Under the pieces are notes generated by a model that saw nothing but the letters and a program-made list of their open reading frames with translations, was not told the DNA's origin and did no database searches. Made by a program: the position numbers and the translations under genes. From positions 8,623 to 72,622 of IMG/VR virus record IMGVR_UViG_3300021498_000001: 64,000 nt of DNA. One strand, given 5' to 3'. The first letter of the stretch is position 1. Each line of letters opens with the position of its first letter. Positions 1-64,000 of this stretch are shown in pieces. Source of the DNA: a virus.

Positions 1-638
1 GTAGGATAATAAACTGCAAAATCAATATGGTTGACTGGCTCTCCTTGCGCAGTGAAATAAGTAGAGCTACCTAAGAGTTTGGCAAAAAGATTCAAGACAA
101 AGAGAATGGCTTTAGAAATTGGACAAACCTCTGTAATAGGCACAACTCTTTTATGCCAAGCATATTCTCCACAAACTCTGCAAGGCTTGTGGTGATATGG
201 GCCTGGCTGGCATATTCTTTTTTCTGTCACTTCTTCGGGCTTTAGAGACGCATTGGGCGTGAGTACGTGCGCATTTGAACAAGCATACATTTGGCTATCT
301 TTTACACAAAGTAGCCCTAAAGAACCTGCGGTAATATCTTTGTGCCCCACAGAAGTGCCTAAAGGTATAGGCTCAAAAGGCTTGGTTTTATCTACTTTCT
401 CTCCCTCTAATGCGTTAACCTCACCTATCTCTACAACATCTACTCTAATTCCTTCAATTTCTCTAGGAATGATATCCTTCTTATGCAGATACTCCACAGG
501 CACTTTCTTTTTCACATAGACTCTAATCCCTTTCTCTGCAATAGGCTTTCCTTCTACCAGAATTGGCATTAGTGTCTTGGAGCAACCAATCACATTGCGC
601 TTAGTTTTTAATTTGCGATATACATTGTCAATTTTCAT
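1..638 (-). CDS. Trypsin-like (S1/Nal1-like) serine protease, 3' end truncated by the window edge
   Basis: Not in the ORF track; translated by hand from ATG at 638: MKIDNVYRKLK...IRVYVKKK...IPREIEGIRVDVVEIG...ITAGSLG...SNAHVL...QPG...IDFAVY. The TAGxLG, NxHV and D-x-A motifs fit the His and Asp of a trypsin-fold triad; the Ser lies outside the window. Confidence 0.7.
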   Translation of the reverse strand, partial: MKIDNVYRKLKTKRNVIGCSKTLMPILVEGKPIAEKGIRVYVKKKVPVEYLHKKDIIPREIEGIRVDVVEIGEVNALEGEKVDKTKPFEPIPLGTSVGHKDITAGSLGLLCVKDSQMYACSNAHVLTPNASLKPEEVTEKRICQPGPYHHKPCRVCGEYAWHKRVVPITEVCPISKAILFVLNLFAKLLGSSTYFTAQGEPVNHIDFAVYYP

Positions 639-640
639 TT

Positions 641-1219
641 TTAATCCTCCTTCTTTATGCAATCTGTTCCTAACATTGTGCATATAATAGGATTCGTAGG
701 CTTCTCAGGTTCTGTTTGTGGACATTCAAGTCCAAGTTCATTTGCAAGATACAAATCTCCTTGATTATATCGCTTATACTCTTTAAACTCTGGAATTTCA
801 TTTTTATCCAAAGGAAAATAAGGATTTTCAGGCAAGGTCATAAGCCATTTTCTGAATAATTGAATCGTCTTATATTTAACTCCAACCCATTTATCACCTA
901 CAAATCCATAGCAACCTATGCCAAATAGTGCTCTCGTAATATTCTTAGACCAATCCTTATAAATAGCTACCAGAAAGACAGAAACCTGAATACTGCGTTT
1001 TCCAAATAAATATAGATTTCTGTATTGTACAAAGCCATCCCAAAAATGCATGATATAAGGCTTAATAAACCGCCCTTCTGGCCTCCATGCTTTCTTATCT
1101 TGAATACTAACCCAATTCTTATAAATCTCTACTTTGACTCCATCAGGACACTCTAAGACGCCTTTAGTAGGTTCTCCTCTCTCATTCCAAGCTATTGTAT
1201 CCCAATTAGAAAGTCCCAT
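641..1219 (-). CDS. Hypothetical protein (paralog of frameshifted gene at 54600-55003)
   Basis: 192-aa ORF; shares LSNWDxxAWNExGEP, ExYKxW and GIGxYG..WVG motifs with the 54.6-kb gene. Confidence 0.75.
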   Translation of the reverse strand: MGLSNWDTIAWNERGEPTKGVLECPDGVKVEIYKNWVSIQDKKAWRPEGRFIKPYIMHFWDGFVQYRNLYLFGKRSIQVSVFLVAIYKDWSKNITRALFGIGCYGFVGDKWVGVKYKTIQLFRKWLMTLPENPYFPLDKNEIPEFKEYKRYNQGDLYLANELGLECPQTEPEKPTNPIICTMLGTDCIKKED

Positions 1220-1223
1220 CTTA

Positions 1224-1997
1224 TTACACTAAGTTCTCAAATAACTCACACCAAACAGCAGGATCGATTATCAAAGGCTTGTTGTTTTCTCTTAAAGGAA
1301 AAAGATTTGTAAGTTGTGCTAATGTTATCGCTTTGGGTTGGAGTTCCCTATCCATCTTGTTTATCTGGTCTTTATCTTTGCATAGAATCCAACAATCTTT
1401 ATTCTTTGCTGCTGACAGCATAAATTGAAAATGTGATTCTATTCCTGTAACTTTATAATACTCACATATTTCCTTAAATGCAGTGTAATAGGCTCTCAAA
1501 TACTTGCCTTCTCTGTTTATGCGGTCTTGTTCTTCTTTCAGCACCTTAGTAGAATGCATCCAAATATCGACTGCCTTAATATAATCTCTTGCAACATTTC
1601 GCTTTGTCTTATCGGGGCAATTGCCTTCCCATGTTCTAATTAAATTCTTAATTGCTATTTCCACTTCCATGTTGAAATTATTCCAGCAATACATCAGTGA
1701 CAAGGCATATTCGTAAAAATCATCCCAGCATTGAGTTGCTTCATTCATTGCTGCTATCACGATATCTTCTTTCTGATAATAGTGAAATTTGTACCAACGA
1801 TGTTCATTCTCAATTGGGTCTTTACCTCGTAGAGGGACTTGAAAGGCTGCAGAAATATGGCTTGGTTTGCCAAAATATTTATCGAATCTTCTTAACGCTT
1901 CACAATAATACAATGCTACATGCTCTTTTTGTTTACACTCATCAAAAATTTCTATCCAAGACTTATCTTTATTTTTCTTCTCCAATTGCTCCTCCAT
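1224..1997 (-). CDS. Hypothetical protein, N-terminal half paralogous to 1969-2454
   Basis: KNKDKSWIEI..ALR..D..FQVPLR versus KNQDKPWIEV..ALR..D..FTCPLR. Confidence 0.7.
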   Translation of the reverse strand: MEEQLEKKNKDKSWIEIFDECKQKEHVALYYCEALRRFDKYFGKPSHISAAFQVPLRGKDPIENEHRWYKFHYYQKEDIVIAAMNEATQCWDDFYEYALSLMYCWNNFNMEVEIAIKNLIRTWEGNCPDKTKRNVARDYIKAVDIWMHSTKVLKEEQDRINREGKYLRAYYTAFKEICEYYKVTGIESHFQFMLSAAKNKDCWILCKDKDQINKMDRELQPKAITLAQLTNLFPLRENNKPLIIDPAVWCELFENLV

Positions 1998-2454
1998 ATT
2001 CCTGATTGATTACTCTTTCACTGTTCAACCATTCATCTACATATTCCTTATATTTGCAAGCCAGTGCTTTTGCTCGGTCTTCTTGTTCATCTAATATTGT
2101 TCCCATTAATTCACTGAGAATATCTGCAACCTTTGGATTTAAGAAACTCCATGCAAACCTAACATATTCTAAATAATGTAAATATTTATATTTATTATTT
2201 GTGTCACTTAGATAAATGAATACTGATTCTATGTCTTTCAATGATAAGCGCTTATATTCCTTTACATCTATGAATATTTCATTTCTAACTCTCAATGGAC
2301 ATGTAAATATTGTCTCAAGACGTCTATCATTCATAGTGATGGATTCCATAATATCAGGTCCTCTCAAAGCTGAGGCATAAGCCCAAAGTGCCTCTTTACT
2401 ATGATTTCTACATATTTCCATGACTTCTATCCAAGGTTTATCCTGATTTTTCAT
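1969..2454 (-). CDS. Hypothetical protein (tandem paralog)
   Basis: GGAGG RBS upstream; similar to the downstream ORF. Confidence 0.7.
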   Translation of the reverse strand: MKNQDKPWIEVMEICRNHSKEALWAYASALRGPDIMESITMNDRRLETIFTCPLRVRNEIFIDVKEYKRLSLKDIESVFIYLSDTNNKYKYLHYLEYVRFAWSFLNPKVADILSELMGTILDEQEDRAKALACKYKEYVDEWLNSERVINQEYGGAIGEEK

Positions 2455-2470
2455 TGAAGCCTCCTACTGA

Positions 2471-2944
2471 TTATTGCAATATCTTCTTTGTCTTTGTCTC
2501 CATTTGTATCATTTGCTCGAGCATTGCAACTTTTTGAGCCAACTTAGCAGTAGCCTCGCTTAGGTTAGATAACAAATCACATATCTTAGAAACATCCTTA
2601 GCTAGATTTGCTGTTTGCCTTTCTGCAATATTCACTCTGCTCTTAGTTAATGTTTCCTTCAAAAATGATTCAGCCATTCTGCATCCAGCCTTATCCTCTT
2701 TTAAAATCAACTTTATTGCCTCATGTCTTGTAAATCCTTGCTTTGTTAAGTGCTTAAACATTTCACTGTACAACTTGGCTCTTTTCTCAGATAGATTTGT
2801 CAAACCATCTAAAATTGAATCTGTCACTGTGTAAGCAATATCTTTGAGCAACTGCCATGTTTCATTGACTAGTTTCCTTATCTCTGGGTTATTTCTCAAT
2901 TGCTCCAATGCTATTGTTGCTTCATTAAGGTCATCAAATTTCAT
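2471..2944 (-). CDS. Hypothetical coiled-coil protein
   Basis: 157-aa ORF with AGGAGG RBS, in a tightly packed leftward operon. Confidence 0.7.
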   Translation of the reverse strand: MKFDDLNEATIALEQLRNNPEIRKLVNETWQLLKDIAYTVTDSILDGLTNLSEKRAKLYSEMFKHLTKQGFTRHEAIKLILKEDKAGCRMAESFLKETLTKSRVNIAERQTANLAKDVSKICDLLSNLSEATAKLAQKVAMLEQMIQMETKTKKILQ

Positions 2945-2953
2945 TTTGCCTCC

Positions 2954-3139
2954 TTATTGATTTGCACTTGATATAAAATTACTGCTTTCGTCCTTCCAAA
3001 GTTGAATTGCTATATCCAAGGCTCCTTTCATTTGAGAAGGAGTGTAATTAAATTCTTTCATTAGCTCATAAAGCCTGTAAGCTAAGTCACTAATTTCTGG
3101 ACTTGCCATAAATGCATAGAAATGGAGGAAGTTATCCAT
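2954..3139 (-). CDS. Hypothetical protein, probably (near-)leaderless
   Basis: ATG 9 nt downstream of the -10 box of the leftward promoter. Confidence 0.6.
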   Translation of the reverse strand: MDNFLHFYAFMASPEISDLAYRLYELMKEFNYTPSQMKGALDIAIQLWKDESSNFISSANQ

Positions 3140-3148
3140 CTTAATTGT

Positions 3149-3177
3149 AAGATACTATATTAAGATTAACCTGTCAA
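3149..3177 (-). promoter_or_regulatory. sigma70-type promoter (TTGACA-17-TATCTT)
   Basis: -35 at 3172-3177, -10 at 3149-3154, 17-bp spacer. Confidence 0.7.
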
Positions 3178-3202
3178 GTCAAATCAATTCTGTAAGCTAG
3201 TC

Positions 3203-3231
3203 TTGACTTTTCAAGCCTTCTATGTTACATT
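3203..3231 (+). promoter_or_regulatory. sigma70-type promoter for the packaging/head operon (TTGACT-17-TACATT, extended -10 TG)
   Basis: -35 at 3203-3208, -10 at 3226-3231, ATG at 3238. Confidence 0.65.
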
Positions 3232-3237
3232 TAAGAC

Positions 3238-3486
3238 ATGCCAAAGAATGTTAGACAGTCCAAAACAAGCAAAGCCAGAAGCCAGACCACTCAATCTAAG
3301 ACTGAATTGAAAACTCAAACTCAGTCTAAAGCTGTCAAACCTAAAAAGAAGCCTATCAAGACTCTGAGTGACGCACTAATCCATATAAATGTTGCAGGCT
3401 CTAATGTTCGCAGTGTGCATGAGTTTGAAGACAAATTCGTGATTGACCTAAAGACTGGCGAAAGGCTTGTTGTAAAGAAAAGCTAA
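3238..3486 (+). CDS. Small basic protein upstream of TerL (function unknown; TerS position)
   Basis: Lys/Ser/Thr-rich N-terminus; its stop overlaps the TerL ATG. Confidence 0.6.
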   Translation: MPKNVRQSKTSKARSQTTQSKTELKTQTQSKAVKPKKKPIKTLSDALIHINVAGSNVRSVHEFEDKFVIDLKTGERLVVKKS

Positions 3487-5051
3487 TGCTACTTGAAAGT
3501 TCTGGCAACAAGCAATTAGTTGCTTCATTGTGTAAAGTCTTCCAAAAAGACCCTTTAGTATTCCCAGAAAAAGTCCTAGGCGTTACTCTTTGGGATAAGC
3601 AAAAAGAAATAATTAGAGCAGTATTTGAGAATGAAAGAGTAGCTGTACCTGCATGCAATCATGCAAGCAAGACTCATACTGCTGCATGTCTGGCTCTTGC
3701 ATTCTTATTTACATATTATCCTTCCAAGGTTATTACTACCTCTGCATTCAAAGAGCAAGTCAAGGATGCTTTGTGGAGTGAAATCAAGTCAAGGATAAAA
3801 TATTCTATTGTCCCTTTGGTAGAAGATAAATACGTTACATCAATGGGTCTTTATTTAGGCCCAGATTGGTATGCTATAGGTTTAAGACCTCAGGATAATT
3901 CACAAGAGGCATTTCAAGGGAGGCATAGTGAGAATATTTTGATAGAATTTGATGAAAGTAGTGGGATTAGTGAAAATATCTGGGAAGCAGCCGAAGGATT
4001 AATGACTTCTACTAACTGTCACTGGGTAGCTCTTGGAAACCCATTCGATCCTCTATCTCCTTTTGGCGAGGCATGTCACAGCGATGATTGGGTAACCATA
4101 CACATCTCTGCTTATGATACTCCCAATGTCAAAGCAGGTAAAAATATCTATCCAAAACTAATGCCTTGGGACTGGCCCGAAAAGAAAAAAAGACAATGGG
4201 GCGAAGATAGTGCAATATATCAAGTCAGGGTTTTGGGCAGATTCCCAGACAAACAAGAAGAGAGACTTATACCCTTTTCTCTTGCCAAACAAACTGTGGA
4301 GAGAAAGTATGAGAGAAATTCAAGTGAGCCTTTAATAATAGGTCTTGATCCTTCTGGTTTGGGAAGGGATAAGACTGTTTGGGTTATGAGGCAAGGACTT
4401 TCTATTGTTGCAATTAAATGGGTCTTGAGTGCTACAGATGAAGCAATAGGAAGGAAGACCTTGGATTATGCAAGAATTTACAAAAGCTCTGATAATCCTA
4501 CAGTCATAAATATAGATGCTGGATGGGGCAAAGGGATATATGAATATTTGAAAAAGCATGCAGATCCAGAGAAAGTCAAGGTCAATGCTGTATATCTTTC
4601 TTCTCAAGCTCAAGAGAAAGAAGAGTTTTATAATCTAAGGACAGAAGCTGCTTTTAGACTTAGAGAGTCAATAGAAAAAGGCTTATGTTTGTCTCCTTCT
4701 GCAAGAGTTGTTAAAGATATGTGGCTTGAGGATATAACTGCTCCTAATTTTGAAGAGGATGCTAAGAGTGGCAAAAAGAAATTAGAAAGTAAGAAGCATT
4801 TAAAGAAGAGATTGGGCCGTTCTCCAGACTTTCTAGATGCTACATTGCTTACATTTGTCTCGGATTATCGTGTTGCTCCAATTATGGTCTCTGCTACTCA
4901 TTTTGAGCTAGAAAACAAGACTCAAGAGCAAGAGCGAAGCGAGGGTTCAATCTATTCTGTTTTCCCCTCCGCTGTGCGGCAATTTAAGGTTATAAGAAGA
5001 GCGCCTCTATTCTATTTTAGGCGAAATATACGCAGTTCATTTGGAGGATAG
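3486..5051 (+). CDS. terL: Terminase large subunit
   Basis: Q-motif (LWDKQKEI), variant Walker A (ACNHASKT), Walker B (ILIEFDES), motif III GNP, RNase H-like nuclease (GLDPSGLGRD ... SPDFLDA). Confidence 0.92.
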   Translation: MLLESSGNKQLVASLCKVFQKDPLVFPEKVLGVTLWDKQKEIIRAVFENERVAVPACNHASKTHTAACLALAFLFTYYPSKVITTSAFKEQVKDALWSEIKSRIKYSIVPLVEDKYVTSMGLYLGPDWYAIGLRPQDNSQEAFQGRHSENILIEFDESSGISENIWEAAEGLMTSTNCHWVALGNPFDPLSPFGEACHSDDWVTIHISAYDTPNVKAGKNIYPKLMPWDWPEKKKRQWGEDSAIYQVRVLGRFPDKQEERLIPFSLAKQTVERKYERNSSEPLIIGLDPSGLGRDKTVWVMRQGLSIVAIKWVLSATDEAIGRKTLDYARIYKSSDNPTVINIDAGWGKGIYEYLKKHADPEKVKVNAVYLSSQAQEKEEFYNLRTEAAFRLRESIEKGLCLSPSARVVKDMWLEDITAPNFEEDAKSGKKKLESKKHLKKRLGRSPDFLDATLLTFVSDYRVAPIMVSATHFELENKTQEQERSEGSIYSVFPSAVRQFKVIRRAPLFYFRRNIRSSFGG

Positions 5052-5053
5052 AG

Positions 5054-5350
5054 ATGGATAATGATGAGCTTTTGAAGACAGTTAAAGAAATGCTAGGAGA
5101 AATAATTGAGACTCATATCGGGTATATCAAGCGGGATTTACAACGCTTTGATAGAAATTTCCAAGTTTTATTCAATAAGCATGATGAGGCAATGAGGCAG
5201 ATAACGGGTCTAGACTCTGCAAGAATCAATCACGAAAAGCGATTGGAAAAATTAGAAAATAAAAGTAGGTTTAATACATTCATTTCTGGAGTATTTGGGT
5301 TTTTAGGTGGTTTGTTTTGGCAGGCCTCAAGGTGGTTTTGGAATAAATAA
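5054..5350 (+). CDS. Coiled-coil protein with C-terminal transmembrane helix (holin-like candidate)
   Basis: HEKRLEKLE coiled coil followed by hydrophobic FISGVFGFLGGLFW. Confidence 0.5.
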   Translation: MDNDELLKTVKEMLGEIIETHIGYIKRDLQRFDRNFQVLFNKHDEAMRQITGLDSARINHEKRLEKLENKSRFNTFISGVFGFLGGLFWQASRWFWNK

Positions 5351-5368
5351 GCAACAAGGAGGCAAATT

Positions 5369-5596
5369 ATGAAGAGGGCTTATTCAGAAGTGAGCCAAGA
5401 AGAATTTAAAGAATTGATGGGCGATGTGCTGCCTTCAGATGCACAGATTTATGCATTTGAGATAGTGCCAAACACATCGAGCATAAGAATTTATTTTTAC
5501 AGTGACGAAGCTCCAGATGTGCCTGAAAATACTACAAGTGCATATTACTTCAGGGCAGGCAGCACAGTAGAAGTAAAGCCCAAACGAAGAAGATAA
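5369..5596 (+). CDS. Hypothetical protein
   Basis: AAGGAGG RBS, 75 aa. Confidence 0.65.
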   Translation: MKRAYSEVSQEEFKELMGDVLPSDAQIYAFEIVPNTSSIRIYFYSDEAPDVPENTTSAYYFRAGSTVEVKPKRRR

Positions 5597-5623
5597 TGAA
5601 CAGTTAAATAGTAAGGAGAGATT

Positions 5624-6943
5624 ATGCCTTATTTCATTAAAAAATCTCCTGAAAAACCTGCACGTTTCTACGAAGCAACTTCTACTAGACTCTCTTTGCC
5701 TGGACAAGAGGAAACCAAATCTGAGGATTGGCCTGGGTGGAGAAGATTAACAGGTGCAGCTCCTCTTAGAGAACTTAAGCCTGGAATCTTTGAAAGAATG
5801 AGTCGTATAGCCAAATGGCTGTATGACTCTAATCCTCTTGCAAAGAGAATTATTGAATATATCAAGAATTTTGTTGTAGGTGAGGGTATCTACTTTGATG
5901 CAGAGGATGCCAGAGTTAAAGAGATACTGGATGCATTTTGGTATGATGATGTTAATAATTGGCCTCTAAGACAGCATGACAGAATCTTAGAGCTCTGTTT
6001 ATATGGAGAGAGTATCTGGCCTGTCACAGTAAATCCTTCTAATGGACATGTAAGATTGGGATTTATTGACCCTTTAGATGTAAAAGAAGTCGTGCCTAAT
6101 GAGGACAATTGCTTGATTCTAGAAAAGATAGTCTTGGCAAGGCCAATTCATGGAAAGACAGAGCTGTCTATTATAAGGCGAGATGAAAATCCAAATAGCG
6201 ATACTTTTGGATATCTCTCAGGTGAATGTTTCTTCTTCGCAATCAATAAAGTAAGTAATGCAACAAGAGGAGCAAGTGACCTCTTGCCTCTAATAGATTG
6301 GATAGATGCCTACGACCAGTTTCTCTTTACAAGACTAGAGCGACAAATGAATATCAATAACTTCTGCTGGGATGTTACATTAGAGGGAGCAGATAAGTAT
6401 GAGATAGAGCAATTTCTTAAGAATCTGCCTCCACCTACTCCAGGTACAGTAAGAGTTCACAATGAAAAGGTAACTTGGAATGTTGTTGCGCCTAAACTTG
6501 AGGCAAGAGATGCAAACCAAGAGAGCAGGCTTATAAGAAACCATATCCTAAGTGGTGCAGGTTTTCCTCCTTACTATTTTGCAGATACAGAAGGTGTGAG
6601 AGCTGTTGCTTATGAGCAGGCATTTCCTACAGAGAAAATGCTTATTACCAGACAGAAATACTTCAAAGCAATGATTGAGTATGTCTTTAACTTTGTTATA
6701 GACCAAGCCATTATTCACAAAAGACTGCCTGCAAATGTAAATCGCAAGTTTGAAATTGTATTTCCAGAAATATCTCTAAGGGATGTAGAGAGATTAAGCA
6801 GGGCACTTAAAAATGTAACTCTTTCTTTAGAGCACTTACAGCAAAATGGATTGGTTACAAATAGAGAGGCAAAAAAGATAATAAGAAACTTGCTTAGTCA
6901 AATGGGATTGGAGTTAGAGGAGTTAAATGGAAGAAAAGGATAA
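5624..6943 (+). CDS. Portal protein
   Basis: Follows TerL; 439 aa; NPLAKRII..NFVVGEG, LYGE, RGASDL and FEIVFPEI motifs typical of phage portals. Confidence 0.85.
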   Translation: MPYFIKKSPEKPARFYEATSTRLSLPGQEETKSEDWPGWRRLTGAAPLRELKPGIFERMSRIAKWLYDSNPLAKRIIEYIKNFVVGEGIYFDAEDARVKEILDAFWYDDVNNWPLRQHDRILELCLYGESIWPVTVNPSNGHVRLGFIDPLDVKEVVPNEDNCLILEKIVLARPIHGKTELSIIRRDENPNSDTFGYLSGECFFFAINKVSNATRGASDLLPLIDWIDAYDQFLFTRLERQMNINNFCWDVTLEGADKYEIEQFLKNLPPPTPGTVRVHNEKVTWNVVAPKLEARDANQESRLIRNHILSGAGFPPYYFADTEGVRAVAYEQAFPTEKMLITRQKYFKAMIEYVFNFVIDQAIIHKRLPANVNRKFEIVFPEISLRDVERLSRALKNVTLSLEHLQQNGLVTNREAKKIIRNLLSQMGLELEELNGRKG

Positions 6944-9900
6944 TTTAGATAGGCTAAGCGAGCTTCATTTAGAGCAGTTTAGAAAAGAAGGGATTGATTA
7001 CGACCTTAAGAATCCTCAAACTAGATGGAAACAACTCTATGCAGACCTTCGTTACATCTTTGACTCTGGTCTGCCTAGAATTTGGAAAGGGAAAAAATGG
7101 GGAGATTGGACAGAAGAAGACTGTCTTAGATATGCAGGCAAGATTATAGATGCCTTGCGTTCAGTTTATTTTCCTTTAATCCCACCTTCCAAGAATGACC
7201 CCAGATACAACACAAGCTACTGGAAAGCCTATCGCAAGGCAGAAGAGAAGGGATATGTCAAATCCAAGCCTCCCAAATCAGAAGAACTACCTGAATGGGA
7301 TAAAAAGCGCAAAGAGATAATCAAGACCTCTTTAGAAGAAGCAGAGAGAAAATTAGATGGACTTTATTTAACACCTCCACATGGTGAGCTTTTCTGGACT
7401 GATGAAAAGAAGTTGCTCGTGAAAACAAAGGAGTTTGACTTATCCAAGCCTCATTATCTTATAGAAGATGGATACTGCTATGGCATTATCTCATTTAAGA
7501 AGCCTAAAGAAATAACTAAACAGCAATTCTTCTCTGAAGAGTTTAAGAAAAAACATCGCATTTTGGATACAGAAGCTTGGCAATGGTGGAGAATGACGAG
7601 GGACAATGCAGTGGAGCCTAAGCTGTATGCTTATGAGATAAAAGAATTCAAACCTTTTGATGTACCTAGAAGAGTGAGAGTGCCTAAGGGCATACAGGTT
7701 ATTGTGAAGGCAGACAATATTGAATTTGTGAGTGAAGATGAAGAGAAACCTGCAAAGATTGATTGGCCTACAATGGCAGCAAAGGAGGCAAAGACTGATT
7801 TTATTAAATTCTATGGTACAAAAGGATATATAGAAGAGGAGAGTGAAAGACATAAATATCATACCTGTATTTTATTTTCTCTAAATGACACAAATATCTT
7901 GTTAGATTATGGAGAAAGGCATCCAGCAGAGATAGAAGAAAGAGTGGATGTAGTATTGAACTCGCATCGGCACGTCGATCATATATGCCCTGAAACAGTC
8001 AACTTTGCTTGCCCTTTATATGTATCTCAGCAAACTTTAGAAAGAGTAGATTTTCCTCTGCCTGAAGACATTAGAGTCTATCGGCCCAGAGAACCTTTTA
8101 AAATCGACAATATAGAAATCACTGCCTATCCAGTTTACCACTCTATTCGTGCTCCTATGCATATCTTCAAAATCGAAACAGACAATCTTGCCATAGGAGT
8201 AATGACTGATTTTTTGGGATTTAGAGACAAGAATGATGAGGACTCCTTTTATCCAGATTTAGACATTGTAATTATAGATGGCAGTAGCATTACAAGAGAT
8301 TTAAGGCGATGGAGAGAAGAGCATGACGAGCCTTTTGGACATGAGAGTGTAATACACCAGATAGAAAGGATTAGAGATAAGTGTGAGAAAAATCCTGTAA
8401 TAATCCTCACTCATATAGGCAATGAAGGACTTGAGCTAGGTGATGAGAGAATTCTAGAGTTATTGTCAGAGCAATTTCCTAATATGAGGATATATGTTGC
8501 CAAAGATGGCAGTATATTTGATTTGAAGACAAAGCGATTTACAGAAGCATTCAAAGGAGAACAAATCTGCAAAGATATAGTTGCAAACTTGCCTTCCTTT
8601 ACATGGATACCTGAATTTGTAAGCATAACAGGCTCTACCTTATTTACAAAAGACCATGCGCCTAGAGATTTAGATGTGATGTGCAAGGCAGAAGAAATAA
8701 ATGGAAAGTGGTATATACCTGTGGATACTTCTTTATTACTTAAACTGCAACGAGCGTATCAATATGCAACAAAGAAAGTATTAGGTAAGGCAATTAAAGC
8801 TGACTTTCCTCCTCCCTCGTTGATAGGCCCAAATTGGTGTGTTGATGATAAAACTGAGATTTTAACCAAGGATAGAGGTTGGGTATTATTCAAAGACTTA
8901 AAGGAATCAGACTTAGTAGCTACAGTATCAAAGGACGACTATTTAGAATTTCAGAAACCAATAAGATATTTCTCTAATTTCTATAAAGGAAAAATGATTC
9001 ATATCAAGAATAAGAATATAGATTTATTGGTCACTCCAGAACATAAGGTTATCTATTATCCATGTTTCACGAGAAATAAAAAACGAATCATATCTGAAGA
9101 ATGGCAGATGATAGAAGCTCAGAAACTCCTTGAAATGAAAGGAAGAATTTATTTGAAACTAGGATGCAAATGGAAAGGTGATGGTGATTCAATATTTTGG
9201 ATTCCACCCTGTATTGGATACAACATGAAGTTAGAACCGCCAGTACCAATTGATATGGAAGATTTTGCTATGTTTATGGGATGGTATTTATCTGAAGGAA
9301 GTGTTCACATTACACCAAAACAAGTTTACTCCGTCTGTATTGCACAATATGAAGACTCTCCTAAGTTTCAAGAATTAAAGGAATTACTATCTCGCTTGCC
9401 ATTTGACTTTAAAGAAGTAAGAGGGAACCAAGACAATCCAGAAAAGATTACTGGATTTTGTTGCAAATCGAAACAGTTAGCTTTATATCTTAAACAATTT
9501 GGTAAATGTTATGATAAGTTTATTCCTAATGAAATTAAGAATCAAAAACCAGAAATACTGAAAAGATTTTTAGAATGTTATTTCTATGGCGATGGACATT
9601 TGAGAAAAAGAGCAAAAGGACTGTATGTTGCTAAAACTGTATCTGAACGCTTAGCTGGTGACCTGCAAGAAATTGGCTTGAAGCTAGGAATTAGAGTCTC
9701 CTATAATAAGGAAGGAAATGGAAAACGAAGAAGAATCTACATTGGTAATTTCACTCTTGAATCTAAGTGGAAAAGCAAAATGAGGCAATTATGTCGTGTT
9801 TGTCTTGAGCTTGGACATGTAAAGGAAGTACCATATGAAGGAATGATATATGCAGTTGAAGTGCCTAATGGTATTGTTATTGTTAGGAGAAACTTTAGAT

Positions 9901-12900
9901 TTTGTGTGACTGGTAACTCTTCCATTCCTGCCTACGATTTAAAACTTGTCCCCAGAAAAAATCCAGAAGTAAGAAGGACAGGAGAAGAAGAGTTTGAAGA
10001 GAAGGTTTATGGAGTGGATTTTAAAGAAAAGCTACGCCTTCGCACCAAATCCAAAGATATTGAAAAAATGGCTCAACAGTCCCTAGAAGAAGATAAAGTT
10101 AAACCTCTTCGCTTCTTTATGCCTCTCAAACCTATAAGAGTGCAGGGCAAACATGGAGAAAGGAATACGCCTGAAAGATTGGTAGAGCTATTTGAGCCTC
10201 AGCATTATCCTGTATATAACTCAGTCAAGAGGGATGGTTTCAGGGCCATCCTAATGTACGATGGAAATAAGGTTGTCATTTACTCAGAAGATGGCAATGA
10301 CATTACAGACCAATTGCCTACAATTGTAGAAGCAATCAAAAAACTCAAGGTTAAATCAGTCATTCTGGATGCTGAGATTGAACTCTGGGAAAATGGACAG
10401 CATCATCCAAGAGAGGCAGCAATTGCTAAAATTCACTCCAAAGCAATAGAAGATGAGAATTTGATTGCCAATATTTTTGACTGTGTCTATCTAAATGGCC
10501 AAGACTTACACAAAGAACCTTTTGAAAAGAGATGGAAGGCATTAAATTCTATTGGCATTAAATATTCAAAGGAGACCAGCCTAGACCCAAAGCAGAAACT
10601 CAATATCATACCTCATATCCCATGCAATACACCCAAAGAGCTTCTTAAAGAGACAGAACGAATGAGAAGAGTGAAATCGAGTGAAGGATGTGTGGCCATT
10701 GCACACAATGCTGTATATCCTTTGGATGGAAAGCCAGAAGGTAACTCTTTCTGTAAGTTTCATAATAATGTGGTTGTGAGAGGGATAGTAGTACAACCAG
10801 TCGAAACACGAACCAGCGGCGTATTTAATTTGACCTGGGGTTGTTTAGCAGAAGGCCACGAAATCTTAAAGAAAGACCAGACAGAAGTAGGGCCTTATGA
10901 AAAGGTCTTAGTTATAGGCAGCACTTTTGCAGCACCTTATGTAAAAAGAGGAGCTGTTATTGAGGTTGAGTGTGAGACAATCAATCATATCATCCATGAA
11001 GATATAGAAGGCAAACCTATAGAGATTACAGCTTGGGCACCCAGATTTATGCGAGTGGTACCTGGAGCAAAGCCAGACAGCATAGATGATATTTTAAGAA
11101 AAGCAAGGAAAGAAAATCATGTTTTGCAGATTAAAATAGTTAAACCTGATGGCACAGTAGAGTACAGAGAGTCAAAGAAAGAACTCCTTTGCTTTCTTAC
11201 AGAAGAACCTACTTTAGAGAGTCAGATAAGCGATAGATTTGGCGCAGCCAAATATGCTGTGTTCTTTGAACCTGCTACTTATCACTTTGAAGCAGTAGAT
11301 TTGTCTAATTTTAGAACAGGTGTAGAGATTGCAGATTTAATAAAGCAGCATCAGGCAACTAAAGTCATTACAAATCAAATAGGAAGATTTAGCAGAGACG
11401 AATTAGAAAAAGCTGGCATTGAGATTGATTTTGCAGAGGGAAGGGTGAGTGATTATTTGAAAAAGGAGCTGGGAGAGAGTCCTTTGGTAAAGGAGGCAGA
11501 AATAAGGGAGCAGGGTGACCCATATATGCAGTATTTCGATGAGGATAAAGAGCATAGAGTGTGCAACCAGAGGCATTATAGATTTGCTCTTAAGGACATA
11601 CTCAAAGAGACTGGAATGGAAGATGAATGGCCTGATGAGTGGACAGAAGAAGATTGGCGAAAAAATTGGGATTCTTGGAAAAGAAGAGTATATCCAAAAT
11701 TAAGGAAATATTTTGAAACTCATCCTGAATATGAGCATAGTCCTTCAACTCATGTAGATCAAAGATATGAGACAGATAGTGGTGCATTGATTGGATGGAC
11801 TATATTGGATTCACTGCCAGATAGACCTAAAGTGCCTCCTCTTTCTTTGGAGGATGCCAAAAAGTTTGATAGAGATCCTTCTAATTGGAAGATTGATTGG
11901 AACACAGGTGAATGGGCTTGGCGTGAAAAAAAAGGTGGAGCAAAGGCAAGAATTTCAATTGTAGTAAGGAAAAAGTCACCAGAGCCCCTAGACTGGCTCA
12001 CTTTTGAGGGTGAACAGCCCCCCAAATCGGTTGGTGCAACAGCTTATGGCCCTGCTATCTTTACTCACATTACTCCTTTAGGAGTAGTTGAGACGCTCAG
12101 CCAGAAAAGTTACATGCATGAATACTATCTCACATTTCCCAATTTTAAATGGCATATAGTATTTCGTCTTTTGAGGAAACCATTTGTGCAGAAAGAATCA
12201 TTTAAGGAAGCACTGAGAACACAAGATTATGAGCGTCTTTCAGAAATGGTTGAATTAGAAGAAGGCGAATCTTTAGAAGAAGGCTTGTATCTAGAAGCTA
12301 AGAGATTTATTCCAGTTTCTAAGGGCGGGTGGGGGCTGGAGGAAAGTGGATGGGTAGCTATTTATGTCACAAGAGAACCCTATGTTATTTCAAAGCGTGC
12401 AGTACAATTGAAATGGATTCCACCTTATCCCTACAGCGCCCTCCCTCGCCATATCAAGAAACAAATCCCACCTGAATATCACTACTGGAAAGAAAAGGAT
12501 ATGCAAAAGCGCATAGAGATAAGGGATGCTCTTGTTAAAGCTATCAAAGAAAAGAAAGTTGTATTGAAGGAGAGTATTGTAAGAGACTTTAAACTTGACT
12601 TTCACTGGAGCGAACCTGCTGAGTTGGTGAAGCGTCGCAGCCCCGCCCACAAACATTGGGACCTTCGAATCGATGGCGACCTCAAAAAGAAAACAGGTTA
12701 TATCTTCCACGCAGTCTTAGAACTCAATCCCTTAGAAGTTGACTCTACTTCTGCATATCTCAAGAAATGCAAAGGAGATGAAGGCGGCATTGATTGGATG
12801 AACGTGGGCAAAGAAAAGACAGTTAAATTCACAAAGGGCCCAGGAACATTTGAAAAGAATGAGCCAGGGTACATAAGAGCATTGGATTGGGGCAGAGTTT

Positions 12901-13037
12901 TAGTGCTTGAAGACTCTCCTCTCTTTAAGAAGTTTCAATTTAAGGGCAAAAAATTAAAAGGTATCTGGATTATGTACAGAAGCAGTCCAGATACAGATAT
13001 TTGGATATTTGAAAAGAGTAAGAATATAGGCAAATAA
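6927..13037 (+). CDS. Giant multidomain protein: ASCH-like, MBL-fold hydrolase, Pol-beta-type nucleotidyltransferase, intein, ATP-dependent DNA ligase, NifB/NifX-like, and two LigD phosphoesterase-like domains
   Basis: GLYLTPPHGEL (ASCH-like); SHRHVDH (MBL HxHxDH, ~7965); ITGST..DLDV (NTase); KRDGFR (ligase motif I, 10227), DAEIE, IFDCVYLNG, EGCV; ISDRFG..VITNQIG..LEKAGI (NifX-like); HVDQRYE..WLTFEG and HWDLRID..DWG..FKGKKLKG (PE-like). Confidence 0.8.
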   Translation: MEEKDNLDRLSELHLEQFRKEGIDYDLKNPQTRWKQLYADLRYIFDSGLPRIWKGKKWGDWTEEDCLRYAGKIIDALRSVYFPLIPPSKNDPRYNTSYWKAYRKAEEKGYVKSKPPKSEELPEWDKKRKEIIKTSLEEAERKLDGLYLTPPHGELFWTDEKKLLVKTKEFDLSKPHYLIEDGYCYGIISFKKPKEITKQQFFSEEFKKKHRILDTEAWQWWRMTRDNAVEPKLYAYEIKEFKPFDVPRRVRVPKGIQVIVKADNIEFVSEDEEKPAKIDWPTMAAKEAKTDFIKFYGTKGYIEEESERHKYHTCILFSLNDTNILLDYGERHPAEIEERVDVVLNSHRHVDHICPETVNFACPLYVSQQTLERVDFPLPEDIRVYRPREPFKIDNIEITAYPVYHSIRAPMHIFKIETDNLAIGVMTDFLGFRDKNDEDSFYPDLDIVIIDGSSITRDLRRWREEHDEPFGHESVIHQIERIRDKCEKNPVIILTHIGNEGLELGDERILELLSEQFPNMRIYVAKDGSIFDLKTKRFTEAFKGEQICKDIVANLPSFTWIPEFVSITGSTLFTKDHAPRDLDVMCKAEEINGKWYIPVDTSLLLKLQRAYQYATKKVLGKAIKADFPPPSLIGPNWCVDDKTEILTKDRGWVLFKDLKESDLVATVSKDDYLEFQKPIRYFSNFYKGKMIHIKNKNIDLLVTPEHKVIYYPCFTRNKKRIISEEWQMIEAQKLLEMKGRIYLKLGCKWKGDGDSIFWIPPCIGYNMKLEPPVPIDMEDFAMFMGWYLSEGSVHITPKQVYSVCIAQYEDSPKFQELKELLSRLPFDFKEVRGNQDNPEKITGFCCKSKQLALYLKQFGKCYDKFIPNEIKNQKPEILKRFLECYFYGDGHLRKRAKGLYVAKTVSERLAGDLQEIGLKLGIRVSYNKEGNGKRRRIYIGNFTLESKWKSKMRQLCRVCLELGHVKEVPYEGMIYAVEVPNGIVIVRRNFRFCVTGNSSIPAYDLKLVPRKNPEVRRTGEEEFEEKVYGVDFKEKLRLRTKSKDIEKMAQQSLEEDKVKPLRFFMPLKPIRVQGKHGERNTPERLVELFEPQHYPVYNSVKRDGFRAILMYDGNKVVIYSEDGNDITDQLPTIVEAIKKLKVKSVILDAEIELWENGQHHPREAAIAKIHSKAIEDENLIANIFDCVYLNGQDLHKEPFEKRWKALNSIGIKYSKETSLDPKQKLNIIPHIPCNTPKELLKETERMRRVKSSEGCVAIAHNAVYPLDGKPEGNSFCKFHNNVVVRGIVVQPVETRTSGVFNLTWGCLAEGHEILKKDQTEVGPYEKVLVIGSTFAAPYVKRGAVIEVECETINHIIHEDIEGKPIEITAWAPRFMRVVPGAKPDSIDDILRKARKENHVLQIKIVKPDGTVEYRESKKELLCFLTEEPTLESQISDRFGAAKYAVFFEPATYHFEAVDLSNFRTGVEIADLIKQHQATKVITNQIGRFSRDELEKAGIEIDFAEGRVSDYLKKELGESPLVKEAEIREQGDPYMQYFDEDKEHRVCNQRHYRFALKDILKETGMEDEWPDEWTEEDWRKNWDSWKRRVYPKLRKYFETHPEYEHSPSTHVDQRYETDSGALIGWTILDSLPDRPKVPPLSLEDAKKFDRDPSNWKIDWNTGEWAWREKKGGAKARISIVVRKKSPEPLDWLTFEGEQPPKSVGATAYGPAIFTHITPLGVVETLSQKSYMHEYYLTFPNFKWHIVFRLLRKPFVQKESFKEALRTQDYERLSEMVELEEGESLEEGLYLEAKRFIPVSKGGWGLEESGWVAIYVTREPYVISKRAVQLKWIPPYPYSALPRHIKKQIPPEYHYWKEKDMQKRIEIRDALVKAIKEKKVVLKESIVRDFKLDFHWSEPAELVKRRSPAHKHWDLRIDGDLKKKTGYIFHAVLELNPLEVDSTSAYLKKCKGDEGGIDWMNVGKEKTVKFTKGPGTFEKNEPGYIRALDWGRVLVLEDSPLFKKFQFKGKKLKGIWIMYRSSPDTDIWIFEKSKNIGK
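8838..9917 (+). mobile_element. Intein with LAGLIDADG homing endonuclease (360 aa)
   Basis: Starts CVDDKTEILT, block B VTPEH, LAGLIDADG-like FMGWYLSEG and FLECYFYGDG, block F IYAVEV, ends TGN with Ser as +1 residue. Confidence 0.88.
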
Positions 13038-13038
13038 C

Positions 13039-13359
13039 ATGAGTGAGATGAAAGAGGTTGATTTAGGCAATAAGATTGAGATGAAGCTAACCCTAGATAA
13101 GTTTCTTGAATTACTCAAACAGCAATGTGGAGAGAAATGTCAAATCTCAGCGATTGTAAGAAATCCAGATATGCATACATTTCAATGTCTTGCATACAAT
13201 TCTGATTCGTTGCAAGATTTTTATTTCGATGTGTTAGGTGGTTTGATTACAATATATCTTAGAATGGGACAGAATATTGATTTTGAAGAATACTTGGCAG
13301 CAGTAATTGGACATTTACGATTGATGAAAGATAATCTTGTTCCTATAAAGAGGCAGTGA
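13039..13359 (+). CDS. Hypothetical protein
   Basis: 106-aa ORF coupled to its neighbours. Confidence 0.6.
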   Translation: MSEMKEVDLGNKIEMKLTLDKFLELLKQQCGEKCQISAIVRNPDMHTFQCLAYNSDSLQDFYFDVLGGLITIYLRMGQNIDFEEYLAAVIGHLRLMKDNLVPIKRQ

Positions 13360-13547
13360 TGGATTTTAGCAGATTTAGATGTCCAAAGGACAAACACTTT
13401 CTGTTTGCACAGTGCATAAAGGATGGGATGATTGAGGTAAAATGTAGATACTGCAAGACTACTTATCAGCTTAAGTTTAAGAATGGTAAACTTGTATCCC
13501 TTAAAGAAATTTATGTGCCTTTAAAGCAAGAAGACTTGACAAAATAA
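13356..13547 (+). CDS. Com-family zinc-ribbon protein
   Basis: FRCPKDKHFLF ... IEVKCRYCK resembles Mu Com-like regulators. Confidence 0.65.
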   Translation: MMDFSRFRCPKDKHFLFAQCIKDGMIEVKCRYCKTTYQLKFKNGKLVSLKEIYVPLKQEDLTK

Positions 13548-13564
13548 ATTTCAAAATATAAAAT
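13536..13564 (+). promoter_or_regulatory. Strong sigma70-type promoter for the capsid gene (TTGACA-17-TAAAAT)
   Basis: -35 at 13536-13541, -10 at 13559-13564. Confidence 0.75.
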
Positions 13565-13638
13565 ATGTTAGATAAATAGAACTTTGTGAATTGCCTCGCA
13601 TTCAGGGCAAAGAATCTATTGGATTAAAGGCCCAGTAA

Positions 13639-16017
13639 GTGGAAGAGGCAACTTGCTGGGCTATGAATGTTTTAAGTACAAGCGATTTCTTAGAAACCTT
13701 TCAAGGCAAATTCCTTCCTTTATTAGAGTCTTCTAAAACAGGCGAAGAGTGGGATGTTGTCTTAATAGAAGCAGGCAGAAGCAAAGGAGGCAGTCAGGGA
13801 CAAATCCTTTATCCAGAAGAAGTATTGAAGAAAGCAGTCCCTCTCTTTGAAAATGCCAAATGCTATGCCTTTGAATTCAGCGGTCAAATCTATGACCACC
13901 TACCAGAAAATATCAAACAGGCAGTACCTCAAGGTTTTGCAAAGAACCTTGTCGGTTATTTCACAAATCCAAAGCTAAAGAAACTCCCTAACGGCAAAAA
14001 GGGCATTGTAGCAAGATTTCATGTCATTGCAGATTGGCTTAAATCTGCTCTCAAGAATGCAGGCAAAAAACTGCCAGAGCTGCTGGGATTCAGTATAGAT
14101 GCTGAGGGTGTAGTGGATAAAGAAAATCAGGTTGCCTTGTCAATTGACAGAGTAGATAGTGTGGACTTGGTAACATACCCAGCAGCAGGGGGCAGATTTT
14201 TAAGAATGGTTGCGTCAAGGCTTGCTGCGAGTTTGCAACAGCAGGCTAATTTAAAGACATCAAACAAAGGAGGGTTGGATATGGTAGAAGGCAGAATGTT
14301 GTTAATGATGAAAGGTTTGCAGAGTGGTCTTAAGGAGGGACAAGAGCTAGAAATCACAGATGATGTTGTCAATGCTATCTTCTCAGAGGCTCTAGAGAAA
14401 GAGGAGATTGAGGAGTCTAGGGATGAGCTGAAAGAGATTATCTCACAATGCATTGGATTCTTGAAAGAAGGCAAAGACCAGTTTGCAGAAGCTCTTTTGA
14501 ATGGGATTGTTGAGGCTAAGAAGAAAAAGAGGAAAAAGAAAGAGGAGTATCCTAGCCCTGAAGAAGAGTATCCTAAACCTCAGAAGGCTTCTATGCCTGA
14601 GCCTCAAGCTGAGCCTAAACCTGAGATGAAACCTGAGCTTGAAGAGGCAAAGAAAAAGAAGAAAGAAGAATATCCTTATCCTGAAGTACAGAAACAGTCT
14701 CAGGAATTACAGGCTCTTAAAGATGAAATTACTCGCCTCAAATTAGAGAAGTACTTAGAAGAAGCTCTTAAGGAATCTGGTCTTACCAATGTTTCCAAGA
14801 ACCAGATCAGAAGCATGAGATTTAGCTCTGTAGAGGAAATTGATAAGGCTATCCAGAACATGAAGGACTTAGAAGCTAAGTTTATGCAGGAAGCTGGCAT
14901 TTCAAGCAGGGTAGAAGCAGGTGAAACTGAGGGCGAAAAGGCATTGAAACTGCTTGAGGATGTTATTGAAGGTAAAGCTCACAGCATTAAAGAGGCTTAT
15001 GTCAGGTTTACAGGTGATACTAGAGTCACAGGCTTAATAAGAGAGTGCAGAGGTAGGGGCAAGGAAAGAATTACAGAGAGCTTAACTACTTCAGATTGGG
15101 CAGAGGCATTGGGCGATACCTTGAGGCGTAAGCTCATAAAAGAATATCAAGTTTCTGGCTTAGATGACTGGAAGAAAATCGTATCTGATATAGTGCCTTT
15201 ACCTGACTTTAGAAGCCAGCATTGGATTAGATTGGGTGGATACGGTGAGCTTCCTTCTGTATCTCAAGGTGCAACTTACACAGAGCTAACTAGCCCAACA
15301 GATGAAGAAGTGACCCTGTCTGTGAGCAAAAAAGGTGGCCTTGAATCGGTCACTATTGAGATGATAAAGAATGATGACATAATGGCAATTAGGCAGATTC
15401 CTAGAAGGTTGGCAAGAGCTGCTGCTCAGGCTCTTTACAATGCTATATTTGATGACATTCTCAAAGACAATGCAACAATATATGATAGTGTTGCCCTATT
15501 CCATTCAAGCCACAATAACTTAGGAAGCTCTGCTCTTTCTGCTTCTTCATTTATGGCAACAAGAAAGGCAATGGCACAGCAAACTGCTTATGGAAACAGC
15601 GAAGAATATCTAAACCTCTATCCAAAATGGTTGATTGTGCCAGTGGATCTTGAGGATACAGCATTCAAGATTTGCCATTCTCCTGTGTATGTAAGTGCAG
15701 CTTCTTATTACAGCGGTGGTACTGCTTCAGAGGCTGCAACCACTCCAAATATTGTACCTCAGAAATTTAAGACAGATTACATTGTTGTGCCTAGATGGAC
15801 AGATGCAAATGATTGGATCGCAGTAGCAGATCCTAATATGTGTCCTACAATAGTTGTAGGCTTCTTGGATGGGAAAGAAGAGCCTGAGATATTTATTCAG
15901 GATCAGCCTTCAGTCGGTAGTTTATTCTATGCTGATAAGATAGTGTACAAGATTAGGCATATTTGGGGCGTGGCTGTATTTGATTACAGGCCATTCTATA
16001 AGCATGTAGTGAGCTAA
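13639..16017 (+). CDS. Prohead protease-scaffold-major capsid protein fusion (Mu gpT-like HK97-fold MCP); start may be ATG 13663
   Basis: N-terminal protease-like domain (YDHL, GFSID, SVDLVTYPAAGG); charged scaffold with EEYP repeats; C-terminal TTSDW..., TIEMIKNDD, LFHSSHNN, PKWLIVP, YKIRHIWG..DYR. Confidence 0.88.
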   Translation: MEEATCWAMNVLSTSDFLETFQGKFLPLLESSKTGEEWDVVLIEAGRSKGGSQGQILYPEEVLKKAVPLFENAKCYAFEFSGQIYDHLPENIKQAVPQGFAKNLVGYFTNPKLKKLPNGKKGIVARFHVIADWLKSALKNAGKKLPELLGFSIDAEGVVDKENQVALSIDRVDSVDLVTYPAAGGRFLRMVASRLAASLQQQANLKTSNKGGLDMVEGRMLLMMKGLQSGLKEGQELEITDDVVNAIFSEALEKEEIEESRDELKEIISQCIGFLKEGKDQFAEALLNGIVEAKKKKRKKKEEYPSPEEEYPKPQKASMPEPQAEPKPEMKPELEEAKKKKKEEYPYPEVQKQSQELQALKDEITRLKLEKYLEEALKESGLTNVSKNQIRSMRFSSVEEIDKAIQNMKDLEAKFMQEAGISSRVEAGETEGEKALKLLEDVIEGKAHSIKEAYVRFTGDTRVTGLIRECRGRGKERITESLTTSDWAEALGDTLRRKLIKEYQVSGLDDWKKIVSDIVPLPDFRSQHWIRLGGYGELPSVSQGATYTELTSPTDEEVTLSVSKKGGLESVTIEMIKNDDIMAIRQIPRRLARAAAQALYNAIFDDILKDNATIYDSVALFHSSHNNLGSSALSASSFMATRKAMAQQTAYGNSEEYLNLYPKWLIVPVDLEDTAFKICHSPVYVSAASYYSGGTASEAATTPNIVPQKFKTDYIVVPRWTDANDWIAVADPNMCPTIVVGFLDGKEEPEIFIQDQPSVGSLFYADKIVYKIRHIWGVAVFDYRPFYKHVVS

Positions 16018-16084
16018 TAGGCTTATTTAATAAACAAGGCACAGAGATTGGTGCTTAACTTGAGAATTAAAGAGGAGGTATGCT

Positions 16085-16501
16085 ATGGCTAAGATTATAG
16101 CAGGTGATTTGCCCTCTCATAGACAGTCAGTATTGTTTGAGGTAGCAAGCAGAGCTGCAACAGATGATAAATACAGCAATCTTATGTTCAGAGCACCTCA
16201 TGACCTCACAGTCAAAGCAGCTTATGTAACCTTTCTTTCTGCTGTAACTGGAGCTGCAGATAATTATTTCACAGTAAGAGTTAGGAATTTAGGCACAAAT
16301 GGCAGTGGTACTACTGACCTTGCTACAAAGGCTTTCAGTTCAACTTCTGTGACTGCTTCTGCAAAAGTCCCAGTAGCTTTGACTTTAGCTTCTACTCCTA
16401 CAATGAGTGAAGGTGAAGTAATGGTTGCTTATATAGACCATGCTGGAAGTGGTAAGGCTAGTGATATAGCAATTTTACAGGTAGATTATACTTGGACATA
16501 A
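16085..16501 (+). CDS. Probable capsid decoration/cement protein
   Basis: Directly after MCP; strong GAGGAGGT RBS; Ala/Thr/Ser-rich beta-type sequence. Confidence 0.6.
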   Translation: MAKIIAGDLPSHRQSVLFEVASRAATDDKYSNLMFRAPHDLTVKAAYVTFLSAVTGAADNYFTVRVRNLGTNGSGTTDLATKAFSSTSVTASAKVPVALTLASTPTMSEGEVMVAYIDHAGSGKASDIAILQVDYTWT

Positions 16502-16604
16502 TAAAGAGCAGCCTAGACTGGACTAATTGGCAAAAAGAAGCCTCTAATAGCAGTACTAGGCTGCTCTAAAAGAGGCTTAGTAATAAAGGCTAGGTTGGCT
16601 TTAA

Positions 16605-17807
16605 ATGGCACTAGCAACAGAATTTGAATACATCAATCCATCTCCATCCTTCTTTATTGTAACAGGTTGTCCTCGTTCTGGCACTACATTTTTGATTGAA
16701 CAAATCAAAGAACACCTTAAAGTGCCAGTCTTGGGATATGATGACCTAGTCTTACATAGAGAATGGAAAACAGCAATAGAGGCCAATGCTATTCTTTTAG
16801 GAGATGTGTTTGCAGACCTTAGTAAAGGAGCACCTAAGGCTGAGGAAGTAGAAAAGCAATATCCAGAATTCAAAGAATTTCTTGAGTCACATAAAGATGA
16901 GTTCAGTGAATATGGTCTTTATTTCTTCAAAGACCCAAGAATATGCTACACATGGCCATTCTGGATGAGATTATTTGAAATAAGAATAATTCACATTGTG
17001 AGAGATTTTGAGGGTGTCTTTAACAGCATAGACGAAATGGATAAAGTAGGAGATAAAGAGGTTAGATTCAGATGGATTAGACCAAGAGAAGAATGGCATG
17101 AGATTTGGGAAAATCATGTAAATGGAGCAAGAGAAAGCAATAAGTATGTGCCCTATCTAGAGATCCCATTTGAGTCATTTGTGAAAGATCCTAAGCCTTG
17201 GCTTATAAAAATAGCAAAATTCGTGAAAGCACCTGAAAAGTGCCTCAATCTAGGAAGTGGTCTTGCACCCAGAGCAGGCAGTGAATGGGTAAATGTGGAT
17301 TACAACAAGGATTATATACCACCTACCAAATATGATGTTTATGGAGTAGTTGCAGATTTGGAAAATCCCTTGCCTTTTAAAGATTATACTTATTCATTCA
17401 TAGTTGCAAATCATGTCCTTGAGCATATCAAGAATTATGAACAATTGATGTGTGAAATATACAGAGTGCTCAAAATTGGAGGAAGATTAATTATCAGAGT
17501 TCCTTATGCATTCTGTCGTGCAGCGATTGCAGACCCCACTCATGTAAGACAATTTGTACCTGAGTCATTCTTTCATTTTTTACCAGAAAATTTAGGGCCA
17601 GTAGCTAATCCTAAGTTTTGGGGCACATTTAAGATTATAGATTTGGAAGTGATTAAGCATGACAGGCCAGAGATAGACAGGGGTGAGGTAGGCAGCTACT
17701 ATTCAGAGGTGTTTTGTGAAATGGAGAAAATCCCTAAACAACAACCTCCTAAGCCAAACTGGACTATAAGGCAAGAAGATGAGCAAAGGCAAAGCAATCA
17801 TATTTAG
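16605..17807 (+). CDS. Sulfotransferase - class I SAM methyltransferase fusion
   Basis: IVTGCPRSGTT (PAPS-binding loop), KDPR, IHIVRD; C-terminal LNLGSG, DLENPLPF, ANHVLEHI, GGRLIIRVP. Confidence 0.8.
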   Translation: MALATEFEYINPSPSFFIVTGCPRSGTTFLIEQIKEHLKVPVLGYDDLVLHREWKTAIEANAILLGDVFADLSKGAPKAEEVEKQYPEFKEFLESHKDEFSEYGLYFFKDPRICYTWPFWMRLFEIRIIHIVRDFEGVFNSIDEMDKVGDKEVRFRWIRPREEWHEIWENHVNGARESNKYVPYLEIPFESFVKDPKPWLIKIAKFVKAPEKCLNLGSGLAPRAGSEWVNVDYNKDYIPPTKYDVYGVVADLENPLPFKDYTYSFIVANHVLEHIKNYEQLMCEIYRVLKIGGRLIIRVPYAFCRAAIADPTHVRQFVPESFFHFLPENLGPVANPKFWGTFKIIDLEVIKHDRPEIDRGEVGSYYSEVFCEMEKIPKQQPPKPNWTIRQEDEQRQSNHI

Positions 17808-18804
17808 AGGTTATAAGGCAATAGGAGATGCACTTTACACTTCTCCTTTGCCTAGGCTTATGAAAGAAGATGAATATGAGCAAGTAGATGTTGCATGCTG
17901 GGAATCAAACCAGCAAGTGTTTTGGAACAATCCTTATGTGGATAACATCAGGGTATTTCCAGATGACCTAAGCGAAGAAGAATTTGAGCATTACTACAAT
18001 GAATGGCACAAAGAATATGATGTGATTGTAGATTTGAGATATACAATAGAAAGCAAGTATCTCTTTCGCACAGATGCTCCTTTGCCCTCTTTAGAGGAAA
18101 GAAGAAAGAAAAATAAAGGAGTGAATTATTACAAAGAGACAATGAGAGTTGCAGGATATAAGTTAGATAAAGGAAGGCCAGAATTATATCTTTCCAAAGA
18201 AGAAGAAAAGATATTGCAAGACTTCAAAAAAGAGAATCCAAAATTTGTAATTTGGCAGTTGTATGGCTCATCCAATGCAAAACAGCTTGTTCGTGCTCCT
18301 TTATGGATAACTGAGATTATGAAAAGAGTGCCTGACTGCAAACATTACTTGGTAGGTCATGCTCATTTCAGCACTAAAAGATTATTTGGCTCAGATAAAG
18401 TCAAATGCATGGCGGGTATTTGGGGCTTGAGAACATCTATGCTTATGTGCAAATATGCAAATTTAGTAGTCGGGCCTGAATCTGCTATAACTAATGCTTC
18501 GGGTGCTTTTGATACACCGAAATTTATAATGTATTCAGGCACTTTGCCAGAAAATTTAGGCGGAGATTTTGAAAATCACTTTGCATTTTGCCCTAAATGT
18601 GAATGTTATCCCTGCTACAAAATAAGCATAAGCCCAAAAGAGGTTTGGAACTTGAAGAAAAGAAGGCTTGCTTATGCAAACATGGAAGAGTGCAGAGTGA
18701 AAGACCCATTTGATTGTTACAGATATTTAGGATTTAAATGCACACTAAGCCTTCCAGAACAAGAAATTATAGAGAAGGCTGTGGATATATTAAAGCATAG
18801 TTAG
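17779..18804 (+). CDS. Glycosyltransferase family 9 (heptosyltransferase-like)
   Basis: AIGDALYTSPL, NNPYVD, VVGPESAITNASGAFDTP, CxCxPC. Confidence 0.8.
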   Translation: MSKGKAIIFRGYKAIGDALYTSPLPRLMKEDEYEQVDVACWESNQQVFWNNPYVDNIRVFPDDLSEEEFEHYYNEWHKEYDVIVDLRYTIESKYLFRTDAPLPSLEERRKKNKGVNYYKETMRVAGYKLDKGRPELYLSKEEEKILQDFKKENPKFVIWQLYGSSNAKQLVRAPLWITEIMKRVPDCKHYLVGHAHFSTKRLFGSDKVKCMAGIWGLRTSMLMCKYANLVVGPESAITNASGAFDTPKFIMYSGTLPENLGGDFENHFAFCPKCECYPCYKISISPKEVWNLKKRRLAYANMEECRVKDPFDCYRYLGFKCTLSLPEQEIIEKAVDILKHS

Positions 18805-18813
18805 GAGGATAAT

Positions 18814-19119
18814 ATGATTGGTGGAGTTACTATAGAAGAATACGATGCTTATGATAAAGAAACAATTACTGTAAGTTCGTCAGTAGTTGGATTTTCGAGC
18901 AGCAAGATTACAAATTGTAAGATTGCATACTGTACTCTTGATCCAAGTGCTGGCGCTATAAGATATTGGATGGACGGGTCAAATCCCACTTCAAGCGAAG
19001 GACATTATGTAGCTGCAGGAGGCAGTTTTACTATCTCGGGAAACAATAATATTCGCAATTTCAAAGCTATAAGAGCGGGTGCTGATGACGGTAAATTACA
19101 GGTAACTTACAAGAAATGA
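18814..19119 (+). CDS. Small virion structural protein (putative)
   Basis: AGGAGG RBS; IRYWMDGSNPTSSEGH beta-rich sequence within the structural operon. Confidence 0.55.
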   Translation: MIGGVTIEEYDAYDKETITVSSSVVGFSSSKITNCKIAYCTLDPSAGAIRYWMDGSNPTSSEGHYVAAGGSFTISGNNNIRNFKAIRAGADDGKLQVTYKK

Positions 19120-19652
19120 GAATCCCAGCTAAATTAGAAAATATAAGCAGAGTTTTGGAACAAATTAAAAAGAATATAACTATGGAAATTGAAAAAGCAG
19201 GCAGGGAAACAACAGAAAATATTACCCAATCTGCAATGGATTTAATGAAAGAACATGCTCCTGTTGCTTTTGGTGCATTGAAAGACTCCATAGGAAAGAG
19301 ACTTGTGTATGGATATCCTGTTATGTATGGCATAAGTGCAACAGGTTTAAAAAGACCTTCTGTAGGATATGCGGAAGCAGTTGAATATGGAGTAAAAGCA
19401 AGTGCTTATGGATATACAGTACATGGAAGGCATTATGAAGGTGTGCCTCCTTGGGGCAGAGGTTCAAGACTTTATGAATGGGTAAGACTAAGAGGACTTG
19501 CTCCTTTCTTATCAACCTCTGCAAGGATAGCTAGAAAGATAGGAGAGAAAGGGATACCTGCAAAGCACTTTGTGAAAAAATCTCATTCTGTTTTGGTTGG
19601 ACTTGTGCCAGATACTGTAAAGAGAGTTTTTGATAAACACTTGCATTTTTAA
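19116..19652 (+). CDS. HK97 gp10-like neck/tail-completion protein
   Basis: APVAFGALKDSI, YAEAVEYG, PAKHF motifs. Confidence 0.75.
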   Translation: MRIPAKLENISRVLEQIKKNITMEIEKAGRETTENITQSAMDLMKEHAPVAFGALKDSIGKRLVYGYPVMYGISATGLKRPSVGYAEAVEYGVKASAYGYTVHGRHYEGVPPWGRGSRLYEWVRLRGLAPFLSTSARIARKIGEKGIPAKHFVKKSHSVLVGLVPDTVKRVFDKHLHF

Positions 19653-19661
19653 GGCAAGGCA

Positions 19662-20111
19662 ATGAGTTTAAGTACAATTAGAAGTGAGATTAAATCGATT
19701 TTAGAAGGCATAAGTGGAATAGGCAAGGTGTATGACTATCTGCGATGGGATACAAGAGATTGGAAGGGATTCTTTAACTTATTCAAATCCAATGGCTCTT
19801 ATCATGGATGGATGATTACAAGAACAAGCACAACAGAAAATAGAAGGTTTGAAACAGACCATAATTTGAGGACTTATACATTTAAAATAGTAGGCTTTTA
19901 TCCTTTGAACGATGCAAAGGCAACAGAGAAGACATTTCAAGACTTAATAGAGTCAATATGCACAACATTTAGAACAAATTACAATTTAAATGGAAAGTGC
20001 TTAGATTCAGACCCACCTGAAGTGAGTGTTGTAGAAAATAGAATGTTTGGCTCTATTGTTGCACACTATGCAGAGATTATACTTAGAGTAAGAGAAAGAA
20101 TTACACTATAA
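19662..20111 (+). CDS. Tail terminator/completion protein (putative)
   Basis: About 150 aa, between the gp10-like gene and tail tube; starts IRSEIKSIL. Confidence 0.6.
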   Translation: MSLSTIRSEIKSILEGISGIGKVYDYLRWDTRDWKGFFNLFKSNGSYHGWMITRTSTTENRRFETDHNLRTYTFKIVGFYPLNDAKATEKTFQDLIESICTTFRTNYNLNGKCLDSDPPEVSVVENRMFGSIVAHYAEIILRVRERITL

Positions 20112-20122
20112 GGAGGCTTGAA

Positions 20123-20254
20123 ATGGGCAAGATGAAATTTCAAAGCAGAGCAGGTGGACATTACTCTCCTGCTCCTCCTAAGCCTAAAGCAAAGACTAAA
20201 GCAAAGAAAGAAGTCAAAGCAAAGAAAGAAACAAAGGAAGGAGGTGACAAGTAA
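20123..20254 (+). CDS. Small Lys-rich protein (43 aa), not in ORF track
   Basis: AGGAGG RBS; MGKMKFQSRAGGHYSPAPPKPKAKTKAKKEVKAKKETKEGGDK; TAA overlaps the tail tube ATG. Confidence 0.6.
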   Translation: MGKMKFQSRAGGHYSPAPPKPKAKTKAKKEVKAKKETKEGGDK

Positions 20255-21228
20255 TGTCCTTATTAACAAGAAGAAGTGTTGTATTGGCAAAGATTGAGAG
20301 CAATTATGGAACGGATGCAAGCCCAGGAACAGCGGATGCTATTCTTTGTACCGCTCCTAGTGTTACTCCTTCGGGTGACTTGCTCACAAGAGATTTTGTA
20401 AGAAGCTCTATCTCTCCTTATCCTCATGTTATCGGTGCAAAGACAGTAGAGGTTACATTTGATACTGAGATTAAAGGTTCAGGTACAAACTCAAGCACTT
20501 CTACAAGTGACATTATTCCTGAAATAGGAGTCTTATTCAGGGCATGTGGATTGAGCGAAAGCGTGACTTATGGCTCTACTTCAGGTACTCCTACTACTTA
20601 TTCAGATTTAACTGCTTCTTATCAGCCAATTTCTACAAACTTTGAGAGCGCCACTCTCTATGTCTATTTCGATGGTGTGTTGCATAAGGTTGTAGGTTGC
20701 AGAGGTACTTGTGTATTGACACTCGATGCAGGTGCATTTCCTAGAATTAGCTGGACATTTAGAGGTCTGTATCAGGATGTTGTCGATGCCAGCTTGGTGA
20801 CAGGAGAATATGACGATACTCAGCCACCTATTGTTGAATCCTTGAACCTGAAACTCGATTCTTTCTCCCCCAAAGTACAGTCAATTACTCTTGATTTGGC
20901 AAATACTCTTACTGAGATTAGAGATGTCAATTCAAGCGAAGCCATGCGTGAGATTACAATTACAAACAGGGATGCAAATGGAAGAATCAATCCTGAGATG
21001 GAACTTGTTGCTACTTATGACTTCTTTGGAATCTGGAAAAATGCAACAAAGAAATCTCTAAGCTGTACCATTGGAAGCGCAGGTGGAAATAAGATTATAA
21101 TCTCTTGTCCTACAATTCAGGAGAACAGTTTGGCTTATGCAGATAGGGATGGAATCAGGGCACTAGATATTCCTATCAAGTTGGCAAGTGAGAGTGGAGA
21201 TAATGAGATAACAATTAAATTTGTATAA
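20254..21228 (+). CDS. Major tail (tube) protein
   Basis: 324 aa; LAKIESNYGTD N-terminus, LFRACG, YADRDGI; upstream of chaperone and TMP. Confidence 0.8.
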   Translation: MSLLTRRSVVLAKIESNYGTDASPGTADAILCTAPSVTPSGDLLTRDFVRSSISPYPHVIGAKTVEVTFDTEIKGSGTNSSTSTSDIIPEIGVLFRACGLSESVTYGSTSGTPTTYSDLTASYQPISTNFESATLYVYFDGVLHKVVGCRGTCVLTLDAGAFPRISWTFRGLYQDVVDASLVTGEYDDTQPPIVESLNLKLDSFSPKVQSITLDLANTLTEIRDVNSSEAMREITITNRDANGRINPEMELVATYDFFGIWKNATKKSLSCTIGSAGGNKIIISCPTIQENSLAYADRDGIRALDIPIKLASESGDNEITIKFV

Positions 21229-21270
21229 TTGCCTCTGTTTGAGGCAATAAGATTAAATAGGAGGTAAGGG

Positions 21271-21729
21271 ATGCCAAATTATGAAGGTTTTGACTTATCT
21301 TTAGATGAAGAGGTAATCGTGCTTATAGATACACAGCACGGAAAGGAATTTGAACTCAAGCATTATGTAAGAAGGCCCAAGACCTCAGAGTTTAAAGAAT
21401 ATAGAAAGAGAATGAGTGAATTTAGAGGCGGATTGAGACGATTTAAGTGGGAAGATAGAACAACAGATGCTGCAGAGTGGTTGTATAGAAAGATTATACA
21501 AAGAGTAGAGGGCTACACTCTTTCTGCTTATGGAAATAAAAGTGTAATGGATATTACAAGAGAAGAATTAGAAGAAATAAGTCAGCGTCGTGGAGAGAGA
21601 TATGAGTCTTGGGTGGATTTAATCCCACCTAGGCATAAGATGTTTGTAATAGATAGAGTTGCTGGCTTGGTGGTTGAAGGTGAGACTGAAATGGAGGAGC
21701 AATTGGGGGAATCTTTAAGCGGAGCCTAA
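21271..21729 (+). CDS. Tail assembly chaperone (gpG-like)
   Basis: Between tail tube and TMP; slippery G GGG GAA near the 3' end. Confidence 0.75.
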   Translation: MPNYEGFDLSLDEEVIVLIDTQHGKEFELKHYVRRPKTSEFKEYRKRMSEFRGGLRRFKWEDRTTDAAEWLYRKIIQRVEGYTLSAYGNKSVMDITREELEEISQRRGERYESWVDLIPPRHKMFVIDRVAGLVVEGETEMEEQLGESLSGA

Positions 21730-22013
21730 GATACAGCTGCGATCCCAAAACTTGTGATGCATATAGGATTTCAGGTGGAAAGGCTTGTAAAAGTTGTCCC
21801 AACAATCCAGAGAATTGGCAAAAAGACCTTGACCCAAATTGGATTGCTTATTCAAACTACATAATTTGGTTGCATACTCTAAAGAGTATAGGGTGCACCT
21901 TCTTAATGGATGACCTATCTCTTTCTGAGTGGAAGGCACTAGAGATTCTAGAGAGAGAAATCAAACTTAAAGAAAAAGAAGAAATGGAGAAAATTAAGAA
22001 AGGAAGGAAGTAA
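21705..22013 (+). CDS. -1 frameshift extension of the tail chaperone (gpGT-like)
   Basis: The -1 frame is open from G GGG GAA (21705-21711) to TAA 22011-22013, which overlaps the TMP ATG; about 100 aa, GIFKRSLRYSCDPKTC...CKSC...GRK. Confidence 0.75.
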   Translation, partial: GGIFKRSLRYSCDPKTCDAYRISGGKACKSCPNNPENWQKDLDPNWIAYSNYIIWLHTLKSIGCTFLMDDLSLSEWKALEILEREIKLKEKEEMEKIKKGRK

Positions 22014-25000
22014 TGGCTGGCTATGACGTTAGTATCACCATAACCACACGCTGGAGAGAAGCAGGCAAACCTCCTTCTCCTGAGCCTGTTCAAAAAACAG
22101 AGCAGGCAGTAAGGCGTACTACGGCTGCACTCAAGGAGCAGCAGAGTATTCTGGCAAGATTCATCCGCAATTGGAAAAACACCTTTGCTGTTTTCGCTGC
22201 AGGATATGTAAGCGTTGTAGCTTTCCTAGAAGTGTTGCGTCTTATGAGTCAGACTATTGCGGGTGGAATCCAAAAAATTGCAGAATTTGAGTCTGCTGTC
22301 GCTTCTCTTACAGCAAGATTAATGTCATTGATAGGAGTTAGGCCTGGAGAAAGTCTGTCTGCAGGTTGGGATAGACTAACAGAGTATGTGAAGAATGTCT
22401 ATAATTGGGCTATCAAGTTGGATGCTCAATTTAGCGGGACTACTGAAGAATTAATGGAGGCATTTAGAGCATTGGCAGATCAAGGCATTATTTTAAATGT
22501 TCAAGCCGAAGAACATCGCAAGGCTTGGCTTGCTATTGCAGAAGCTGCTAAAGCTGTGAATCCTCATATCAGAAGACAGGGACAAATGTATCAAGAAATT
22601 AGAGCTTGGGTGCAAGGAATTGTGAGACAGGGAAATGAGCTTGCAAGACAATCAGAAGCAATGATTCCTAACTATAAAGAGCAAGTCAAGCTACTTGCAA
22701 GTGCTGATGAGTGGGTGCAGTTTATCAATACTCATTTCTTAGGTTACTTAGTCTTGTCCAAAAAGATAGGTGATACTTGGGATGCAGTAGTTTCAACTTT
22801 TGAAAGCTACTTTACTCTCCTGCAAAGAATGGGACTCAGGCCCTTGTTTGAAACATTGAAGAATATCATTGCCAGCATGGCTGATTATCTAAGAAAACAT
22901 CTTGTGCCTCTTAGTCTCAATTTTGCTGCTATCTGGAAAGCAATTGGGCCTGCAATTCAATTGATAGCAGATATTTTTGGAATCATATTTAAGACAGTAA
23001 GTGCCTTGTCTCCTATTATTGCTGCATTCACTCATGCGGTTGGCACTTTGGCATCCTTATTCAGAGTGCCTCTAAAATTATTCTCTATGCTTTTAGATAA
23101 TGCAATAGAATATGAAACTCATTTATATAAGATTGAAGAGCAGCAGAAAAAGACTTTCGCTATAAGTGAAGAAGAAAGAAGACTATTGGAATTAAGAAAA
23201 AAGGAAGAACAGATTGATTTAACTAAACCTCTACAATTAGCAGAAGAAGCAGAATATGAATTATTAGCAGCAGCTAAAAGTGCTACTTATGCAAGAATAG
23301 AACTAAAGCGAAGAGAAGTCAAAGACGCTATTGAGGCCATCCAGAAGAAAATAAAGGCATTGCTATTGGTGGAAGAACTGGAATCTAAGGTAGCTAAGCA
23401 AGGCATGAAGGAAGCAGAAGAAAGGCGCAGGAAATGGGAGAGTGACTATAAAGAATGGGTTAGACTCAATTCAGAGCTTAGTCAATTGCAACAGAGATTA
23501 TATCGAATGCCTCTTGGAGGTGGAGCTGAAGCGGGAGAAATCATGTCTCGAATAAGGCAAATTCAATCTAGAATATTAGGACTATCAGAAAGCCTCAATA
23601 AATATAATAAAGCTCAAGAAGACTATGTAGAGCATGCTGAAAAGGCCAAAGAAGCTGATGAAAAAATAGCAACACTCAGAAAAAAACTCGTTACATTAAA
23701 TAAATATCTTGCACTTCTCAATGAAAAATTAGCAGAGGAAGAAAAAAAGATAGCAGAAGAAAAGGAGAAAAATGCACAAAAAGAGTTGCTGAATATTAAG
23801 AAACTTTCTGATGCTTATGCTGCCTTGGCAGCAGATTATGAAAGATATCAAACTCAAATGGCTACAGTTACAGAAGACCTAGCAACAGAAAGATTGAGAA
23901 TAGAATCTGAATTGACAGGCAGTCTAGAGGCTCAATATCGCTATCGAGTACAACAAGTGGAAAGATGGGAAGCTGAAAAATGGAATCGAGTCAAATCTAT
24001 TCAAGAGAGCATGCTGAAAAAAATAGATAATATGAGGCGTCAAATAGAAGAGCAAAGAGCTAAGGAAAACAGAGAGCTTAGACTGGATGAAGCTGCCACG
24101 CTTGTTGACCTCGAAATAAAGGAAATGGAGATTTATAAGGATGTGCAAGAAAAGAAAGTTGAGATAGCAAGAATTGCTGCTGAAAAGGAGAAGCAGATTT
24201 TTCTAGATACGTATGGGTATGCAATTAATTTGGGAGAAATGCTTGAAAGTACTGTTGCAGATGCTTTCGAAGGAATAGTTCTAGGTACTCGTAAACTCGA
24301 AGATGTGTTTACAGCTATGAGAGATGTGATTGTGGAACGCTTTTCTAGAATGTTTGCAAGAATGATAAGAGACAAACTAGATTTTGATACATTTTGGGTT
24401 GTCAATGTGGAGAACATGCCAAAACAGTTTGAAAAGTCTGTCTTTAATATAAGAAGTATCTGGAACTCCCTGATGAACTGGATGACAAGCTCTATAGGTA
24501 AACTCACAGGAGCAATTGGCACCATTGGATATGGCATTGCTGGAATGGTGGGAGGAGAGCCTTGGAGAGCAATAGGTGGAACAGCTGCAACAGCAGCTAT
24601 GCTTACAGGGCATCCTGTTATTGCAGTCGCTACAATTACAACAGCAGAGATTGCAAGAGCAATATTTAAGGGAAGAGTAGAATGGGTATCTGTAGGAGCA
24701 CCTGCTGCAGGAATGGCGGGAACAAGAATCGGACTTGAGAGAGGATGGTGGGAAAGCATGTCCACCTTCTGGAAGATTAGTTTGTCATTTCTTACTGGAT
24801 GGATACCTATATTTGGTAGTATTTTTGGCAGAAAATGGCCTACAATTAGAGGTACTCTAGAAGCCTCTCTAACCTTCTTAACAGAAGCATCTCAAATAGC
24901 AGATGAATATGCAGAAGAAATAAGCAAGGTTTCAGGTGGAACAAAGGGACGAGTAAGATTTGAAGAAGCCACAGAAAATGTCAGAGTCATTATCCTTCAG

Positions 25001-28000
25001 TGGCGTGATGTAAAAGGAAGCATGGATGAGTTATCATTAGCATTCCTTAAGTTTACTCAGGATGTCATAGATACATATAATGCCTATTTTGCAATGTTAC
25101 CTGAAGACATAAGAGAGGCACTTATAGAATCTTTACCTCAAATAGAATTTGCCTTTGCTGGTGGACGCAAAGATATGGAAATATTAGGAAAAAAGGTTGC
25201 CACCAAGATGTTGATAGAGACATATCTTTCCTGGGGCGTGCCGTTAATAGAAGAGTTTAATAAATTATTGGGCATAGATTTATTTGAAAAATTTGGCTTG
25301 GAAAAGACTTGGGAAGAATTGATAGAAAAGGCTGGAGTTGACATATTTAGAGAGTTTGGTCGAGCTTCGCATAAACGCAAAGAGGAAATAGAAGAACTTT
25401 ATGAGTACGTTACCCAAGAACTTCAGACTACTGTAGATGTTGTACTCAGAACTGCTGGAACCTTATACAATTTGATGAAAGTGTATGGAGATGGAGTTGA
25501 AATTTATTTTGATAGCATATTAAATTATGTAAAGGATATTGTAGATAAATATACCGCTGAAATGTCAGGCTTAAAAGAAGAAGAGGTAGCGAAAAAGGCC
25601 GAGGAGTTAGGAAAGACAGTAGATGAATATTTATCAGCAGTAGTTTCTTTCATAGAAGACATAGAAGATACAATTGCTGAATATACTCTGGCTCCTGCTG
25701 CAAGAGAAATCAGAGACATAGAAAAATGGTATCAAGAAAGAATTGCAGAAGCGGAGTCATTAGGTTTATCTATCGAAAGACTTAACCAAGCAATGGCTCT
25801 CAAATTCTTTAAGCCCATAGAAGATATTATAGATACCAGAAGTGATTTTGAAAAAGCCATAGATGAGCTCAATGAATGGTATTTAGCAGCAACAGATTTC
25901 TTTGAGAGACACCAAGAAGTATTAGAATCCTTAGGCTATTCTATTGAAGAGATAATCCTTGCATACAGAACACAATTGGAAAGGTTATTCTTATCTCCTT
26001 TAGAAGAACTCAGAAAAAGGATTGCATCAATAGGTGGCGGTGTACAGATTACACCTGAAGAACGTGCTGCTGAGATATCCAGAATTCTAGATGAAATTAT
26101 GACTTTGCTTGCTTCAGATACAGAAACCCTTGCTTCTCAATGGGAGCATCTCCTTGAGCTCTTAAATGAATATATTAATTTACAGGAGCAAGCATATGAG
26201 GAACAAATAGAACAATTACGCGATGAGTATGAAAAGCGGAAAGAATTGACTCGCAAGGCTTACGAAGAAGAAATGGAAAAAATCAGAGAAGAATATCAAG
26301 CTAGAATCGATGCAATTCAAGACGAGATTTCACAGGTAGAAGAATTAATGAGTGCATGGGAGTCCATCCAAGATAGAGTGGATGACCTTATTGAACAGAT
26401 TGAAGAAGCAGGCAAAACGCCTGTAGAATCTTTGGAGTCTGCTTGGAGTGAATTTCAAGATTTATTGAGAGAAATAATGGAGGCTCCTCCAGAAGAAAGA
26501 CCTGAGCTCATAGAGGAACTCTTGGATTTAATGCCAGAGATATTGAATCTTGCAGAAGATATTTTTGGTCAGGGAGAAATTCTTAATCAATTACAACAAT
26601 ATTTCTTGGATATTTTAGAGCACATAGGAGCAGAAGCTGAATCTCAACTGGATGTATTGAAAGAAACAAGAGATGCTTTGGAAGCACAAAAAGAGCTGTT
26701 GGAAGATGAATTGGATATGAGATTAAGCGAATTAAATGAGTCAATGGAAGCAGCCTTGAATGCCTTAGATGAGGATTTACAGTCTAAGATTGATGAACTT
26801 ACTCAATCAACCATTGATGCATTAATGTCATTGATAGACACTGTCGAAGAAGCAGGAGAAGGCATTATAGATTCTATGACTGGAGGCGAATTTGCTGGCA
26901 TTTCAGAAGAAAAACTTGAGGAATTAAGAGAAAGTTTAGAATCGTTACAAAGCAGTTTTGAGGGACTGGATTTAGGAACTATCAATGAAAATATAAGTAC
27001 ATTGACAGAAACAACTACCGATCTAATACCAACGATGAGTGAAAATCTTGCTAATGAGGTTGCGTTGATGAATGACCAGATCTTACCACTATTGCAACAT
27101 ATAGACGAAGGCATCAATACAGTCCTTGTAAATGTTATAAACAGTGCAGTTTCTACATTGTCTGAAGCAGTTGGAACTGGAGTTGCATCTATTAATGGCC
27201 AGATTGCAAGTACAGGTGCATCTCTCGGCAATGCAATCTCAAGTGCTGCATCCTCAATTTCATCTGCTATATCTAGTGCAGCGAGCTCAATATCTGCTTC
27301 TATTTCTGCCATTCAATGTGTCTGTGAGAGTCATTGTCATTGTGACTGTTCATGCACCTGTAATGTTAATACAGAATCAGCACAGGCAGGTGGAATTGTA
27401 ACTCGTCCAACATTACTCATGGTAGGAGAAGCAGGTCCAGAAGCAATAATACCCTTATCTCGATTGAGTCAATATGTACCTACTTCGAGATATACTTATC
27501 CTGCTTATTATGAGCCATTTATAGATCCATGGAAATTATGGGATGAGATAAGAGATTTAGTTGATGCAATAAGAGAACTCACAGAAGAATTGGCGGATTG
27601 GATAGAAGAAGCACTCAATCCTTTGTATGATTTTGAGAAAGATCTAGATGAGATAATAGAAGAAACCAAAGAGTGGATAAAATTATTAGAAGCACATAGA
27701 GATTATCTTGAGAGCATTGGGTACAATGTTGACCAGCTTATCGATTTAGTAAAACAAACAGCTTGGGAGAAAATTTTGGATTTGATTGAAGATGATATAG
27801 AAGAAGTGAGAAATCTTGTAAACTATACTTCTGATTGGGAACAGGAAATTGCTGATATTCTAGATTGGTATGAAGAGTTAACAAGGAAGACAGAAGATAT
27901 ATTAGATATACTGGAGGAGACATTAATTCCAACAGTTTTAAAGAAATATGGAATTACTACTATTCAAGATTTGGAAGAAGTAATCAAGGATTTGGAGAAG

Positions 28001-30316
28001 ATAGAACCTTATTGGGAAAAACTGCGAGATTTAATACCACAGGTATTGGGCGATCCATTGAATGAATTTCTGAAGCGGCTTTATTGGGAAAGGTATAAAT
28101 GGGATATTGCAGCTAATACTATAGAAGACTTCTTTAACGAGTTTTTAGAGTCTTTAGCCCCACATCCAGCTGATGTAGAGCGGCTTCAGGAAGAGTATGG
28201 TGCTTATTTGAATGCTTGGCTTTCATATTTAGAGAAAGTGAGAGAAGGACTTTGGGATTGGGCTACATTTCTTAGGATGATTCATGGAGATATAATTGAG
28301 ATAGAATCTTTGGAATGGTTTAAATGGATGGGAACGTGGGAGCCATATGAATCTAATATTGAAATTGAAGACGTAAGAAGGTGGTTGTTAACTGTTTTGT
28401 CACGTCATTTAAGAGATTTCACAGATGAGTTTATAGGCACTTTGGATGAAATAATTGGTCGTTTGATATATCCTTATCTCCCTGAAAGAATCAAACAGGT
28501 GGTTTCCAAGATGTCACCAGAAGAAATCTGGAAATACTTAATTGAGAATCTTGATAAAACTATTGAATATCTGAGAAATCTGCTTACTGACTTGGGAGAT
28601 ACTCTTAAAGAAAGACTGGAGTATCTCGATAAAATCAGGCAAGCAGCTGCCAGAAAAATATCAAACGTTTTGTACGAGGTCTTTGTTGAGCCTATGGAAG
28701 ACTTAAGAGAAAAGATTGAAAGATTCTCACTGGGCGAAGAGTATGTTGCAAAGGCATTGGAAGATGCAGAAGCACAATGGAATAGAATAGCAGATACTTG
28801 GCAGAGGATAACTGAAACTGGAAATGAAGAGGCACTTAGAGCAATGGCTTCTAATTGGGAAAGAATTTTAGAAGATGCAGAGAACTATATTGATTTGCTA
28901 GAACAGGCTTACGAAAGAGAAGTAGATGCTCTTGAGAAAGAATATGAAGCAAGAATGGAAGGCTTCAATAAAGAAACAGGAGAAATCTACAGCACTTGGC
29001 AAGATATAGCAGACCTTTTGACAGAAAGAGGATATGATGTAGGAGAACAATGGGGCGAGGCTTGGGAGAAGGCACAAGCGGTAGGTGAAGGAGTAAGCGA
29101 GGCATTTGATATATGGAGAGATTGGCAAGAAGAACAGCTCGATGCTTTGGAAGATTTGAAATCTGATTGGGAAGATGTGATGGAATCTGCACAGGAATTA
29201 ATAGATGAATTGACAACAGTAAGTGAGCTTGCACCTGTTCAGAGCTGGGAAGCAATTCAAAGAAGATGGGAAGAGCTAAGAGAACGCATGATTTCTGGAG
29301 ATGTTGAAGCAGCAAGAGCACTTATTGACTTTACAGAGACTTATTTGGAGATGGCAAGAACGCTAACGCCAAGTCAATATGTTAATATATATCAAGACGT
29401 TCTTGGAACGTTACAACAATCCAGAGACATAGCAGAAGACCAGATATCAACACTAGGGGATTTGGCAGACAGTATTCGTGAAACAGTAGAAGCAGCAGAA
29501 GTTGCATTAGAAGACATAATGGAACGGTTAAATGATGAATTAGAGCAAAGGATAGAGGACTTAAGGCAGGAGTATGCAGCAAGAATGGATGAAGTCTACT
29601 CACTACTTGAAGATATGAGGGTGAAAATAGTTACAGAAGTTGTACCTCCAGAATTCAGGGATGATGTACTCAGGGAACTAGGCTATCAGATTGATTACCT
29701 TTCAAGAGTCGAGGAAATTTTGAATAATGCAAGTACTGCTGATAATCAGATTAAGGTATGGAAACTTGAGGATGTAAGTGATTACTTAAACAAGATTGCA
29801 TCATGGAATCTTGACGAACTCATGAAGGATATCAAGGAATGGGACTTAGGCAATAAAGTTAAAACTCTCTTCAGTGTGCTTCGAAGACAATCAGAAACCA
29901 TCAGAGTTTGGGTTCCTAGAATTGCTAGTTTAATACAACATACAGAGTTAATTCATGCATTGGATATACAACGAAACGAATATTTGAAGCAATTGTGCGA
30001 TCTTCTCCAAGAAAATAAAGGCGCAGGCGAAGTTCCTTCTTTGCAAACAGGTGGCATTATAGGTCAAGAAGGCATATATCGTCTCCATCCAGGAGAAATC
30101 GTTATACCTCGCAATGCTAATATTAGAGTGGAAATAGACGCAGATAAATTAGGTGAGTCCATTGCCTCTTCTTTGATTCGTGCAGGTATAGCTTCAAAAG
30201 AGACCTCTTCTATACACTTGCATATAGACGGCAGAGAAATAGCAGCAGTTACAGCAGAACAAATAAGAAGAGGTCATCCAGAATTGGTGAAGCAAGTAAG
30301 AAGAATTACACATTAA
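22013..30316 (+). CDS. Tape measure protein (2767 aa)
   Basis: Very long helical ORF after the chaperones; central hydrophobic segments; AQAGGIV..GEAGPEAIIPL and LQTGG..HPGEIVIP motifs; C-terminal LHIDGREIA. Confidence 0.88.
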   Translation: MAGYDVSITITTRWREAGKPPSPEPVQKTEQAVRRTTAALKEQQSILARFIRNWKNTFAVFAAGYVSVVAFLEVLRLMSQTIAGGIQKIAEFESAVASLTARLMSLIGVRPGESLSAGWDRLTEYVKNVYNWAIKLDAQFSGTTEELMEAFRALADQGIILNVQAEEHRKAWLAIAEAAKAVNPHIRRQGQMYQEIRAWVQGIVRQGNELARQSEAMIPNYKEQVKLLASADEWVQFINTHFLGYLVLSKKIGDTWDAVVSTFESYFTLLQRMGLRPLFETLKNIIASMADYLRKHLVPLSLNFAAIWKAIGPAIQLIADIFGIIFKTVSALSPIIAAFTHAVGTLASLFRVPLKLFSMLLDNAIEYETHLYKIEEQQKKTFAISEEERRLLELRKKEEQIDLTKPLQLAEEAEYELLAAAKSATYARIELKRREVKDAIEAIQKKIKALLLVEELESKVAKQGMKEAEERRRKWESDYKEWVRLNSELSQLQQRLYRMPLGGGAEAGEIMSRIRQIQSRILGLSESLNKYNKAQEDYVEHAEKAKEADEKIATLRKKLVTLNKYLALLNEKLAEEEKKIAEEKEKNAQKELLNIKKLSDAYAALAADYERYQTQMATVTEDLATERLRIESELTGSLEAQYRYRVQQVERWEAEKWNRVKSIQESMLKKIDNMRRQIEEQRAKENRELRLDEAATLVDLEIKEMEIYKDVQEKKVEIARIAAEKEKQIFLDTYGYAINLGEMLESTVADAFEGIVLGTRKLEDVFTAMRDVIVERFSRMFARMIRDKLDFDTFWVVNVENMPKQFEKSVFNIRSIWNSLMNWMTSSIGKLTGAIGTIGYGIAGMVGGEPWRAIGGTAATAAMLTGHPVIAVATITTAEIARAIFKGRVEWVSVGAPAAGMAGTRIGLERGWWESMSTFWKISLSFLTGWIPIFGSIFGRKWPTIRGTLEASLTFLTEASQIADEYAEEISKVSGGTKGRVRFEEATENVRVIILQWRDVKGSMDELSLAFLKFTQDVIDTYNAYFAMLPEDIREALIESLPQIEFAFAGGRKDMEILGKKVATKMLIETYLSWGVPLIEEFNKLLGIDLFEKFGLEKTWEELIEKAGVDIFREFGRASHKRKEEIEELYEYVTQELQTTVDVVLRTAGTLYNLMKVYGDGVEIYFDSILNYVKDIVDKYTAEMSGLKEEEVAKKAEELGKTVDEYLSAVVSFIEDIEDTIAEYTLAPAAREIRDIEKWYQERIAEAESLGLSIERLNQAMALKFFKPIEDIIDTRSDFEKAIDELNEWYLAATDFFERHQEVLESLGYSIEEIILAYRTQLERLFLSPLEELRKRIASIGGGVQITPEERAAEISRILDEIMTLLASDTETLASQWEHLLELLNEYINLQEQAYEEQIEQLRDEYEKRKELTRKAYEEEMEKIREEYQARIDAIQDEISQVEELMSAWESIQDRVDDLIEQIEEAGKTPVESLESAWSEFQDLLREIMEAPPEERPELIEELLDLMPEILNLAEDIFGQGEILNQLQQYFLDILEHIGAEAESQLDVLKETRDALEAQKELLEDELDMRLSELNESMEAALNALDEDLQSKIDELTQSTIDALMSLIDTVEEAGEGIIDSMTGGEFAGISEEKLEELRESLESLQSSFEGLDLGTINENISTLTETTTDLIPTMSENLANEVALMNDQILPLLQHIDEGINTVLVNVINSAVSTLSEAVGTGVASINGQIASTGASLGNAISSAASSISSAISSAASSISASISAIQCVCESHCHCDCSCTCNVNTESAQAGGIVTRPTLLMVGEAGPEAIIPLSRLSQYVPTSRYTYPAYYEPFIDPWKLWDEIRDLVDAIRELTEELADWIEEALNPLYDFEKDLDEIIEETKEWIKLLEAHRDYLESIGYNVDQLIDLVKQTAWEKILDLIEDDIEEVRNLVNYTSDWEQEIADILDWYEELTRKTEDILDILEETLIPTVLKKYGITTIQDLEEVIKDLEKIEPYWEKLRDLIPQVLGDPLNEFLKRLYWERYKWDIAANTIEDFFNEFLESLAPHPADVERLQEEYGAYLNAWLSYLEKVREGLWDWATFLRMIHGDIIEIESLEWFKWMGTWEPYESNIEIEDVRRWLLTVLSRHLRDFTDEFIGTLDEIIGRLIYPYLPERIKQVVSKMSPEEIWKYLIENLDKTIEYLRNLLTDLGDTLKERLEYLDKIRQAAARKISNVLYEVFVEPMEDLREKIERFSLGEEYVAKALEDAEAQWNRIADTWQRITETGNEEALRAMASNWERILEDAENYIDLLEQAYEREVDALEKEYEARMEGFNKETGEIYSTWQDIADLLTERGYDVGEQWGEAWEKAQAVGEGVSEAFDIWRDWQEEQLDALEDLKSDWEDVMESAQELIDELTTVSELAPVQSWEAIQRRWEELRERMISGDVEAARALIDFTETYLEMARTLTPSQYVNIYQDVLGTLQQSRDIAEDQISTLGDLADSIRETVEAAEVALEDIMERLNDELEQRIEDLRQEYAARMDEVYSLLEDMRVKIVTEVVPPEFRDDVLRELGYQIDYLSRVEEILNNASTADNQIKVWKLEDVSDYLNKIASWNLDELMKDIKEWDLGNKVKTLFSVLRRQSETIRVWVPRIASLIQHTELIHALDIQRNEYLKQLCDLLQENKGAGEVPSLQTGGIIGQEGIYRLHPGEIVIPRNANIRVEIDADKLGESIASSLIRAGIASKETSSIHLHIDGREIAAVTAEQIRRGHPELVKQVRRITH

Positions 30317-30332
30317 TTTGGAGGTGTTTGAT

Positions 30333-30896
30333 ATGGAAGAAAAGTTTAAGCAAGGAATGAATATAGGAGCGAGTGTTATTTCAAAACGAGGAGTTCATTT
30401 CAGACCTCTTTGGGGCGCACATTACAGAGTAGAATGCTATGACAAAAATGGCAATCTCAAATGGGTAGATGAATTTGACAATCTGGTAGTGGATGAAGGA
30501 CTGAATGACAATCTGGATAAATATTTCAAAGGAAGCAACTACACAGCCTCATTTTATGTAGGACTTACAGATGGCTCTCCCACACCTTCTGCAAGTGACA
30601 CTATGTCTTCTCATTCAGGTTGGAATGAAGTTACTGCTTATGATGAATCTGCAAGACCCTCTCTTGTTCTTGGTACTGTGTCAAATAAATCTGTAGATAA
30701 TTCTGAAAATAAAGCTCAATTCACAATAAATGCAAACAATACAACAATAGGTGGTGCATTTGTGACAACTGACAGCACAAAAGGAGGCACAACAGGCATT
30801 TTATATGGTGTGGGAGCATTTTCTGCAGGTGACAAAACATTGGACAGTGGAGATGTTTTGCAAGTAACAGTTACTCTTACTGCAAGTGCAGCATAG
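30333..30896 (+). CDS. Virion structural/tail protein
   Basis: GGAGGTG RBS favours ATG 30333; NLVVDEG, YVGL, GDVLQVT motifs common in tail-associated proteins. Confidence 0.65.
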   Translation: MEEKFKQGMNIGASVISKRGVHFRPLWGAHYRVECYDKNGNLKWVDEFDNLVVDEGLNDNLDKYFKGSNYTASFYVGLTDGSPTPSASDTMSSHSGWNEVTAYDESARPSLVLGTVSNKSVDNSENKAQFTINANNTTIGGAFVTTDSTKGGTTGILYGVGAFSAGDKTLDSGDVLQVTVTLTASAA

Positions 30897-30915
30897 CAGG
30901 ATATAACAATAAAGA

Positions 30916-33114
30916 ATGAGCAAAAAGTTTGAGTTAAAACATAGGCGTTCACTTAACTCTAAGGTATTTTACAATGGAGATGGGACTTTCACTCTTCGTG
31001 CGCATGTGGGGCATATCCATTACAAAGACAAACAGACAAGAGAGTTTGAGGATATAGACCCCACTTTGATTCCTACTGAAAATGGCTGGGAAATGCGAAA
31101 GTCCAATTACGAGGCTGAGATTCCTAAATATGCTGATGGTGAGTTTAAATTTATTCACTCTTGCCTAATAGATATTAACACAAAGAAGGATTTGGAACTG
31201 CCAGAGGAGTGTATCTCCTTTATTCCTTTGGGTGTGTCTCATGTTGATGGTAGATTGGATGAAGGCAAGAGGAAAGTTACATATCCAAATGCATTTGGAG
31301 ATGGGATTGACTTGGAAATCGAGACAGGCAAACTAAGCCTCAGAAAATATATTGTCATTAGAAAACAGCCTGAAGAGTTGACCAAAGATTTGGAGTTTTC
31401 ATTTGTGGTATCCCTTCCCCATATGGATGCTAAGGTCAAATGGAAAGACAGAGAGACAGGTAAGTTTGTAGAATGGAGGAAAGACAAGGATGTTGAAATT
31501 CTTGGAGATGTACCTCTTACTCTGGGCAAGAATCGTGAGACTTGGATTCGTCCTTTAAGGATTTGGGATTCTGCGGGTAATAAGGCTTATATTAAAGTCA
31601 AATTAAGGATAATAAATAACAAACCAGTTCTTACCAAAATTCTGCCTAAAGACTTTTTACTCAAAGCTACGTATCCAGTTTATACAGATACCACGACAAG
31701 TTATTATTCAGGAAGTGGGGATGGATATGTTGAAAATTCTAACAGCAATTGGAATATTTGCCATGATGCTACATCGGGAAGTGATAGTGACTATATTTAC
31801 GCTGCTACCTTTATCTCTTCTCATGTTGAATCGAGCAACTATGTTATAAGGAGAGCGTTTTTTCCTATTGATACCTCTAGCATACCTGATAATGCTGAGA
31901 TTCAATCAGCAACCTTTCATTTTGATATTTATTCGATTGATCAAAAAAAGGGCACAAATTATTTTGCATTAGTTCAAACATCTCAAGCGTCCGTGACATC
32001 ATTAACAAATGATGATTTTGACCAATGCGGAGCCGTGAATAATCCTACTGAAGGAGCAGATAGACTACAAGTGCCTTCTTCTACTGGATGGTATTCATTT
32101 TCGTTAAATTCTACTGGTTTGGGTTGGATTAATAAGACTGGATACACCAAATTGGGCATCAGGTCTGGAGATTTAGATTGTGATGATGTTGCTCCTACCG
32201 ATGGATCTCATGAATTTTGTGTTCAAGTTTATACTTCGGAGAGTTCTTATGACCCTTACTTAGAAGTAACTTATGGCTTTTTTGGTGATGTAACCTTAGC
32301 AATGTCACAGTCTCAGTCTCAAGAAAGCCTAGCAACATTTCAGGGTGATATCTCACTGTCTCATTGCTTATCTCAACAACAAAATGGCCTGATATCGTTT
32401 TTCGCATCTATTTCTCTAGACCATGCCATGTCTCAGGCACAAGATAGAGTAAAAATATCTCTAGTGAATCTTCCACTTTCTCATTCTTTATCTCAAACTC
32501 AATCTGGACTAGCCCAATCACAGTCTCAAGTGGGTTTATCTCACTCTTTATCTCAGGCACAATCAGGTTTGGCTCAGGCAAAATCGCAAATAAGTTTGTC
32601 GCATTCTTTATCTCAACTTCAATCTAGCATTAAATTAGTACAACGTCAAATTGGGTTATCTCATTCTTTATCTCAATCCCAAACTGCACTGTCTTATGCA
32701 TTGGCAGGATATATGGCAAGTTATCTTTCTCAAAAAACGCCAGACTATGATGCCTTCTTACCTAACTTGCCAGTATCTTCCTTCAGTGAAAGTGTTACTG
32801 TTACGACTAACATTCTTGAAGTTGACAGTGGAGATGAGGAAAGAATACAAATATCACAACCAGACTTTAGAGTTACACTAAATTTATCCAAATTAACAAG
32901 GAGTCAAATTGAGGAATTAATTGAGTTTTACACAAATGAAACTAAAGCCAATGGCAAGATGCGTTCTTTTAAATGGACTCATCCAGTAGATGGGCATACT
33001 TATGTTGTGAGATTTGATACAGACTTGATTGATGTAGTTAGGCATGGATTATTTACAGATGAATTAAGCATTACTCTAAGAGTTTTAGGATACTCAAGTT
33101 TGGGTTGGTCTTAG
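30916..33114 (+). CDS. Tail protein with beta-sandwich domains, Ser/Gln 20-aa repeats and a C-terminal Dit-like domain
   Basis: RAFFPIDTSSIP..A.IQSATF..DPYLEVTY module, LSHSLSQ repeats, C-terminus similar to the next gene. Confidence 0.6.
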   Translation: MSKKFELKHRRSLNSKVFYNGDGTFTLRAHVGHIHYKDKQTREFEDIDPTLIPTENGWEMRKSNYEAEIPKYADGEFKFIHSCLIDINTKKDLELPEECISFIPLGVSHVDGRLDEGKRKVTYPNAFGDGIDLEIETGKLSLRKYIVIRKQPEELTKDLEFSFVVSLPHMDAKVKWKDRETGKFVEWRKDKDVEILGDVPLTLGKNRETWIRPLRIWDSAGNKAYIKVKLRIINNKPVLTKILPKDFLLKATYPVYTDTTTSYYSGSGDGYVENSNSNWNICHDATSGSDSDYIYAATFISSHVESSNYVIRRAFFPIDTSSIPDNAEIQSATFHFDIYSIDQKKGTNYFALVQTSQASVTSLTNDDFDQCGAVNNPTEGADRLQVPSSTGWYSFSLNSTGLGWINKTGYTKLGIRSGDLDCDDVAPTDGSHEFCVQVYTSESSYDPYLEVTYGFFGDVTLAMSQSQSQESLATFQGDISLSHCLSQQQNGLISFFASISLDHAMSQAQDRVKISLVNLPLSHSLSQTQSGLAQSQSQVGLSHSLSQAQSGLAQAKSQISLSHSLSQLQSSIKLVQRQIGLSHSLSQSQTALSYALAGYMASYLSQKTPDYDAFLPNLPVSSFSESVTVTTNILEVDSGDEERIQISQPDFRVTLNLSKLTRSQIEELIEFYTNETKANGKMRSFKWTHPVDGHTYVVRFDTDLIDVVRHGLFTDELSITLRVLGYSSLGWS
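32291..32710 (+). repeat. Coding tandem repeat, ~7 x 60 nt (xxLSHSLSQ, 20 aa)
   Basis: tctcattctttatctcaa-like motif recurs with a 60-nt period. Confidence 0.8.
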
Positions 33115-33123
33115 GAGTTAATT

Positions 33124-33480
33124 ATGACTCCAGATTACAATGCTTTTTTGCCAGTTGAGCCTCAAGAAGCGGTAGAGGAAACAGAGCAGCCTTGGCAAAA
33201 GATACTGGAAGGCTCTGGGTATGAGGAGAAAAGGATTGAGCTTGGGGATATGAAATCTTATGTGCAGTTGAGATGGACTGTATTGACAAAGAGCCAAGCA
33301 AGACAGTTGTTCAAGTTTTTTCTTGAAGTAAAGAAAAATAAAACTTTTAAATGGACAAATCCAAGAAACAGCATTACTTATGTTGTAAGATTTGACAGTG
33401 ACTTTAAGAGAAATATAATAATGAGTGAGGTCTTTTCAGTTGACCCAATAAGACTCAGAATTTTAGGCGTAGCAACTTAG
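33124..33480 (+). CDS. Distal-tail/minor tail protein (lambda gpM-like, putative)
   Basis: 118 aa; FKWTNP..YVVRFD; precedes the large tail-tip gene. Confidence 0.55.
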   Translation: MTPDYNAFLPVEPQEAVEETEQPWQKILEGSGYEEKRIELGDMKSYVQLRWTVLTKSQARQLFKFFLEVKKNKTFKWTNPRNSITYVVRFDSDFKRNIIMSEVFSVDPIRLRILGVAT

Positions 33481-33489
33481 GAGTGTAAA

Positions 33490-36400
33490 ATGCTTAGTTT
33501 GACAGATTCACAATTAGAGCTACTGCAAAACACTTATAAATCCATAATTTGGCTTTTCGATGTTACAGACAAAAACAACAATGCTTATTATTGGTCAACA
33601 AGGGATTATACTTATGACTCAACAAGCTATACATTTAACATAGTTGAGTTTTCTGGTATTTCTTTAAATAGAAGTCGTTCAGAAGAAAACATAATTGCAC
33701 CCAGTGAGGTAAGAATCAAGATAGGCAATGTTGGCAATACCTATTCTGCAGATGATTTCACAAACGGAGAGGTTTTGATTTCGCTAATAGTAGATGACAG
33801 TTTTATTGCCAAATGGAAGTTTAATATTATAAAGGCCTATGGCAGTTATCAAACTATCACACTGGAATGTGAGGATTTTTTGCAAAAATATCTAGAAGGA
33901 GCATATCCCAATACTCAACTTATTAAGGCTCTTTTCCCTGATGAATACTATGAAGAGGAAGATGTTTGTGTGCCTGTATGTTTTGGCACGGCATACATTC
34001 CTCTTAGGCCTGTAGAAATAGAAGGATCAAGATATTATCTTCTTGGTCCTACAGATAGAACATATACAATAACAGAAGTTCATACTCCTTCAGAGTGGGG
34101 CATAAAATATTCTTGGTCTTCTTCGAGTTACTCCTTCAATCAATATACAAAAGAAGACCAGTTTGGTAACTCATGGCAGGTATTTCAGCCGATAATCGCG
34201 GACTCAAATTTGGATGGAACACCAGATGCATGCGGCTTGTGGATTGAAGGACAGCGAATATTAGATATGCCTACTCAATTTAGTTATAACTCCATAACCA
34301 ATCCAGCAGATGTGATAAAAGAAATTCTCAAGGATTTTGGTGTACCCGAAAATGAAATAGACAGTGATTCTTTTAGCGACGCTGCAACTACATTTAATAA
34401 TTGGGGTTTAACCTTTAATGGTGGACTGTGGACGAAGTCAGATAGAAAGTCTATCTTATCAATGCTTCTTAACTCATGCCACTCAAGAATTTTAGTAAGG
34501 GATAAATTGTATTTGTCTGTCTTGTCCAAGACAAGCCAAAAGACTATCACAACATCTCTAGTGGCAAAGGAGAGCTTTGATTATTCTAAGTTATCTGAGG
34601 AGCTATCTGACAGTGGATACGTAGCATGGCAAAAAGAGGGAGAGCCTCAAGATAATATGTTGAAGGCACTTGTGCCAGGCAAAGGAACAACAACTGATTA
34701 TATAAGTGATGAGATTATATACATACCTTGGGTGCAGAATGCAGTTCATGTGCAAAAATTAGCATGCCTTGTATTCCAGAGAAAATTTTTCAAAATTGCA
34801 GAGTTAACCTTTGAAGGCAGAAGTGAGCTTCTGACACTAGAGCCAGGAGATGTTATCACAATAAATGGAGATAATTATGGCGGCACTTATAAGGCGATTG
34901 TAGATGAAGTAGAAATAAAAAATGACCTAACTGTAAGAATTACTGCTACAAGGCATTCTATTGAATTTGATGATTGGGATGATTTAACGCAGTTTACAGA
35001 TATAACTGTATATACAACTGTTCCTTCTGCGTGGGAAGCCCTACCTTCAGGTTATGGATATGGAATTAGATGGGATAGGGAGCAAGCTACCTTATTCGTA
35101 GAAGGCACAATTAGAGTTACGGGTGGATTTATTGCAGATTCAGGTGGATTTTTTAGGTCAGGCCAAACAGCTTTTGATATGGGTACAGGATTTTGGATCG
35201 GGAATAGCAATGGTACTCCTAGGTTATCTATCGGTGACAGCTCAGGTGTGAAACTTACTTGGGACGGTGCAAGTTTGAACATTGTTGGAGCATCTATAAA
35301 GACAACAAGTTCTGGAGCAAGAGTGGAGATTTTCCCTACAAGCAATATAGGTATAGTTGCCTATGATGGTGGAGATGGTGAGGTTTTCAAGATTGTAGTA
35401 GGCGGTAATGATACAGGCGATGTAATCATAGGCCATTATGCAGCAAATCAGGGATGTAAGTGGGATAGGAGTGAAAGTACATTTTATGTAAGAGGTAAAC
35501 TAAATGCAGATGATTTGGTTGCTGGGATAGTAAGCATGGATAGGATTGAAGCAGGGAGCATTACAGGAGATAAGATAGCTGCAGATAGCATTACTACAGA
35601 GCATCTACAAGCTAATTGTGTTACAGGAACTGAAATAGCTGCAGATTCTATTACAGCTACTCATATACAAGGAGACCAATTGGATGTACTTGCTACAAAA
35701 ACAGGTACTCTAACTGTGGATGAGGCAATTTATTCAACGAATAAAACTTCTTATAGTGATACAACTGCAGGATTTTGGCTGGGAAATGATGGCGGGACAT
35801 ATAAGGTAAACATTGGAAATGATACAAAATATTTGAAATGGGATGGAAGCGATTTGGAAATCAGAGGAATGGGACATTTTGGAGACGACAATGATTATAT
35901 TTTAGTGGGAGTGAGTAGTCCAGGGTATGACCATATATCATTTTATTCAGGCGGTAGTTGTCGGGGCTATATTTGGGGAAGCACTAATGGACTGAATATT
36001 GGGACTTTATCTGGACTTAATGTACGACTCATTGATAGTACGGGAGCAATATCTTTGATTGTTAAAACTGATAGAATTGAATTTCGACATCCTCCATATC
36101 CCACTGTAGATAACAACCTCGATTTAGGAGCTTCTGGTTTCTATTGGAAGAACGGATATATTACTACTATTTATACTGATTTACTAAGACCAAAGGCGTC
36201 CACTTCTGATATTGGTGACTCTGATAACTATTGGGAAAATGCATATATTAGCACCATTTACACTGATTTGCTCAAACCAAAAACATCCGCTTCTGATATT
36301 GGTGAATCTTCAAATGCTTGGCACTTTGCATACCTTAGTACCTTACATGTTACAAATATAAGAGTATTATCAGTTACGGGCACTGACTCTAATATTGGTG

Positions 36401-36825
36401 CATCTGATTCTCGTTTTGACAATATTTATGTCTCCACAGTCAATTATTGCAACACGAATGACTACTGTTCTCTTGTAGATTTATCTGAGATTCTTTCTAA
36501 GCCTGCCTGCGATCTCTTGTTTGACCTGAGAACAGATGATTTTACTGTGCAAGCAGGCAAACATATCGCGCATAATTCTTGGCCTAGGTTTGTCCGTAAC
36601 TTACATTATGTTGAAGTTGCAGAAGATGAAAAAGATAAATTAGAAGAAATAGCTAAACTTGTCTCAAGAAAGGTGGGAGAAATAGAAAAGGACAGCAAAA
36701 AATATTTCACCTTTGAAATTTCCTCTGTAAATGCAGATTTAATCGACTCTATTATCCTGGCAGCACTCAAAGAATTGATATTGAAAATTAAGGAATTAGA
36801 GGGTAAAATAAAATTAAGGAGTTAA
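33490..36825 (+). CDS. Tail tip/central fibre (host-specificity) protein
   Basis: TNPADVI, LEPGDVITI, ITGDKIAADSIT repeats, GFWLGN motifs, 29-aa DIGxSxNxW repeats, C-terminal coiled coil. Confidence 0.75.
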   Translation: MLSLTDSQLELLQNTYKSIIWLFDVTDKNNNAYYWSTRDYTYDSTSYTFNIVEFSGISLNRSRSEENIIAPSEVRIKIGNVGNTYSADDFTNGEVLISLIVDDSFIAKWKFNIIKAYGSYQTITLECEDFLQKYLEGAYPNTQLIKALFPDEYYEEEDVCVPVCFGTAYIPLRPVEIEGSRYYLLGPTDRTYTITEVHTPSEWGIKYSWSSSSYSFNQYTKEDQFGNSWQVFQPIIADSNLDGTPDACGLWIEGQRILDMPTQFSYNSITNPADVIKEILKDFGVPENEIDSDSFSDAATTFNNWGLTFNGGLWTKSDRKSILSMLLNSCHSRILVRDKLYLSVLSKTSQKTITTSLVAKESFDYSKLSEELSDSGYVAWQKEGEPQDNMLKALVPGKGTTTDYISDEIIYIPWVQNAVHVQKLACLVFQRKFFKIAELTFEGRSELLTLEPGDVITINGDNYGGTYKAIVDEVEIKNDLTVRITATRHSIEFDDWDDLTQFTDITVYTTVPSAWEALPSGYGYGIRWDREQATLFVEGTIRVTGGFIADSGGFFRSGQTAFDMGTGFWIGNSNGTPRLSIGDSSGVKLTWDGASLNIVGASIKTTSSGARVEIFPTSNIGIVAYDGGDGEVFKIVVGGNDTGDVIIGHYAANQGCKWDRSESTFYVRGKLNADDLVAGIVSMDRIEAGSITGDKIAADSITTEHLQANCVTGTEIAADSITATHIQGDQLDVLATKTGTLTVDEAIYSTNKTSYSDTTAGFWLGNDGGTYKVNIGNDTKYLKWDGSDLEIRGMGHFGDDNDYILVGVSSPGYDHISFYSGGSCRGYIWGSTNGLNIGTLSGLNVRLIDSTGAISLIVKTDRIEFRHPPYPTVDNNLDLGASGFYWKNGYITTIYTDLLRPKASTSDIGDSDNYWENAYISTIYTDLLKPKTSASDIGESSNAWHFAYLSTLHVTNIRVLSVTGTDSNIGASDSRFDNIYVSTVNYCNTNDYCSLVDLSEILSKPACDLLFDLRTDDFTVQAGKHIAHNSWPRFVRNLHYVEVAEDEKDKLEEIAKLVSRKVGEIEKDSKKYFTFEISSVNADLIDSIILAALKELILKIKELEGKIKLRS

Positions 36826-36849
36826 ATACTTAAAAGAAGGAGGAGACAG

Positions 36850-37215
36850 ATGAGGAGAAAGGTTAGTGTATTGTTAGTCCTTGCTTTTCTTTTAATGTTC
36901 TTCTGTCAAACTATTTGGGCAAACAGTTCTAAAACATGTCCTCAAATAAGCTCAGTCACTTTATGGGGCTGCGAGTTCACGGTAGAAAATGTTGAACAGA
37001 TTTTCTCATTTGAGGATAAACTTATTTGCCATTACACTCTGATGAATTGTGACCTTGCATCAGAATACCTAGTAGGAAATGAATTGAAGCCCATAATGTC
37101 CGATTTGTTAGATTTAGTAAGTGATTGGGAAATAGGCTGGATCAAACTCAACCAATATGTATTTGCTAACCATCGCTCGATTATTATCGACATAGGAATA
37201 GCTAGAAAACATTAA
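36850..37215 (+). CDS. Secreted/membrane protein with N-terminal signal peptide
   Basis: MRRKVSVLLVLAFLLMFF..IWA; strong AGGAGGAG RBS. Confidence 0.6.
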   Translation: MRRKVSVLLVLAFLLMFFCQTIWANSSKTCPQISSVTLWGCEFTVENVEQIFSFEDKLICHYTLMNCDLASEYLVGNELKPIMSDLLDLVSDWEIGWIKLNQYVFANHRSIIIDIGIARKH

Positions 37216-37224
37216 TAAGTAACA

Positions 37225-37632
37225 GTGAAAACAACTAAAAAGAAAATAAGCATAAAAAACTCATTTTTTGAGTCTTTCTTATTAGAATCTCAAAAGCTCG
37301 AGCGTAAAGACCTGCCTATATCCTTTGCGTTTTGGATAAGTAAAAACTTTGAAAAGTTGAAACAAGAGTCTCAGGTTTACTTTGAAATGAAGCGAAAAAT
37401 TGCAGAGAAATACAGTGCAAAGGACGATAAAGGCAAACCAAAAATAGACTCAAGAGGCAATTATGAAATTGAAGACATGTCAAAGTTTGTGAAAGAGCTA
37501 AGAGAATTGCAGGAGCAGGAGATAGAGATGGAGCTAGATGTAATCAAAGTTAAATTGCAAGACTTAGATGGTATTAAAATGACACCTGCTGAAATGTCTT
37601 GTCTAATGCCCTTCATTGAGATAGAGGAATAG
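37225..37632 (+). CDS. Hypothetical protein
   Basis: 135-aa helical ORF after the tail fibre. Confidence 0.6.
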   Translation: MKTTKKKISIKNSFFESFLLESQKLERKDLPISFAFWISKNFEKLKQESQVYFEMKRKIAEKYSAKDDKGKPKIDSRGNYEIEDMSKFVKELRELQEQEIEMELDVIKVKLQDLDGIKMTPAEMSCLMPFIEIEE

Positions 37633-37641
37633 GAGGCTTAT

Positions 37642-37887
37642 ATGGCAGATATAAGCGAAGAAATTATAAGCAGTGAGTTATTAAGAAAGAAGAGAAGAGT
37701 ACAATTCAAGGCACCTTCTGCAAGTACAAACGATACAATCACGTTGGGAGATTATACAACTGTGCATGGATGTTGCTTGATGAAAGAGGATGGCACTAGT
37801 GTTGCATGCTCTGTGTCTGGCAATGTCATAACAATAACAGGCAGTGTTAGTTCAGAAGACCTATATGGCTTTGCAATTGTAAGCTAA
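37642..37887 (+). CDS. Small structural protein (putative)
   Basis: AGGAGG RBS; SVSGNVITI beta motif. Confidence 0.55.
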   Translation: MADISEEIISSELLRKKRRVQFKAPSASTNDTITLGDYTTVHGCCLMKEDGTSVACSVSGNVITITGSVSSEDLYGFAIVS

Positions 37888-37893
37888 TCTGGA

Positions 37894-38124
37894 TTGATTG
37901 TGAAATCTCAAGTTGTTGAAACAGATTTAAAATTCTTAGAAGAGCTTGAGCTAACAGCAAAGTCTATATCTCAATATCTCAACAATATCTTGCTAGAATT
38001 GGATGATCTGGGAGATAAGCTGTTAAAGAATAAGTTAACCTTGCAAGAGTTTACAAAATTGGATAAAATAAGAAGTGTATTGAATCAAACCAAAATCTTA
38101 ATGGAGTCCTTAGAGGAGTTATAG
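37894..38124 (+). CDS. Hypothetical protein
   Basis: 76-aa ORF abutting the next gene. Confidence 0.5.
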   Translation: MIVKSQVVETDLKFLEELELTAKSISQYLNNILLELDDLGDKLLKNKLTLQEFTKLDKIRSVLNQTKILMESLEEL

Positions 38125-38799
38125 ATGACTAGGCAAGAGTATTTAGATGCCATAGATATAGAGCTAAAGGATACTGGCTCATTTTTATCTACAAATGATA
38201 AATCTCAGGCACTAGATAATGCAATTCAGCAGTACTCAAAAGATAGACCTAGAATTAAAATGAAAGAGTTTGATGGAGATGGGAGCAGTTATGATTTTCA
38301 ATTGCCTGATGATTATATAGGCGGTTTTAGCTGGATTGTTATGGTTGAGTATCCTGCAGGTAAACAAGAGCCTAAGATTATAAGAGAAGATAGATATGCT
38401 GTTTATTTTAAGAATGACCTTTATTATTTAAGAATGAAATACAATGTGCCTTCTTCTAGTGAGTCATTAAGAGTATGGTACACAACTTTACACAATGAAG
38501 GCACAATCCCAGAAACAGATACAAGACTCATTGTAAAACTTGCAACCTCTTATTGCTTTAGAATGCTTGCAGCCAAGTTTGCTCAATCTAAGGATAGTAT
38601 TATAGATGCAGATGTTGTGGATTATAAGAGCAAAGTGGAGCAATATACAGCCTTAGCAGATAAATTAGAAGCAGAATATAATAGAATTATAGGCAGAGGA
38701 GAGAAGGGACATCCACCTGCTTTTGCAGTCAAGGATTGGGATAGGAGCTTGAGCGAAGCAATGGGCCATTTTTTGTATCACAAGCCTCTTTATAGATAA
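38125..38799 (+). CDS. Head-tail adaptor-like protein (putative)
   Basis: Helical N-terminus (ALDNAIQQYS), beta insert, LIVKLATSYC helix, C-terminal YxxLAxxLxxEY pattern resembling adaptors. Confidence 0.5.
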   Translation: MTRQEYLDAIDIELKDTGSFLSTNDKSQALDNAIQQYSKDRPRIKMKEFDGDGSSYDFQLPDDYIGGFSWIVMVEYPAGKQEPKIIREDRYAVYFKNDLYYLRMKYNVPSSSESLRVWYTTLHNEGTIPETDTRLIVKLATSYCFRMLAAKFAQSKDSIIDADVVDYKSKVEQYTALADKLEAEYNRIIGRGEKGHPPAFAVKDWDRSLSEAMGHFLYHKPLYR

Positions 38800-38807
38800 G
38801 TGCTTAG

Positions 38808-38984
38808 ATGCTTGAAGTAGAAAAGTTATTGAAGCAAGAGATTAAGCGCATTAGAAAAATACAGATGGAACAGATAAATACTTTACATGAGCTTTACATA
38901 GGCAAGAAGGGACGTATAAGTAAAAAATTGAAAAAGGGCATAAATAGTATCTTGAAATCTAAAGATAATGCTCAAATTGCATAA
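38808..38984 (+). CDS. Hypothetical basic protein (58 aa), not in ORF track
   Basis: MLEVEKLLKQEIKRIR...NAQIA fills the gap between genes. Confidence 0.45.
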   Translation: MLEVEKLLKQEIKRIRKIQMEQINTLHELYIGKKGRISKKLKKGINSILKSKDNAQIA

Positions 38985-39195
38985 GATACACAGTCAACTT
39001 TTAGAAGAAGAAATAGTTAAGCCTCAATTGGAAAGACAGCTAGGCTGGATTAACAACCTAACCTTTCAACAAACTCCTTGGAATAAAGACCTAGCATATC
39101 TTAATTGCTCCTTTGATTTGAACGAAGAAGGACATGAGAGTGAGGATTTAGATAAGTTATCTTCATTATACAAATCTCGAATAACTGTATTCTAA
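38968..39195 (+). CDS. Hypothetical protein
   Basis: 75-aa ORF ending just before the lysin. Confidence 0.45.
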   Translation: MLKLHKIHSQLLEEEIVKPQLERQLGWINNLTFQQTPWNKDLAYLNCSFDLNEEGHESEDLDKLSSLYKSRITVF

Positions 39196-39197
39196 AC

Positions 39198-39617
39198 ATG
39201 GATTTTTCAAAACTACCCGAGGTAATTTTGCTTGCTCTTTGTATATTTGGAGAGGCAAGAGGAGAGCCTTTACAAGGAAAGATAGCAGTGGGGCTTGCTG
39301 TTAGAAATAGAGTAGAGAAACACCATAGCTCTTATCGCACAGAAATTCTCAAGCCTTATCAATTTTCTTGCTTTAACAAGAATGATCCCAATTACAAAAA
39401 GTTATGTCTCTATGCTTCTAAGAGTGAAAAGGAATGGATGCGTTCTAAGACTCTAAGAGACTGCCTTCTTGCTGCTAAGATTGTAATGGAAGGGATTACT
39501 GATTTTACACATGGCGCCACTCATTATTTTGCAACTTATTGCCCTGTTCCTAGTTGGCTCAAGGGATTTAAATTCTGTGGACAATTTGGGAGGCATTTAT
39601 TTTGGAAAAAGAGTTAA
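39198..39617 (+). CDS. SleB/Hydrolase_2-family cell wall hydrolase (endolysin)
   Basis: LALCIFGEARGE..AV..AVRNRV..QFSCFN..GATHYFA..GRHLF. Confidence 0.88.
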   Translation: MDFSKLPEVILLALCIFGEARGEPLQGKIAVGLAVRNRVEKHHSSYRTEILKPYQFSCFNKNDPNYKKLCLYASKSEKEWMRSKTLRDCLLAAKIVMEGITDFTHGATHYFATYCPVPSWLKGFKFCGQFGRHLFWKKS

Positions 39618-39807
39618 TATGTACATTTCCATTTGTTTATCCTTTTCATAATTGCGAATACAGAAGATTAATGGCAGATGGCCTTCCTCGATGTATTTGC
39701 AATAATGGACAGTGCAAGAAATGCCAAAGATATTATGCTAAGCCTAAGTGGGAGTTGCCTGAATCGGTTTTAGAATACTTGAGACATGTGGTTTTGAAGA
39801 ATCGAGA

Positions 39808-40011
39808 TTAATTCTCTTTACTTTCTAGCTGAATCATAGGATTGGGATATTTATCTGGCCAAAGCCAATGGGTTTCTGGGATGCCTGTAATTTCTGCTAA
39901 TTTTGCTGCTAATTGTGGACTTGGTCTTCTCTTGCCGTGTCTTATTCTAGAAAAATGTACTTGAGAGATACCTGCTTTGAATGCTATTTCTTTTCCTGTA
40001 AGTTTTTCCAT
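39808..40011 (-). CDS. XRE/Cro-family HTH regulator
   Basis: LTGKEIAFKAGISQVHFSRIRHGKRRPSPQLAAKLA. Confidence 0.88.
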   Translation of the reverse strand: MEKLTGKEIAFKAGISQVHFSRIRHGKRRPSPQLAAKLAEITGIPETHWLWPDKYPNPMIQLESKEN

Positions 40012-40025
40012 GACTTTCTAAGCAA

Positions 40026-40054
40026 AGGATAAACAATTTAGCCTGATTTGTCAA
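40026..40054 (-). promoter_or_regulatory. sigma70-type promoter for the HTH gene (TTGACA-17-TATCCT)
   Basis: -35 at 40049-40054, -10 at 40026-40031. Confidence 0.65.
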
Positions 40055-40079
40055 GTTATGTCAATTCTGTATGGATGTC

Positions 40080-40108
40080 TTGACAAATTTAACCTCTTAG
40101 GTTATCTT
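40080..40108 (+). promoter_or_regulatory. sigma70-type promoter for the recombination/replication operon (TTGACA-17-TATCTT)
   Basis: -35 at 40080-40085, -10 at 40103-40108, ATG at 40118. Confidence 0.7.
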
Positions 40109-40117
40109 AGGGTTAGA

Positions 40118-40618
40118 ATGGGACATGAACTGACAGTCTTAGCGATTGACCCAGGCCCAGAACAATCTGCTTGGGTTCTCTGGAATGGCAGATTTATATT
40201 GGGTAAATCCATTGAAGATAATGAGTCTTTGCTTTCAAAAATTCACAATCTCATGGTGCCTGTTGTTCCTAATATTCTTGCTCTTGAAGAGGTTAGAAAT
40301 ACTTATGGCATGCCTGCAGGCATCTCTTTATGCAAAACTATATTCTGGACAGGGAGATTTTATGAGGCATGGAAGTTTACTGTGCCAAACTCACTCATAG
40401 TGCTGATACCCAGAATGGATATTAAAATGCATATATGTAAATCGCCAAAGGCGAAGGACTCTAATATTAGGCAAGCATTAATAGATAGATTTGGCAATCC
40501 AGGAAGGAAAAATAATCCAGGCATTTTGTATGGAGTAAAGAAAGACATGTGGCAAGCATTGGCATTGGCAGTTTATGTGCATGATAAATGGACTTTGGTG
40601 GAGAGCAACAATGTCTAG
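40118..40618 (+). CDS. RuvC-like Holliday junction resolvase
   Basis: VLAIDPG, LALEE, DMWQALALA; ATG 40118 preferred because the longer ORF overlaps the promoter. Confidence 0.78.
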   Translation: MGHELTVLAIDPGPEQSAWVLWNGRFILGKSIEDNESLLSKIHNLMVPVVPNILALEEVRNTYGMPAGISLCKTIFWTGRFYEAWKFTVPNSLIVLIPRMDIKMHICKSPKAKDSNIRQALIDRFGNPGRKNNPGILYGVKKDMWQALALAVYVHDKWTLVESNNV

Positions 40619-40829
40619 AGCATTTTCAATGAAATCTAAAAACAATATTTTATATGAGATTCAACACAAGCTATCTTTATTAAAGCATGATATTATATCA
40701 GGCCAAATTCATCCAAGAGCAGCTATCTCCAAAATAGAAGAAATTGAGTCACTAATAGGTGAGTATAAGAATAAGTATCTTTCTACTGAGTATGCAGTGT
40801 TAGATGAAGAAAATGGATGGCCTGATTGA
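40611..40829 (+). CDS. Hypothetical protein
   Basis: Short ORF coupled to its neighbours; start uncertain. Confidence 0.5.
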   Translation: MSRAFSMKSKNNILYEIQHKLSLLKHDIISGQIHPRAAISKIEEIESLIGEYKNKYLSTEYAVLDEENGWPD

Positions 40830-41386
40830 GCTTTGATATGGACTACCCAAGCGTGACACAAATAATAAATGAGTTTGCTGATTACAGCATGGTTTCTACA
40901 ATGAATTTCAACCTCTCAATCTCTAGAGGCAATGTTGTACACAAACACTGCCTTGCAATTGCAAGAGGTCTTACTGTGCCAGAATTAAATGGAGAAGCAC
41001 AAGGATATGTTCAGTCTTTTCAAAAATGGATAGATTATGTTAAGCCTGAGATTATAGCTGTTGAGCCAGAAGTCAAAAATGACAAATTTGGATATATAGG
41101 CCATCCAGATTTGATTTATAAAAAGAATGAGCAAGTGTATTTGATGGACATAAAGACAGGACAAACTCCCTGCTGGACATGGATAATACAGTTAGCTGCT
41201 TATTATTATTGTGACTTGCCAAATAATCCTATAAGTGCAGTTGAAATTTTGAGTCCTCATCCTTTTGGGGATATACCGAGGGTTTTTAGGTATTCTAGAG
41301 ATTCAATTAATAAAGCATATTCTATTTTTATAAACATGCTTAATGTTTATCGCTATAAGAATTCTAAAGAATGGATGCCAAGATAA
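40826..41386 (+). CDS. PD-(D/E)xK exonuclease (Cas4/RecB-like), partner of RecT
   Basis: PSVTQI, RGNVVH, E..GHPDL..DIKTG..QLAAY. Confidence 0.8.
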   Translation: MSFDMDYPSVTQIINEFADYSMVSTMNFNLSISRGNVVHKHCLAIARGLTVPELNGEAQGYVQSFQKWIDYVKPEIIAVEPEVKNDKFGYIGHPDLIYKKNEQVYLMDIKTGQTPCWTWIIQLAAYYYCDLPNNPISAVEILSPHPFGDIPRVFRYSRDSINKAYSIFINMLNVYRYKNSKEWMPR

Positions 41387-41694
41387 GCAAAAGTAATATT
41401 GAGAACAATCATTCATCAAATTTTAAGATGTACTATTATAATCAGACTAAGCATACTCATCTGGTATTTGAATTGGTTCAAGTTAATCCTCAATCAGACT
41501 ATATTCTTACAGTTGATTGTTGGAGTGATTTAGCAGATCCTTCTTTCAAGAGTGTTGTCTTCTCATCGTTCAGAAAAGCACTTAAATGTATCAAAAAAAT
41601 TTTGATGTGCAAGAGACTGTATATCAATAAGCCTCGTATTGGACAATTGAGATCATGTATTAAAAATGCAATTAAAGGAGATCACAATGAATGA
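41371..41694 (+). CDS. Hypothetical protein
   Basis: 107-aa ORF in the operon. Confidence 0.5.
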   Translation: MDAKISKSNIENNHSSNFKMYYYNQTKHTHLVFELVQVNPQSDYILTVDCWSDLADPSFKSVVFSSFRKALKCIKKILMCKRLYINKPRIGQLRSCIKNAIKGDHNE

Positions 41695-42340
41695 GTTCCA
41701 ATACCAGCTCGCTATAGCTCAGGCCAAACAAAGTCTTTCCTCATTTATGGAAACAGGCGAAGCCTTATTAAATCAAGCTCAATCAATTGAGATACTAGAT
41801 AAACCTGAATATGAAGAAGGAGCTAAATTATTTGCTCAAATCAAGTCTTTCAAGAAAACGATAGACACTCAGAGAAAGGAGCTAATTAAATTACCTTATG
41901 ATTATGTAAGAAGAGTAAATGCTTTCGCCAAAGAGATTTCTAAGCCTTTAGACGATGCAGAGACAGTAATCAAACAAAAGCTAATTGATTATGAGGCTAA
42001 AAAGGAGTTGGAGAGAAGAGAGCAAGAGAAGAAGGCAGAAGAAGAGAGGAAGAGACTACAGGAGCGACTAAACAAAGAGGCTCAGGAGAAAGGTGTAGAA
42101 GCTGTTATCCTTCCTGAGGTTATGTTTCCTAAAGAGGAAAAGAATATAGTGCATACAGAGAGTGGTGACACTGTTTATACTCGCAATGTTTGGGATTTTG
42201 AGATTGTGGATTTTGCACAAGTGCCAGATGAGTATAAAGTTATAGATGAAAAGAAAGTGAGGCAAGCTATAAATAGACTGGGGATAAGAGAGATCCCTGG
42301 ATTGAGAATATTTCAAAAGAAGACTATTGTGAAAAGATAG
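41687..42340 (+). CDS. Coiled-coil protein of phage recombination modules
   Basis: AAGGAG RBS before ATG 41687; C-terminal WDFEIVD..VPDEY..IDEKK..EIPGLRI. Confidence 0.65.
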   Translation: MNEFQYQLAIAQAKQSLSSFMETGEALLNQAQSIEILDKPEYEEGAKLFAQIKSFKKTIDTQRKELIKLPYDYVRRVNAFAKEISKPLDDAETVIKQKLIDYEAKKELERREQEKKAEEERKRLQERLNKEAQEKGVEAVILPEVMFPKEEKNIVHTESGDTVYTRNVWDFEIVDFAQVPDEYKVIDEKKVRQAINRLGIREIPGLRIFQKKTIVKR

Positions 42341-42349
42341 GAGGCAACC

Positions 42350-43597
42350 ATGAAAAAACAAAGCCTTGCGAAAATCGATGAAGTAATCCATTCACCTGAG
42401 ATTAAGAAAGGATTAGACTTATTGCCAGAAAGAATTAATAAAAAGCTCTTTATAATGACATTTTATAATGCTGTTATGAGAAATCCACAATTATTGAATT
42501 GTACTAAAGAAAGTCTAATCAATGCGTTCTTACAATGTTGCGAGTGGAGACTTGAGCCTAGCTTGGGCAAGGTATATCTTGTACCTTATAAGAACAATAA
42601 AAAGCCAGGTAATCCATTAGAGTGTCAAGCTCAAATAGGGTATAAGGGTTTAATTGAGTTGGCTAATAGAATTGAGAATGTACAAGTCAGTGCACACATT
42701 ATTTATGAAAATGATGAGTACGATATTCAATACGCACCCGAAGAGAAGATATTTCATAGGCCCAAGATTACAGGAGACAGAGGCAAGCCAATTGGAGTCT
42801 ATTGCATTTGGAAAAGAAAAGACTCTACATCATATTTGTTTATGACTTTGGATCAAGTCTATAAAATAAGAGAGCATAGCATTTCTTATCGCACAGCCGA
42901 AATGAAAGGCACTAAAGACTCGCCTTGGCATGTCTGGCCTGAGGCAATGATAAAGAAGACAGTAATAAGACAGAAAGCTAATTATGAAAGACTCCAATCA
43001 AGTTTTGCAGAAATACTTGAGAAGGAAGAAGCCTTTGAATTTGGAGATACATCAATAGCATTGAATGAAGAACCTAAACCTATTGAGATGCCAGAGAACA
43101 AGACAACAGAGTCATTAGAAGAAGTCTCATTTGAGGATAAGCTAAATGAATTCTGCACCACTCATAATCTAGATATACAACTTGTTAATGCCTATCTAGA
43201 TGAGTGTATAGAAATGTTTGAAATGTCTAAAGAAGCAGTATTGGAAAGGGCCATAAACAATCCAGATGAATTCAAAGAGCAATTTGATAGGTGGCTCAAG
43301 ATAAATGAGGCTATGCAAAAGAATGCTGAGGGAGGGTCGTTTTTAGAGAAATTGAAAGAGGCACAAAGTAAGCCTAAGGAGAATGCAGAGAATATATTTG
43401 ATGTTAAAGGCAAGCTAGAAATGTGGCAGAAGCAATTTATAAATGAGCTGAAAAATGCTGTGAAACAAGGATTAGTAACAGAAGAAGCAATTAAAGCCAA
43501 GATGATGGAACAAGGTTTAAAGAGCCTCTTAGACTTGCCTTCTTTAAATGATGCTGTGAAGTTTTACATGAGTTGTGTTTCAGATAAAGCCAAATAG
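42350..43597 (+). CDS. recT: RecT-family single-strand annealing protein
   Basis: NPQLLNCT..LEP..YLVPY..QIGYKGLIELA..SPW..EAMIKKTVIR. Confidence 0.88.
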   Translation: MKKQSLAKIDEVIHSPEIKKGLDLLPERINKKLFIMTFYNAVMRNPQLLNCTKESLINAFLQCCEWRLEPSLGKVYLVPYKNNKKPGNPLECQAQIGYKGLIELANRIENVQVSAHIIYENDEYDIQYAPEEKIFHRPKITGDRGKPIGVYCIWKRKDSTSYLFMTLDQVYKIREHSISYRTAEMKGTKDSPWHVWPEAMIKKTVIRQKANYERLQSSFAEILEKEEAFEFGDTSIALNEEPKPIEMPENKTTESLEEVSFEDKLNEFCTTHNLDIQLVNAYLDECIEMFEMSKEAVLERAINNPDEFKEQFDRWLKINEAMQKNAEGGSFLEKLKEAQSKPKENAENIFDVKGKLEMWQKQFINELKNAVKQGLVTEEAIKAKMMEQGLKSLLDLPSLNDAVKFYMSCVSDKAK

Positions 43598-43605
43598 AAT
43601 GAATA

Positions 43606-44565
43606 ATGCCAAAACTAAAAGTACCTGTGAGTCTTATGGTTTTAGATTATCTTGATAGCAGGCCCAGTGGGTTTACTTTCTCTATAAAAGAGCTTATGGA
43701 TACATTGGGTCTTCCTGCTTCTGTTAGGGCATCAGTGCACAGAATTATAAACGATGCCCTCGATGAGCACCTTGTAGAAAAGCTAAGTTTTGGGTGGTAT
43801 CAAATAACAAAAGAACCTAAGGTGTTGAGCCTTGATGAGATGCAGGGCAAGAAGCTAAAAATACCCCTGCCTTTTAATCTTGGATTTAAATTTGACTTAT
43901 ATCCTGGAGCAATTGTATTGTTTATTGCCTTGCCAGGTAAAGGAAAATCATATTTTGCTGTGAATTTGTGTAAGTTTTGGGCTGAAAGAGGTTTTGCGCT
44001 GGACTATTACTTTTGTGAAGCGAAAGAAAGTATTGTGGACAGGCTTTTGAGAATGACCTCAGAAGGATTTTGGGTAAATAAGGATGTGCGATTTATAGAG
44101 ATTGAAAATCCAAGCATGAGAATGAGAGATGACTCTAGAAATAGAATTGTGATCTGGGATTGGCTTGACTTGACTGCACAGTATCACAAAGTGCCCCTGA
44201 TTATGAGACGAATGCAGAAAGACCATAAAAGTCTTATTGTTATCTTTATGCAAGGAAGACCAGGAGAAGAAGGTATCATGCCTTTTGGCAAGTTAGGAGG
44301 GTTACATCCTGTAAGTGTTGCATTTGCTATAACACATGATGAGAAAGATAAACGCAAAGAGTATCCTATATTGAAAGTTAAAAAGGTTAGAGACTCGAGC
44401 TGGTTTTGCGAAGGAGATGAGATTTATCTTAAATTTGATTCTTCTACAGGTGAGATAAAACCTTTAGATATAAGAAGTAGAGATGAGTTAAAGAAACTGA
44501 TAACAGGCGAAATCACAGAAGAGGATTTGTATGGAGCGCCAGATCAGGATGGAATACCTTTCTAA
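43606..44565 (+). CDS. HTH plus RecA-like P-loop ATPase (putative replicative helicase/initiator)
   Basis: N-terminal winged-HTH-like region; Walker A ALPGKGKS; IVIWDW; IFMQ; KVR; SSB-like acidic tail DGIPF. Confidence 0.65.
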   Translation: MPKLKVPVSLMVLDYLDSRPSGFTFSIKELMDTLGLPASVRASVHRIINDALDEHLVEKLSFGWYQITKEPKVLSLDEMQGKKLKIPLPFNLGFKFDLYPGAIVLFIALPGKGKSYFAVNLCKFWAERGFALDYYFCEAKESIVDRLLRMTSEGFWVNKDVRFIEIENPSMRMRDDSRNRIVIWDWLDLTAQYHKVPLIMRRMQKDHKSLIVIFMQGRPGEEGIMPFGKLGGLHPVSVAFAITHDEKDKRKEYPILKVKKVRDSSWFCEGDEIYLKFDSSTGEIKPLDIRSRDELKKLITGEITEEDLYGAPDQDGIPF

Positions 44566-44576
44566 CCAGTGTTCAA

Positions 44577-44804
44577 ATGTGGACAGAGGTTAGTGTTTTA
44601 GAAGCAGTAAATTTGAACATGATAGAATCTCTCAAGGTTGAGAAACTTGAAGATTATGGATGGGCTTTAGTAGCCCATGGAGTGAAGAAATCTTATGTGA
44701 TATACTATGCAGGTGATAAAATTGAGCCTGTGATAGAAAGGTTGGAAGAGCTTGTTAGGGAATTGAATAAAGAAAATCGAGTTATTGTAACCACTCAGAC
44801 ATGA
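44577..44804 (+). CDS. Hypothetical protein
   Basis: 75-aa ORF in the operon. Confidence 0.55.
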   Translation: MWTEVSVLEAVNLNMIESLKVEKLEDYGWALVAHGVKKSYVIYYAGDKIEPVIERLEELVRELNKENRVIVTTQT

Positions 44805-45001
44805 GTAAAATCATAAATTCTAAGAATAGAATATCAGCAAAGATTTTGATGAGATTTGTTAAAGAAGATTGGAATGCTGAAACTTATTGTGTCTCGGACT
44901 TCTCTGGAGTTTCTTTGGAGGCTGTTTTCATGTTTCTGAATGAACTTAGATACTCCAGAATGGCTGGACAATTCGTGGGAAGTGACAAATGCTTGCAATA
45001 A
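44801..45001 (+). CDS. Hypothetical protein
   Basis: 66-aa ORF with ATGA overlap. Confidence 0.5.
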   Translation: MSKIINSKNRISAKILMRFVKEDWNAETYCVSDFSGVSLEAVFMFLNELRYSRMAGQFVGSDKCLQ

Positions 45002-45480
45002 GAAAACATAAAGACTTATTTAAACAAATAAGACAGTGCCAACAACGAATAAAGCTGTATGAGGACTTAAAGGCCAAAAACTGCTCAGATTTTCAAAACT
45101 ATATATGTGACCAAAAACTACTAGAACTTAAAAACGAGAAGAAAAACTTAACATTAAAGCTAGACATAGCCTATGCCAAGTATGATGAGTTTTGGCAAGG
45201 CAAGCTAGAATCAAATAAAGACAGAAAAATTGAGAAAATAGATATAGATAAGGCTAAAAATGTGCCTTTTGATAAATTATTAGAATTTAACAAATATGGC
45301 TTCACATTGTGTCCTTTTCACGGAGATACTAAGCCTAGCATGAAATGGTATAAAGAGGATAATATTGTGCATTGTTTTGGATGTGGAGTGCATTCAGATA
45401 CAATTGAATATATGAGAAAGAGATACAATTTGAGCTTCAAAGAAGCAGTATTAACCTTGTTAAGGAGGAATAATGTTTGA
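44989..45480 (+). CDS. CHC2 zinc-finger (primase zinc-binding domain) protein
   Basis: CPFHGDTKPSM..HCFGCG..DTIEY..LSFKEAV; no TOPRIM domain. Confidence 0.85.
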   Translation: MLAIRKHKDLFKQIRQCQQRIKLYEDLKAKNCSDFQNYICDQKLLELKNEKKNLTLKLDIAYAKYDEFWQGKLESNKDRKIEKIDIDKAKNVPFDKLLEFNKYGFTLCPFHGDTKPSMKWYKEDNIVHCFGCGVHSDTIEYMRKRYNLSFKEAVLTLLRRNNV

Positions 45481-45857
45481 ACTTAAACTTAGGTGTTTGT
45501 TTTGGGATGATGAAATTACTATTCCAATAACTGTATCTGATGGATGGGAGACTTATTATAAAGGAGATGAAATAGAAACATGTCTATGTCCTAAACATGC
45601 TGAATGTCTTAAGTTTTTCAAGGATCAATGCCCCAGATTGCCCTTTATTTAAGGATATATATCATTATAAAATTACTCAGTTGGATTTGAAATGCATTGA
45701 AGATGGAAAGTGTCCCAGAAGGGTATCGGGTACATTATTTGTTAAAAGCAATAAAGATGGACTTGATATGGAAGTAATTGATATGAGTACAACATCCGAA
45801 GCAGGTAAGGCCTTAGCAAAAGCAATCAAAGAATATCTTGCAAGAAAGCCGAGATGA
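45473..45857 (+). pseudogene. Cys-rich hypothetical gene apparently split by a +1 frameshift at C4 (45631-45634)
   Basis: AGGAGG-ATG at 45473 gives ...CLCPKHAECLKFFKDQCP; removing one C joins it to DCPLFK... of ORF 45597-45857, giving QCPDC. Confidence 0.45.
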
Positions 45858-46042
45858 AAATATTTAAAGAAGCTATATGTTTTATCTGCACAAAGTGTGG
45901 CAAGAAATATTTTGAGATGAAAATCCCAGATATGCCTTGTCCTAAATGTGGTGGTAAATTGATACCTATAGATTGCTGGGATGAGAATCCAAATAGAGAA
46001 TTTAAAGACCCAAATAAAGTTAAATGGGAAGAGTTCTTTTAA
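45854..46042 (+). CDS. Zinc-ribbon protein
   Basis: CTKCG ... CPKCGG. Confidence 0.6.
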   Translation: MKIFKEAICFICTKCGKKYFEMKIPDMPCPKCGGKLIPIDCWDENPNREFKDPNKVKWEEFF

Positions 46043-46045
46043 TAA

Positions 46046-46116
46046 GCGGAGGTAGCTTAAAGGCAAAGCATTTGGCTTCCAGCCAAAGGATACAGGTTCG
46101 AGTCCTGTCCTCCGCT
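46046..46116 (+). tRNA. tRNA-Gly (anticodon TCC), CCA not encoded
   Basis: Acceptor GCGGAGG/CCTCCGC, D stem GCTT/AAGC, anticodon stem TTTGG/CCAAA with loop CTTCCAG, T arm ACAGG-TTCGAGT-CCTGT, discriminator U. Confidence 0.92.
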
Positions 46117-46156
46117 TCTTTTTTTTCTAAAATCGAAAAGAAGAGGAAGGGGCTAG

Positions 46157-46351
46157 ATGACATCAAGAATTGTACCAACTAATACCTCTGATGAGGCTTC
46201 TTTAAGATATGGAATCGATATTTATAGTGATTGTTGCACTTGTCCTCCAATCTATACCTGCCCTAATTGTGGTATGGCGTTTGTACCTAGTATTTGGATT
46301 GAAATAAATGGTCATTTAAGACCAATTTGTCCTTATTGTGGAGACCCTTAA
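46157..46351 (+). CDS. Zinc-ribbon protein
   Basis: CPNCG ... CPYCG. Confidence 0.55.
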   Translation: MTSRIVPTNTSDEASLRYGIDIYSDCCTCPPIYTCPNCGMAFVPSIWIEINGHLRPICPYCGDP

Positions 46352-46365
46352 GAGGTAAGGAGGTA

Positions 46366-46680
46366 ATGAATAAAATAGATAAATATTGGTTGGTCAAAAT
46401 TGGGCCTAGTTGGCAAGATCCTCTTTGGATATTTGTAGCAGAAAATTATGAAACAGCGAAAGATTTTGTCTTTGAGATAATGAAACGGTCTGCTTATAAC
46501 GATTGGAGTATAGATGAGTCTAAAGATTTGCTAAATGTATATAGTGATAATCTAAAAATATGGATTGAGGTAGAACAAGCTGAATATTTAAGCAAGTCCT
46601 CAATAAATGCCTTATTGGGTTCACTTGCAAACGTGTTTGCCTTTAAGACTCTTGATAAGGAGAAACATAGCAATGCCTAG
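46366..46680 (+). CDS. Hypothetical protein (similar to N-terminus of 55004-55513)
   Basis: AAGGAGGT RBS before ATG 46366; YWLVKIG..LKIWIEVE versus YLIRIG..LQIWIDIE. Confidence 0.6.
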   Translation: MNKIDKYWLVKIGPSWQDPLWIFVAENYETAKDFVFEIMKRSAYNDWSIDESKDLLNVYSDNLKIWIEVEQAEYLSKSSINALLGSLANVFAFKTLDKEKHSNA

Positions 46681-47140
46681 AAAACAACCTATATGGTACC
46701 GCAAAGGCTTTTCTACAGGTGGCAGATATGATTGGGAATTAGAGGCAGAAATAAGAGGTTATTCTTCTGTTAAGGAAATGCTTGAGGATTTATACATCAA
46801 AAAAAACATGACTTATTATCAAGTTGCAGATTATCTGGGGGGCATTAGTGCTGGCGGTGTATTTAATAAACTCAAACGATTGGGAATTTCAAAAGGATAT
46901 AAGAGACATTTTAACAATAAATTTGAAGAACTTTTCCCCAAAGTCAAAAAGTGTTTAGAACAAGGACGATATTTGAAAGACTGTCTTGCACTAATAGGCT
47001 ATAAATCTTGCGGCAATTGCAATGAAGGGTTTGTGGGATGGATGAAAAGGCATAAAGGATTAGTAAATAAAGGGTGCAGAAAATATCCTAAATGGGTGTT
47101 TGAAGAAAATAAACAAGGAGAACAGGATGCCAGAAAATAA
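46673..47140 (+). CDS. HTH DNA-binding protein immediately upstream of the Tas-like gene
   Basis: LYIKKNMTYYQVADYLGGISAGGVFNKLKRLGI; AAGGAG RBS before MPRKQ. Confidence 0.65.
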   Translation: MPRKQPIWYRKGFSTGGRYDWELEAEIRGYSSVKEMLEDLYIKKNMTYYQVADYLGGISAGGVFNKLKRLGISKGYKRHFNNKFEELFPKVKKCLEQGRYLKDCLALIGYKSCGNCNEGFVGWMKRHKGLVNKGCRKYPKWVFEENKQGEQDARK

Positions 47141-48023
47141 AATACAGAAACCTATAAGGCAATTAGTGCGAAGCATTTATGATTTACAAGAAGATAGAAA
47201 GAGAATTGGTCTTAGGCTAGTGAATCATTTTATGGTGAAAATGGGAATTGCGCCTTCCCAGAAAAGAGGCAAAGCGAGGCAGTTATTAGACCAGTTAAAG
47301 CAAGAATATAAGAGAATCACAGACGGTCTCCTAGAAGAGCCTAATGTTAGAAAGCTGTTGAAAGAGAAAGGATTGATTACCGATGAAGCAGAGATGATTT
47401 TGGTATCCATGTATTTTGATTTGTTGAAGAGAGAAGAGCAACAAGTTAAGGCTTTAGAAAAGGTATTGGAACAAGAGCGTATTTATACAACCTTTCTGAA
47501 GAATATCAAAGGTATTGGACCTCTACTAAGCGGTGTGCTTATATCGGAGATAGATATAACAAAGGCTAAATATGCAAGCTCTCTTTGGAAGTATGCGGGC
47601 CTTGATGTAATCACTTATTATGATGAAAATAAGAAGCAGTGGATAACAGAAGGCAGGCGAATGAAAACAACCCATTTAGAGGAGAGAGAGTATATAGACA
47701 AAGATGGGAAGAAGAAAGTTAAGAAGACTCTCACTTTCAATCCATTCCTAAAAAGCAAGTTGGTAGCAGAAAAGGGTGTAGCTCACAACTTCATAATGCA
47801 CAGAACAGAACCTTATTATAGCATGTATTTGAACTACAAGTTTAGAGTGAGAAATAAGCCTGAGTATAAAGATGAATCTGATGGGCATATTCATAATATG
47901 GCTAAGAGGTATATTGCAAAGCAGTTTTTAATTGTGTATTATAAGAAGGCAAGAGAACTGGCTGGATTGCCTGTATATAATCCTTATGCAGAGGCAAAGC
48001 TAGGAATAAAGCATGCTGTATAG
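47127..48023 (+). CDS. Nop-domain/IS110-related RNA-binding protein without nuclease domain (TasA-like)
   Basis: AAGGAG RBS then ATG 47127 (298 aa); coiled coil followed by LKNIKGIGPLLSGVLISEID..SSLWKYAGL..FNPFLKSKL..HIHNMAKRYIAKQFL; no N-terminal DEDD/RuvC or HNH domain; abuts the dual-repeat array. Confidence 0.85.
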   Translation: MPENKIQKPIRQLVRSIYDLQEDRKRIGLRLVNHFMVKMGIAPSQKRGKARQLLDQLKQEYKRITDGLLEEPNVRKLLKEKGLITDEAEMILVSMYFDLLKREEQQVKALEKVLEQERIYTTFLKNIKGIGPLLSGVLISEIDITKAKYASSLWKYAGLDVITYYDENKKQWITEGRRMKTTHLEEREYIDKDGKKKVKKTLTFNPFLKSKLVAEKGVAHNFIMHRTEPYYSMYLNYKFRVRNKPEYKDESDGHIHNMAKRYIAKQFLIVYYKKARELAGLPVYNPYAEAKLGIKHAV

Positions 48024-48958
48024 CCATATGGATGAAGTTTCCCGCTGCATTCTAGCGAGCCATAGCTTTATAGGCAACCATGCTTTTGAAGCGAGCCATA
48101 GCGGAACTGATAACCATGTTGCTTGAGCGAGTCATGCTATTAGAGTTATCCACTGCCAAGAAGCGGGTCCTAATTTTTCAGGTAACCTTGATAACATAGC
48201 GAGCCTTATTGACTGAGACAACCAAGATAAAGGAGCGAGCCTGATTTTCCAAGATAACCTCGATAAAATAGCGAGCCAGAAAATTTTAGACATCCACAAT
48301 TGAAAAGCGAGCCACATGTACCCAGATATCCATTATTACAGAGCGAGCCGCAATAACACAGACGACCATGATTTGTGAGCAAGCCACTCTTTTCCAGTTG
48401 ACCATTAAAGTTGAGCGAGCCATAGACAAATAGTTAACCATGATGTATAAGCGAGCCATGTACACTAAGTCAACCATTCGTTATTAGCGAGTCGCAGATG
48501 GTAAGTTAGCCATGTTGATATAGCGAGGCCATATTTGAATAGTCAACCATCTGAGAGAAGCGAGCCATATAGATTAAGGCAACCGAAATTTCCTAGCGCC
48601 ATTAGAAAGGAGTTAGCCAAGGTGATTGAGCGAGTGGTAGATATCCCTGAATCTTAAGCGAGTCATTTTAAAGGAGGCAACCACGTCTGGTGAGCGAGCC
48701 ACTTTCGCACAGATAACCACCCAAGGCAAGCGAGCCATTTGATTTAAGACAACCATTTTGTGATAGCGAATGCCATAATTCCTGAGCTAACCCACGATAA
48801 TGAGCGAGTCATGATTAGTTAGACATCCCATAGAGACGAAGCGAGCCATTATTGTCAAGACACCCATTATGTTTTAGCGAGCCCTTAATGCCAAGATAAC
48901 CATTTTCCCATAGCGCAATCTAAGCCATATCAGTTAAGCTACCCAAGCCTTTAGAGCG
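48022..48958 (+). repeat. Tandem interspaced guide array (TIGR-type): ~26 units of 36 nt, AGCCA-N9-AGnyAACCA-N9-AGCG
   Basis: Unit starts at 48022, 48058, 48094, 48130, 48166, 48202, 48238, 48274, 48310, 48346, 48382, 48418, 48454, 48490 (exact 36-nt period), then 48527, 48563, ~48597, ~48633 (truncated), 48661, 48697, 48733, 48771, 48807, 48844, 48880, 48923; no spacer repeats that I could see. Confidence 0.92.
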
Positions 48959-48980
48959 AAACTCCCTTACCTTCTTTTTA

Positions 48981-49340
48981 TTTTGATACACTTGAGACAG
49001 TTATCACACTTAGTACATTCGAAACACTTGATACAGTTGAGACAGTTAGCATAGAATATACAGAAATATCACAGTAATCCTTGAAAATCCAGAAATATCA
49101 AGCATGATACACTATGCAACACTTTGATACAGTTATGGACATAAGACACATCGGATTTTTCTCTCAAAATCAAGATATAATCTATAAAATCAGGGACACC
49201 CTTTCAACCTTTGATACAGTTTGAGACATTATGGACATAAGACACATCGGGATTTAGCTAGATATAGCAAGGAAAATCCAGGATTTTGGAGAATTTTTTG
49301 ATACACCTGTGTGTGTGTGTATCAGTGTATCTTGGTTTAT
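48981..49340. repeat. Iteron-like repeat cluster plus AT-rich tract (candidate origin or packaging site)
   Basis: GATACA at 48985, 49030, 49106, 49126, 49213, 49300; GAGACA at 48994, 49039, 49223; inverted TGTATC at 49318 and 49326; 22-bp direct repeat at 49133-49154 and 49229-49250. Confidence 0.6.
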
Positions 49341-49368
49341 ATAAATATAAATATATATAACGGCCTAG

Positions 49369-49935
49369 CTATGGAGTTTGAATCGAATTTAATTGGTTCC
49401 TCAAAGACTCACGATACTTTATCTCATTTTCATCCAAGTTTGCCCTTCCCCTCTTTATAACTCTATTCTCAAACTCAAAGGCTATCTTTGCCTGTTTTCT
49501 CTTTGCTCTAAGATAAGGATACAAGAATTGCAAAACAGCACCTGCTTTATACCCATAAGCTACCCAATAATATGTAGGCTTTTGAATATCTAACCTGCGA
49601 TAAACCTTGCCTATTTCTAGGACTTTCTTTATTTGTCTAGGGACTTCCCTATCTTCATGTTTAATAAGGATCTCCAATTGATAAGAAGGACATTCCCTGT
49701 CTTTTCTATTTCTCTTTGCAATCCTTATTATGCCATATTTCTCAAACAGATCTCCCAAATACATGCTCTGAGACTTCTTCTGCAATAATTTTCTTTTTAG
49801 ATTGCCCAAGAAAATCTGAGTTTTGCCCATTGTATTTCTATGCTTGCATTTGGGGCATATTGCGCTTAGGTGACCTTTTCTACTTTGGGAGTAGTATAGA
49901 AATTTATGACCACAGAGTCCACATTGTATCTGCAT
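49369..49935 (-). CDS. Zinc ribbon plus degenerate LAGLIDADG-like domain
   Basis: CGLCG..CPKC; YLGDLFEKYGIIRI, YQLEILI, GKVY, LYPYLRAKRKQAKIA follow the single-motif LAGLIDADG pattern. Confidence 0.6.
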   Translation of the reverse strand: MQIQCGLCGHKFLYYSQSRKGHLSAICPKCKHRNTMGKTQIFLGNLKRKLLQKKSQSMYLGDLFEKYGIIRIAKRNRKDRECPSYQLEILIKHEDREVPRQIKKVLEIGKVYRRLDIQKPTYYWVAYGYKAGAVLQFLYPYLRAKRKQAKIAFEFENRVIKRGRANLDENEIKYRESLRNQLNSIQTP

Positions 49936-49972
49936 CTAATTAGAAGATAACATGAAGCCCATTATTTATCAA

Positions 49973-50006
49973 TCTCATATTATTTATCTCTGTATCTTAT
50001 ACCTTC
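49973..50006 (+). repeat. Direct repeat, left copy (31/34 identical to 51944-51977)
   Basis: TCTCATATTATTTATCTCTGTATCTTATACCTTC. Confidence 0.8.
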
Positions 50007-50074
50007 GCAACTTGACATAATATTAGAAAATGCGACATTTAAATTTATCAGATTAAATTGACTAGTGCTTTACA

Positions 50075-50653
50075 TTAGAAAGTTTGAGACATTTCTTTAG
50101 ATATTGCTTCTAACAAGACATTGGTTGGTATAGCAATGCTCTTGGTTGTATAAGTTTTGTTGTTAGCACTTATAATATCATAACTCTTTATCCAATTCTT
50201 TCCATTCATGATCCAAGCTCGTTTTAACAACAAGACTGGTAATAGGTAAACCTTCTTGGAGGACATAATAGCATAAACTATATAGTCAGATTGACAAGTG
50301 TAAAGCCAACCAGGTTTGCGTTGTTCCCAGATACTCCATATTTCTAACAATATGTCACCATAATCCTTTCTTCGTTTCTTCTCATCAATCGTTAAAATTC
50401 TTCCATCTTTGAAATATAAGATTTTATCTATTCCTTTCTTTTGTAAATCTAGATCTTCTACAAGTTTAATTCTCCTCAAACCAGGAAATATGCGATAGTA
50501 GAAACTATCAAATAATTCATTCTCTCGTTGATCTAGTGAATATTGTAAATCTACATCAAAATCGTTATATTTCATTGCCCCATGCTTTCCAGCCCTGTCG
50601 AGTCTCTCGTGCAAAAAGCTCAAGATACTTTCCTTTGGGGCACATTTTTTCAA
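50075..50653 (-). CDS. PD-(D/E)xK-like nuclease (putative endonuclease; start may be MKYNDF)
   Basis: DLQKKGID..IDEKKR..DILLE..PGW..DYIVY. Confidence 0.6.
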   Translation of the reverse strand: MKKCAPKESILSFLHERLDRAGKHGAMKYNDFDVDLQYSLDQRENELFDSFYYRIFPGLRRIKLVEDLDLQKKGIDKILYFKDGRILTIDEKKRRKDYGDILLEIWSIWEQRKPGWLYTCQSDYIVYAIMSSKKVYLLPVLLLKRAWIMNGKNWIKSYDIISANNKTYTTKSIAIPTNVLLEAISKEMSQTF

Positions 50654-51710
50654 TCATTTCATATATTAATTTGGGTTTTTCACTATGCTTGCCTCTTCTC
50701 TCACGAATTATCGAGCTAAATCTTGAATCTGGTGGAGGAACAGGGTAGTTCCCTTTAACACCTACTAATAATAACTCATGCTGTATTCTGAACCAAAATC
50801 CCATACCTATAACTTCTTTATCCCATACAGCGCAAGTGCGATATTTGAAGCCCCAGGCTCTCATAACTTCCAAAGCTTCTTCTAACTTTGGAGCAGTTGC
50901 CCACAAAAATAATACTGCATTTTCTGCAGATGGTATTTGTAATTGCTTTATTTCATCTAGAGTCATAGTTGGGTACTGATTTTCGATTGCTCTATTGATT
51001 GCCATTGAAAACTCATATTGCCAAGGAGGATCGGCAAGTATAACATCATATTTTTCATTATTTGTCAAAATTGATGGCTCGGTGTATAAATCTCTTATTA
51101 TCTTTTGTCTTGCTTTCTTGATTGATAATCTATCCTCCTCAATAACCTTGATTATCTTTTTCTTCTCTTCAGGTGGCTTCTTATAAAGCTCAATAATATC
51201 CTGTTTTGGGTTTTGTTTGAGGATTTCTCTAGGTATGTGTTGTGTTAACTCTTCTACTGCTTGGGCTAGAAGGGCGTCGTTATAAACTGTTCTGCTTGTT
51301 ACTCCTGTTTCTTCAGCTATCTTTTGAGCAGTCTCAGAAGGATCTGAAATTTTTTCAGATCCCTTACTGTAAGGTATTTGGCCCCCATGACTCTGTTTCT
51401 CCAGCAAATACTTCTTGCCTCTTAAAACACTCACCTCAAAAGGATCCAGATTTCTCCTACTTAATTGGTTATCAATAACCCAATTAATAGCTGATTTTCT
51501 ATCAGGCAAGGAGATATACCTAAAGGTTGGTTTAATATTGTGTTTTTTACAAATCTCTAATCGGTGGTGTCCATCCAATAATATATCTTGCTCTTTCCAT
51601 ACAACTAATGGTTCAGTAAGGCCTTCATTTAAAATTTTTTGCTCGAGTCCCTGAAATTCATCTGGCTTTAATGGTGGTATCAAATTCATAATATCTGGAT
51701 CGATTTTCAT
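50565..51710 (-). CDS. ParB-like N-terminus plus MT-A70-family adenine methyltransferase
   Basis: LLDGHHR and NQLSRRNL (ParB-like); ILADPPW, LFLWAT, WGFKY, HELLLVG, HSEKP, LELFAR..WGNE (MT-A70). Confidence 0.9.
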   Translation of the reverse strand: MKIDPDIMNLIPPLKPDEFQGLEQKILNEGLTEPLVVWKEQDILLDGHHRLEICKKHNIKPTFRYISLPDRKSAINWVIDNQLSRRNLDPFEVSVLRGKKYLLEKQSHGGQIPYSKGSEKISDPSETAQKIAEETGVTSRTVYNDALLAQAVEELTQHIPREILKQNPKQDIIELYKKPPEEKKKIIKVIEEDRLSIKKARQKIIRDLYTEPSILTNNEKYDVILADPPWQYEFSMAINRAIENQYPTMTLDEIKQLQIPSAENAVLFLWATAPKLEEALEVMRAWGFKYRTCAVWDKEVIGMGFWFRIQHELLLVGVKGNYPVPPPDSRFSSIIRERRGKHSEKPKLIYEMIEKMCPKGKYLELFARETRQGWKAWGNEI

Positions 51711-51731
51711 AAGGCCTCCTTAATAGTGAAA

Positions 51732-51893
51732 CTATTTAGCATTCTTTCGGTCTTTAAATCTCTTTCTTTCATAATCTCTGTTCCAATAAGGACTGCCACA
51801 TTTAGGGCACCTAAGAGGCAATCTTTCACTCCTTGGAATCCATTCTTTACCACATCTTTTGCATCTTAATCGAGGCAATCGGAGCCGCTTCAT
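51732..51893 (-). CDS. Small zinc-ribbon protein (53 aa), leaderless, not in ORF track
   Basis: MKRLRLPRLRCKRCGKEWIPRSERLPLRCPKCGSPYWN...; ATG 7 nt after the consensus -10. Confidence 0.7.
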   Translation of the reverse strand: MKRLRLPRLRCKRCGKEWIPRSERLPLRCPKCGSPYWNRDYERKRFKDRKNAK

Positions 51894-51900
51894 GTTAGGC

Positions 51901-51929
51901 ATTATACCTTTGTCTTGTTACAATGTCAA
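51901..51929 (-). promoter_or_regulatory. Perfect consensus sigma70 promoter (TTGACA-17-TATAAT)
   Basis: -35 at 51924-51929, -10 at 51901-51906. Confidence 0.85.
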
Positions 51930-51943
51930 GATATAACACTTAT

Positions 51944-51977
51944 TCTCATATTATTTATCTCTTTCTCTTATCCCTTC
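51944..51977 (+). repeat. Direct repeat, right copy
   Basis: TCTCATATTATTTATCTCTTTCTCTTATCCCTTC. Confidence 0.8.
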
Positions 51978-52049
51978 CGCGTCTAACTTTGTTTGATTTG
52001 CCTAAGATTCTTGCAACAGCTTAAATTGCATGCTATCATATTCTTTTAA

Positions 52050-52553
52050 ATGAAGGAAGTCAAATTCTTAGCTTACAAAGGCACAGACTGGCTTGCAAAA
52101 GTCATAAGGTGGCAAACTCAATCTGAGTACAGCCATATTGCTTATATTTATGACAAAGAGCACACCATAGAAGTCTGGCCAGACAGCTTCAAAGAGTTAT
52201 TTAATTGCAGGTGGAAAATAAGAAAGATATTTCAAGGCTACAAACAAGGCGATGAGTATGAGATTTGGAGTTTAAAAGTCAGTAATGCCCAATTTGTAGT
52301 AATAGACAACTTCTTTGTAAGCCTTGTCAAAATGCATGCCAAGTTTGATTATATTGCTGGATTTGGACTGTTCACAAAGTGGAATAAACAAAAAGAGAAT
52401 CAATACTTTTGCAGTGAGGGTTGCATTTGGCCCTTAGTAAGAGCATTTAATTGGTATAGCATTACTCCTTGGAAGGTTACACCTGTTGCCTTTGTTTGGA
52501 TTATTCAAGCAGCGGGTGCAGAATGCATAGAAAAGGGCATAATTAGGTCTTGA
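52050..52553 (+). CDS. Permuted papain-like (NlpC/P60, YiiX/YebB-type) enzyme
   Basis: IRWQTQSEYSHIAY (His) precedes YFCSEG (Cys); KVTP. Confidence 0.75.
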   Translation: MKEVKFLAYKGTDWLAKVIRWQTQSEYSHIAYIYDKEHTIEVWPDSFKELFNCRWKIRKIFQGYKQGDEYEIWSLKVSNAQFVVIDNFFVSLVKMHAKFDYIAGFGLFTKWNKQKENQYFCSEGCIWPLVRAFNWYSITPWKVTPVAFVWIIQAAGAECIEKGIIRS

Positions 52554-52578
52554 CTTATCGGGTTAAAGAGTGTATCTT
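52550..52578 (+). promoter_or_regulatory. sigma70-type promoter (TTGACT-17-TATCTT)
   Basis: -35 at 52550-52555, -10 at 52573-52578. Confidence 0.6.
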
Positions 52579-52598
52579 AGATTTAGAAAGGAGGCACA

Positions 52599-52826
52599 AT
52601 GCAGGTAAAGGTGCTTTTGGAGAGTCAAGAAGTTGCATTAAATGCAGAGCAATTAGGTATCAATATGGATACACCTGAGGATGAAATATTAAAAAATTGC
52701 GCACCTGTTATCTTGGAGCAGACAGGTGTGAATATAGAATCTGATACGGGTGGCTATATTTACACAGTGCGCAAAATGACAGATTCAGATACAATTTATA
52801 TTTTGCCTAAGGCGGAGGCAGTCTAA
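52599..52826 (+). CDS. Small protein, possible ubiquitin-like (beta-grasp) fold
   Basis: 75 aa; MQVKVL..helix..YTVRK..TIYILPKAEAV. Confidence 0.4.
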   Translation: MQVKVLLESQEVALNAEQLGINMDTPEDEILKNCAPVILEQTGVNIESDTGGYIYTVRKMTDSDTIYILPKAEAV

Positions 52827-52972
52827 TCAATTCAAATAATTTCCAAGTCAAAGAAGCTGGTTTTTGTGTAGAAGGCATGGATAATATTCTATCTCTAAAG
52901 AGTATGGTATTAACTGCTCAAGATTTCATAGAGAAGGATTTGATTTATAAGACGAGATATTAGGAGGTCTAA

Positions 52973-53428
52973 ATGATTTGGATAATTTTACCTATGATTA
53001 GTATCATTCTTTTGGTATATTCTTTCAAGAAAGATAAGTTTGGGCTTGGATTCGTTTCTTTTCTTAGCTCAATCGGTTCTATCATAATATTGATAACATG
53101 CATTGTTTCAGGAGTGACTACTTATCCTTATTTAATTGGCAAATATCAAGAGATTAAAGCACTTCATCAAAGAATTGAAGACATTAGAGCTGCTGCTTAT
53201 CCAGAACAACCAGAACCAGGCAAACTTATTGCAGGCAGTTTAACTAATTTACAACAATCTTCTAGACTAAGTGAGTATCTGCGCCTTGTTGCAACAAATG
53301 AGGCTGAATATAACGCTGATTTAACTAAGGCTCGATTTTACAAAACAGATTTAACATGGATCTTATTTGGTCATGGATTGTTTATTTCAAACAAAGTATT
53401 TCAATTGCCTGAGATAAAACATGAGTAG
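52973..53428 (+). CDS. Membrane protein (2 TM)
   Basis: Two hydrophobic N-terminal helices; AGGAGG RBS. Confidence 0.65.
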   Translation: MIWIILPMISIILLVYSFKKDKFGLGFVSFLSSIGSIIILITCIVSGVTTYPYLIGKYQEIKALHQRIEDIRAAAYPEQPEPGKLIAGSLTNLQQSSRLSEYLRLVATNEAEYNADLTKARFYKTDLTWILFGHGLFISNKVFQLPEIKHE

Positions 53429-53832
53429 TTTCAAAGCCGCAAATTATTGACTGGATTAACTATTCCTACCCTACACTTAGCTTATTCTGCTCAAAAACAT
53501 TTGAGGTTGTTTGGGATGAGCAATTTAAACCTCAGAAGGCACAGGATGAATTTGATATATGCACATGGCGAGGAGGAAAAACATTTATTTGTCTTGTTGC
53601 TGCTTTGGGTGGGATTGCGGTGAATCAATGGATGCTGTATAATATTAAAATAAATTTTCTAGGTAATGAAAGAACAATTAGGTCATGGTATCACCTGAGG
53701 TAGAAATCTTAGAACCTAAGAAGCAAGAAGAAGAAGGCAAGATAGAAAATGTTACTGTTACTGAAGATTCTACAACCATTCCCATAGGAGGCATTTTTGT
53801 GACAAAAACTGTTCCTTTCTTTACGTTTACAG

Positions 53833-54153
53833 GTGATAATTATAATGAATAAGAATCTAATTCATGAGATACTTATTCTAGTAAGAGATATCATTGAATT
53901 AGAAGAATACATCGAAAAAGTCAAGGACAAGAAATGGGATGATGCTATCTTTACTGTTATATCCAATAACAGAAAATCAATCTTCAATCGTGCAAAAATG
54001 ATTTGGGAGAATATTCATTCATTATCATTATCCAAGAGCATACCAGATGAAGTTCTCTTTAAGGTAAGAAGGAATCCATATTGGAGTAACGATAAAATTG
54101 CAATATATGTTTGGGAAGAATGTTATAAAAGATGTTTAGCATTAAGAGAGTAA
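53833..54153 (+). CDS. Hypothetical protein
   Basis: About 100-aa ORF; start uncertain. Confidence 0.55.
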   Translation: MIIIMNKNLIHEILILVRDIIELEEYIEKVKDKKWDDAIFTVISNNRKSIFNRAKMIWENIHSLSLSKSIPDEVLFKVRRNPYWSNDKIAIYVWEECYKRCLALRE

Positions 54154-54181
54154 TATACAGGTCATTATAAGGAGGCAAATT

Positions 54182-54583
54182 GTGAAATATAAAATTTTAA
54201 GTCTAATGTTAGTTTTCTTATTTCTTTTGCCTCTGAGCTGTATTTCTCATAACTCTTTCAATCTGAACCAATCCATTGAATTTTATAATAACACTATGCA
54301 ACAAGCCGATGAATTGGCAAAAGTCTTATGTGAGCACTCTGCCTTTTCTGTCTGTTTTTGGAGAAATCTATTGGGTGAAGATGTAATATCTCAGCTTCCT
54401 CATGGTGCTTATGAAGCTCTAGAGACTATTGAGAAGACGATAGAAGGCAAGAGATATGAAGACCTTACTGAATGTGAGAAAGGCACAATTCTGGCATGCT
54501 GGCTTAGATTTACAGGTATGCTTACTGCTGAAATGATGAAGAAAATGCCTTCTTGGGCAACTAAATTTATTGCTTTGTTCTAA
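54182..54583 (+). CDS. Putative lipoprotein
   Basis: MKYKILSLMLVFLFLLPLSC signal peptide with Cys; AGGAGG RBS. Confidence 0.6.
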   Translation: MKYKILSLMLVFLFLLPLSCISHNSFNLNQSIEFYNNTMQQADELAKVLCEHSAFSVCFWRNLLGEDVISQLPHGAYEALETIEKTIEGKRYEDLTECEKGTILACWLRFTGMLTAEMMKKMPSWATKFIALF

Positions 54584-54599
54584 TAGAGGTAGTAAGTAA

Positions 54600-55003
54600 A
54601 TGGCCTTATCGAATTGGGATTATGCTGCTTGGAACGAAAAAGGAGAGCCAATCCCTACTTATATTGACTGTTCTGGCACTATAATAGAACTATACAAAGA
54701 TTGGATATACATAAAAAAAGAAACCAGATAGAAAGACCTATTTCTGTATATAATGGAGAAATAGAAGGAGATGGTTTTTATCTTTATGCAGAGCGTGCTC
54801 CTCAAGATGGTATATTTGTTGCTGTTAGGGATTGGAAAACAGATAAGATATTTCTTGGCATAGGTGTATATGGTTGGGATGTATGTTGGGTTGGCATCAA
54901 GAATGAAACAAAAGAAGCCTTTATAAAATGGCTAAAATCTTTGCCTGATAAAACAATTAATTTAATTATTTCAGAAGATGAAATACCTAGGAGGCTAGAA
55001 TAA
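54600..55003 (+). pseudogene. Paralog of 641-1219 split by a -1 frameshift at an A7 run (54713-54719)
   Basis: ATG 54600 gives MALSNWDYAAWNEKGEP..IELYKDWIYIKK; the -1 frame continues as ORF 54701-55003 (GIGVYG..WVGIK..FIKWL..LP). Confidence 0.7.
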
Positions 55004-55513
55004 TTGAGATATTTGTACCTAATTAGAATAGGTAGCTTGCATTATCCAAGTCATAATTCTTTAGTATTTAAGGATTATGCAATGGCTTATGAATTTATCT
55101 CAAGTTTGATTAGTGATTTAATGAATCAAGGATTTAAAGAATGGCATTTTAAGGAGTCAATAGAGAAATTTCATGCCAATAATAGTGACCTTCAAATATG
55201 GATTGATATTGAACGAGTCATGTATATTGATTCTACTCATCTATTTCTTTCTTTATTGACTTCAATCAAAAATCCGAAAGACTTTATCGATTATCCTTGG
55301 AAGCGCAAATGGAAAGAAGAAGATATTAGAGTCCTGCCTAATCCCAAAAATCGAACATTTAAAATCGGTGATGTTGTTATGGTTACATCAGGTCTTTGGA
55401 ATGGAGCTATTGGAAAGATATTAGAAATAAGAGATAACGAATTTAAATATCGAGTTCAAATTCCAGACGGAGTGTTTGATTTCAAGGATCATGAGATTGA
55501 GTTATTAAAATAA
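55004..55513 (+). CDS. Hypothetical protein with C-terminal KOW motif
   Basis: FKIGDVVMVTSGLWNGAIGKILEI. Confidence 0.6.
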   Translation: MRYLYLIRIGSLHYPSHNSLVFKDYAMAYEFISSLISDLMNQGFKEWHFKESIEKFHANNSDLQIWIDIERVMYIDSTHLFLSLLTSIKNPKDFIDYPWKRKWKEEDIRVLPNPKNRTFKIGDVVMVTSGLWNGAIGKILEIRDNEFKYRVQIPDGVFDFKDHEIELLK

Positions 55514-55526
55514 TGGGGAGTAATGA

Positions 55527-55898
55527 ATGCCTGCAGAAATGTTTATATCCCGCATTCTAGACTGCGGCCACTATATCTGTGGCCCTTTAGAAGCCTTAAA
55601 GCATATCTCAGTTTGCCCTATATGTGAGTCTGAGGTTTCTACTGAGTATAAGCTACTAGTTGAATGTGATAAGGATAAATACAATGCACTTTGGGATGAG
55701 GAAAGACAGCAGTGGCTGATTAGAAGAAGGTGGTATAAAATTAAGCCTAGTCAGGTTACAGAGATTATGGGTTTAGTAGGATTAGAAGGTTGGGCTGTGA
55801 AAGAAGAAAAAGGCAATGTTCTGTTAGAATTAAGGCATGACAGAAGATATTGGCTGAAGCCAGAAGAGCTGGAGTTCTTGAAAGAAACATTGGATTGA
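55527..55898 (+). CDS. Hypothetical protein with Cys/His zinc-binding N-terminus
   Basis: LDCGH..CPIC. Confidence 0.55.
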   Translation: MPAEMFISRILDCGHYICGPLEALKHISVCPICESEVSTEYKLLVECDKDKYNALWDEERQQWLIRRRWYKIKPSQVTEIMGLVGLEGWAVKEEKGNVLLELRHDRRYWLKPEELEFLKETLD

Positions 55899-55993
55899 AA
55901 TTCTAACTGAGATATGCTACAATTAGGCAAATCTAACATGGGAGGTGTATTATTTCTAGCGAAGATCAAAGAGAAATTCTTTATCATGTTGAA

Positions 55994-56272
55994 ATGCCAG
56001 AGAAATACTTCCAGATTAGCAGAAAAGGAGATTATATTTACTGCACTCTGTTTGAGCATGAAATGGGTAAAATTACAAAGAAATGCATAGAAGTTGCCTA
56101 TGAGGTTGACTATGCTCAAGACTTGATTTTGAAATTAGAGGCTTCAAGACAGAATGCAGATAAGTTTGGCGCTCTTTTCATAGGCATGGTGTTAGGTTCA
56201 AACAAACAGCTTTGGGATGACACAATCAATGCATTGAAACATGGTGTTGATTTAATACTTGAAAATGCGTGA
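55994..56272 (+). CDS. Hypothetical protein
   Basis: 92-aa ORF overlapping the next gene. Confidence 0.5.
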   Translation: MPEKYFQISRKGDYIYCTLFEHEMGKITKKCIEVAYEVDYAQDLILKLEASRQNADKFGALFIGMVLGSNKQLWDDTINALKHGVDLILENA

Positions 56273-56939
56273 GCTATTGCAAAAAGCACAAAGAATATTC
56301 TTCTCTGATTCTCATATCCCAAGGAATAACTCCTTCTTTTTAGAGTGGCTTGATGCTGTAGTATCTGATTCTAAGGCAGTAGTCTATGGCATTGGTGATG
56401 TATTTGAACTTTTAGAATGCACAAGGGATGAGGTATTAGATAAAGGCAGTACAGAAATTGCTATGCTTAGAAAATTGGCAAAAGATAAAAGGCTTAAACT
56501 ATTGTGTGGCAATCATGATATAGATGCGGGCAAGTGTTTAGGCTTTCCTAGATATTTCAAGCAGGACAGAGTAGGCTATTTCATGGGAGATAAATTCTAT
56601 TGGCTTATGCATGGACACCAATTTGATTGGGTTTGCAAATATATGCCTTGGAAATGGCTTTCTAAAGTGTTGCCTTGGTTTATGACCCCAGGTAAAGCCA
56701 AGGATAAGCAGAAGGAGAAAATATATCACAATGCAGTTAATCGAGTCCTTCAAGCTATCTATAAGAAGAACATAAATATTATATTTGGCCATACTCATTG
56801 GGCAGGCATAATAGAAAGAGAAAATGGATATATCCTTGTTAATTTGGGCGATATGCTAGATAGTTGTACCTGGGCAATGCAGATTGGTAGGATTATATAT
56901 CTGTGTAGGAAATGGGACATGGTAGGAAGCGTTGCATAA
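56259..56939 (+). CDS. Calcineurin-like metallophosphoesterase (LpxH-like motif spacing)
   Basis: SDSH, GDVFE, GNHD, HGHQFD, GHTH, NLGD. Confidence 0.88.
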   Translation: MKMRELLQKAQRIFFSDSHIPRNNSFFLEWLDAVVSDSKAVVYGIGDVFELLECTRDEVLDKGSTEIAMLRKLAKDKRLKLLCGNHDIDAGKCLGFPRYFKQDRVGYFMGDKFYWLMHGHQFDWVCKYMPWKWLSKVLPWFMTPGKAKDKQKEKIYHNAVNRVLQAIYKKNINIIFGHTHWAGIIERENGYILVNLGDMLDSCTWAMQIGRIIYLCRKWDMVGSVA

Positions 56940-57029
56940 GAAGGCATCCCATATTTAATCCCAAGGGTCATAAATCACATATGTCTGGTTTCAGAAGATT
57001 TATAAAATGCAAAAGTTATCGAAAAGCCT

Positions 57030-57527
57030 TTGAAGATATTATTGAGAAGCAAATCCAGAAGCTCAATCAAGAGCTTACCCAAGATGAGAGATCCCGAGCT
57101 TCTCAAAAGAATATTTGAATTGTCCCTTACTTATGGCCATAGGCGGATCAGCCAAATCCTTAAACAAGAAGGCATACAAATAAGTAGGTCTGTTATAGAC
57201 AGGCTACTGCGACAAAGCTATCCAGATAATGTAGTACCTAAGACCTTGCAAGAAGAGAGCAGAAAGGCAAGACAGTCAAGGAAATATCGCCCTTTATCTG
57301 AGAAGAAAATAGAGAATCCATTTTGGTATGAGAAATTTAAAGAAGCTAGATTAAATGCTATTAAAGCTGTAAATGAGAATAGAAGATTAAGGAGAGAGAA
57401 TGAGAAGCTAAAGGCAAGGATTAAGAGGCTTAAAGAGGTGATTAGAGAATTAAATAAAATCAAATCAGTTGAACCTGAATGGGAATACGAAGAATATGGA
57501 AATCAACAATTCAATAAATTCTGGTAA
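57030..57527 (+). CDS. HTH plus coiled-coil protein (start probably MRDPE)
   Basis: YGHRRISQILKQEGIQISRSVIDRLL. Confidence 0.55.
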   Translation: MKILLRSKSRSSIKSLPKMRDPELLKRIFELSLTYGHRRISQILKQEGIQISRSVIDRLLRQSYPDNVVPKTLQEESRKARQSRKYRPLSEKKIENPFWYEKFKEARLNAIKAVNENRRLRRENEKLKARIKRLKEVIRELNKIKSVEPEWEYEEYGNQQFNKFW

Positions 57528-57785
57528 TTAATAATTGCCTAATTCATCAATAGCTTCACTTTCTAATTTCTTTAAATCATTATCCCAATCTTGCTTTACT
57601 AAATTAAATGCCTCTTCAATGTGCGGGTATCTTCCTTGGCTCAATAAAAAATGCATTTCTTGCCTTATTTGACTTTCAATTGATTTCCAACTTCTATTCA
57701 ATCTAAATCCAATAATCTCCATCTCAGCCAATTTCTTCTTATCCATCCATTTCAATTTTTTGAATTCACTATTAATGAAATGCAT
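57528..57785 (-). CDS. Hypothetical protein
   Basis: Packed leftward operon. Confidence 0.55.
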   Translation of the reverse strand: MHFINSEFKKLKWMDKKKLAEMEIIGFRLNRSWKSIESQIRQEMHFLLSQGRYPHIEEAFNLVKQDWDNDLKKLESEAIDELGNY

Positions 57786-57991
57786 TACTCTATCACCTCA
57801 CAATAAAATGACCTCTCAACACCATCTCTATTATCTTCATCAAAGAATTCTAGATTGAAAAAGCCCTTTAATCCAACTCTTAAATCTTCTGGATGATAAA
57901 TATCGCCCTTCTTATCGGATGGAATCCAAATTGTTCTTACACCAAATTGTTTAAGCAATTTTATGCTTATTTTAGGATATTTTTGAGTCAT
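57785..57991 (-). CDS. Hypothetical protein
   Basis: GGAGG RBS; stop/start overlap. Confidence 0.55.
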   Translation of the reverse strand: MTQKYPKISIKLLKQFGVRTIWIPSDKKGDIYHPEDLRVGLKGFFNLEFFDEDNRDGVERSFYCEVIE

Positions 57992-58001
57992 GTCTTCCTC
58001 C

Positions 58002-58301
58002 CTATTGATTGAATTTCAATATCTTATTCCCGCTTTTAATATACAATACCCTTCCCAATGGAATCATTCTATATCCTTCTTTATCCAAATCATAAGCCAC
58101 TAGCAAATTGTAATCCTCAGGATTAAATCTCATTCCAATGCCTTTCACATATTTTTTCACATTCAATCTGCACCGCATATGCCTGATTGTGCCATCTTTC
58201 TTTTCAAATACAACATTGAAAATCGCACCATTTCTAGCAATCATATTGATAAAATCTTTGACTATTTGGGCTTTGTCCATGCTAGTCCTCATAAATCTCA
58301 A
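58002..58301 (-). CDS. SH3-like beta-barrel (WYL-like) protein
   Basis: FNVVFEKKDGTIRHM..LVAYDLDKEGYRMIPL. Confidence 0.6.
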   Translation of the reverse strand: MRFMRTSMDKAQIVKDFINMIARNGAIFNVVFEKKDGTIRHMRCRLNVKKYVKGIGMRFNPEDYNLLVAYDLDKEGYRMIPLGRVLYIKSGNKILKFNQ

Positions 58302-58467
58302 TATACTCTATCTGACCTGTTGCCTTAATCCTCTTCTTGACCTTGTCATTAATGAGAAAATCTATTTGCCAATATGGGCCCTCATCATTAGGGGGCCAAA
58401 CTTTGGCTTCTTCAAAATCTATGCCCTTGAAATATGTCTTGCCATTGATTGTGATTTTCTGATACAT
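58282..58467 (-). CDS. Hypothetical protein
   Basis: GGAGGT RBS. Confidence 0.55.
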   Translation of the reverse strand: MYQKITINGKTYFKGIDFEEAKVWPPNDEGPYWQIDFLINDKVKKRIKATGQIEYIEIYED

Positions 58468-58477
58468 TATTACCTCC

Positions 58478-58714
58478 CTAAGGATTAATCATCCCCTCTT
58501 CATCCCAACATGCTCCACAATCCTCGCAATTCCATGTCTCAGTCCTTTTATCATAATCAAAATTAGCACTACCACATTCAGGACATTCCTCAAAATCCCA
58601 AGGATTCCATTCAAATCCTTTTCTTGCAATCTCATCACCCTGTCTTAAATATGCATCTCTAATCTCAATTACTAATTCACTTAATCCGTTTAAAGTTTTA
58701 GCTATCTCTCTCAT
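58478..58714 (-). CDS. Zinc-ribbon protein
   Basis: CPECGS..WNCEDCG; AAGGAGGT RBS. Confidence 0.65.
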   Translation of the reverse strand: MREIAKTLNGLSELVIEIRDAYLRQGDEIARKGFEWNPWDFEECPECGSANFDYDKRTETWNCEDCGACWDEEGMINP

Positions 58715-58733
58715 CCTTAACCTCCTTGGTTAA

Positions 58734-58762
58734 ATTATAATACATGTTTAAATATATGTCAA
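58734..58762 (-). promoter_or_regulatory. Perfect consensus sigma70 promoter (TTGACA-17-TATAAT)
   Basis: -35 at 58757-58762, -10 at 58734-58739; divergent TTGACT at 58789-58794. Confidence 0.85.
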
Positions 58763-58882
58763 GCCCTAAAATGCATGTTTAAGCTAAATTGACTAAATTT
58801 TATATTGTGCTATTATACTCACATGTCAACATATCCACTTCCTTGCTCATGATATAATCACCTAATACAAGGAGGCTTTAAC

Positions 58883-59146
58883 ATGCCAAATCGCCTGATT
58901 TATACTGCAAAAACAAGAGAGGGAGAAAAAGTAACTCTGTATCCTCCTAAGCTCCATACTTTTGAACAAATCTCAAACTATCTTTCCTTTATATGCAAGC
59001 AAGTGGAGAAAGGTCTAATCTCAGAGTCTCAGGCAGCGACTATTAAGGACTTGCTTTCTATTGCTATTGAGATTGTGCGGAGAAAGAAAGAGTTTGAGAA
59101 ATACGATGAGGTGTTGGCCTTTAAGGAAAGAGAGGAAGAAGAATAA
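58883..59146 (+). CDS. Hypothetical protein
   Basis: AAGGAGG RBS; has its own promoter and terminator. Confidence 0.65.
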   Translation: MPNRLIYTAKTREGEKVTLYPPKLHTFEQISNYLSFICKQVEKGLISESQAATIKDLLSIAIEIVRRKKEFEKYDEVLAFKEREEEE

Positions 59147-59175
59147 AAAAGCCCATGCCATAAAGACACGGGCTT
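59145..59175. terminator. Hairpin between convergent genes
   Basis: AAGCCC/GGGCTT stem with an A-tract on the left (U-tract on the minus strand). Confidence 0.55.
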
Positions 59176-59191
59176 GAATGGCTATTTGACA

Positions 59192-59404
59192 TCATCGTTT
59201 TAACAATTCAATCTCTCCATTCTCTCTTTTCATTGCAATTACAATCGGATCATATCTCTTTATGCAATCCTCTATTTGTGCCAAAATCGTTCTTACATCT
59301 GAGACAAATACCTCACAATCAATTAATTTGCTATTTGGAAATTGAGACAGAATGTCATTTCTTTCAATGTCTGTGAATTCGCCTATTAGGATTATGTTAC
59401 TCAT
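59192..59404 (-). CDS. Hypothetical protein
   Basis: 70-aa ORF coupled to the upstream gene. Confidence 0.5.
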   Translation of the reverse strand: MSNIILIGEFTDIERNDILSQFPNSKLIDCEVFVSDVRTILAQIEDCIKRYDPIVIAMKRENGEIELLKR

Positions 59405-60167
59405 CTTTAATCAAACTCATCACACCATAATATACTTTCTCATGTGCTTTACATCTCTTCCAAAATGTAAATGGTTTTTCTTTATACCAAATTATAATAC
59501 GGTCTTCAAATCCAGTATAAATAAAATCAATTGCTCTAGTAGGCTTAATCAATAAATCATGGTATTTTAAATTAAGAATCCAAGGAAAATTATAACTGCT
59601 CATCATTAATGAACTCTCAATTGCATGTTTAGGGCAATCTACATATTTATGATATTTTTCATGCAATCTTTTACACCATTCACAATGCTCATGATCCCAT
59701 GCATTTACAGGAATATGATTGGGGTCAATGTCTTTTAAGTAATATCTTTTAAATCCCCGATAAATTCCAAATAGATTATCTTCTAATAGTCTATACCCAT
59801 CAAATGTTTGATCTCCATCTGATTTTTTCCATCCAAAATTAGGCACAAATAGCCAATATTCATGATTCCTGCATGAGATAGAATTCCTGTAATCTAGCAA
59901 TTCATAAAATACAAAGCATTTATATGTCAAAAGGGGTAGGAAATTGAGACCATGTACATGAATCTCAGGAAAATTATGCTTTCTTAAATAGTCAATTGCC
60001 CATTGCTCATCATCAAATGTAGGACTGAATAGAAATGACATCCATTTAATGGCATCATTGCAATCTAATTTTTGAGATTTACCAGCAAAAATCCTTCCTA
60101 TTTGCATATGAAAAACCTCCTTATAATTCAATGAGCTTGAATGACTATTTAAATTACTTTGAATCAC
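59397..60167 (-). CDS. Hypothetical protein (true start probably MQIGR after AAGGAGG)
   Basis: HCEWC..CPKH motif. Confidence 0.6.
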   Translation of the reverse strand: MIQSNLNSHSSSLNYKEVFHMQIGRIFAGKSQKLDCNDAIKWMSFLFSPTFDDEQWAIDYLRKHNFPEIHVHGLNFLPLLTYKCFVFYELLDYRNSISCRNHEYWLFVPNFGWKKSDGDQTFDGYRLLEDNLFGIYRGFKRYYLKDIDPNHIPVNAWDHEHCEWCKRLHEKYHKYVDCPKHAIESSLMMSSYNFPWILNLKYHDLLIKPTRAIDFIYTGFEDRIIIWYKEKPFTFWKRCKAHEKVYYGVMSLIKDE

Positions 60168-60238
60168 TATTTGAAATATTATTCAAATCGGCGGGACAAT
60201 AAGAAATGCCTTTCAATAATAAGATAAATCTTTCAATC

Positions 60239-60580
60239 CTATTTGTCAATTCTATTTCTTGCAGGGCAATCTCCATACAATAAATTACAAGAATCACAAT
60301 CTCCATTTGAAATGCATCCTTTAATTGGATTAACTAATAATCCTATTTGCTTTGCAATCCTTGCCAATCCAGCATTATTAGTTTTAATATAGCTTTCATA
60401 TGGCCAATGCTCCTTTGCCTCTTCAATCCTAAATCCTCCGCTAATCCAATCATGGATTACAGATAAAAATCTAAGGCATTTGTTTAATTCGTCCTTATTT
60501 ACAAATAAAATATCCTCATCTTGCTCAATGTAGATATAAATTTCATATCCCTCCCCTTTTAAGACTAAATACCTTTCCAT
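60239..60580 (-). CDS. Hypothetical protein with C-terminal Cys cluster
   Basis: CISNGDCDSC..CP; AGGAGGT RBS. Confidence 0.6.
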   Translation of the reverse strand: MERYLVLKGEGYEIYIYIEQDEDILFVNKDELNKCLRFLSVIHDWISGGFRIEEAKEHWPYESYIKTNNAGLARIAKQIGLLVNPIKGCISNGDCDSCNLLYGDCPARNRIDK

Positions 60581-60593
60581 TTTAACCTCCTAT

Positions 60594-60857
60594 TTAATGC
60601 CTAATGCAAAGTATATAATCATTCAATTTTGGGTCAAATATAGATACAGATTTACATACATGCGCTAATTTATGCCCTAATACTAATGCCATTCCTGTGG
60701 TAATCCTTCCAAATATTTTAATATCCTTGCCATATAATTGGCCGCTATCTATCAATGCGTCAATCTCACTATTTGTCATATCAATTAAATCTTTCTGGGA
60801 TAATCCTTGAGGCAATGAAATTTTTAATATATCTTCTTCTAGAGTAAAGAGAGACAT
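60594..60857 (-). CDS. Csx3/Crn3-like cyclic oligoadenylate ring nuclease
   Basis: 87 aa; IKIFGR..(helix)LGHKLAH..VSIFDPKL..CIRH matches the Csx3 pattern GR..L.H..H..(Y/F)DP(R/K)L..H. Confidence 0.7.
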   Translation of the reverse strand: MSLFTLEEDILKISLPQGLSQKDLIDMTNSEIDALIDSGQLYGKDIKIFGRITTGMALVLGHKLAHVCKSVSIFDPKLNDYILCIRH

Positions 60858-61043
60858 TTATACCTTCCTTGGCAATATCAATCTTCTGTAATTCTTAAAT
60901 ATACATCTTTTGCTATTTAAATACTGAATCTTTACTAATCCATAAGACCAGTTAATTGCCAATATCTTGGCTTTTCGGCCTTTAGAAATCACAATGTCTC
61001 CAATATTTAGATTTAAGAAATCTCTTCTATTCATACTAATACC

Positions 61044-61397
61044 CTATTTAGGAAAATGAAAATAAGCCCTTTCAAATACCTTGCTTCCATCCTTCTCAAT
61101 CTCAAAATAGCTATTTACAAAATATATCTTGTCTGTACTTAAATCCCTCAATCCCAAGAAATTATTAACTCTGCCTTCAATCTTTAAATCGTGCCCAATC
61201 TTCTGCCTTAATTCCTCTATTGCCCTATTTGTCCATAACTCAATCAAATCATTTATCAATTTTTGATAATCAAGGCAATCTTTAGGAAAATCGTAAATCT
61301 CTTTGCCTATTTGAATTTGTATCAAATCCTTAGTAATAAGAATGCGGTCTATCTGGTCAATTGAAATATCAGGCGTTCTTTGTGCTATTTGAGGCAT
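61044..61397 (-). CDS. Hypothetical protein
   Basis: 117-aa ORF; GGAGG RBS. Confidence 0.55.
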   Translation of the reverse strand: MPQIAQRTPDISIDQIDRILITKDLIQIQIGKEIYDFPKDCLDYQKLINDLIELWTNRAIEELRQKIGHDLKIEGRVNNFLGLRDLSTDKIYFVNSYFEIEKDGSKVFERAYFHFPK

Positions 61398-61740
61398 TGA
61401 TAACCTCCCTCAAAATCTTTTCATGCTTTTCAATCCCTTTCTTCAATGCCTCTAATGCCTCATTATAATCGTCAAATACTTTCGTAAATCCTAATTGTTG
61501 CCTTTCCCTATTTGGCAATGTTAAGCTAATCTCTACAATGTACCATTTACCTTGACTTGACTCAATAGAGGCATACAATCCGTCAATCAATCCAGGCCAA
61601 TATAAATTTTTGACTCGGTGGCTATATACTGCGTATTCATATCCACCTTCTAATTTGTGAATAGTTTGTAATACCAATGTTTGTGGATGTTTGAATGCTA
61701 CATATCTTGTAGGATATTCACAAGTTTTAATTATTTTCAT
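61369..61740 (-). CDS. Hypothetical protein
   Basis: AAGGAG RBS; ATGA overlap. Confidence 0.6.
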   Translation of the reverse strand: MKIIKTCEYPTRYVAFKHPQTLVLQTIHKLEGGYEYAVYSHRVKNLYWPGLIDGLYASIESSQGKWYIVEISLTLPNRERQQLGFTKVFDDYNEALEALKKGIEKHEKILREVINASNSTKNA

Positions 61741-62210
61741 TTCTTGTCTCCTTTCAGAAATTTTTTAATTGCTTGCCTCAATGTTCCTTTCCAATAAAGC
61801 TTTAATTTAGTAGAATCGGGATTTTTGTAAAAATCCAAATAAGGTATATAAATCTCTATTAGCCAAGAATTGTTGGCATTTTTATGAGGCTTAATTTTGT
61901 AGAAATATGCAATATCTCCATGCCAATCTTCTTTATTGCATATTCCATAATGTAAGAAATAATAACCTCGATTAAATACTTGTTTATCCTCTTTTTGATC
62001 TTCTAAATACTCATTTAATTTACACCAGAAAATGAAATTAGCCGCCAAATAACTGGCGTCAAATCTATTTGCCCAAACTTTGCTATTTGAAAGGGCATTG
62101 TATAAATTGGCTAAATCCTTAATCACACCGCTTGGGTATCCGTCACAGTGACGATAAACCCAAGCCTCTTCATATTCATCTATAAAGGCTATTTGGCACC
62201 TTGTAGACAT
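61737..62210 (-). CDS. Conserved phage hypothetical protein (MSTR..YxHxDGYP type)
   Basis: GGAGGT RBS before MSTRCQI; VYRHCDGYPSG; HGDIAYFY. Confidence 0.65.
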   Translation of the reverse strand: MSTRCQIAFIDEYEEAWVYRHCDGYPSGVIKDLANLYNALSNSKVWANRFDASYLAANFIFWCKLNEYLEDQKEDKQVFNRGYYFLHYGICNKEDWHGDIAYFYKIKPHKNANNSWLIEIYIPYLDFYKNPDSTKLKLYWKGTLRQAIKKFLKGDKK

Positions 62211-62226
62211 TGGTAACCTCCATAAA

Positions 62227-62637
62227 TTACAATGGATTGACATTGACAATGAGTAAGTGCCTTTTATCTGAAAAATCATCGTAATAACTGCCTATTAAAT
62301 CCTTGTATTTATTAAAAATCATCTTTTCAATCTCTGTTTCAATCTCTGTTAATTGTATATTTCTGCTTATTTCCCATACAATAGAATATTTCTTATAATT
62401 GCTATTTGAATAAAGCCATGTCTCAATCTCTTTATAAGGCTTCTTGCCCAAATTTATCAATTCGTCTGTATCCCAATCTTTCACCCACCAATCATTTACA
62501 ATATTTGTGTAAATTTTAATCTCCCATGAACCATATTTATTTAATCTGGTCTTAATTTTAATAATCTTGCTATTAAATCGGCTTTTAATCATTCTTTTAA
62601 TTTCGTTGCCTATTTGTTGCATTTGGCCTTTGGGCAT
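62227..62637 (-). CDS. Hypothetical protein
   Basis: GGAGGT RBS, 136 aa. Confidence 0.6.
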   Translation of the reverse strand: MPKGQMQQIGNEIKRMIKSRFNSKIIKIKTRLNKYGSWEIKIYTNIVNDWWVKDWDTDELINLGKKPYKEIETWLYSNSNYKKYSIVWEISRNIQLTEIETEIEKMIFNKYKDLIGSYYDDFSDKRHLLIVNVNPL

Positions 62638-62729
62638 CGGTAAACCTCCAATAATCTAAATGCTATTTAATGCTATTTAATTGAATAGCTAATTAAGAAT
62701 CTAAGAATGGAGGGATAATAAGACAAATG

Positions 62730-62761
62730 AAAAAAAGCCCAGGGCAGAGAAACCCTGGGCT
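62730..62761 (-). terminator. Rho-independent terminator
   Basis: AGCCCAGGG/CCCTGGGCT stem followed by a T-tract on the minus strand. Confidence 0.8.
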
Positions 62762-62767
62762 GGAAGG

Positions 62768-63103
62768 CTAAATAAGAAAATCAAGTGGTACCTGTATTCT
62801 CTCCTCTACAGGAGCAGGAAGGAACCTTTTGGGCAAGAACTTGATCCTTTTAAACCCAGAATATTTAGCAAGTATTTGTTGCGCTAAATCTTTTGACACA
62901 AAACGCAAACGTGGAGAGAATGCTACTAATAAGATTTCCTTTTCTTGCCCTGTGATAGAGTCAACATACATTCGTATTGGAATAGTAGACCAAGAGTTTT
63001 TTGGCTTTTTGGTCTCAGGAGTTTCTGGAGCAGAAAGTTTAGGAATGTTGGCAGAATCTTGAGGCTTAAAACCTCTAAAATACTCTCCTAACTTGTAAGC
63101 CAT
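62768..63103 (-). CDS. Hypothetical protein
   Basis: GGGAGGTG RBS; followed by a terminator. Confidence 0.6.
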   Translation of the reverse strand: MAYKLGEYFRGFKPQDSANIPKLSAPETPETKKPKNSWSTIPIRMYVDSITGQEKEILLVAFSPRLRFVSKDLAQQILAKYSGFKRIKFLPKRFLPAPVEERIQVPLDFLI

Positions 63104-63176
63104 CTTACACCTCCCATTTAGACTGGCCTTGAAGTTTAAGGGCTTATGCCCACCAGTCTTTTATTCAAATAAAAAA

Positions 63177-63710
63177 CTAATCTAGCTTAACGCCCAGAAA
63201 AACAGCTGTAGCAATAATCTTTTCACCACTACTCTTTCTTAAAACGTCTTCTATTCGCCTGCGGATTTTGGCTATATCTAAGGATTCCTTTGGTATATAG
63301 ATGTTGGCATTATAATGTTCATCGGCTTGGTACTCCCATGTACAATAACTAAAGTCTTTAACAATGAACGCCTTAATGGCTTCCAACTGTATGCTCCTTT
63401 CTTTAAGATATTCCGCTACAGTCATACCTTCATTATCCCATTGGTCACCCGACCCAGTGCTACCAGAATCATCATAAGGAACCTCATACAATTTTCCTTG
63501 CTTGGTTAAAACATAAATTTTTACTCCTTCAGCCCTAGTACCATCCGACCAAGAATAACCATCACGCCAACCCTTCATTGTTAAAATCTTCCTTATTTTT
63601 TCTTTGCCAACTTGGTAAGTCCTCACCTTCCAATCATCATCTTTAAGTGCTTCTATAACATCCCTCAATGTTACATTAGTTTTGTAAAATAACTCATCAA
63701 AACGGTACAT
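63177..63710 (-). CDS. Hypothetical protein
   Basis: AAGGAGG RBS, 177 aa. Confidence 0.65.
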   Translation of the reverse strand: MYRFDELFYKTNVTLRDVIEALKDDDWKVRTYQVGKEKIRKILTMKGWRDGYSWSDGTRAEGVKIYVLTKQGKLYEVPYDDSGSTGSGDQWDNEGMTVAEYLKERSIQLEAIKAFIVKDFSYCTWEYQADEHYNANIYIPKESLDIAKIRRRIEDVLRKSSGEKIIATAVFLGVKLD

Positions 63711-63813
63711 CTTTTCCCTCCTTCCCCTTCCCTTGCCTCCTAGGCGGTGGCTTGGGAAGGAGTTTGACTGGCGTTAAAACTTTAAAGGGTTATCCCTACC
63801 AGCCATTTTTGAT

Positions 63814-63857
63814 AAAACAAAAAAGGCCAGCCAACATTGCGTTTGCATCGACTGGCC
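63814..63857 (-). terminator. Terminator-like hairpin in the leader of the leftward region
   Basis: GGCCAGTCGA...TTGGCTGGCC stem (with G-U pairs) followed by TTTTTTGTTTT. Confidence 0.6.
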
Positions 63858-63893
63858 TTCCTTCTTCTCTTCCTTCCTCATCCTCATGCCTCC

Positions 63894-63922
63894 CTTATAC
63901 CACACCCTCAGATTTTTGTCAA
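63894..63922 (-). promoter_or_regulatory. sigma70-type promoter (TTGACA-17-TATAAG)
   Basis: -35 at 63917-63922, -10 at 63894-63899. Confidence 0.55.
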
Positions 63923-64000
63923 GCATTTTTTATTAACCCAACTCAACGACTAGTTTAACTTAACAATCTTTCTTAGATAAACTAACTTAGACAATCTAAC

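Follow-up and report, generated by a model that had tools for sequence, protein, structure and literature searches.

Why would a tailed virus place a very large protein, assembled from nucleic-acid enzyme domains, between its portal and capsid genes? The question is raised by an open reading frame (ORF) in the window analysed here, a 64,000-nucleotide stretch covering positions 8,623 to 72,622 of the IMG/VR record IMGVR_UViG_3300021498_000001, which derives from an uncultured tailed virus (72.6 kb, 88% complete). The giant ORF lies between the portal gene and the protease-capsid genes, and both the ORF call and the family matches of its neighbours bear out the first-pass annotation, which had described a 2036-aa ORF at this place (Table 1). 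Compared with the homologous ORF of L004, its dN/dS is 0.10 overall and 0.03-0.11 per domain wherever dS was computable. We favour the reading, to which we give a probability of roughly 0.45, that this is a polyvalent enzyme of the head module which heals and seals nucleic-acid ends, is loaded into the procapsid and is delivered with the DNA.

Table 1. Features of the giant ORF and flanking genes, with nucleotide positions in the window and residue numbers of the unspliced protein.
Feature	Residues (aa)	Position	Strand	Matches and conserved residues
Portal gene, immediately upstream of the giant ORF		5624..6943	+	phrog_10963, E 6.8e-41
Giant head-module protein P0001	2036 aa	6927..13037	+	ORF start overlaps portal gene end by 17 nt
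N-terminal region	1-142	6927..7352	+	no known family; present only in close relatives, conserved in alignments A1, A11
ASCH-like mobile domain (weak assignment)	145-268	7359..7730	+	weak profile matches
Metallo-beta-lactamase-fold (MBL) hydrolase	312-500	7860..8426	+	PF13483, PF12706, phrog_392; HRHVDH at 347-352
Nucleotidyltransferase-like domain, N-terminal part (predicted from motif)	550-637	8574..8837	+	G569-S570, D581-x-D583, G634-P-N-W637
LAGLIDADG homing-endonuclease intein	638-997	8838..9917	+	TIGR01445, PF14528; C638 first, N997 last
Nucleotidyltransferase-like domain, C-terminal part	998-1040	9918..10046	+	conserved Y-D1004-L
ATP-dependent DNA ligase adenylation domain	1095-1279	10209..10763	+	PF01068, E 2.6e-20; motif I K1101-R-D-G
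Ligase OB domain	1280-1385	10764..11081	+	motif-VI-like PRFMRV; phmmer alignments to archaeal ligases 9DFA, 3RR5 extend through it
NifX/Nitro_FeMo-Co-like domain	1431-1512	11217..11462	+	PF02579, 27.6 bits vs cut-off 26.3
PE1, LigD-PE-like barrel with ~55-aa helical insert	1543-1752	11553..12182	+	H1550, H1609, D1611, R1613, E1686, W1690, E1694-G1695
MID, most conserved segment of the module	1795-1875	12309..12551	+	W1809, P1818-Y1819, S1837, L1839, P1840, Y1853-W1854, R1866
PE2, LigD 3'-phosphoesterase-fold barrel	1885-2034	12579..13028	+	H1893, H1910, D1912, R1914, W1957
Prohead protease / major capsid protein fusion, downstream of the giant ORF		13639..16017	+	PF25209, E 4e-47; phrog_4523, phrog_133, phrog_15531

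Domain architecture of the giant protein

All of the motifs named in the first-pass annotation were found, namely HRHVDH, TGSTLF (aa 568-573), RDLDV (580-584), KRDG (1101-1104), THVDQRYE (1608-1615), EPLDWLTFEG (1686-1695), HKHWDLRID (1908-1916), LDWGRV (1986-1991) and KGKKLKG (2006-2012). The domain string read from them held up to differing degrees: family models identify the MBL, intein, ligase and NifX-like domains, and fold and profile together identify PE2, whereas PE1 is placed by motifs and by hhalign to PE2, the Pol-beta-type domain by its motif, and the ASCH-like domain weakly.

The N-terminal 142 residues gave no match in any search made. The ASCH-like domain matched only 2DP9 and 1WK2 among the PDB profiles, weakly (E 0.09-0.1) and over their full length; both are structures of TTHA0113, which we take to be an ASCH-like protein. 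The Pfam ASCH model matched two of eight relatives, also weakly (best E 0.1), and the domain is placed elsewhere in P0009, P0011, P0012, P0015 and P0019. The MBL domain scored above the cut-offs of PF13483 (E 9e-9) and PF12706 (E 1.1e-6) and also matched phrog_392 (E 1.1e-9). It contains the HxHxDH motif and the downstream His/Asp metal ligands of MBL hydrolases, and residues H347, H349, D351, H352, H405, D428 and H496 are invariant in alignment A1.

In the GS..DxD..D motif of the nucleotidyltransferase-like domain, G and the two D residues do not vary across 17 diverse sequences, and S hardly does. No Pfam or PDB profile matched this domain, and its AF2 model, with a pLDDT of 61, is unusable. 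A language-model lead (Atlas) connects the domain to NTP_transf_2/Polbeta clusters at 0.91, and its HMM matches 61 of 169 proteins of the collected set. Judged from sequence, the domain is a probable nucleotidyltransferase, putatively of the Pol-beta type.

This domain is interrupted by an intein of 360 aa, recognized by PF14528 (LAGLIDADG, E 2.5e-7) and TIGR01445 (intein N-terminal region, E 1e-3). The element has an N-terminal Cys, a C-terminal Asn followed by a Ser (S998) that belongs to the host protein, and a homing endonuclease; its penultimate residue is Gly rather than His. Exactly these 360 residues are missing from P0002, P0003, P0005, P0006 and P0007; homologues of 75% identity have no such intein, and homologues of 1676-1677 aa lack precisely this stretch. 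The spliced giant protein is 1676 residues long. The insertion site lies seven residues upstream of the Asp conserved in the nucleotidyltransferase-like domain, while a different intein interrupts the MBL HxHxDH motif in P0004 and another lies within the MID motif of P0045. Three intein sites at conserved motifs argue for selection on function.

The ligase combines an adenylation domain bearing motif I (KxDG) with an OB domain bearing a motif-VI-like sequence, as in ATP-dependent DNA ligases, and the OB region has no Pfam match. It is nearest to archaeal Lig1-type ligases and has no Lig1 N-terminal DNA-binding domain. Its PF01068 domain is the sole match to that family in the 72.6-kb record. 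The NifX-like domain that follows is duplicated in P0006.

Tandem phosphoesterase-like barrels and their active sites

Residues 356-504 of the AF2 model (pLDDT 88.9), corresponding to PE2, superimpose on the phosphoesterase (PE) structure 3P43 with a Z of 15.3 and an rmsd of 2.2 over 120 of 124 residues, and on 3P4H with a Z of 14.5 (structural alignment). The top seven Foldseek matches are all PE structures, and the PE2 profile (alignment A3) retrieved 3P43 from the PDB at E 1.2e-6. Model and profile thus confirm the predicted membership of PE2 in the LigD 3'-phosphoesterase fold superfamily. The model shows a second barrel at PE1, although all of its structural alignments went to PE2; hhalign relates the two barrels to each other (89% probability, E 2e-6), and they share motifs. 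MID (~80 aa) matched no fold. The Pfam LigD_N model did not match the giant protein and matched one of 46 sampled relatives.

PE2 shares the eight-stranded barrel of the LigD PE superfamily (3N9B/3N9D PaePE, 3P4H CkoPE, 3P43 MbaPE, 5DMP Methanocella PE). In both viral barrels the His/His/Asp Mn ligands and phosphate-binding Arg of that superfamily are present, PE1 also has its 'xP..[YW]..FEG' spacing, and linkage to an ATP-dependent ligase is a further shared feature. The viral protein differs in its location in a head-module gene, in having tandem barrels joined by the conserved MID, in the helical insert of PE1, and in the active site, where the phosphate-binding His is replaced by Glu in PE1 and by Gly in PE2 and the Tyr by Trp in both.

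Of the metal-site residues of PE1, H1609 is retained in 117, D1611 in 118 and R1613 in 116 of 120 relatives. At the phosphate-His position stands Glu1686 (E in 84 and H in 9 of the 120), and at the Tyr position Trp1690 (118 of 120). In PE2, H1893, H1910, D1912 and R1914 align to the Mn ligands and the phosphate-binding Arg, and their equivalents are retained in 49, 46, 56 and 77 of 117 family members. The positions of CkoPE His51 and Tyr55 are taken in PE2 by G1953 (with E1952 adjacent) and W1957, in a register given by the PE1-PE2 hhalign, that is, by sequence alignment only. Passages of PMC3082917 describe His9, His15 and Asp17 as the Mn ligands of CkoPE and Arg19 and His51 as phosphate-binding, and report that the H51A variant retains less than 1% activity. 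Since the equivalents of His51 and Tyr55, hallmarks of active PEs, are missing from both barrels, 3'-phosphoesterase chemistry is not assured.

A widespread module beside head genes

PE1, MID and PE2 form one module, present in 805 protein clusters (50% identity), frequently after a ligase, and this C-terminal module is common to hundreds of environmental virus proteins. Its partners in the 46 sampled relatives include PF01068 ligase (21), Dam methylase (8), 2H phosphoesterase (3), RNA_ligase (2), PNK 3'-phosphatase (PNK3P; 1), UDG (1) and C5 methylase. By their family matches, these predicted partners have DNA/RNA end repair and DNA protection as their theme.

The 2H phosphoesterase, RNA_ligase and PNK3P partners would also suit a role in counter-defence, in which the MBL domain and the PE-like barrels break down alarm signals made of cyclic nucleotides or oligonucleotides, or repair ends that bear a 2',3'-cyclic phosphate, and the ligase reseals cleaved tRNA. 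Apyc1 is an MBL-fold phage protein that degrades cyclic nucleotides. The altered PE active site would permit a non-canonical substrate, and signal-degrading domains in polyvalent proteins are discussed in passages of PMC5512222. The ligase, however, is a member of the DNA-ligase family, has an OB domain and finds its closest matches in archaeal replicative ligases, a Pfam scan found no 5'-kinase domain in the giant protein, and the Dam, C5 methylase and UDG partners act on DNA. We consider this role improbable.

L004 and L006 retain the gene order TerL-portal-big ORF-protease/capsid. At 18 other loci, 26 ORFs upstream of the module gene match portal, minor head and terminase families, and at 19 loci, 28 downstream ORFs match major head families and families of head maturation proteases. 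Among the best 25 of 39 upstream and 25 of 26 downstream PHROG families, several are nameless and the named ones are all head or packaging families, with two exceptions, 'virion structural protein' (4 members) and 'hydrolase' (1 member). In L026/L027, which represent at least one virus, an XkdF prohead-protease domain is fused C-terminal to the module (E 1.3e-29), and in L025 and L029 the gene directly downstream of the module gene gave weak XkdF matches. The fusion fits a location inside the capsid. By these family matches, the head-module position is a trait of the family and not a chance feature of this genome, and the location earlier claimed for a protein that processes and seals nucleic-acid ends extends to the relatives.

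These data also bear on the idea that this is simply a ligase of replication or recombination whose place in the late operon is a coincidence, with PE-like barrels and MID that are non-catalytic and DNA-binding or scaffold-like. Such a ligase would be the only one of the record, accessory DNA-binding domains could substitute for the missing Lig1 domain, and PE2 is degenerate in more than half of the family. The metal site of PE1 is nevertheless nearly invariant, the position is conserved over 18-19 divergent loci, and the family includes ligase-free module-only proteins and protease fusions, with 25 of the 46 relatives having no PF01068. Of the readings weighed here, this one seems to us the least probable.

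The module was not found in cultured phages, and among 50,697 GenBank records the archaeal virus ANMV-1 is its only carrier. The 'ATP-dependent DNA ligase' of ANMV-1 (AJP62006.1, 866 aa; BLASTP E 2e-27, 8e-20) likewise consists of a ligase followed by PE1-MID-PE2, but it is much shorter and lacks the intein as well as the MBL, ASCH-like and NifX-like domains; in contrast to the giant protein, it has lost the H-x-D of PE2. The neighbours of its gene are not similar to the portal or capsid gene of the present virus, and the word 'ligase' occurs 0 times in the main text of the ANMV-1 paper.

Possible role in mending incoming DNA

Bacterial LigD, the NHEJ enzyme with ligase, PE and AEP polymerase that works with Ku, resembles the giant protein in that the latter also unites a ligase, PE-like domains and a candidate nucleotide-adding domain in one polypeptide. 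The parallel drawn in the first-pass annotation is incomplete: the viral protein has replaced the PE His and Tyr, its ligase is nearest to the archaeal Lig1 type, and it has an intein and additional domains of the MBL, ASCH-like and NifX-like kinds. A Pfam scan of the whole protein (E<=1) found no AEP-type polymerase (primase-polymerase family), and a search of the 88%-complete record for Ku (E<=1) gave no match. The giant protein is therefore not a LigD.

The giant protein also resembles the phage polyvalent proteins (Iyer et al. 2017, PMC5512222). In the passages considered, these proteins near virion genes are predicted to be capsid cargo, and the virion-packaged N4 RNA polymerase is cited. 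As described there, they combine many unrelated enzyme domains in one giant protein, and they share domain shuffling, a portal/head-gene neighbourhood and Dam methylase partners with the viral family. The giant protein has their multidomain architecture and virion-gene context, but not the MuF domain that often accompanies them in that description; Pfam and PHROG scans found neither MuF nor another known capsid-targeting domain. The same passages name no LigD, ASCH or DNA ligase domain and note a paucity of polyvalent proteins in archaea, yet the sole GenBank carrier of the module is an archaeal virus.

We propose that the giant protein enters the procapsid along with the protease and capsid proteins and reaches the host with the DNA, where it would mend nicks or breaks, or link the two genome termini, ahead of viral gene expression. 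The barrels and/or the MBL domain would clean up 3' ends that are blocked or damaged, adding or filling in nucleotides would fall to the nucleotidyltransferase-like domain, and the ligase would seal the break. Our results demonstrate the identities of the MBL, intein, ligase, NifX-like and PE2 domains, the conservation of metal-site residues and a gene position that is conserved beside portal and protease/capsid genes. Delivery in the virion is plausible, and we infer that the protein may be packaged, may circularise the genome and may repair restriction or Cas cuts. As a counterpoint to delivery, a late-operon gene need not encode a virion component.

The same enzyme kit could instead work in the producing cell by the portal and terminase, clearing 3' blocks and sealing nicks in replicated DNA so that packaging is not arrested, and not be delivered. 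In T4, nicked DNA is packaged poorly, and RecT-type recombination would leave nicked, branched DNA. The giant ORF, with the record's only ligase, is co-transcribed and overlapping with the portal gene, and its head-module position suits a packaging role as well as delivery. The fusion to a prohead protease, necessarily inside the prohead, points to an internal location, however, and Dam methylase, a partner in 8 of the 46 relatives, suits a protein that protects incoming DNA. We regard this packaging role as unlikely, albeit less so than the other two alternatives.

Extended from this protein to its family, the delivery reading becomes more tentative, and we consider it less likely than not: the tandem PE-like barrels with MID may define a large undescribed family (805 clusters) of capsid-carried nucleic-acid repair proteins encoded by uncultured tailed viruses, most of them possibly archaeal. 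The virion would then bring in a ligase that is already charged and has end-cleaning and nucleotide-adding domains of its own, host enzymes would not be needed to mend or circularise the incoming genome, and PE1, with its His-to-Glu and Tyr-to-Trp active site, would represent a catalytic variant new to the PE superfamily.

New here are the PE1-MID-PE2 module, its recurring head-gene position, the XkdF fusion and the altered active sites of both barrels. The module marks hundreds of uncharacterised virus proteins and offers enzymology an altered PE end-healing active site, and the fusion to or adjacency of XkdF-type proteases makes a long-repeated annotation testable, namely whether the portal-capsid slot holds more than a protease or scaffold. 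To our knowledge, known capsid cargo comprises polymerases, methylases and inhibitors. Should the giant protein prove to be carried inside the capsid, this virus would be the first known to supply the cell with a DNA break-repair machine of viral origin, and the protein would represent a general answer to DNA-cutting host defences and to environmental damage of virion DNA.

Gene structure and position in the head module

The subject ORF is a genuine gene and evolves under purifying selection: dN/dS is 0.03-0.11 in the 9 of 11 domains for which dS could be computed. Its start is overlapped by 17 nt by the end of the portal gene. The first-pass annotation had placed it between portal and capsid, and this placement was correct, as the portal gene lies upstream and a fusion of prohead protease and major capsid protein lies downstream, with a tail tube gene farther on. 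The IMG/VR record containing the window is linear, 72,622 bp long, and has an estimated completeness of 88%.

Features of the subject protein (amino acid positions) and of the surrounding window (nucleotide positions)
Feature	Position	Strand	Remarks
Large terminase, upstream of subject ORF	3486-5051		phrog_2, E 1.3e-32
Portal, upstream of subject ORF	5624-6943		phrog_10963, E 6.8e-41
Subject ORF	6927-13037	+	single open frame, 2036 aa
MBL hydrolase	aa 312-500		family models; HRHVDH at 347-352
Intein	aa 638-997		family models; N-terminal splicing region 638-709, LAGLIDADG 879-938
ATP-dependent DNA ligase	aa 1095-1267		family model, E 2.6e-20; KRDG at 1101-1104
Nitro_FeMo-Co/NifX-like domain	aa 1431-1512		score barely over Pfam cut-off
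PE1 (first phosphoesterase-like barrel)	aa 1543-1752		putative; assigned from motifs and hhalign to PE2
MID (between PE1 and PE2)	aa 1795-1875		best-conserved module part; W1854 in 96% of rows
106-aa ORF			downstream of subject ORF, before the protease/capsid fusion
Prohead protease/major capsid fusion, downstream	13639-16017		PF25209, E 4e-47
RecT recombinase	42350-43597	+	E 2e-36
tRNA-Gly(TCC)	46045-46118	+	
IS110-family transposase	47100-48023	+	weak match
MT-A70 methyltransferase	50565-51710	-	E 1.8e-28
Calcineurin-like phosphoesterase	56259-56939	+	

Two other open frames of the structural region were noted. A gene at 16605-17807 (+), inside the head/tail structural block, encodes a 400-aa protein combining a sulfotransferase (PF13469, E 4.6e-11) and a SAM methyltransferase (PF08241, E 9.5e-12), and locus L004 of another virus has an ORF of like size and position. 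After the tail tube gene comes a 2767-aa ORF (22013-30316, +), whose product is presumably the tape measure or a giant tail protein.

Genes flanking the module in other viral loci were classified by PHROG scans, as iterative local searches with the portal and capsid were too weak to find relatives there. Scanning IMG/VR with the MID motif yielded 22 loci; L013, on the same contig as L006, and L023, L024, and L027, one of each near-identical pair, were dropped. Among the 25 of 39 PHROG families listed for the upstream genes (26 ORFs, 18 loci), all those with a name were head or packaging families, and several were nameless; they included portal families (phrog_2662 in 7, phrog_113 in 5, phrog_12 in 4), a minor head protein (phrog_115 in 6), and terminase. 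Downstream (28 ORFs, 19 loci; 25 of 26 families listed), families of head maturation protease (phrog_9427 in 6, phrog_976 in 5) and of major head protein (phrog_617 in 6) predominated among those with a name; a family called 'virion structural protein' occurred in 4 and another called 'hydrolase' in 1. Because the neighbor families at 18-19 loci agree with the order terminase, portal, big ORF, and protease/capsid, which is kept in L004 and L006, the head-module position is a trait of the family.

Domains preceding the C-terminal module

In the PDB, the ligase region matched archaeal Lig1-type ligases (9DF9, E 5e-13), and the alignments with 9DFA and 3RR5 extend through the ligase OB domain up to a motif-VI-like PRFMRV. 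PF01068 had no second match in the record beyond this ligase. The MBL region gave only chance-level rows against the PDB, and Pfam searches with eight sub-segments of the protein at E<=10 returned nothing useful.

The terminal residues of the intein are Cys638 and Asn997, with Ser998 next in the chain, and exactly the stretch 638-997 is missing from the relatives P0002 and P0003 (1676-1677 aa; ~75% identity). It lies 7 residues ahead of a conserved Asp, and the segment that it splits is 94-97% identical between the subject virus and L004. A different intein interrupts the MBL HxHxDH motif of the relative P0004 (2032 aa), and that of P0045 lies within the MID motif. Inteins tend to occupy essential motifs, which makes it likely that all three of these sites are functional.

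Two of the domains proposed in the first-pass annotation are weaker assignments. For the Pol-beta-type nucleotidyltransferase, a conserved motif stood, with G, D-x-D, K, R, and G invariant and a later Asp present in 15 of 17 sequences, and a language-model comparison gave a lead of 0.91 to NTP_transf_2/Polbeta clusters, the sole result agreeing with that proposal; but the domain has no Pfam match, its profile (A6) had 0 matches in the PDB, as did a single-sequence search with the region, and its AF2 model reached a pLDDT of only 61, with no Foldseek match under E 2.5. No stand-alone homologue was found, and a profile search with the domain retrieved a single protein of 166 aa, with no assigned Pfam family. 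Its HMM matched 61 of 169 stored proteins and 9 of the 22 IMG/VR module genes, and where mapped (P0021, P0010, and the virus ANMV-1) the domain lies directly ahead of the ligase; in P0005, a Dam methylase domain (PF02086) stands between the two. The ASCH-like segment (aa 145-268) is a mobile module that occupies different places in P0009, P0011, P0012, P0015, and P0019; its assignment to ASCH drew weak signals, namely a full-length profile match to TTHA0113 as the only PDB match (E 0.09) and a Pfam ASCH match in 2 of 8 relatives (E 0.1). The N-terminal 142 aa had no match in Pfam or in a single-sequence PDB search (0 matches) and no usable match in Atlas, and a predicted complex of residues 1-142 with the portal yielded no verdict (score 0.00).

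The phosphoesterase-like module and its relatives

The C-terminal 507 aa gave no Pfam match and no single-sequence PDB match. An AF2 model of this region, built from a 34-row alignment, had a mean pLDDT of 88.9, and its best seven Foldseek matches in the PDB were all structures of the LigD 3'-phosphoesterase (PE), with E-values from 7e-6 to 9e-4. In VIA-align, the PE structures fall on model residues 356-505, corresponding to aa 1885-2034 (PE2), with Z 15.3 and rmsd 2.2 over 120 of 124 residues for 3P43 and Z 14.5 for 3P4H; the next unrelated row had Z 4.6. The 34-row profile also found both among PDB sequences (3P43, E 1.2e-6; 3P4H, E 4.7e-6). PF13298 (LigD_N) yielded no candidates in the virus's own record, though PE2 is a true relative, which marks a limit of that method. 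PE1 aligned with PE2 in hhalign (89% probability, E 2e-6), with H1609, D1611, and R1613 placed onto H1910, D1912, and R1914, and W1690 onto W1957, and its EPLDWLTFEG has the same spacing as EDHPLAYADFEG in 3P43. Neither MID nor the helical insert of PE1 had a match in a wide structural comparison with the PDB.

According to excerpts of the CkoPE report (PMC3082917), Mn is bound by His9, His15, and Asp17 and phosphate by Arg19 and His51, H51A retains <1% activity, and Tyr55 contributes (Y55A, 23%). PE1 retains H1550, H1609, D1611, and R1613, the latter three in 117, 118, and 116 of 120 relatives; the position of His51 is taken by Glu1686 (E in 84/120, H in 9/120) and that of Tyr55 by Trp1690 (Trp in 118/120). 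PE2 retains H1893, H1910, D1912, and R1914, with Gly1953 and Trp1957 at the His51 and Tyr55 positions; its His and Asp are kept in only 46/117 and 56/117 members of the wider family. Because the metal site is intact in both barrels but the phosphate site differs from that of CkoPE, they are, as judged from their sequences, PE-like and fall outside the strict enzyme family.

A profile of PE1-MID-PE2 built from four close relatives retrieved 805 proteins at E<=1e-3 (545 at E<=1e-10) among 1.84 billion representatives. The 155 stored proteins that matched it locally comprised 92 with PE1, MID, and PE2, 37 with PE1 and MID, and 19 with MID and PE2, and in 87/155 the module ended <=40 aa from the C-terminus. 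Pfam partners were surveyed in a sample of 46 relatives (each third one of the 147 best): PF01068 ligase occurred in 21, XkdF-type Peptidase_S78_2 in 11, Dam methylase in 8, MBL in 3, 2H phosphoesterase in 3, RNA_ligase in 2, and LigD_N (E 7.3e-9), PNK3P, UDG, C5 methylase, and others in single relatives.

In locus L026 (8221-10047; likewise in L027), a 608-aa protein consists of PE1, MID, and a degenerate PE2 in its first 475 aa and has an XkdF match at aa 486-598 (E 1.3e-29), and it is therefore a true fusion of the module with an XkdF-type prohead protease. That the Pfam XkdF matches are PE2 itself was ruled out, as the L026 match falls beyond PE2. Weak XkdF matches were located in the adjacent downstream gene in L025 and L029. 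Our findings suggest that a PE-like module has gone unrecognised in some genes annotated as XkdF-like protease.

Occurrence, host and possible role

Among 50,697 GenBank phage records, the module was found only in ANMV-1 (L001), a published archaeal virus. Its AJP62006.1 (3200-5800, 866 aa), published as 'ATP-dependent DNA ligase', consists of the ligase followed by PE1, MID, and a degenerate PE2; inspection by eye shows a nucleotidyltransferase-like GG..DID..DL pattern in its N-terminus, to which the domain HMM gave no score. In a scan of 185,579 species genomes, the MID pattern turned up in just 2 short MAG contigs, and BFVD gave one marginal match without a name (E 7.7e-4). Regarding the host domain, searches found no TBP and no PCNA, and neither terminators nor sigma-70-like sites were enriched (42 of the latter found vs 54.9 expected). 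Within the first 20 kb, the sigma-70-like site with the best match (13536-13564, +; TTGACA-17 nt-TAAAAT, 11/12 matches) lies within the 280-bp gap directly upstream of the protease-capsid gene. The best match of TerL was a Methanosarcinales virus (32% identity) that has no such protein, and that of the capsid was a Microcystis phage.

The literature searched did not yield any account of a head-module protein with ligase and PE domains; supplements, such as the files cited in PMC5512222, may list such architectures. Excerpts of that paper, on polyvalent proteins, do not name LigD, ASCH, or DNA ligase among the domains, and the word 'ligase' is absent from the main text of the ANMV-1 paper. The protein had at first been likened to LigD; this parallel is incomplete, and the protein is not a LigD, since no AEP polymerase domain was found in it and no Ku in the 88%-complete record.

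The initial proposal that the protein travels in the virion would require its loading into the capsid, a step favored by the prohead-protease fusion and the precedent that excerpts of the polyvalent-protein paper offer (PMC5512222); the lack of a detectable MuF domain in the protein counts against it. A further point against loading is that a role at packaging time in the producing cell would agree with most of the same data. Our results demonstrate that the gene occupies a conserved slot of the head module and that its product unites a hydrolase and a ligase with two metal-site barrels; this one protein may perform end cleaning, nucleotide addition, and sealing.
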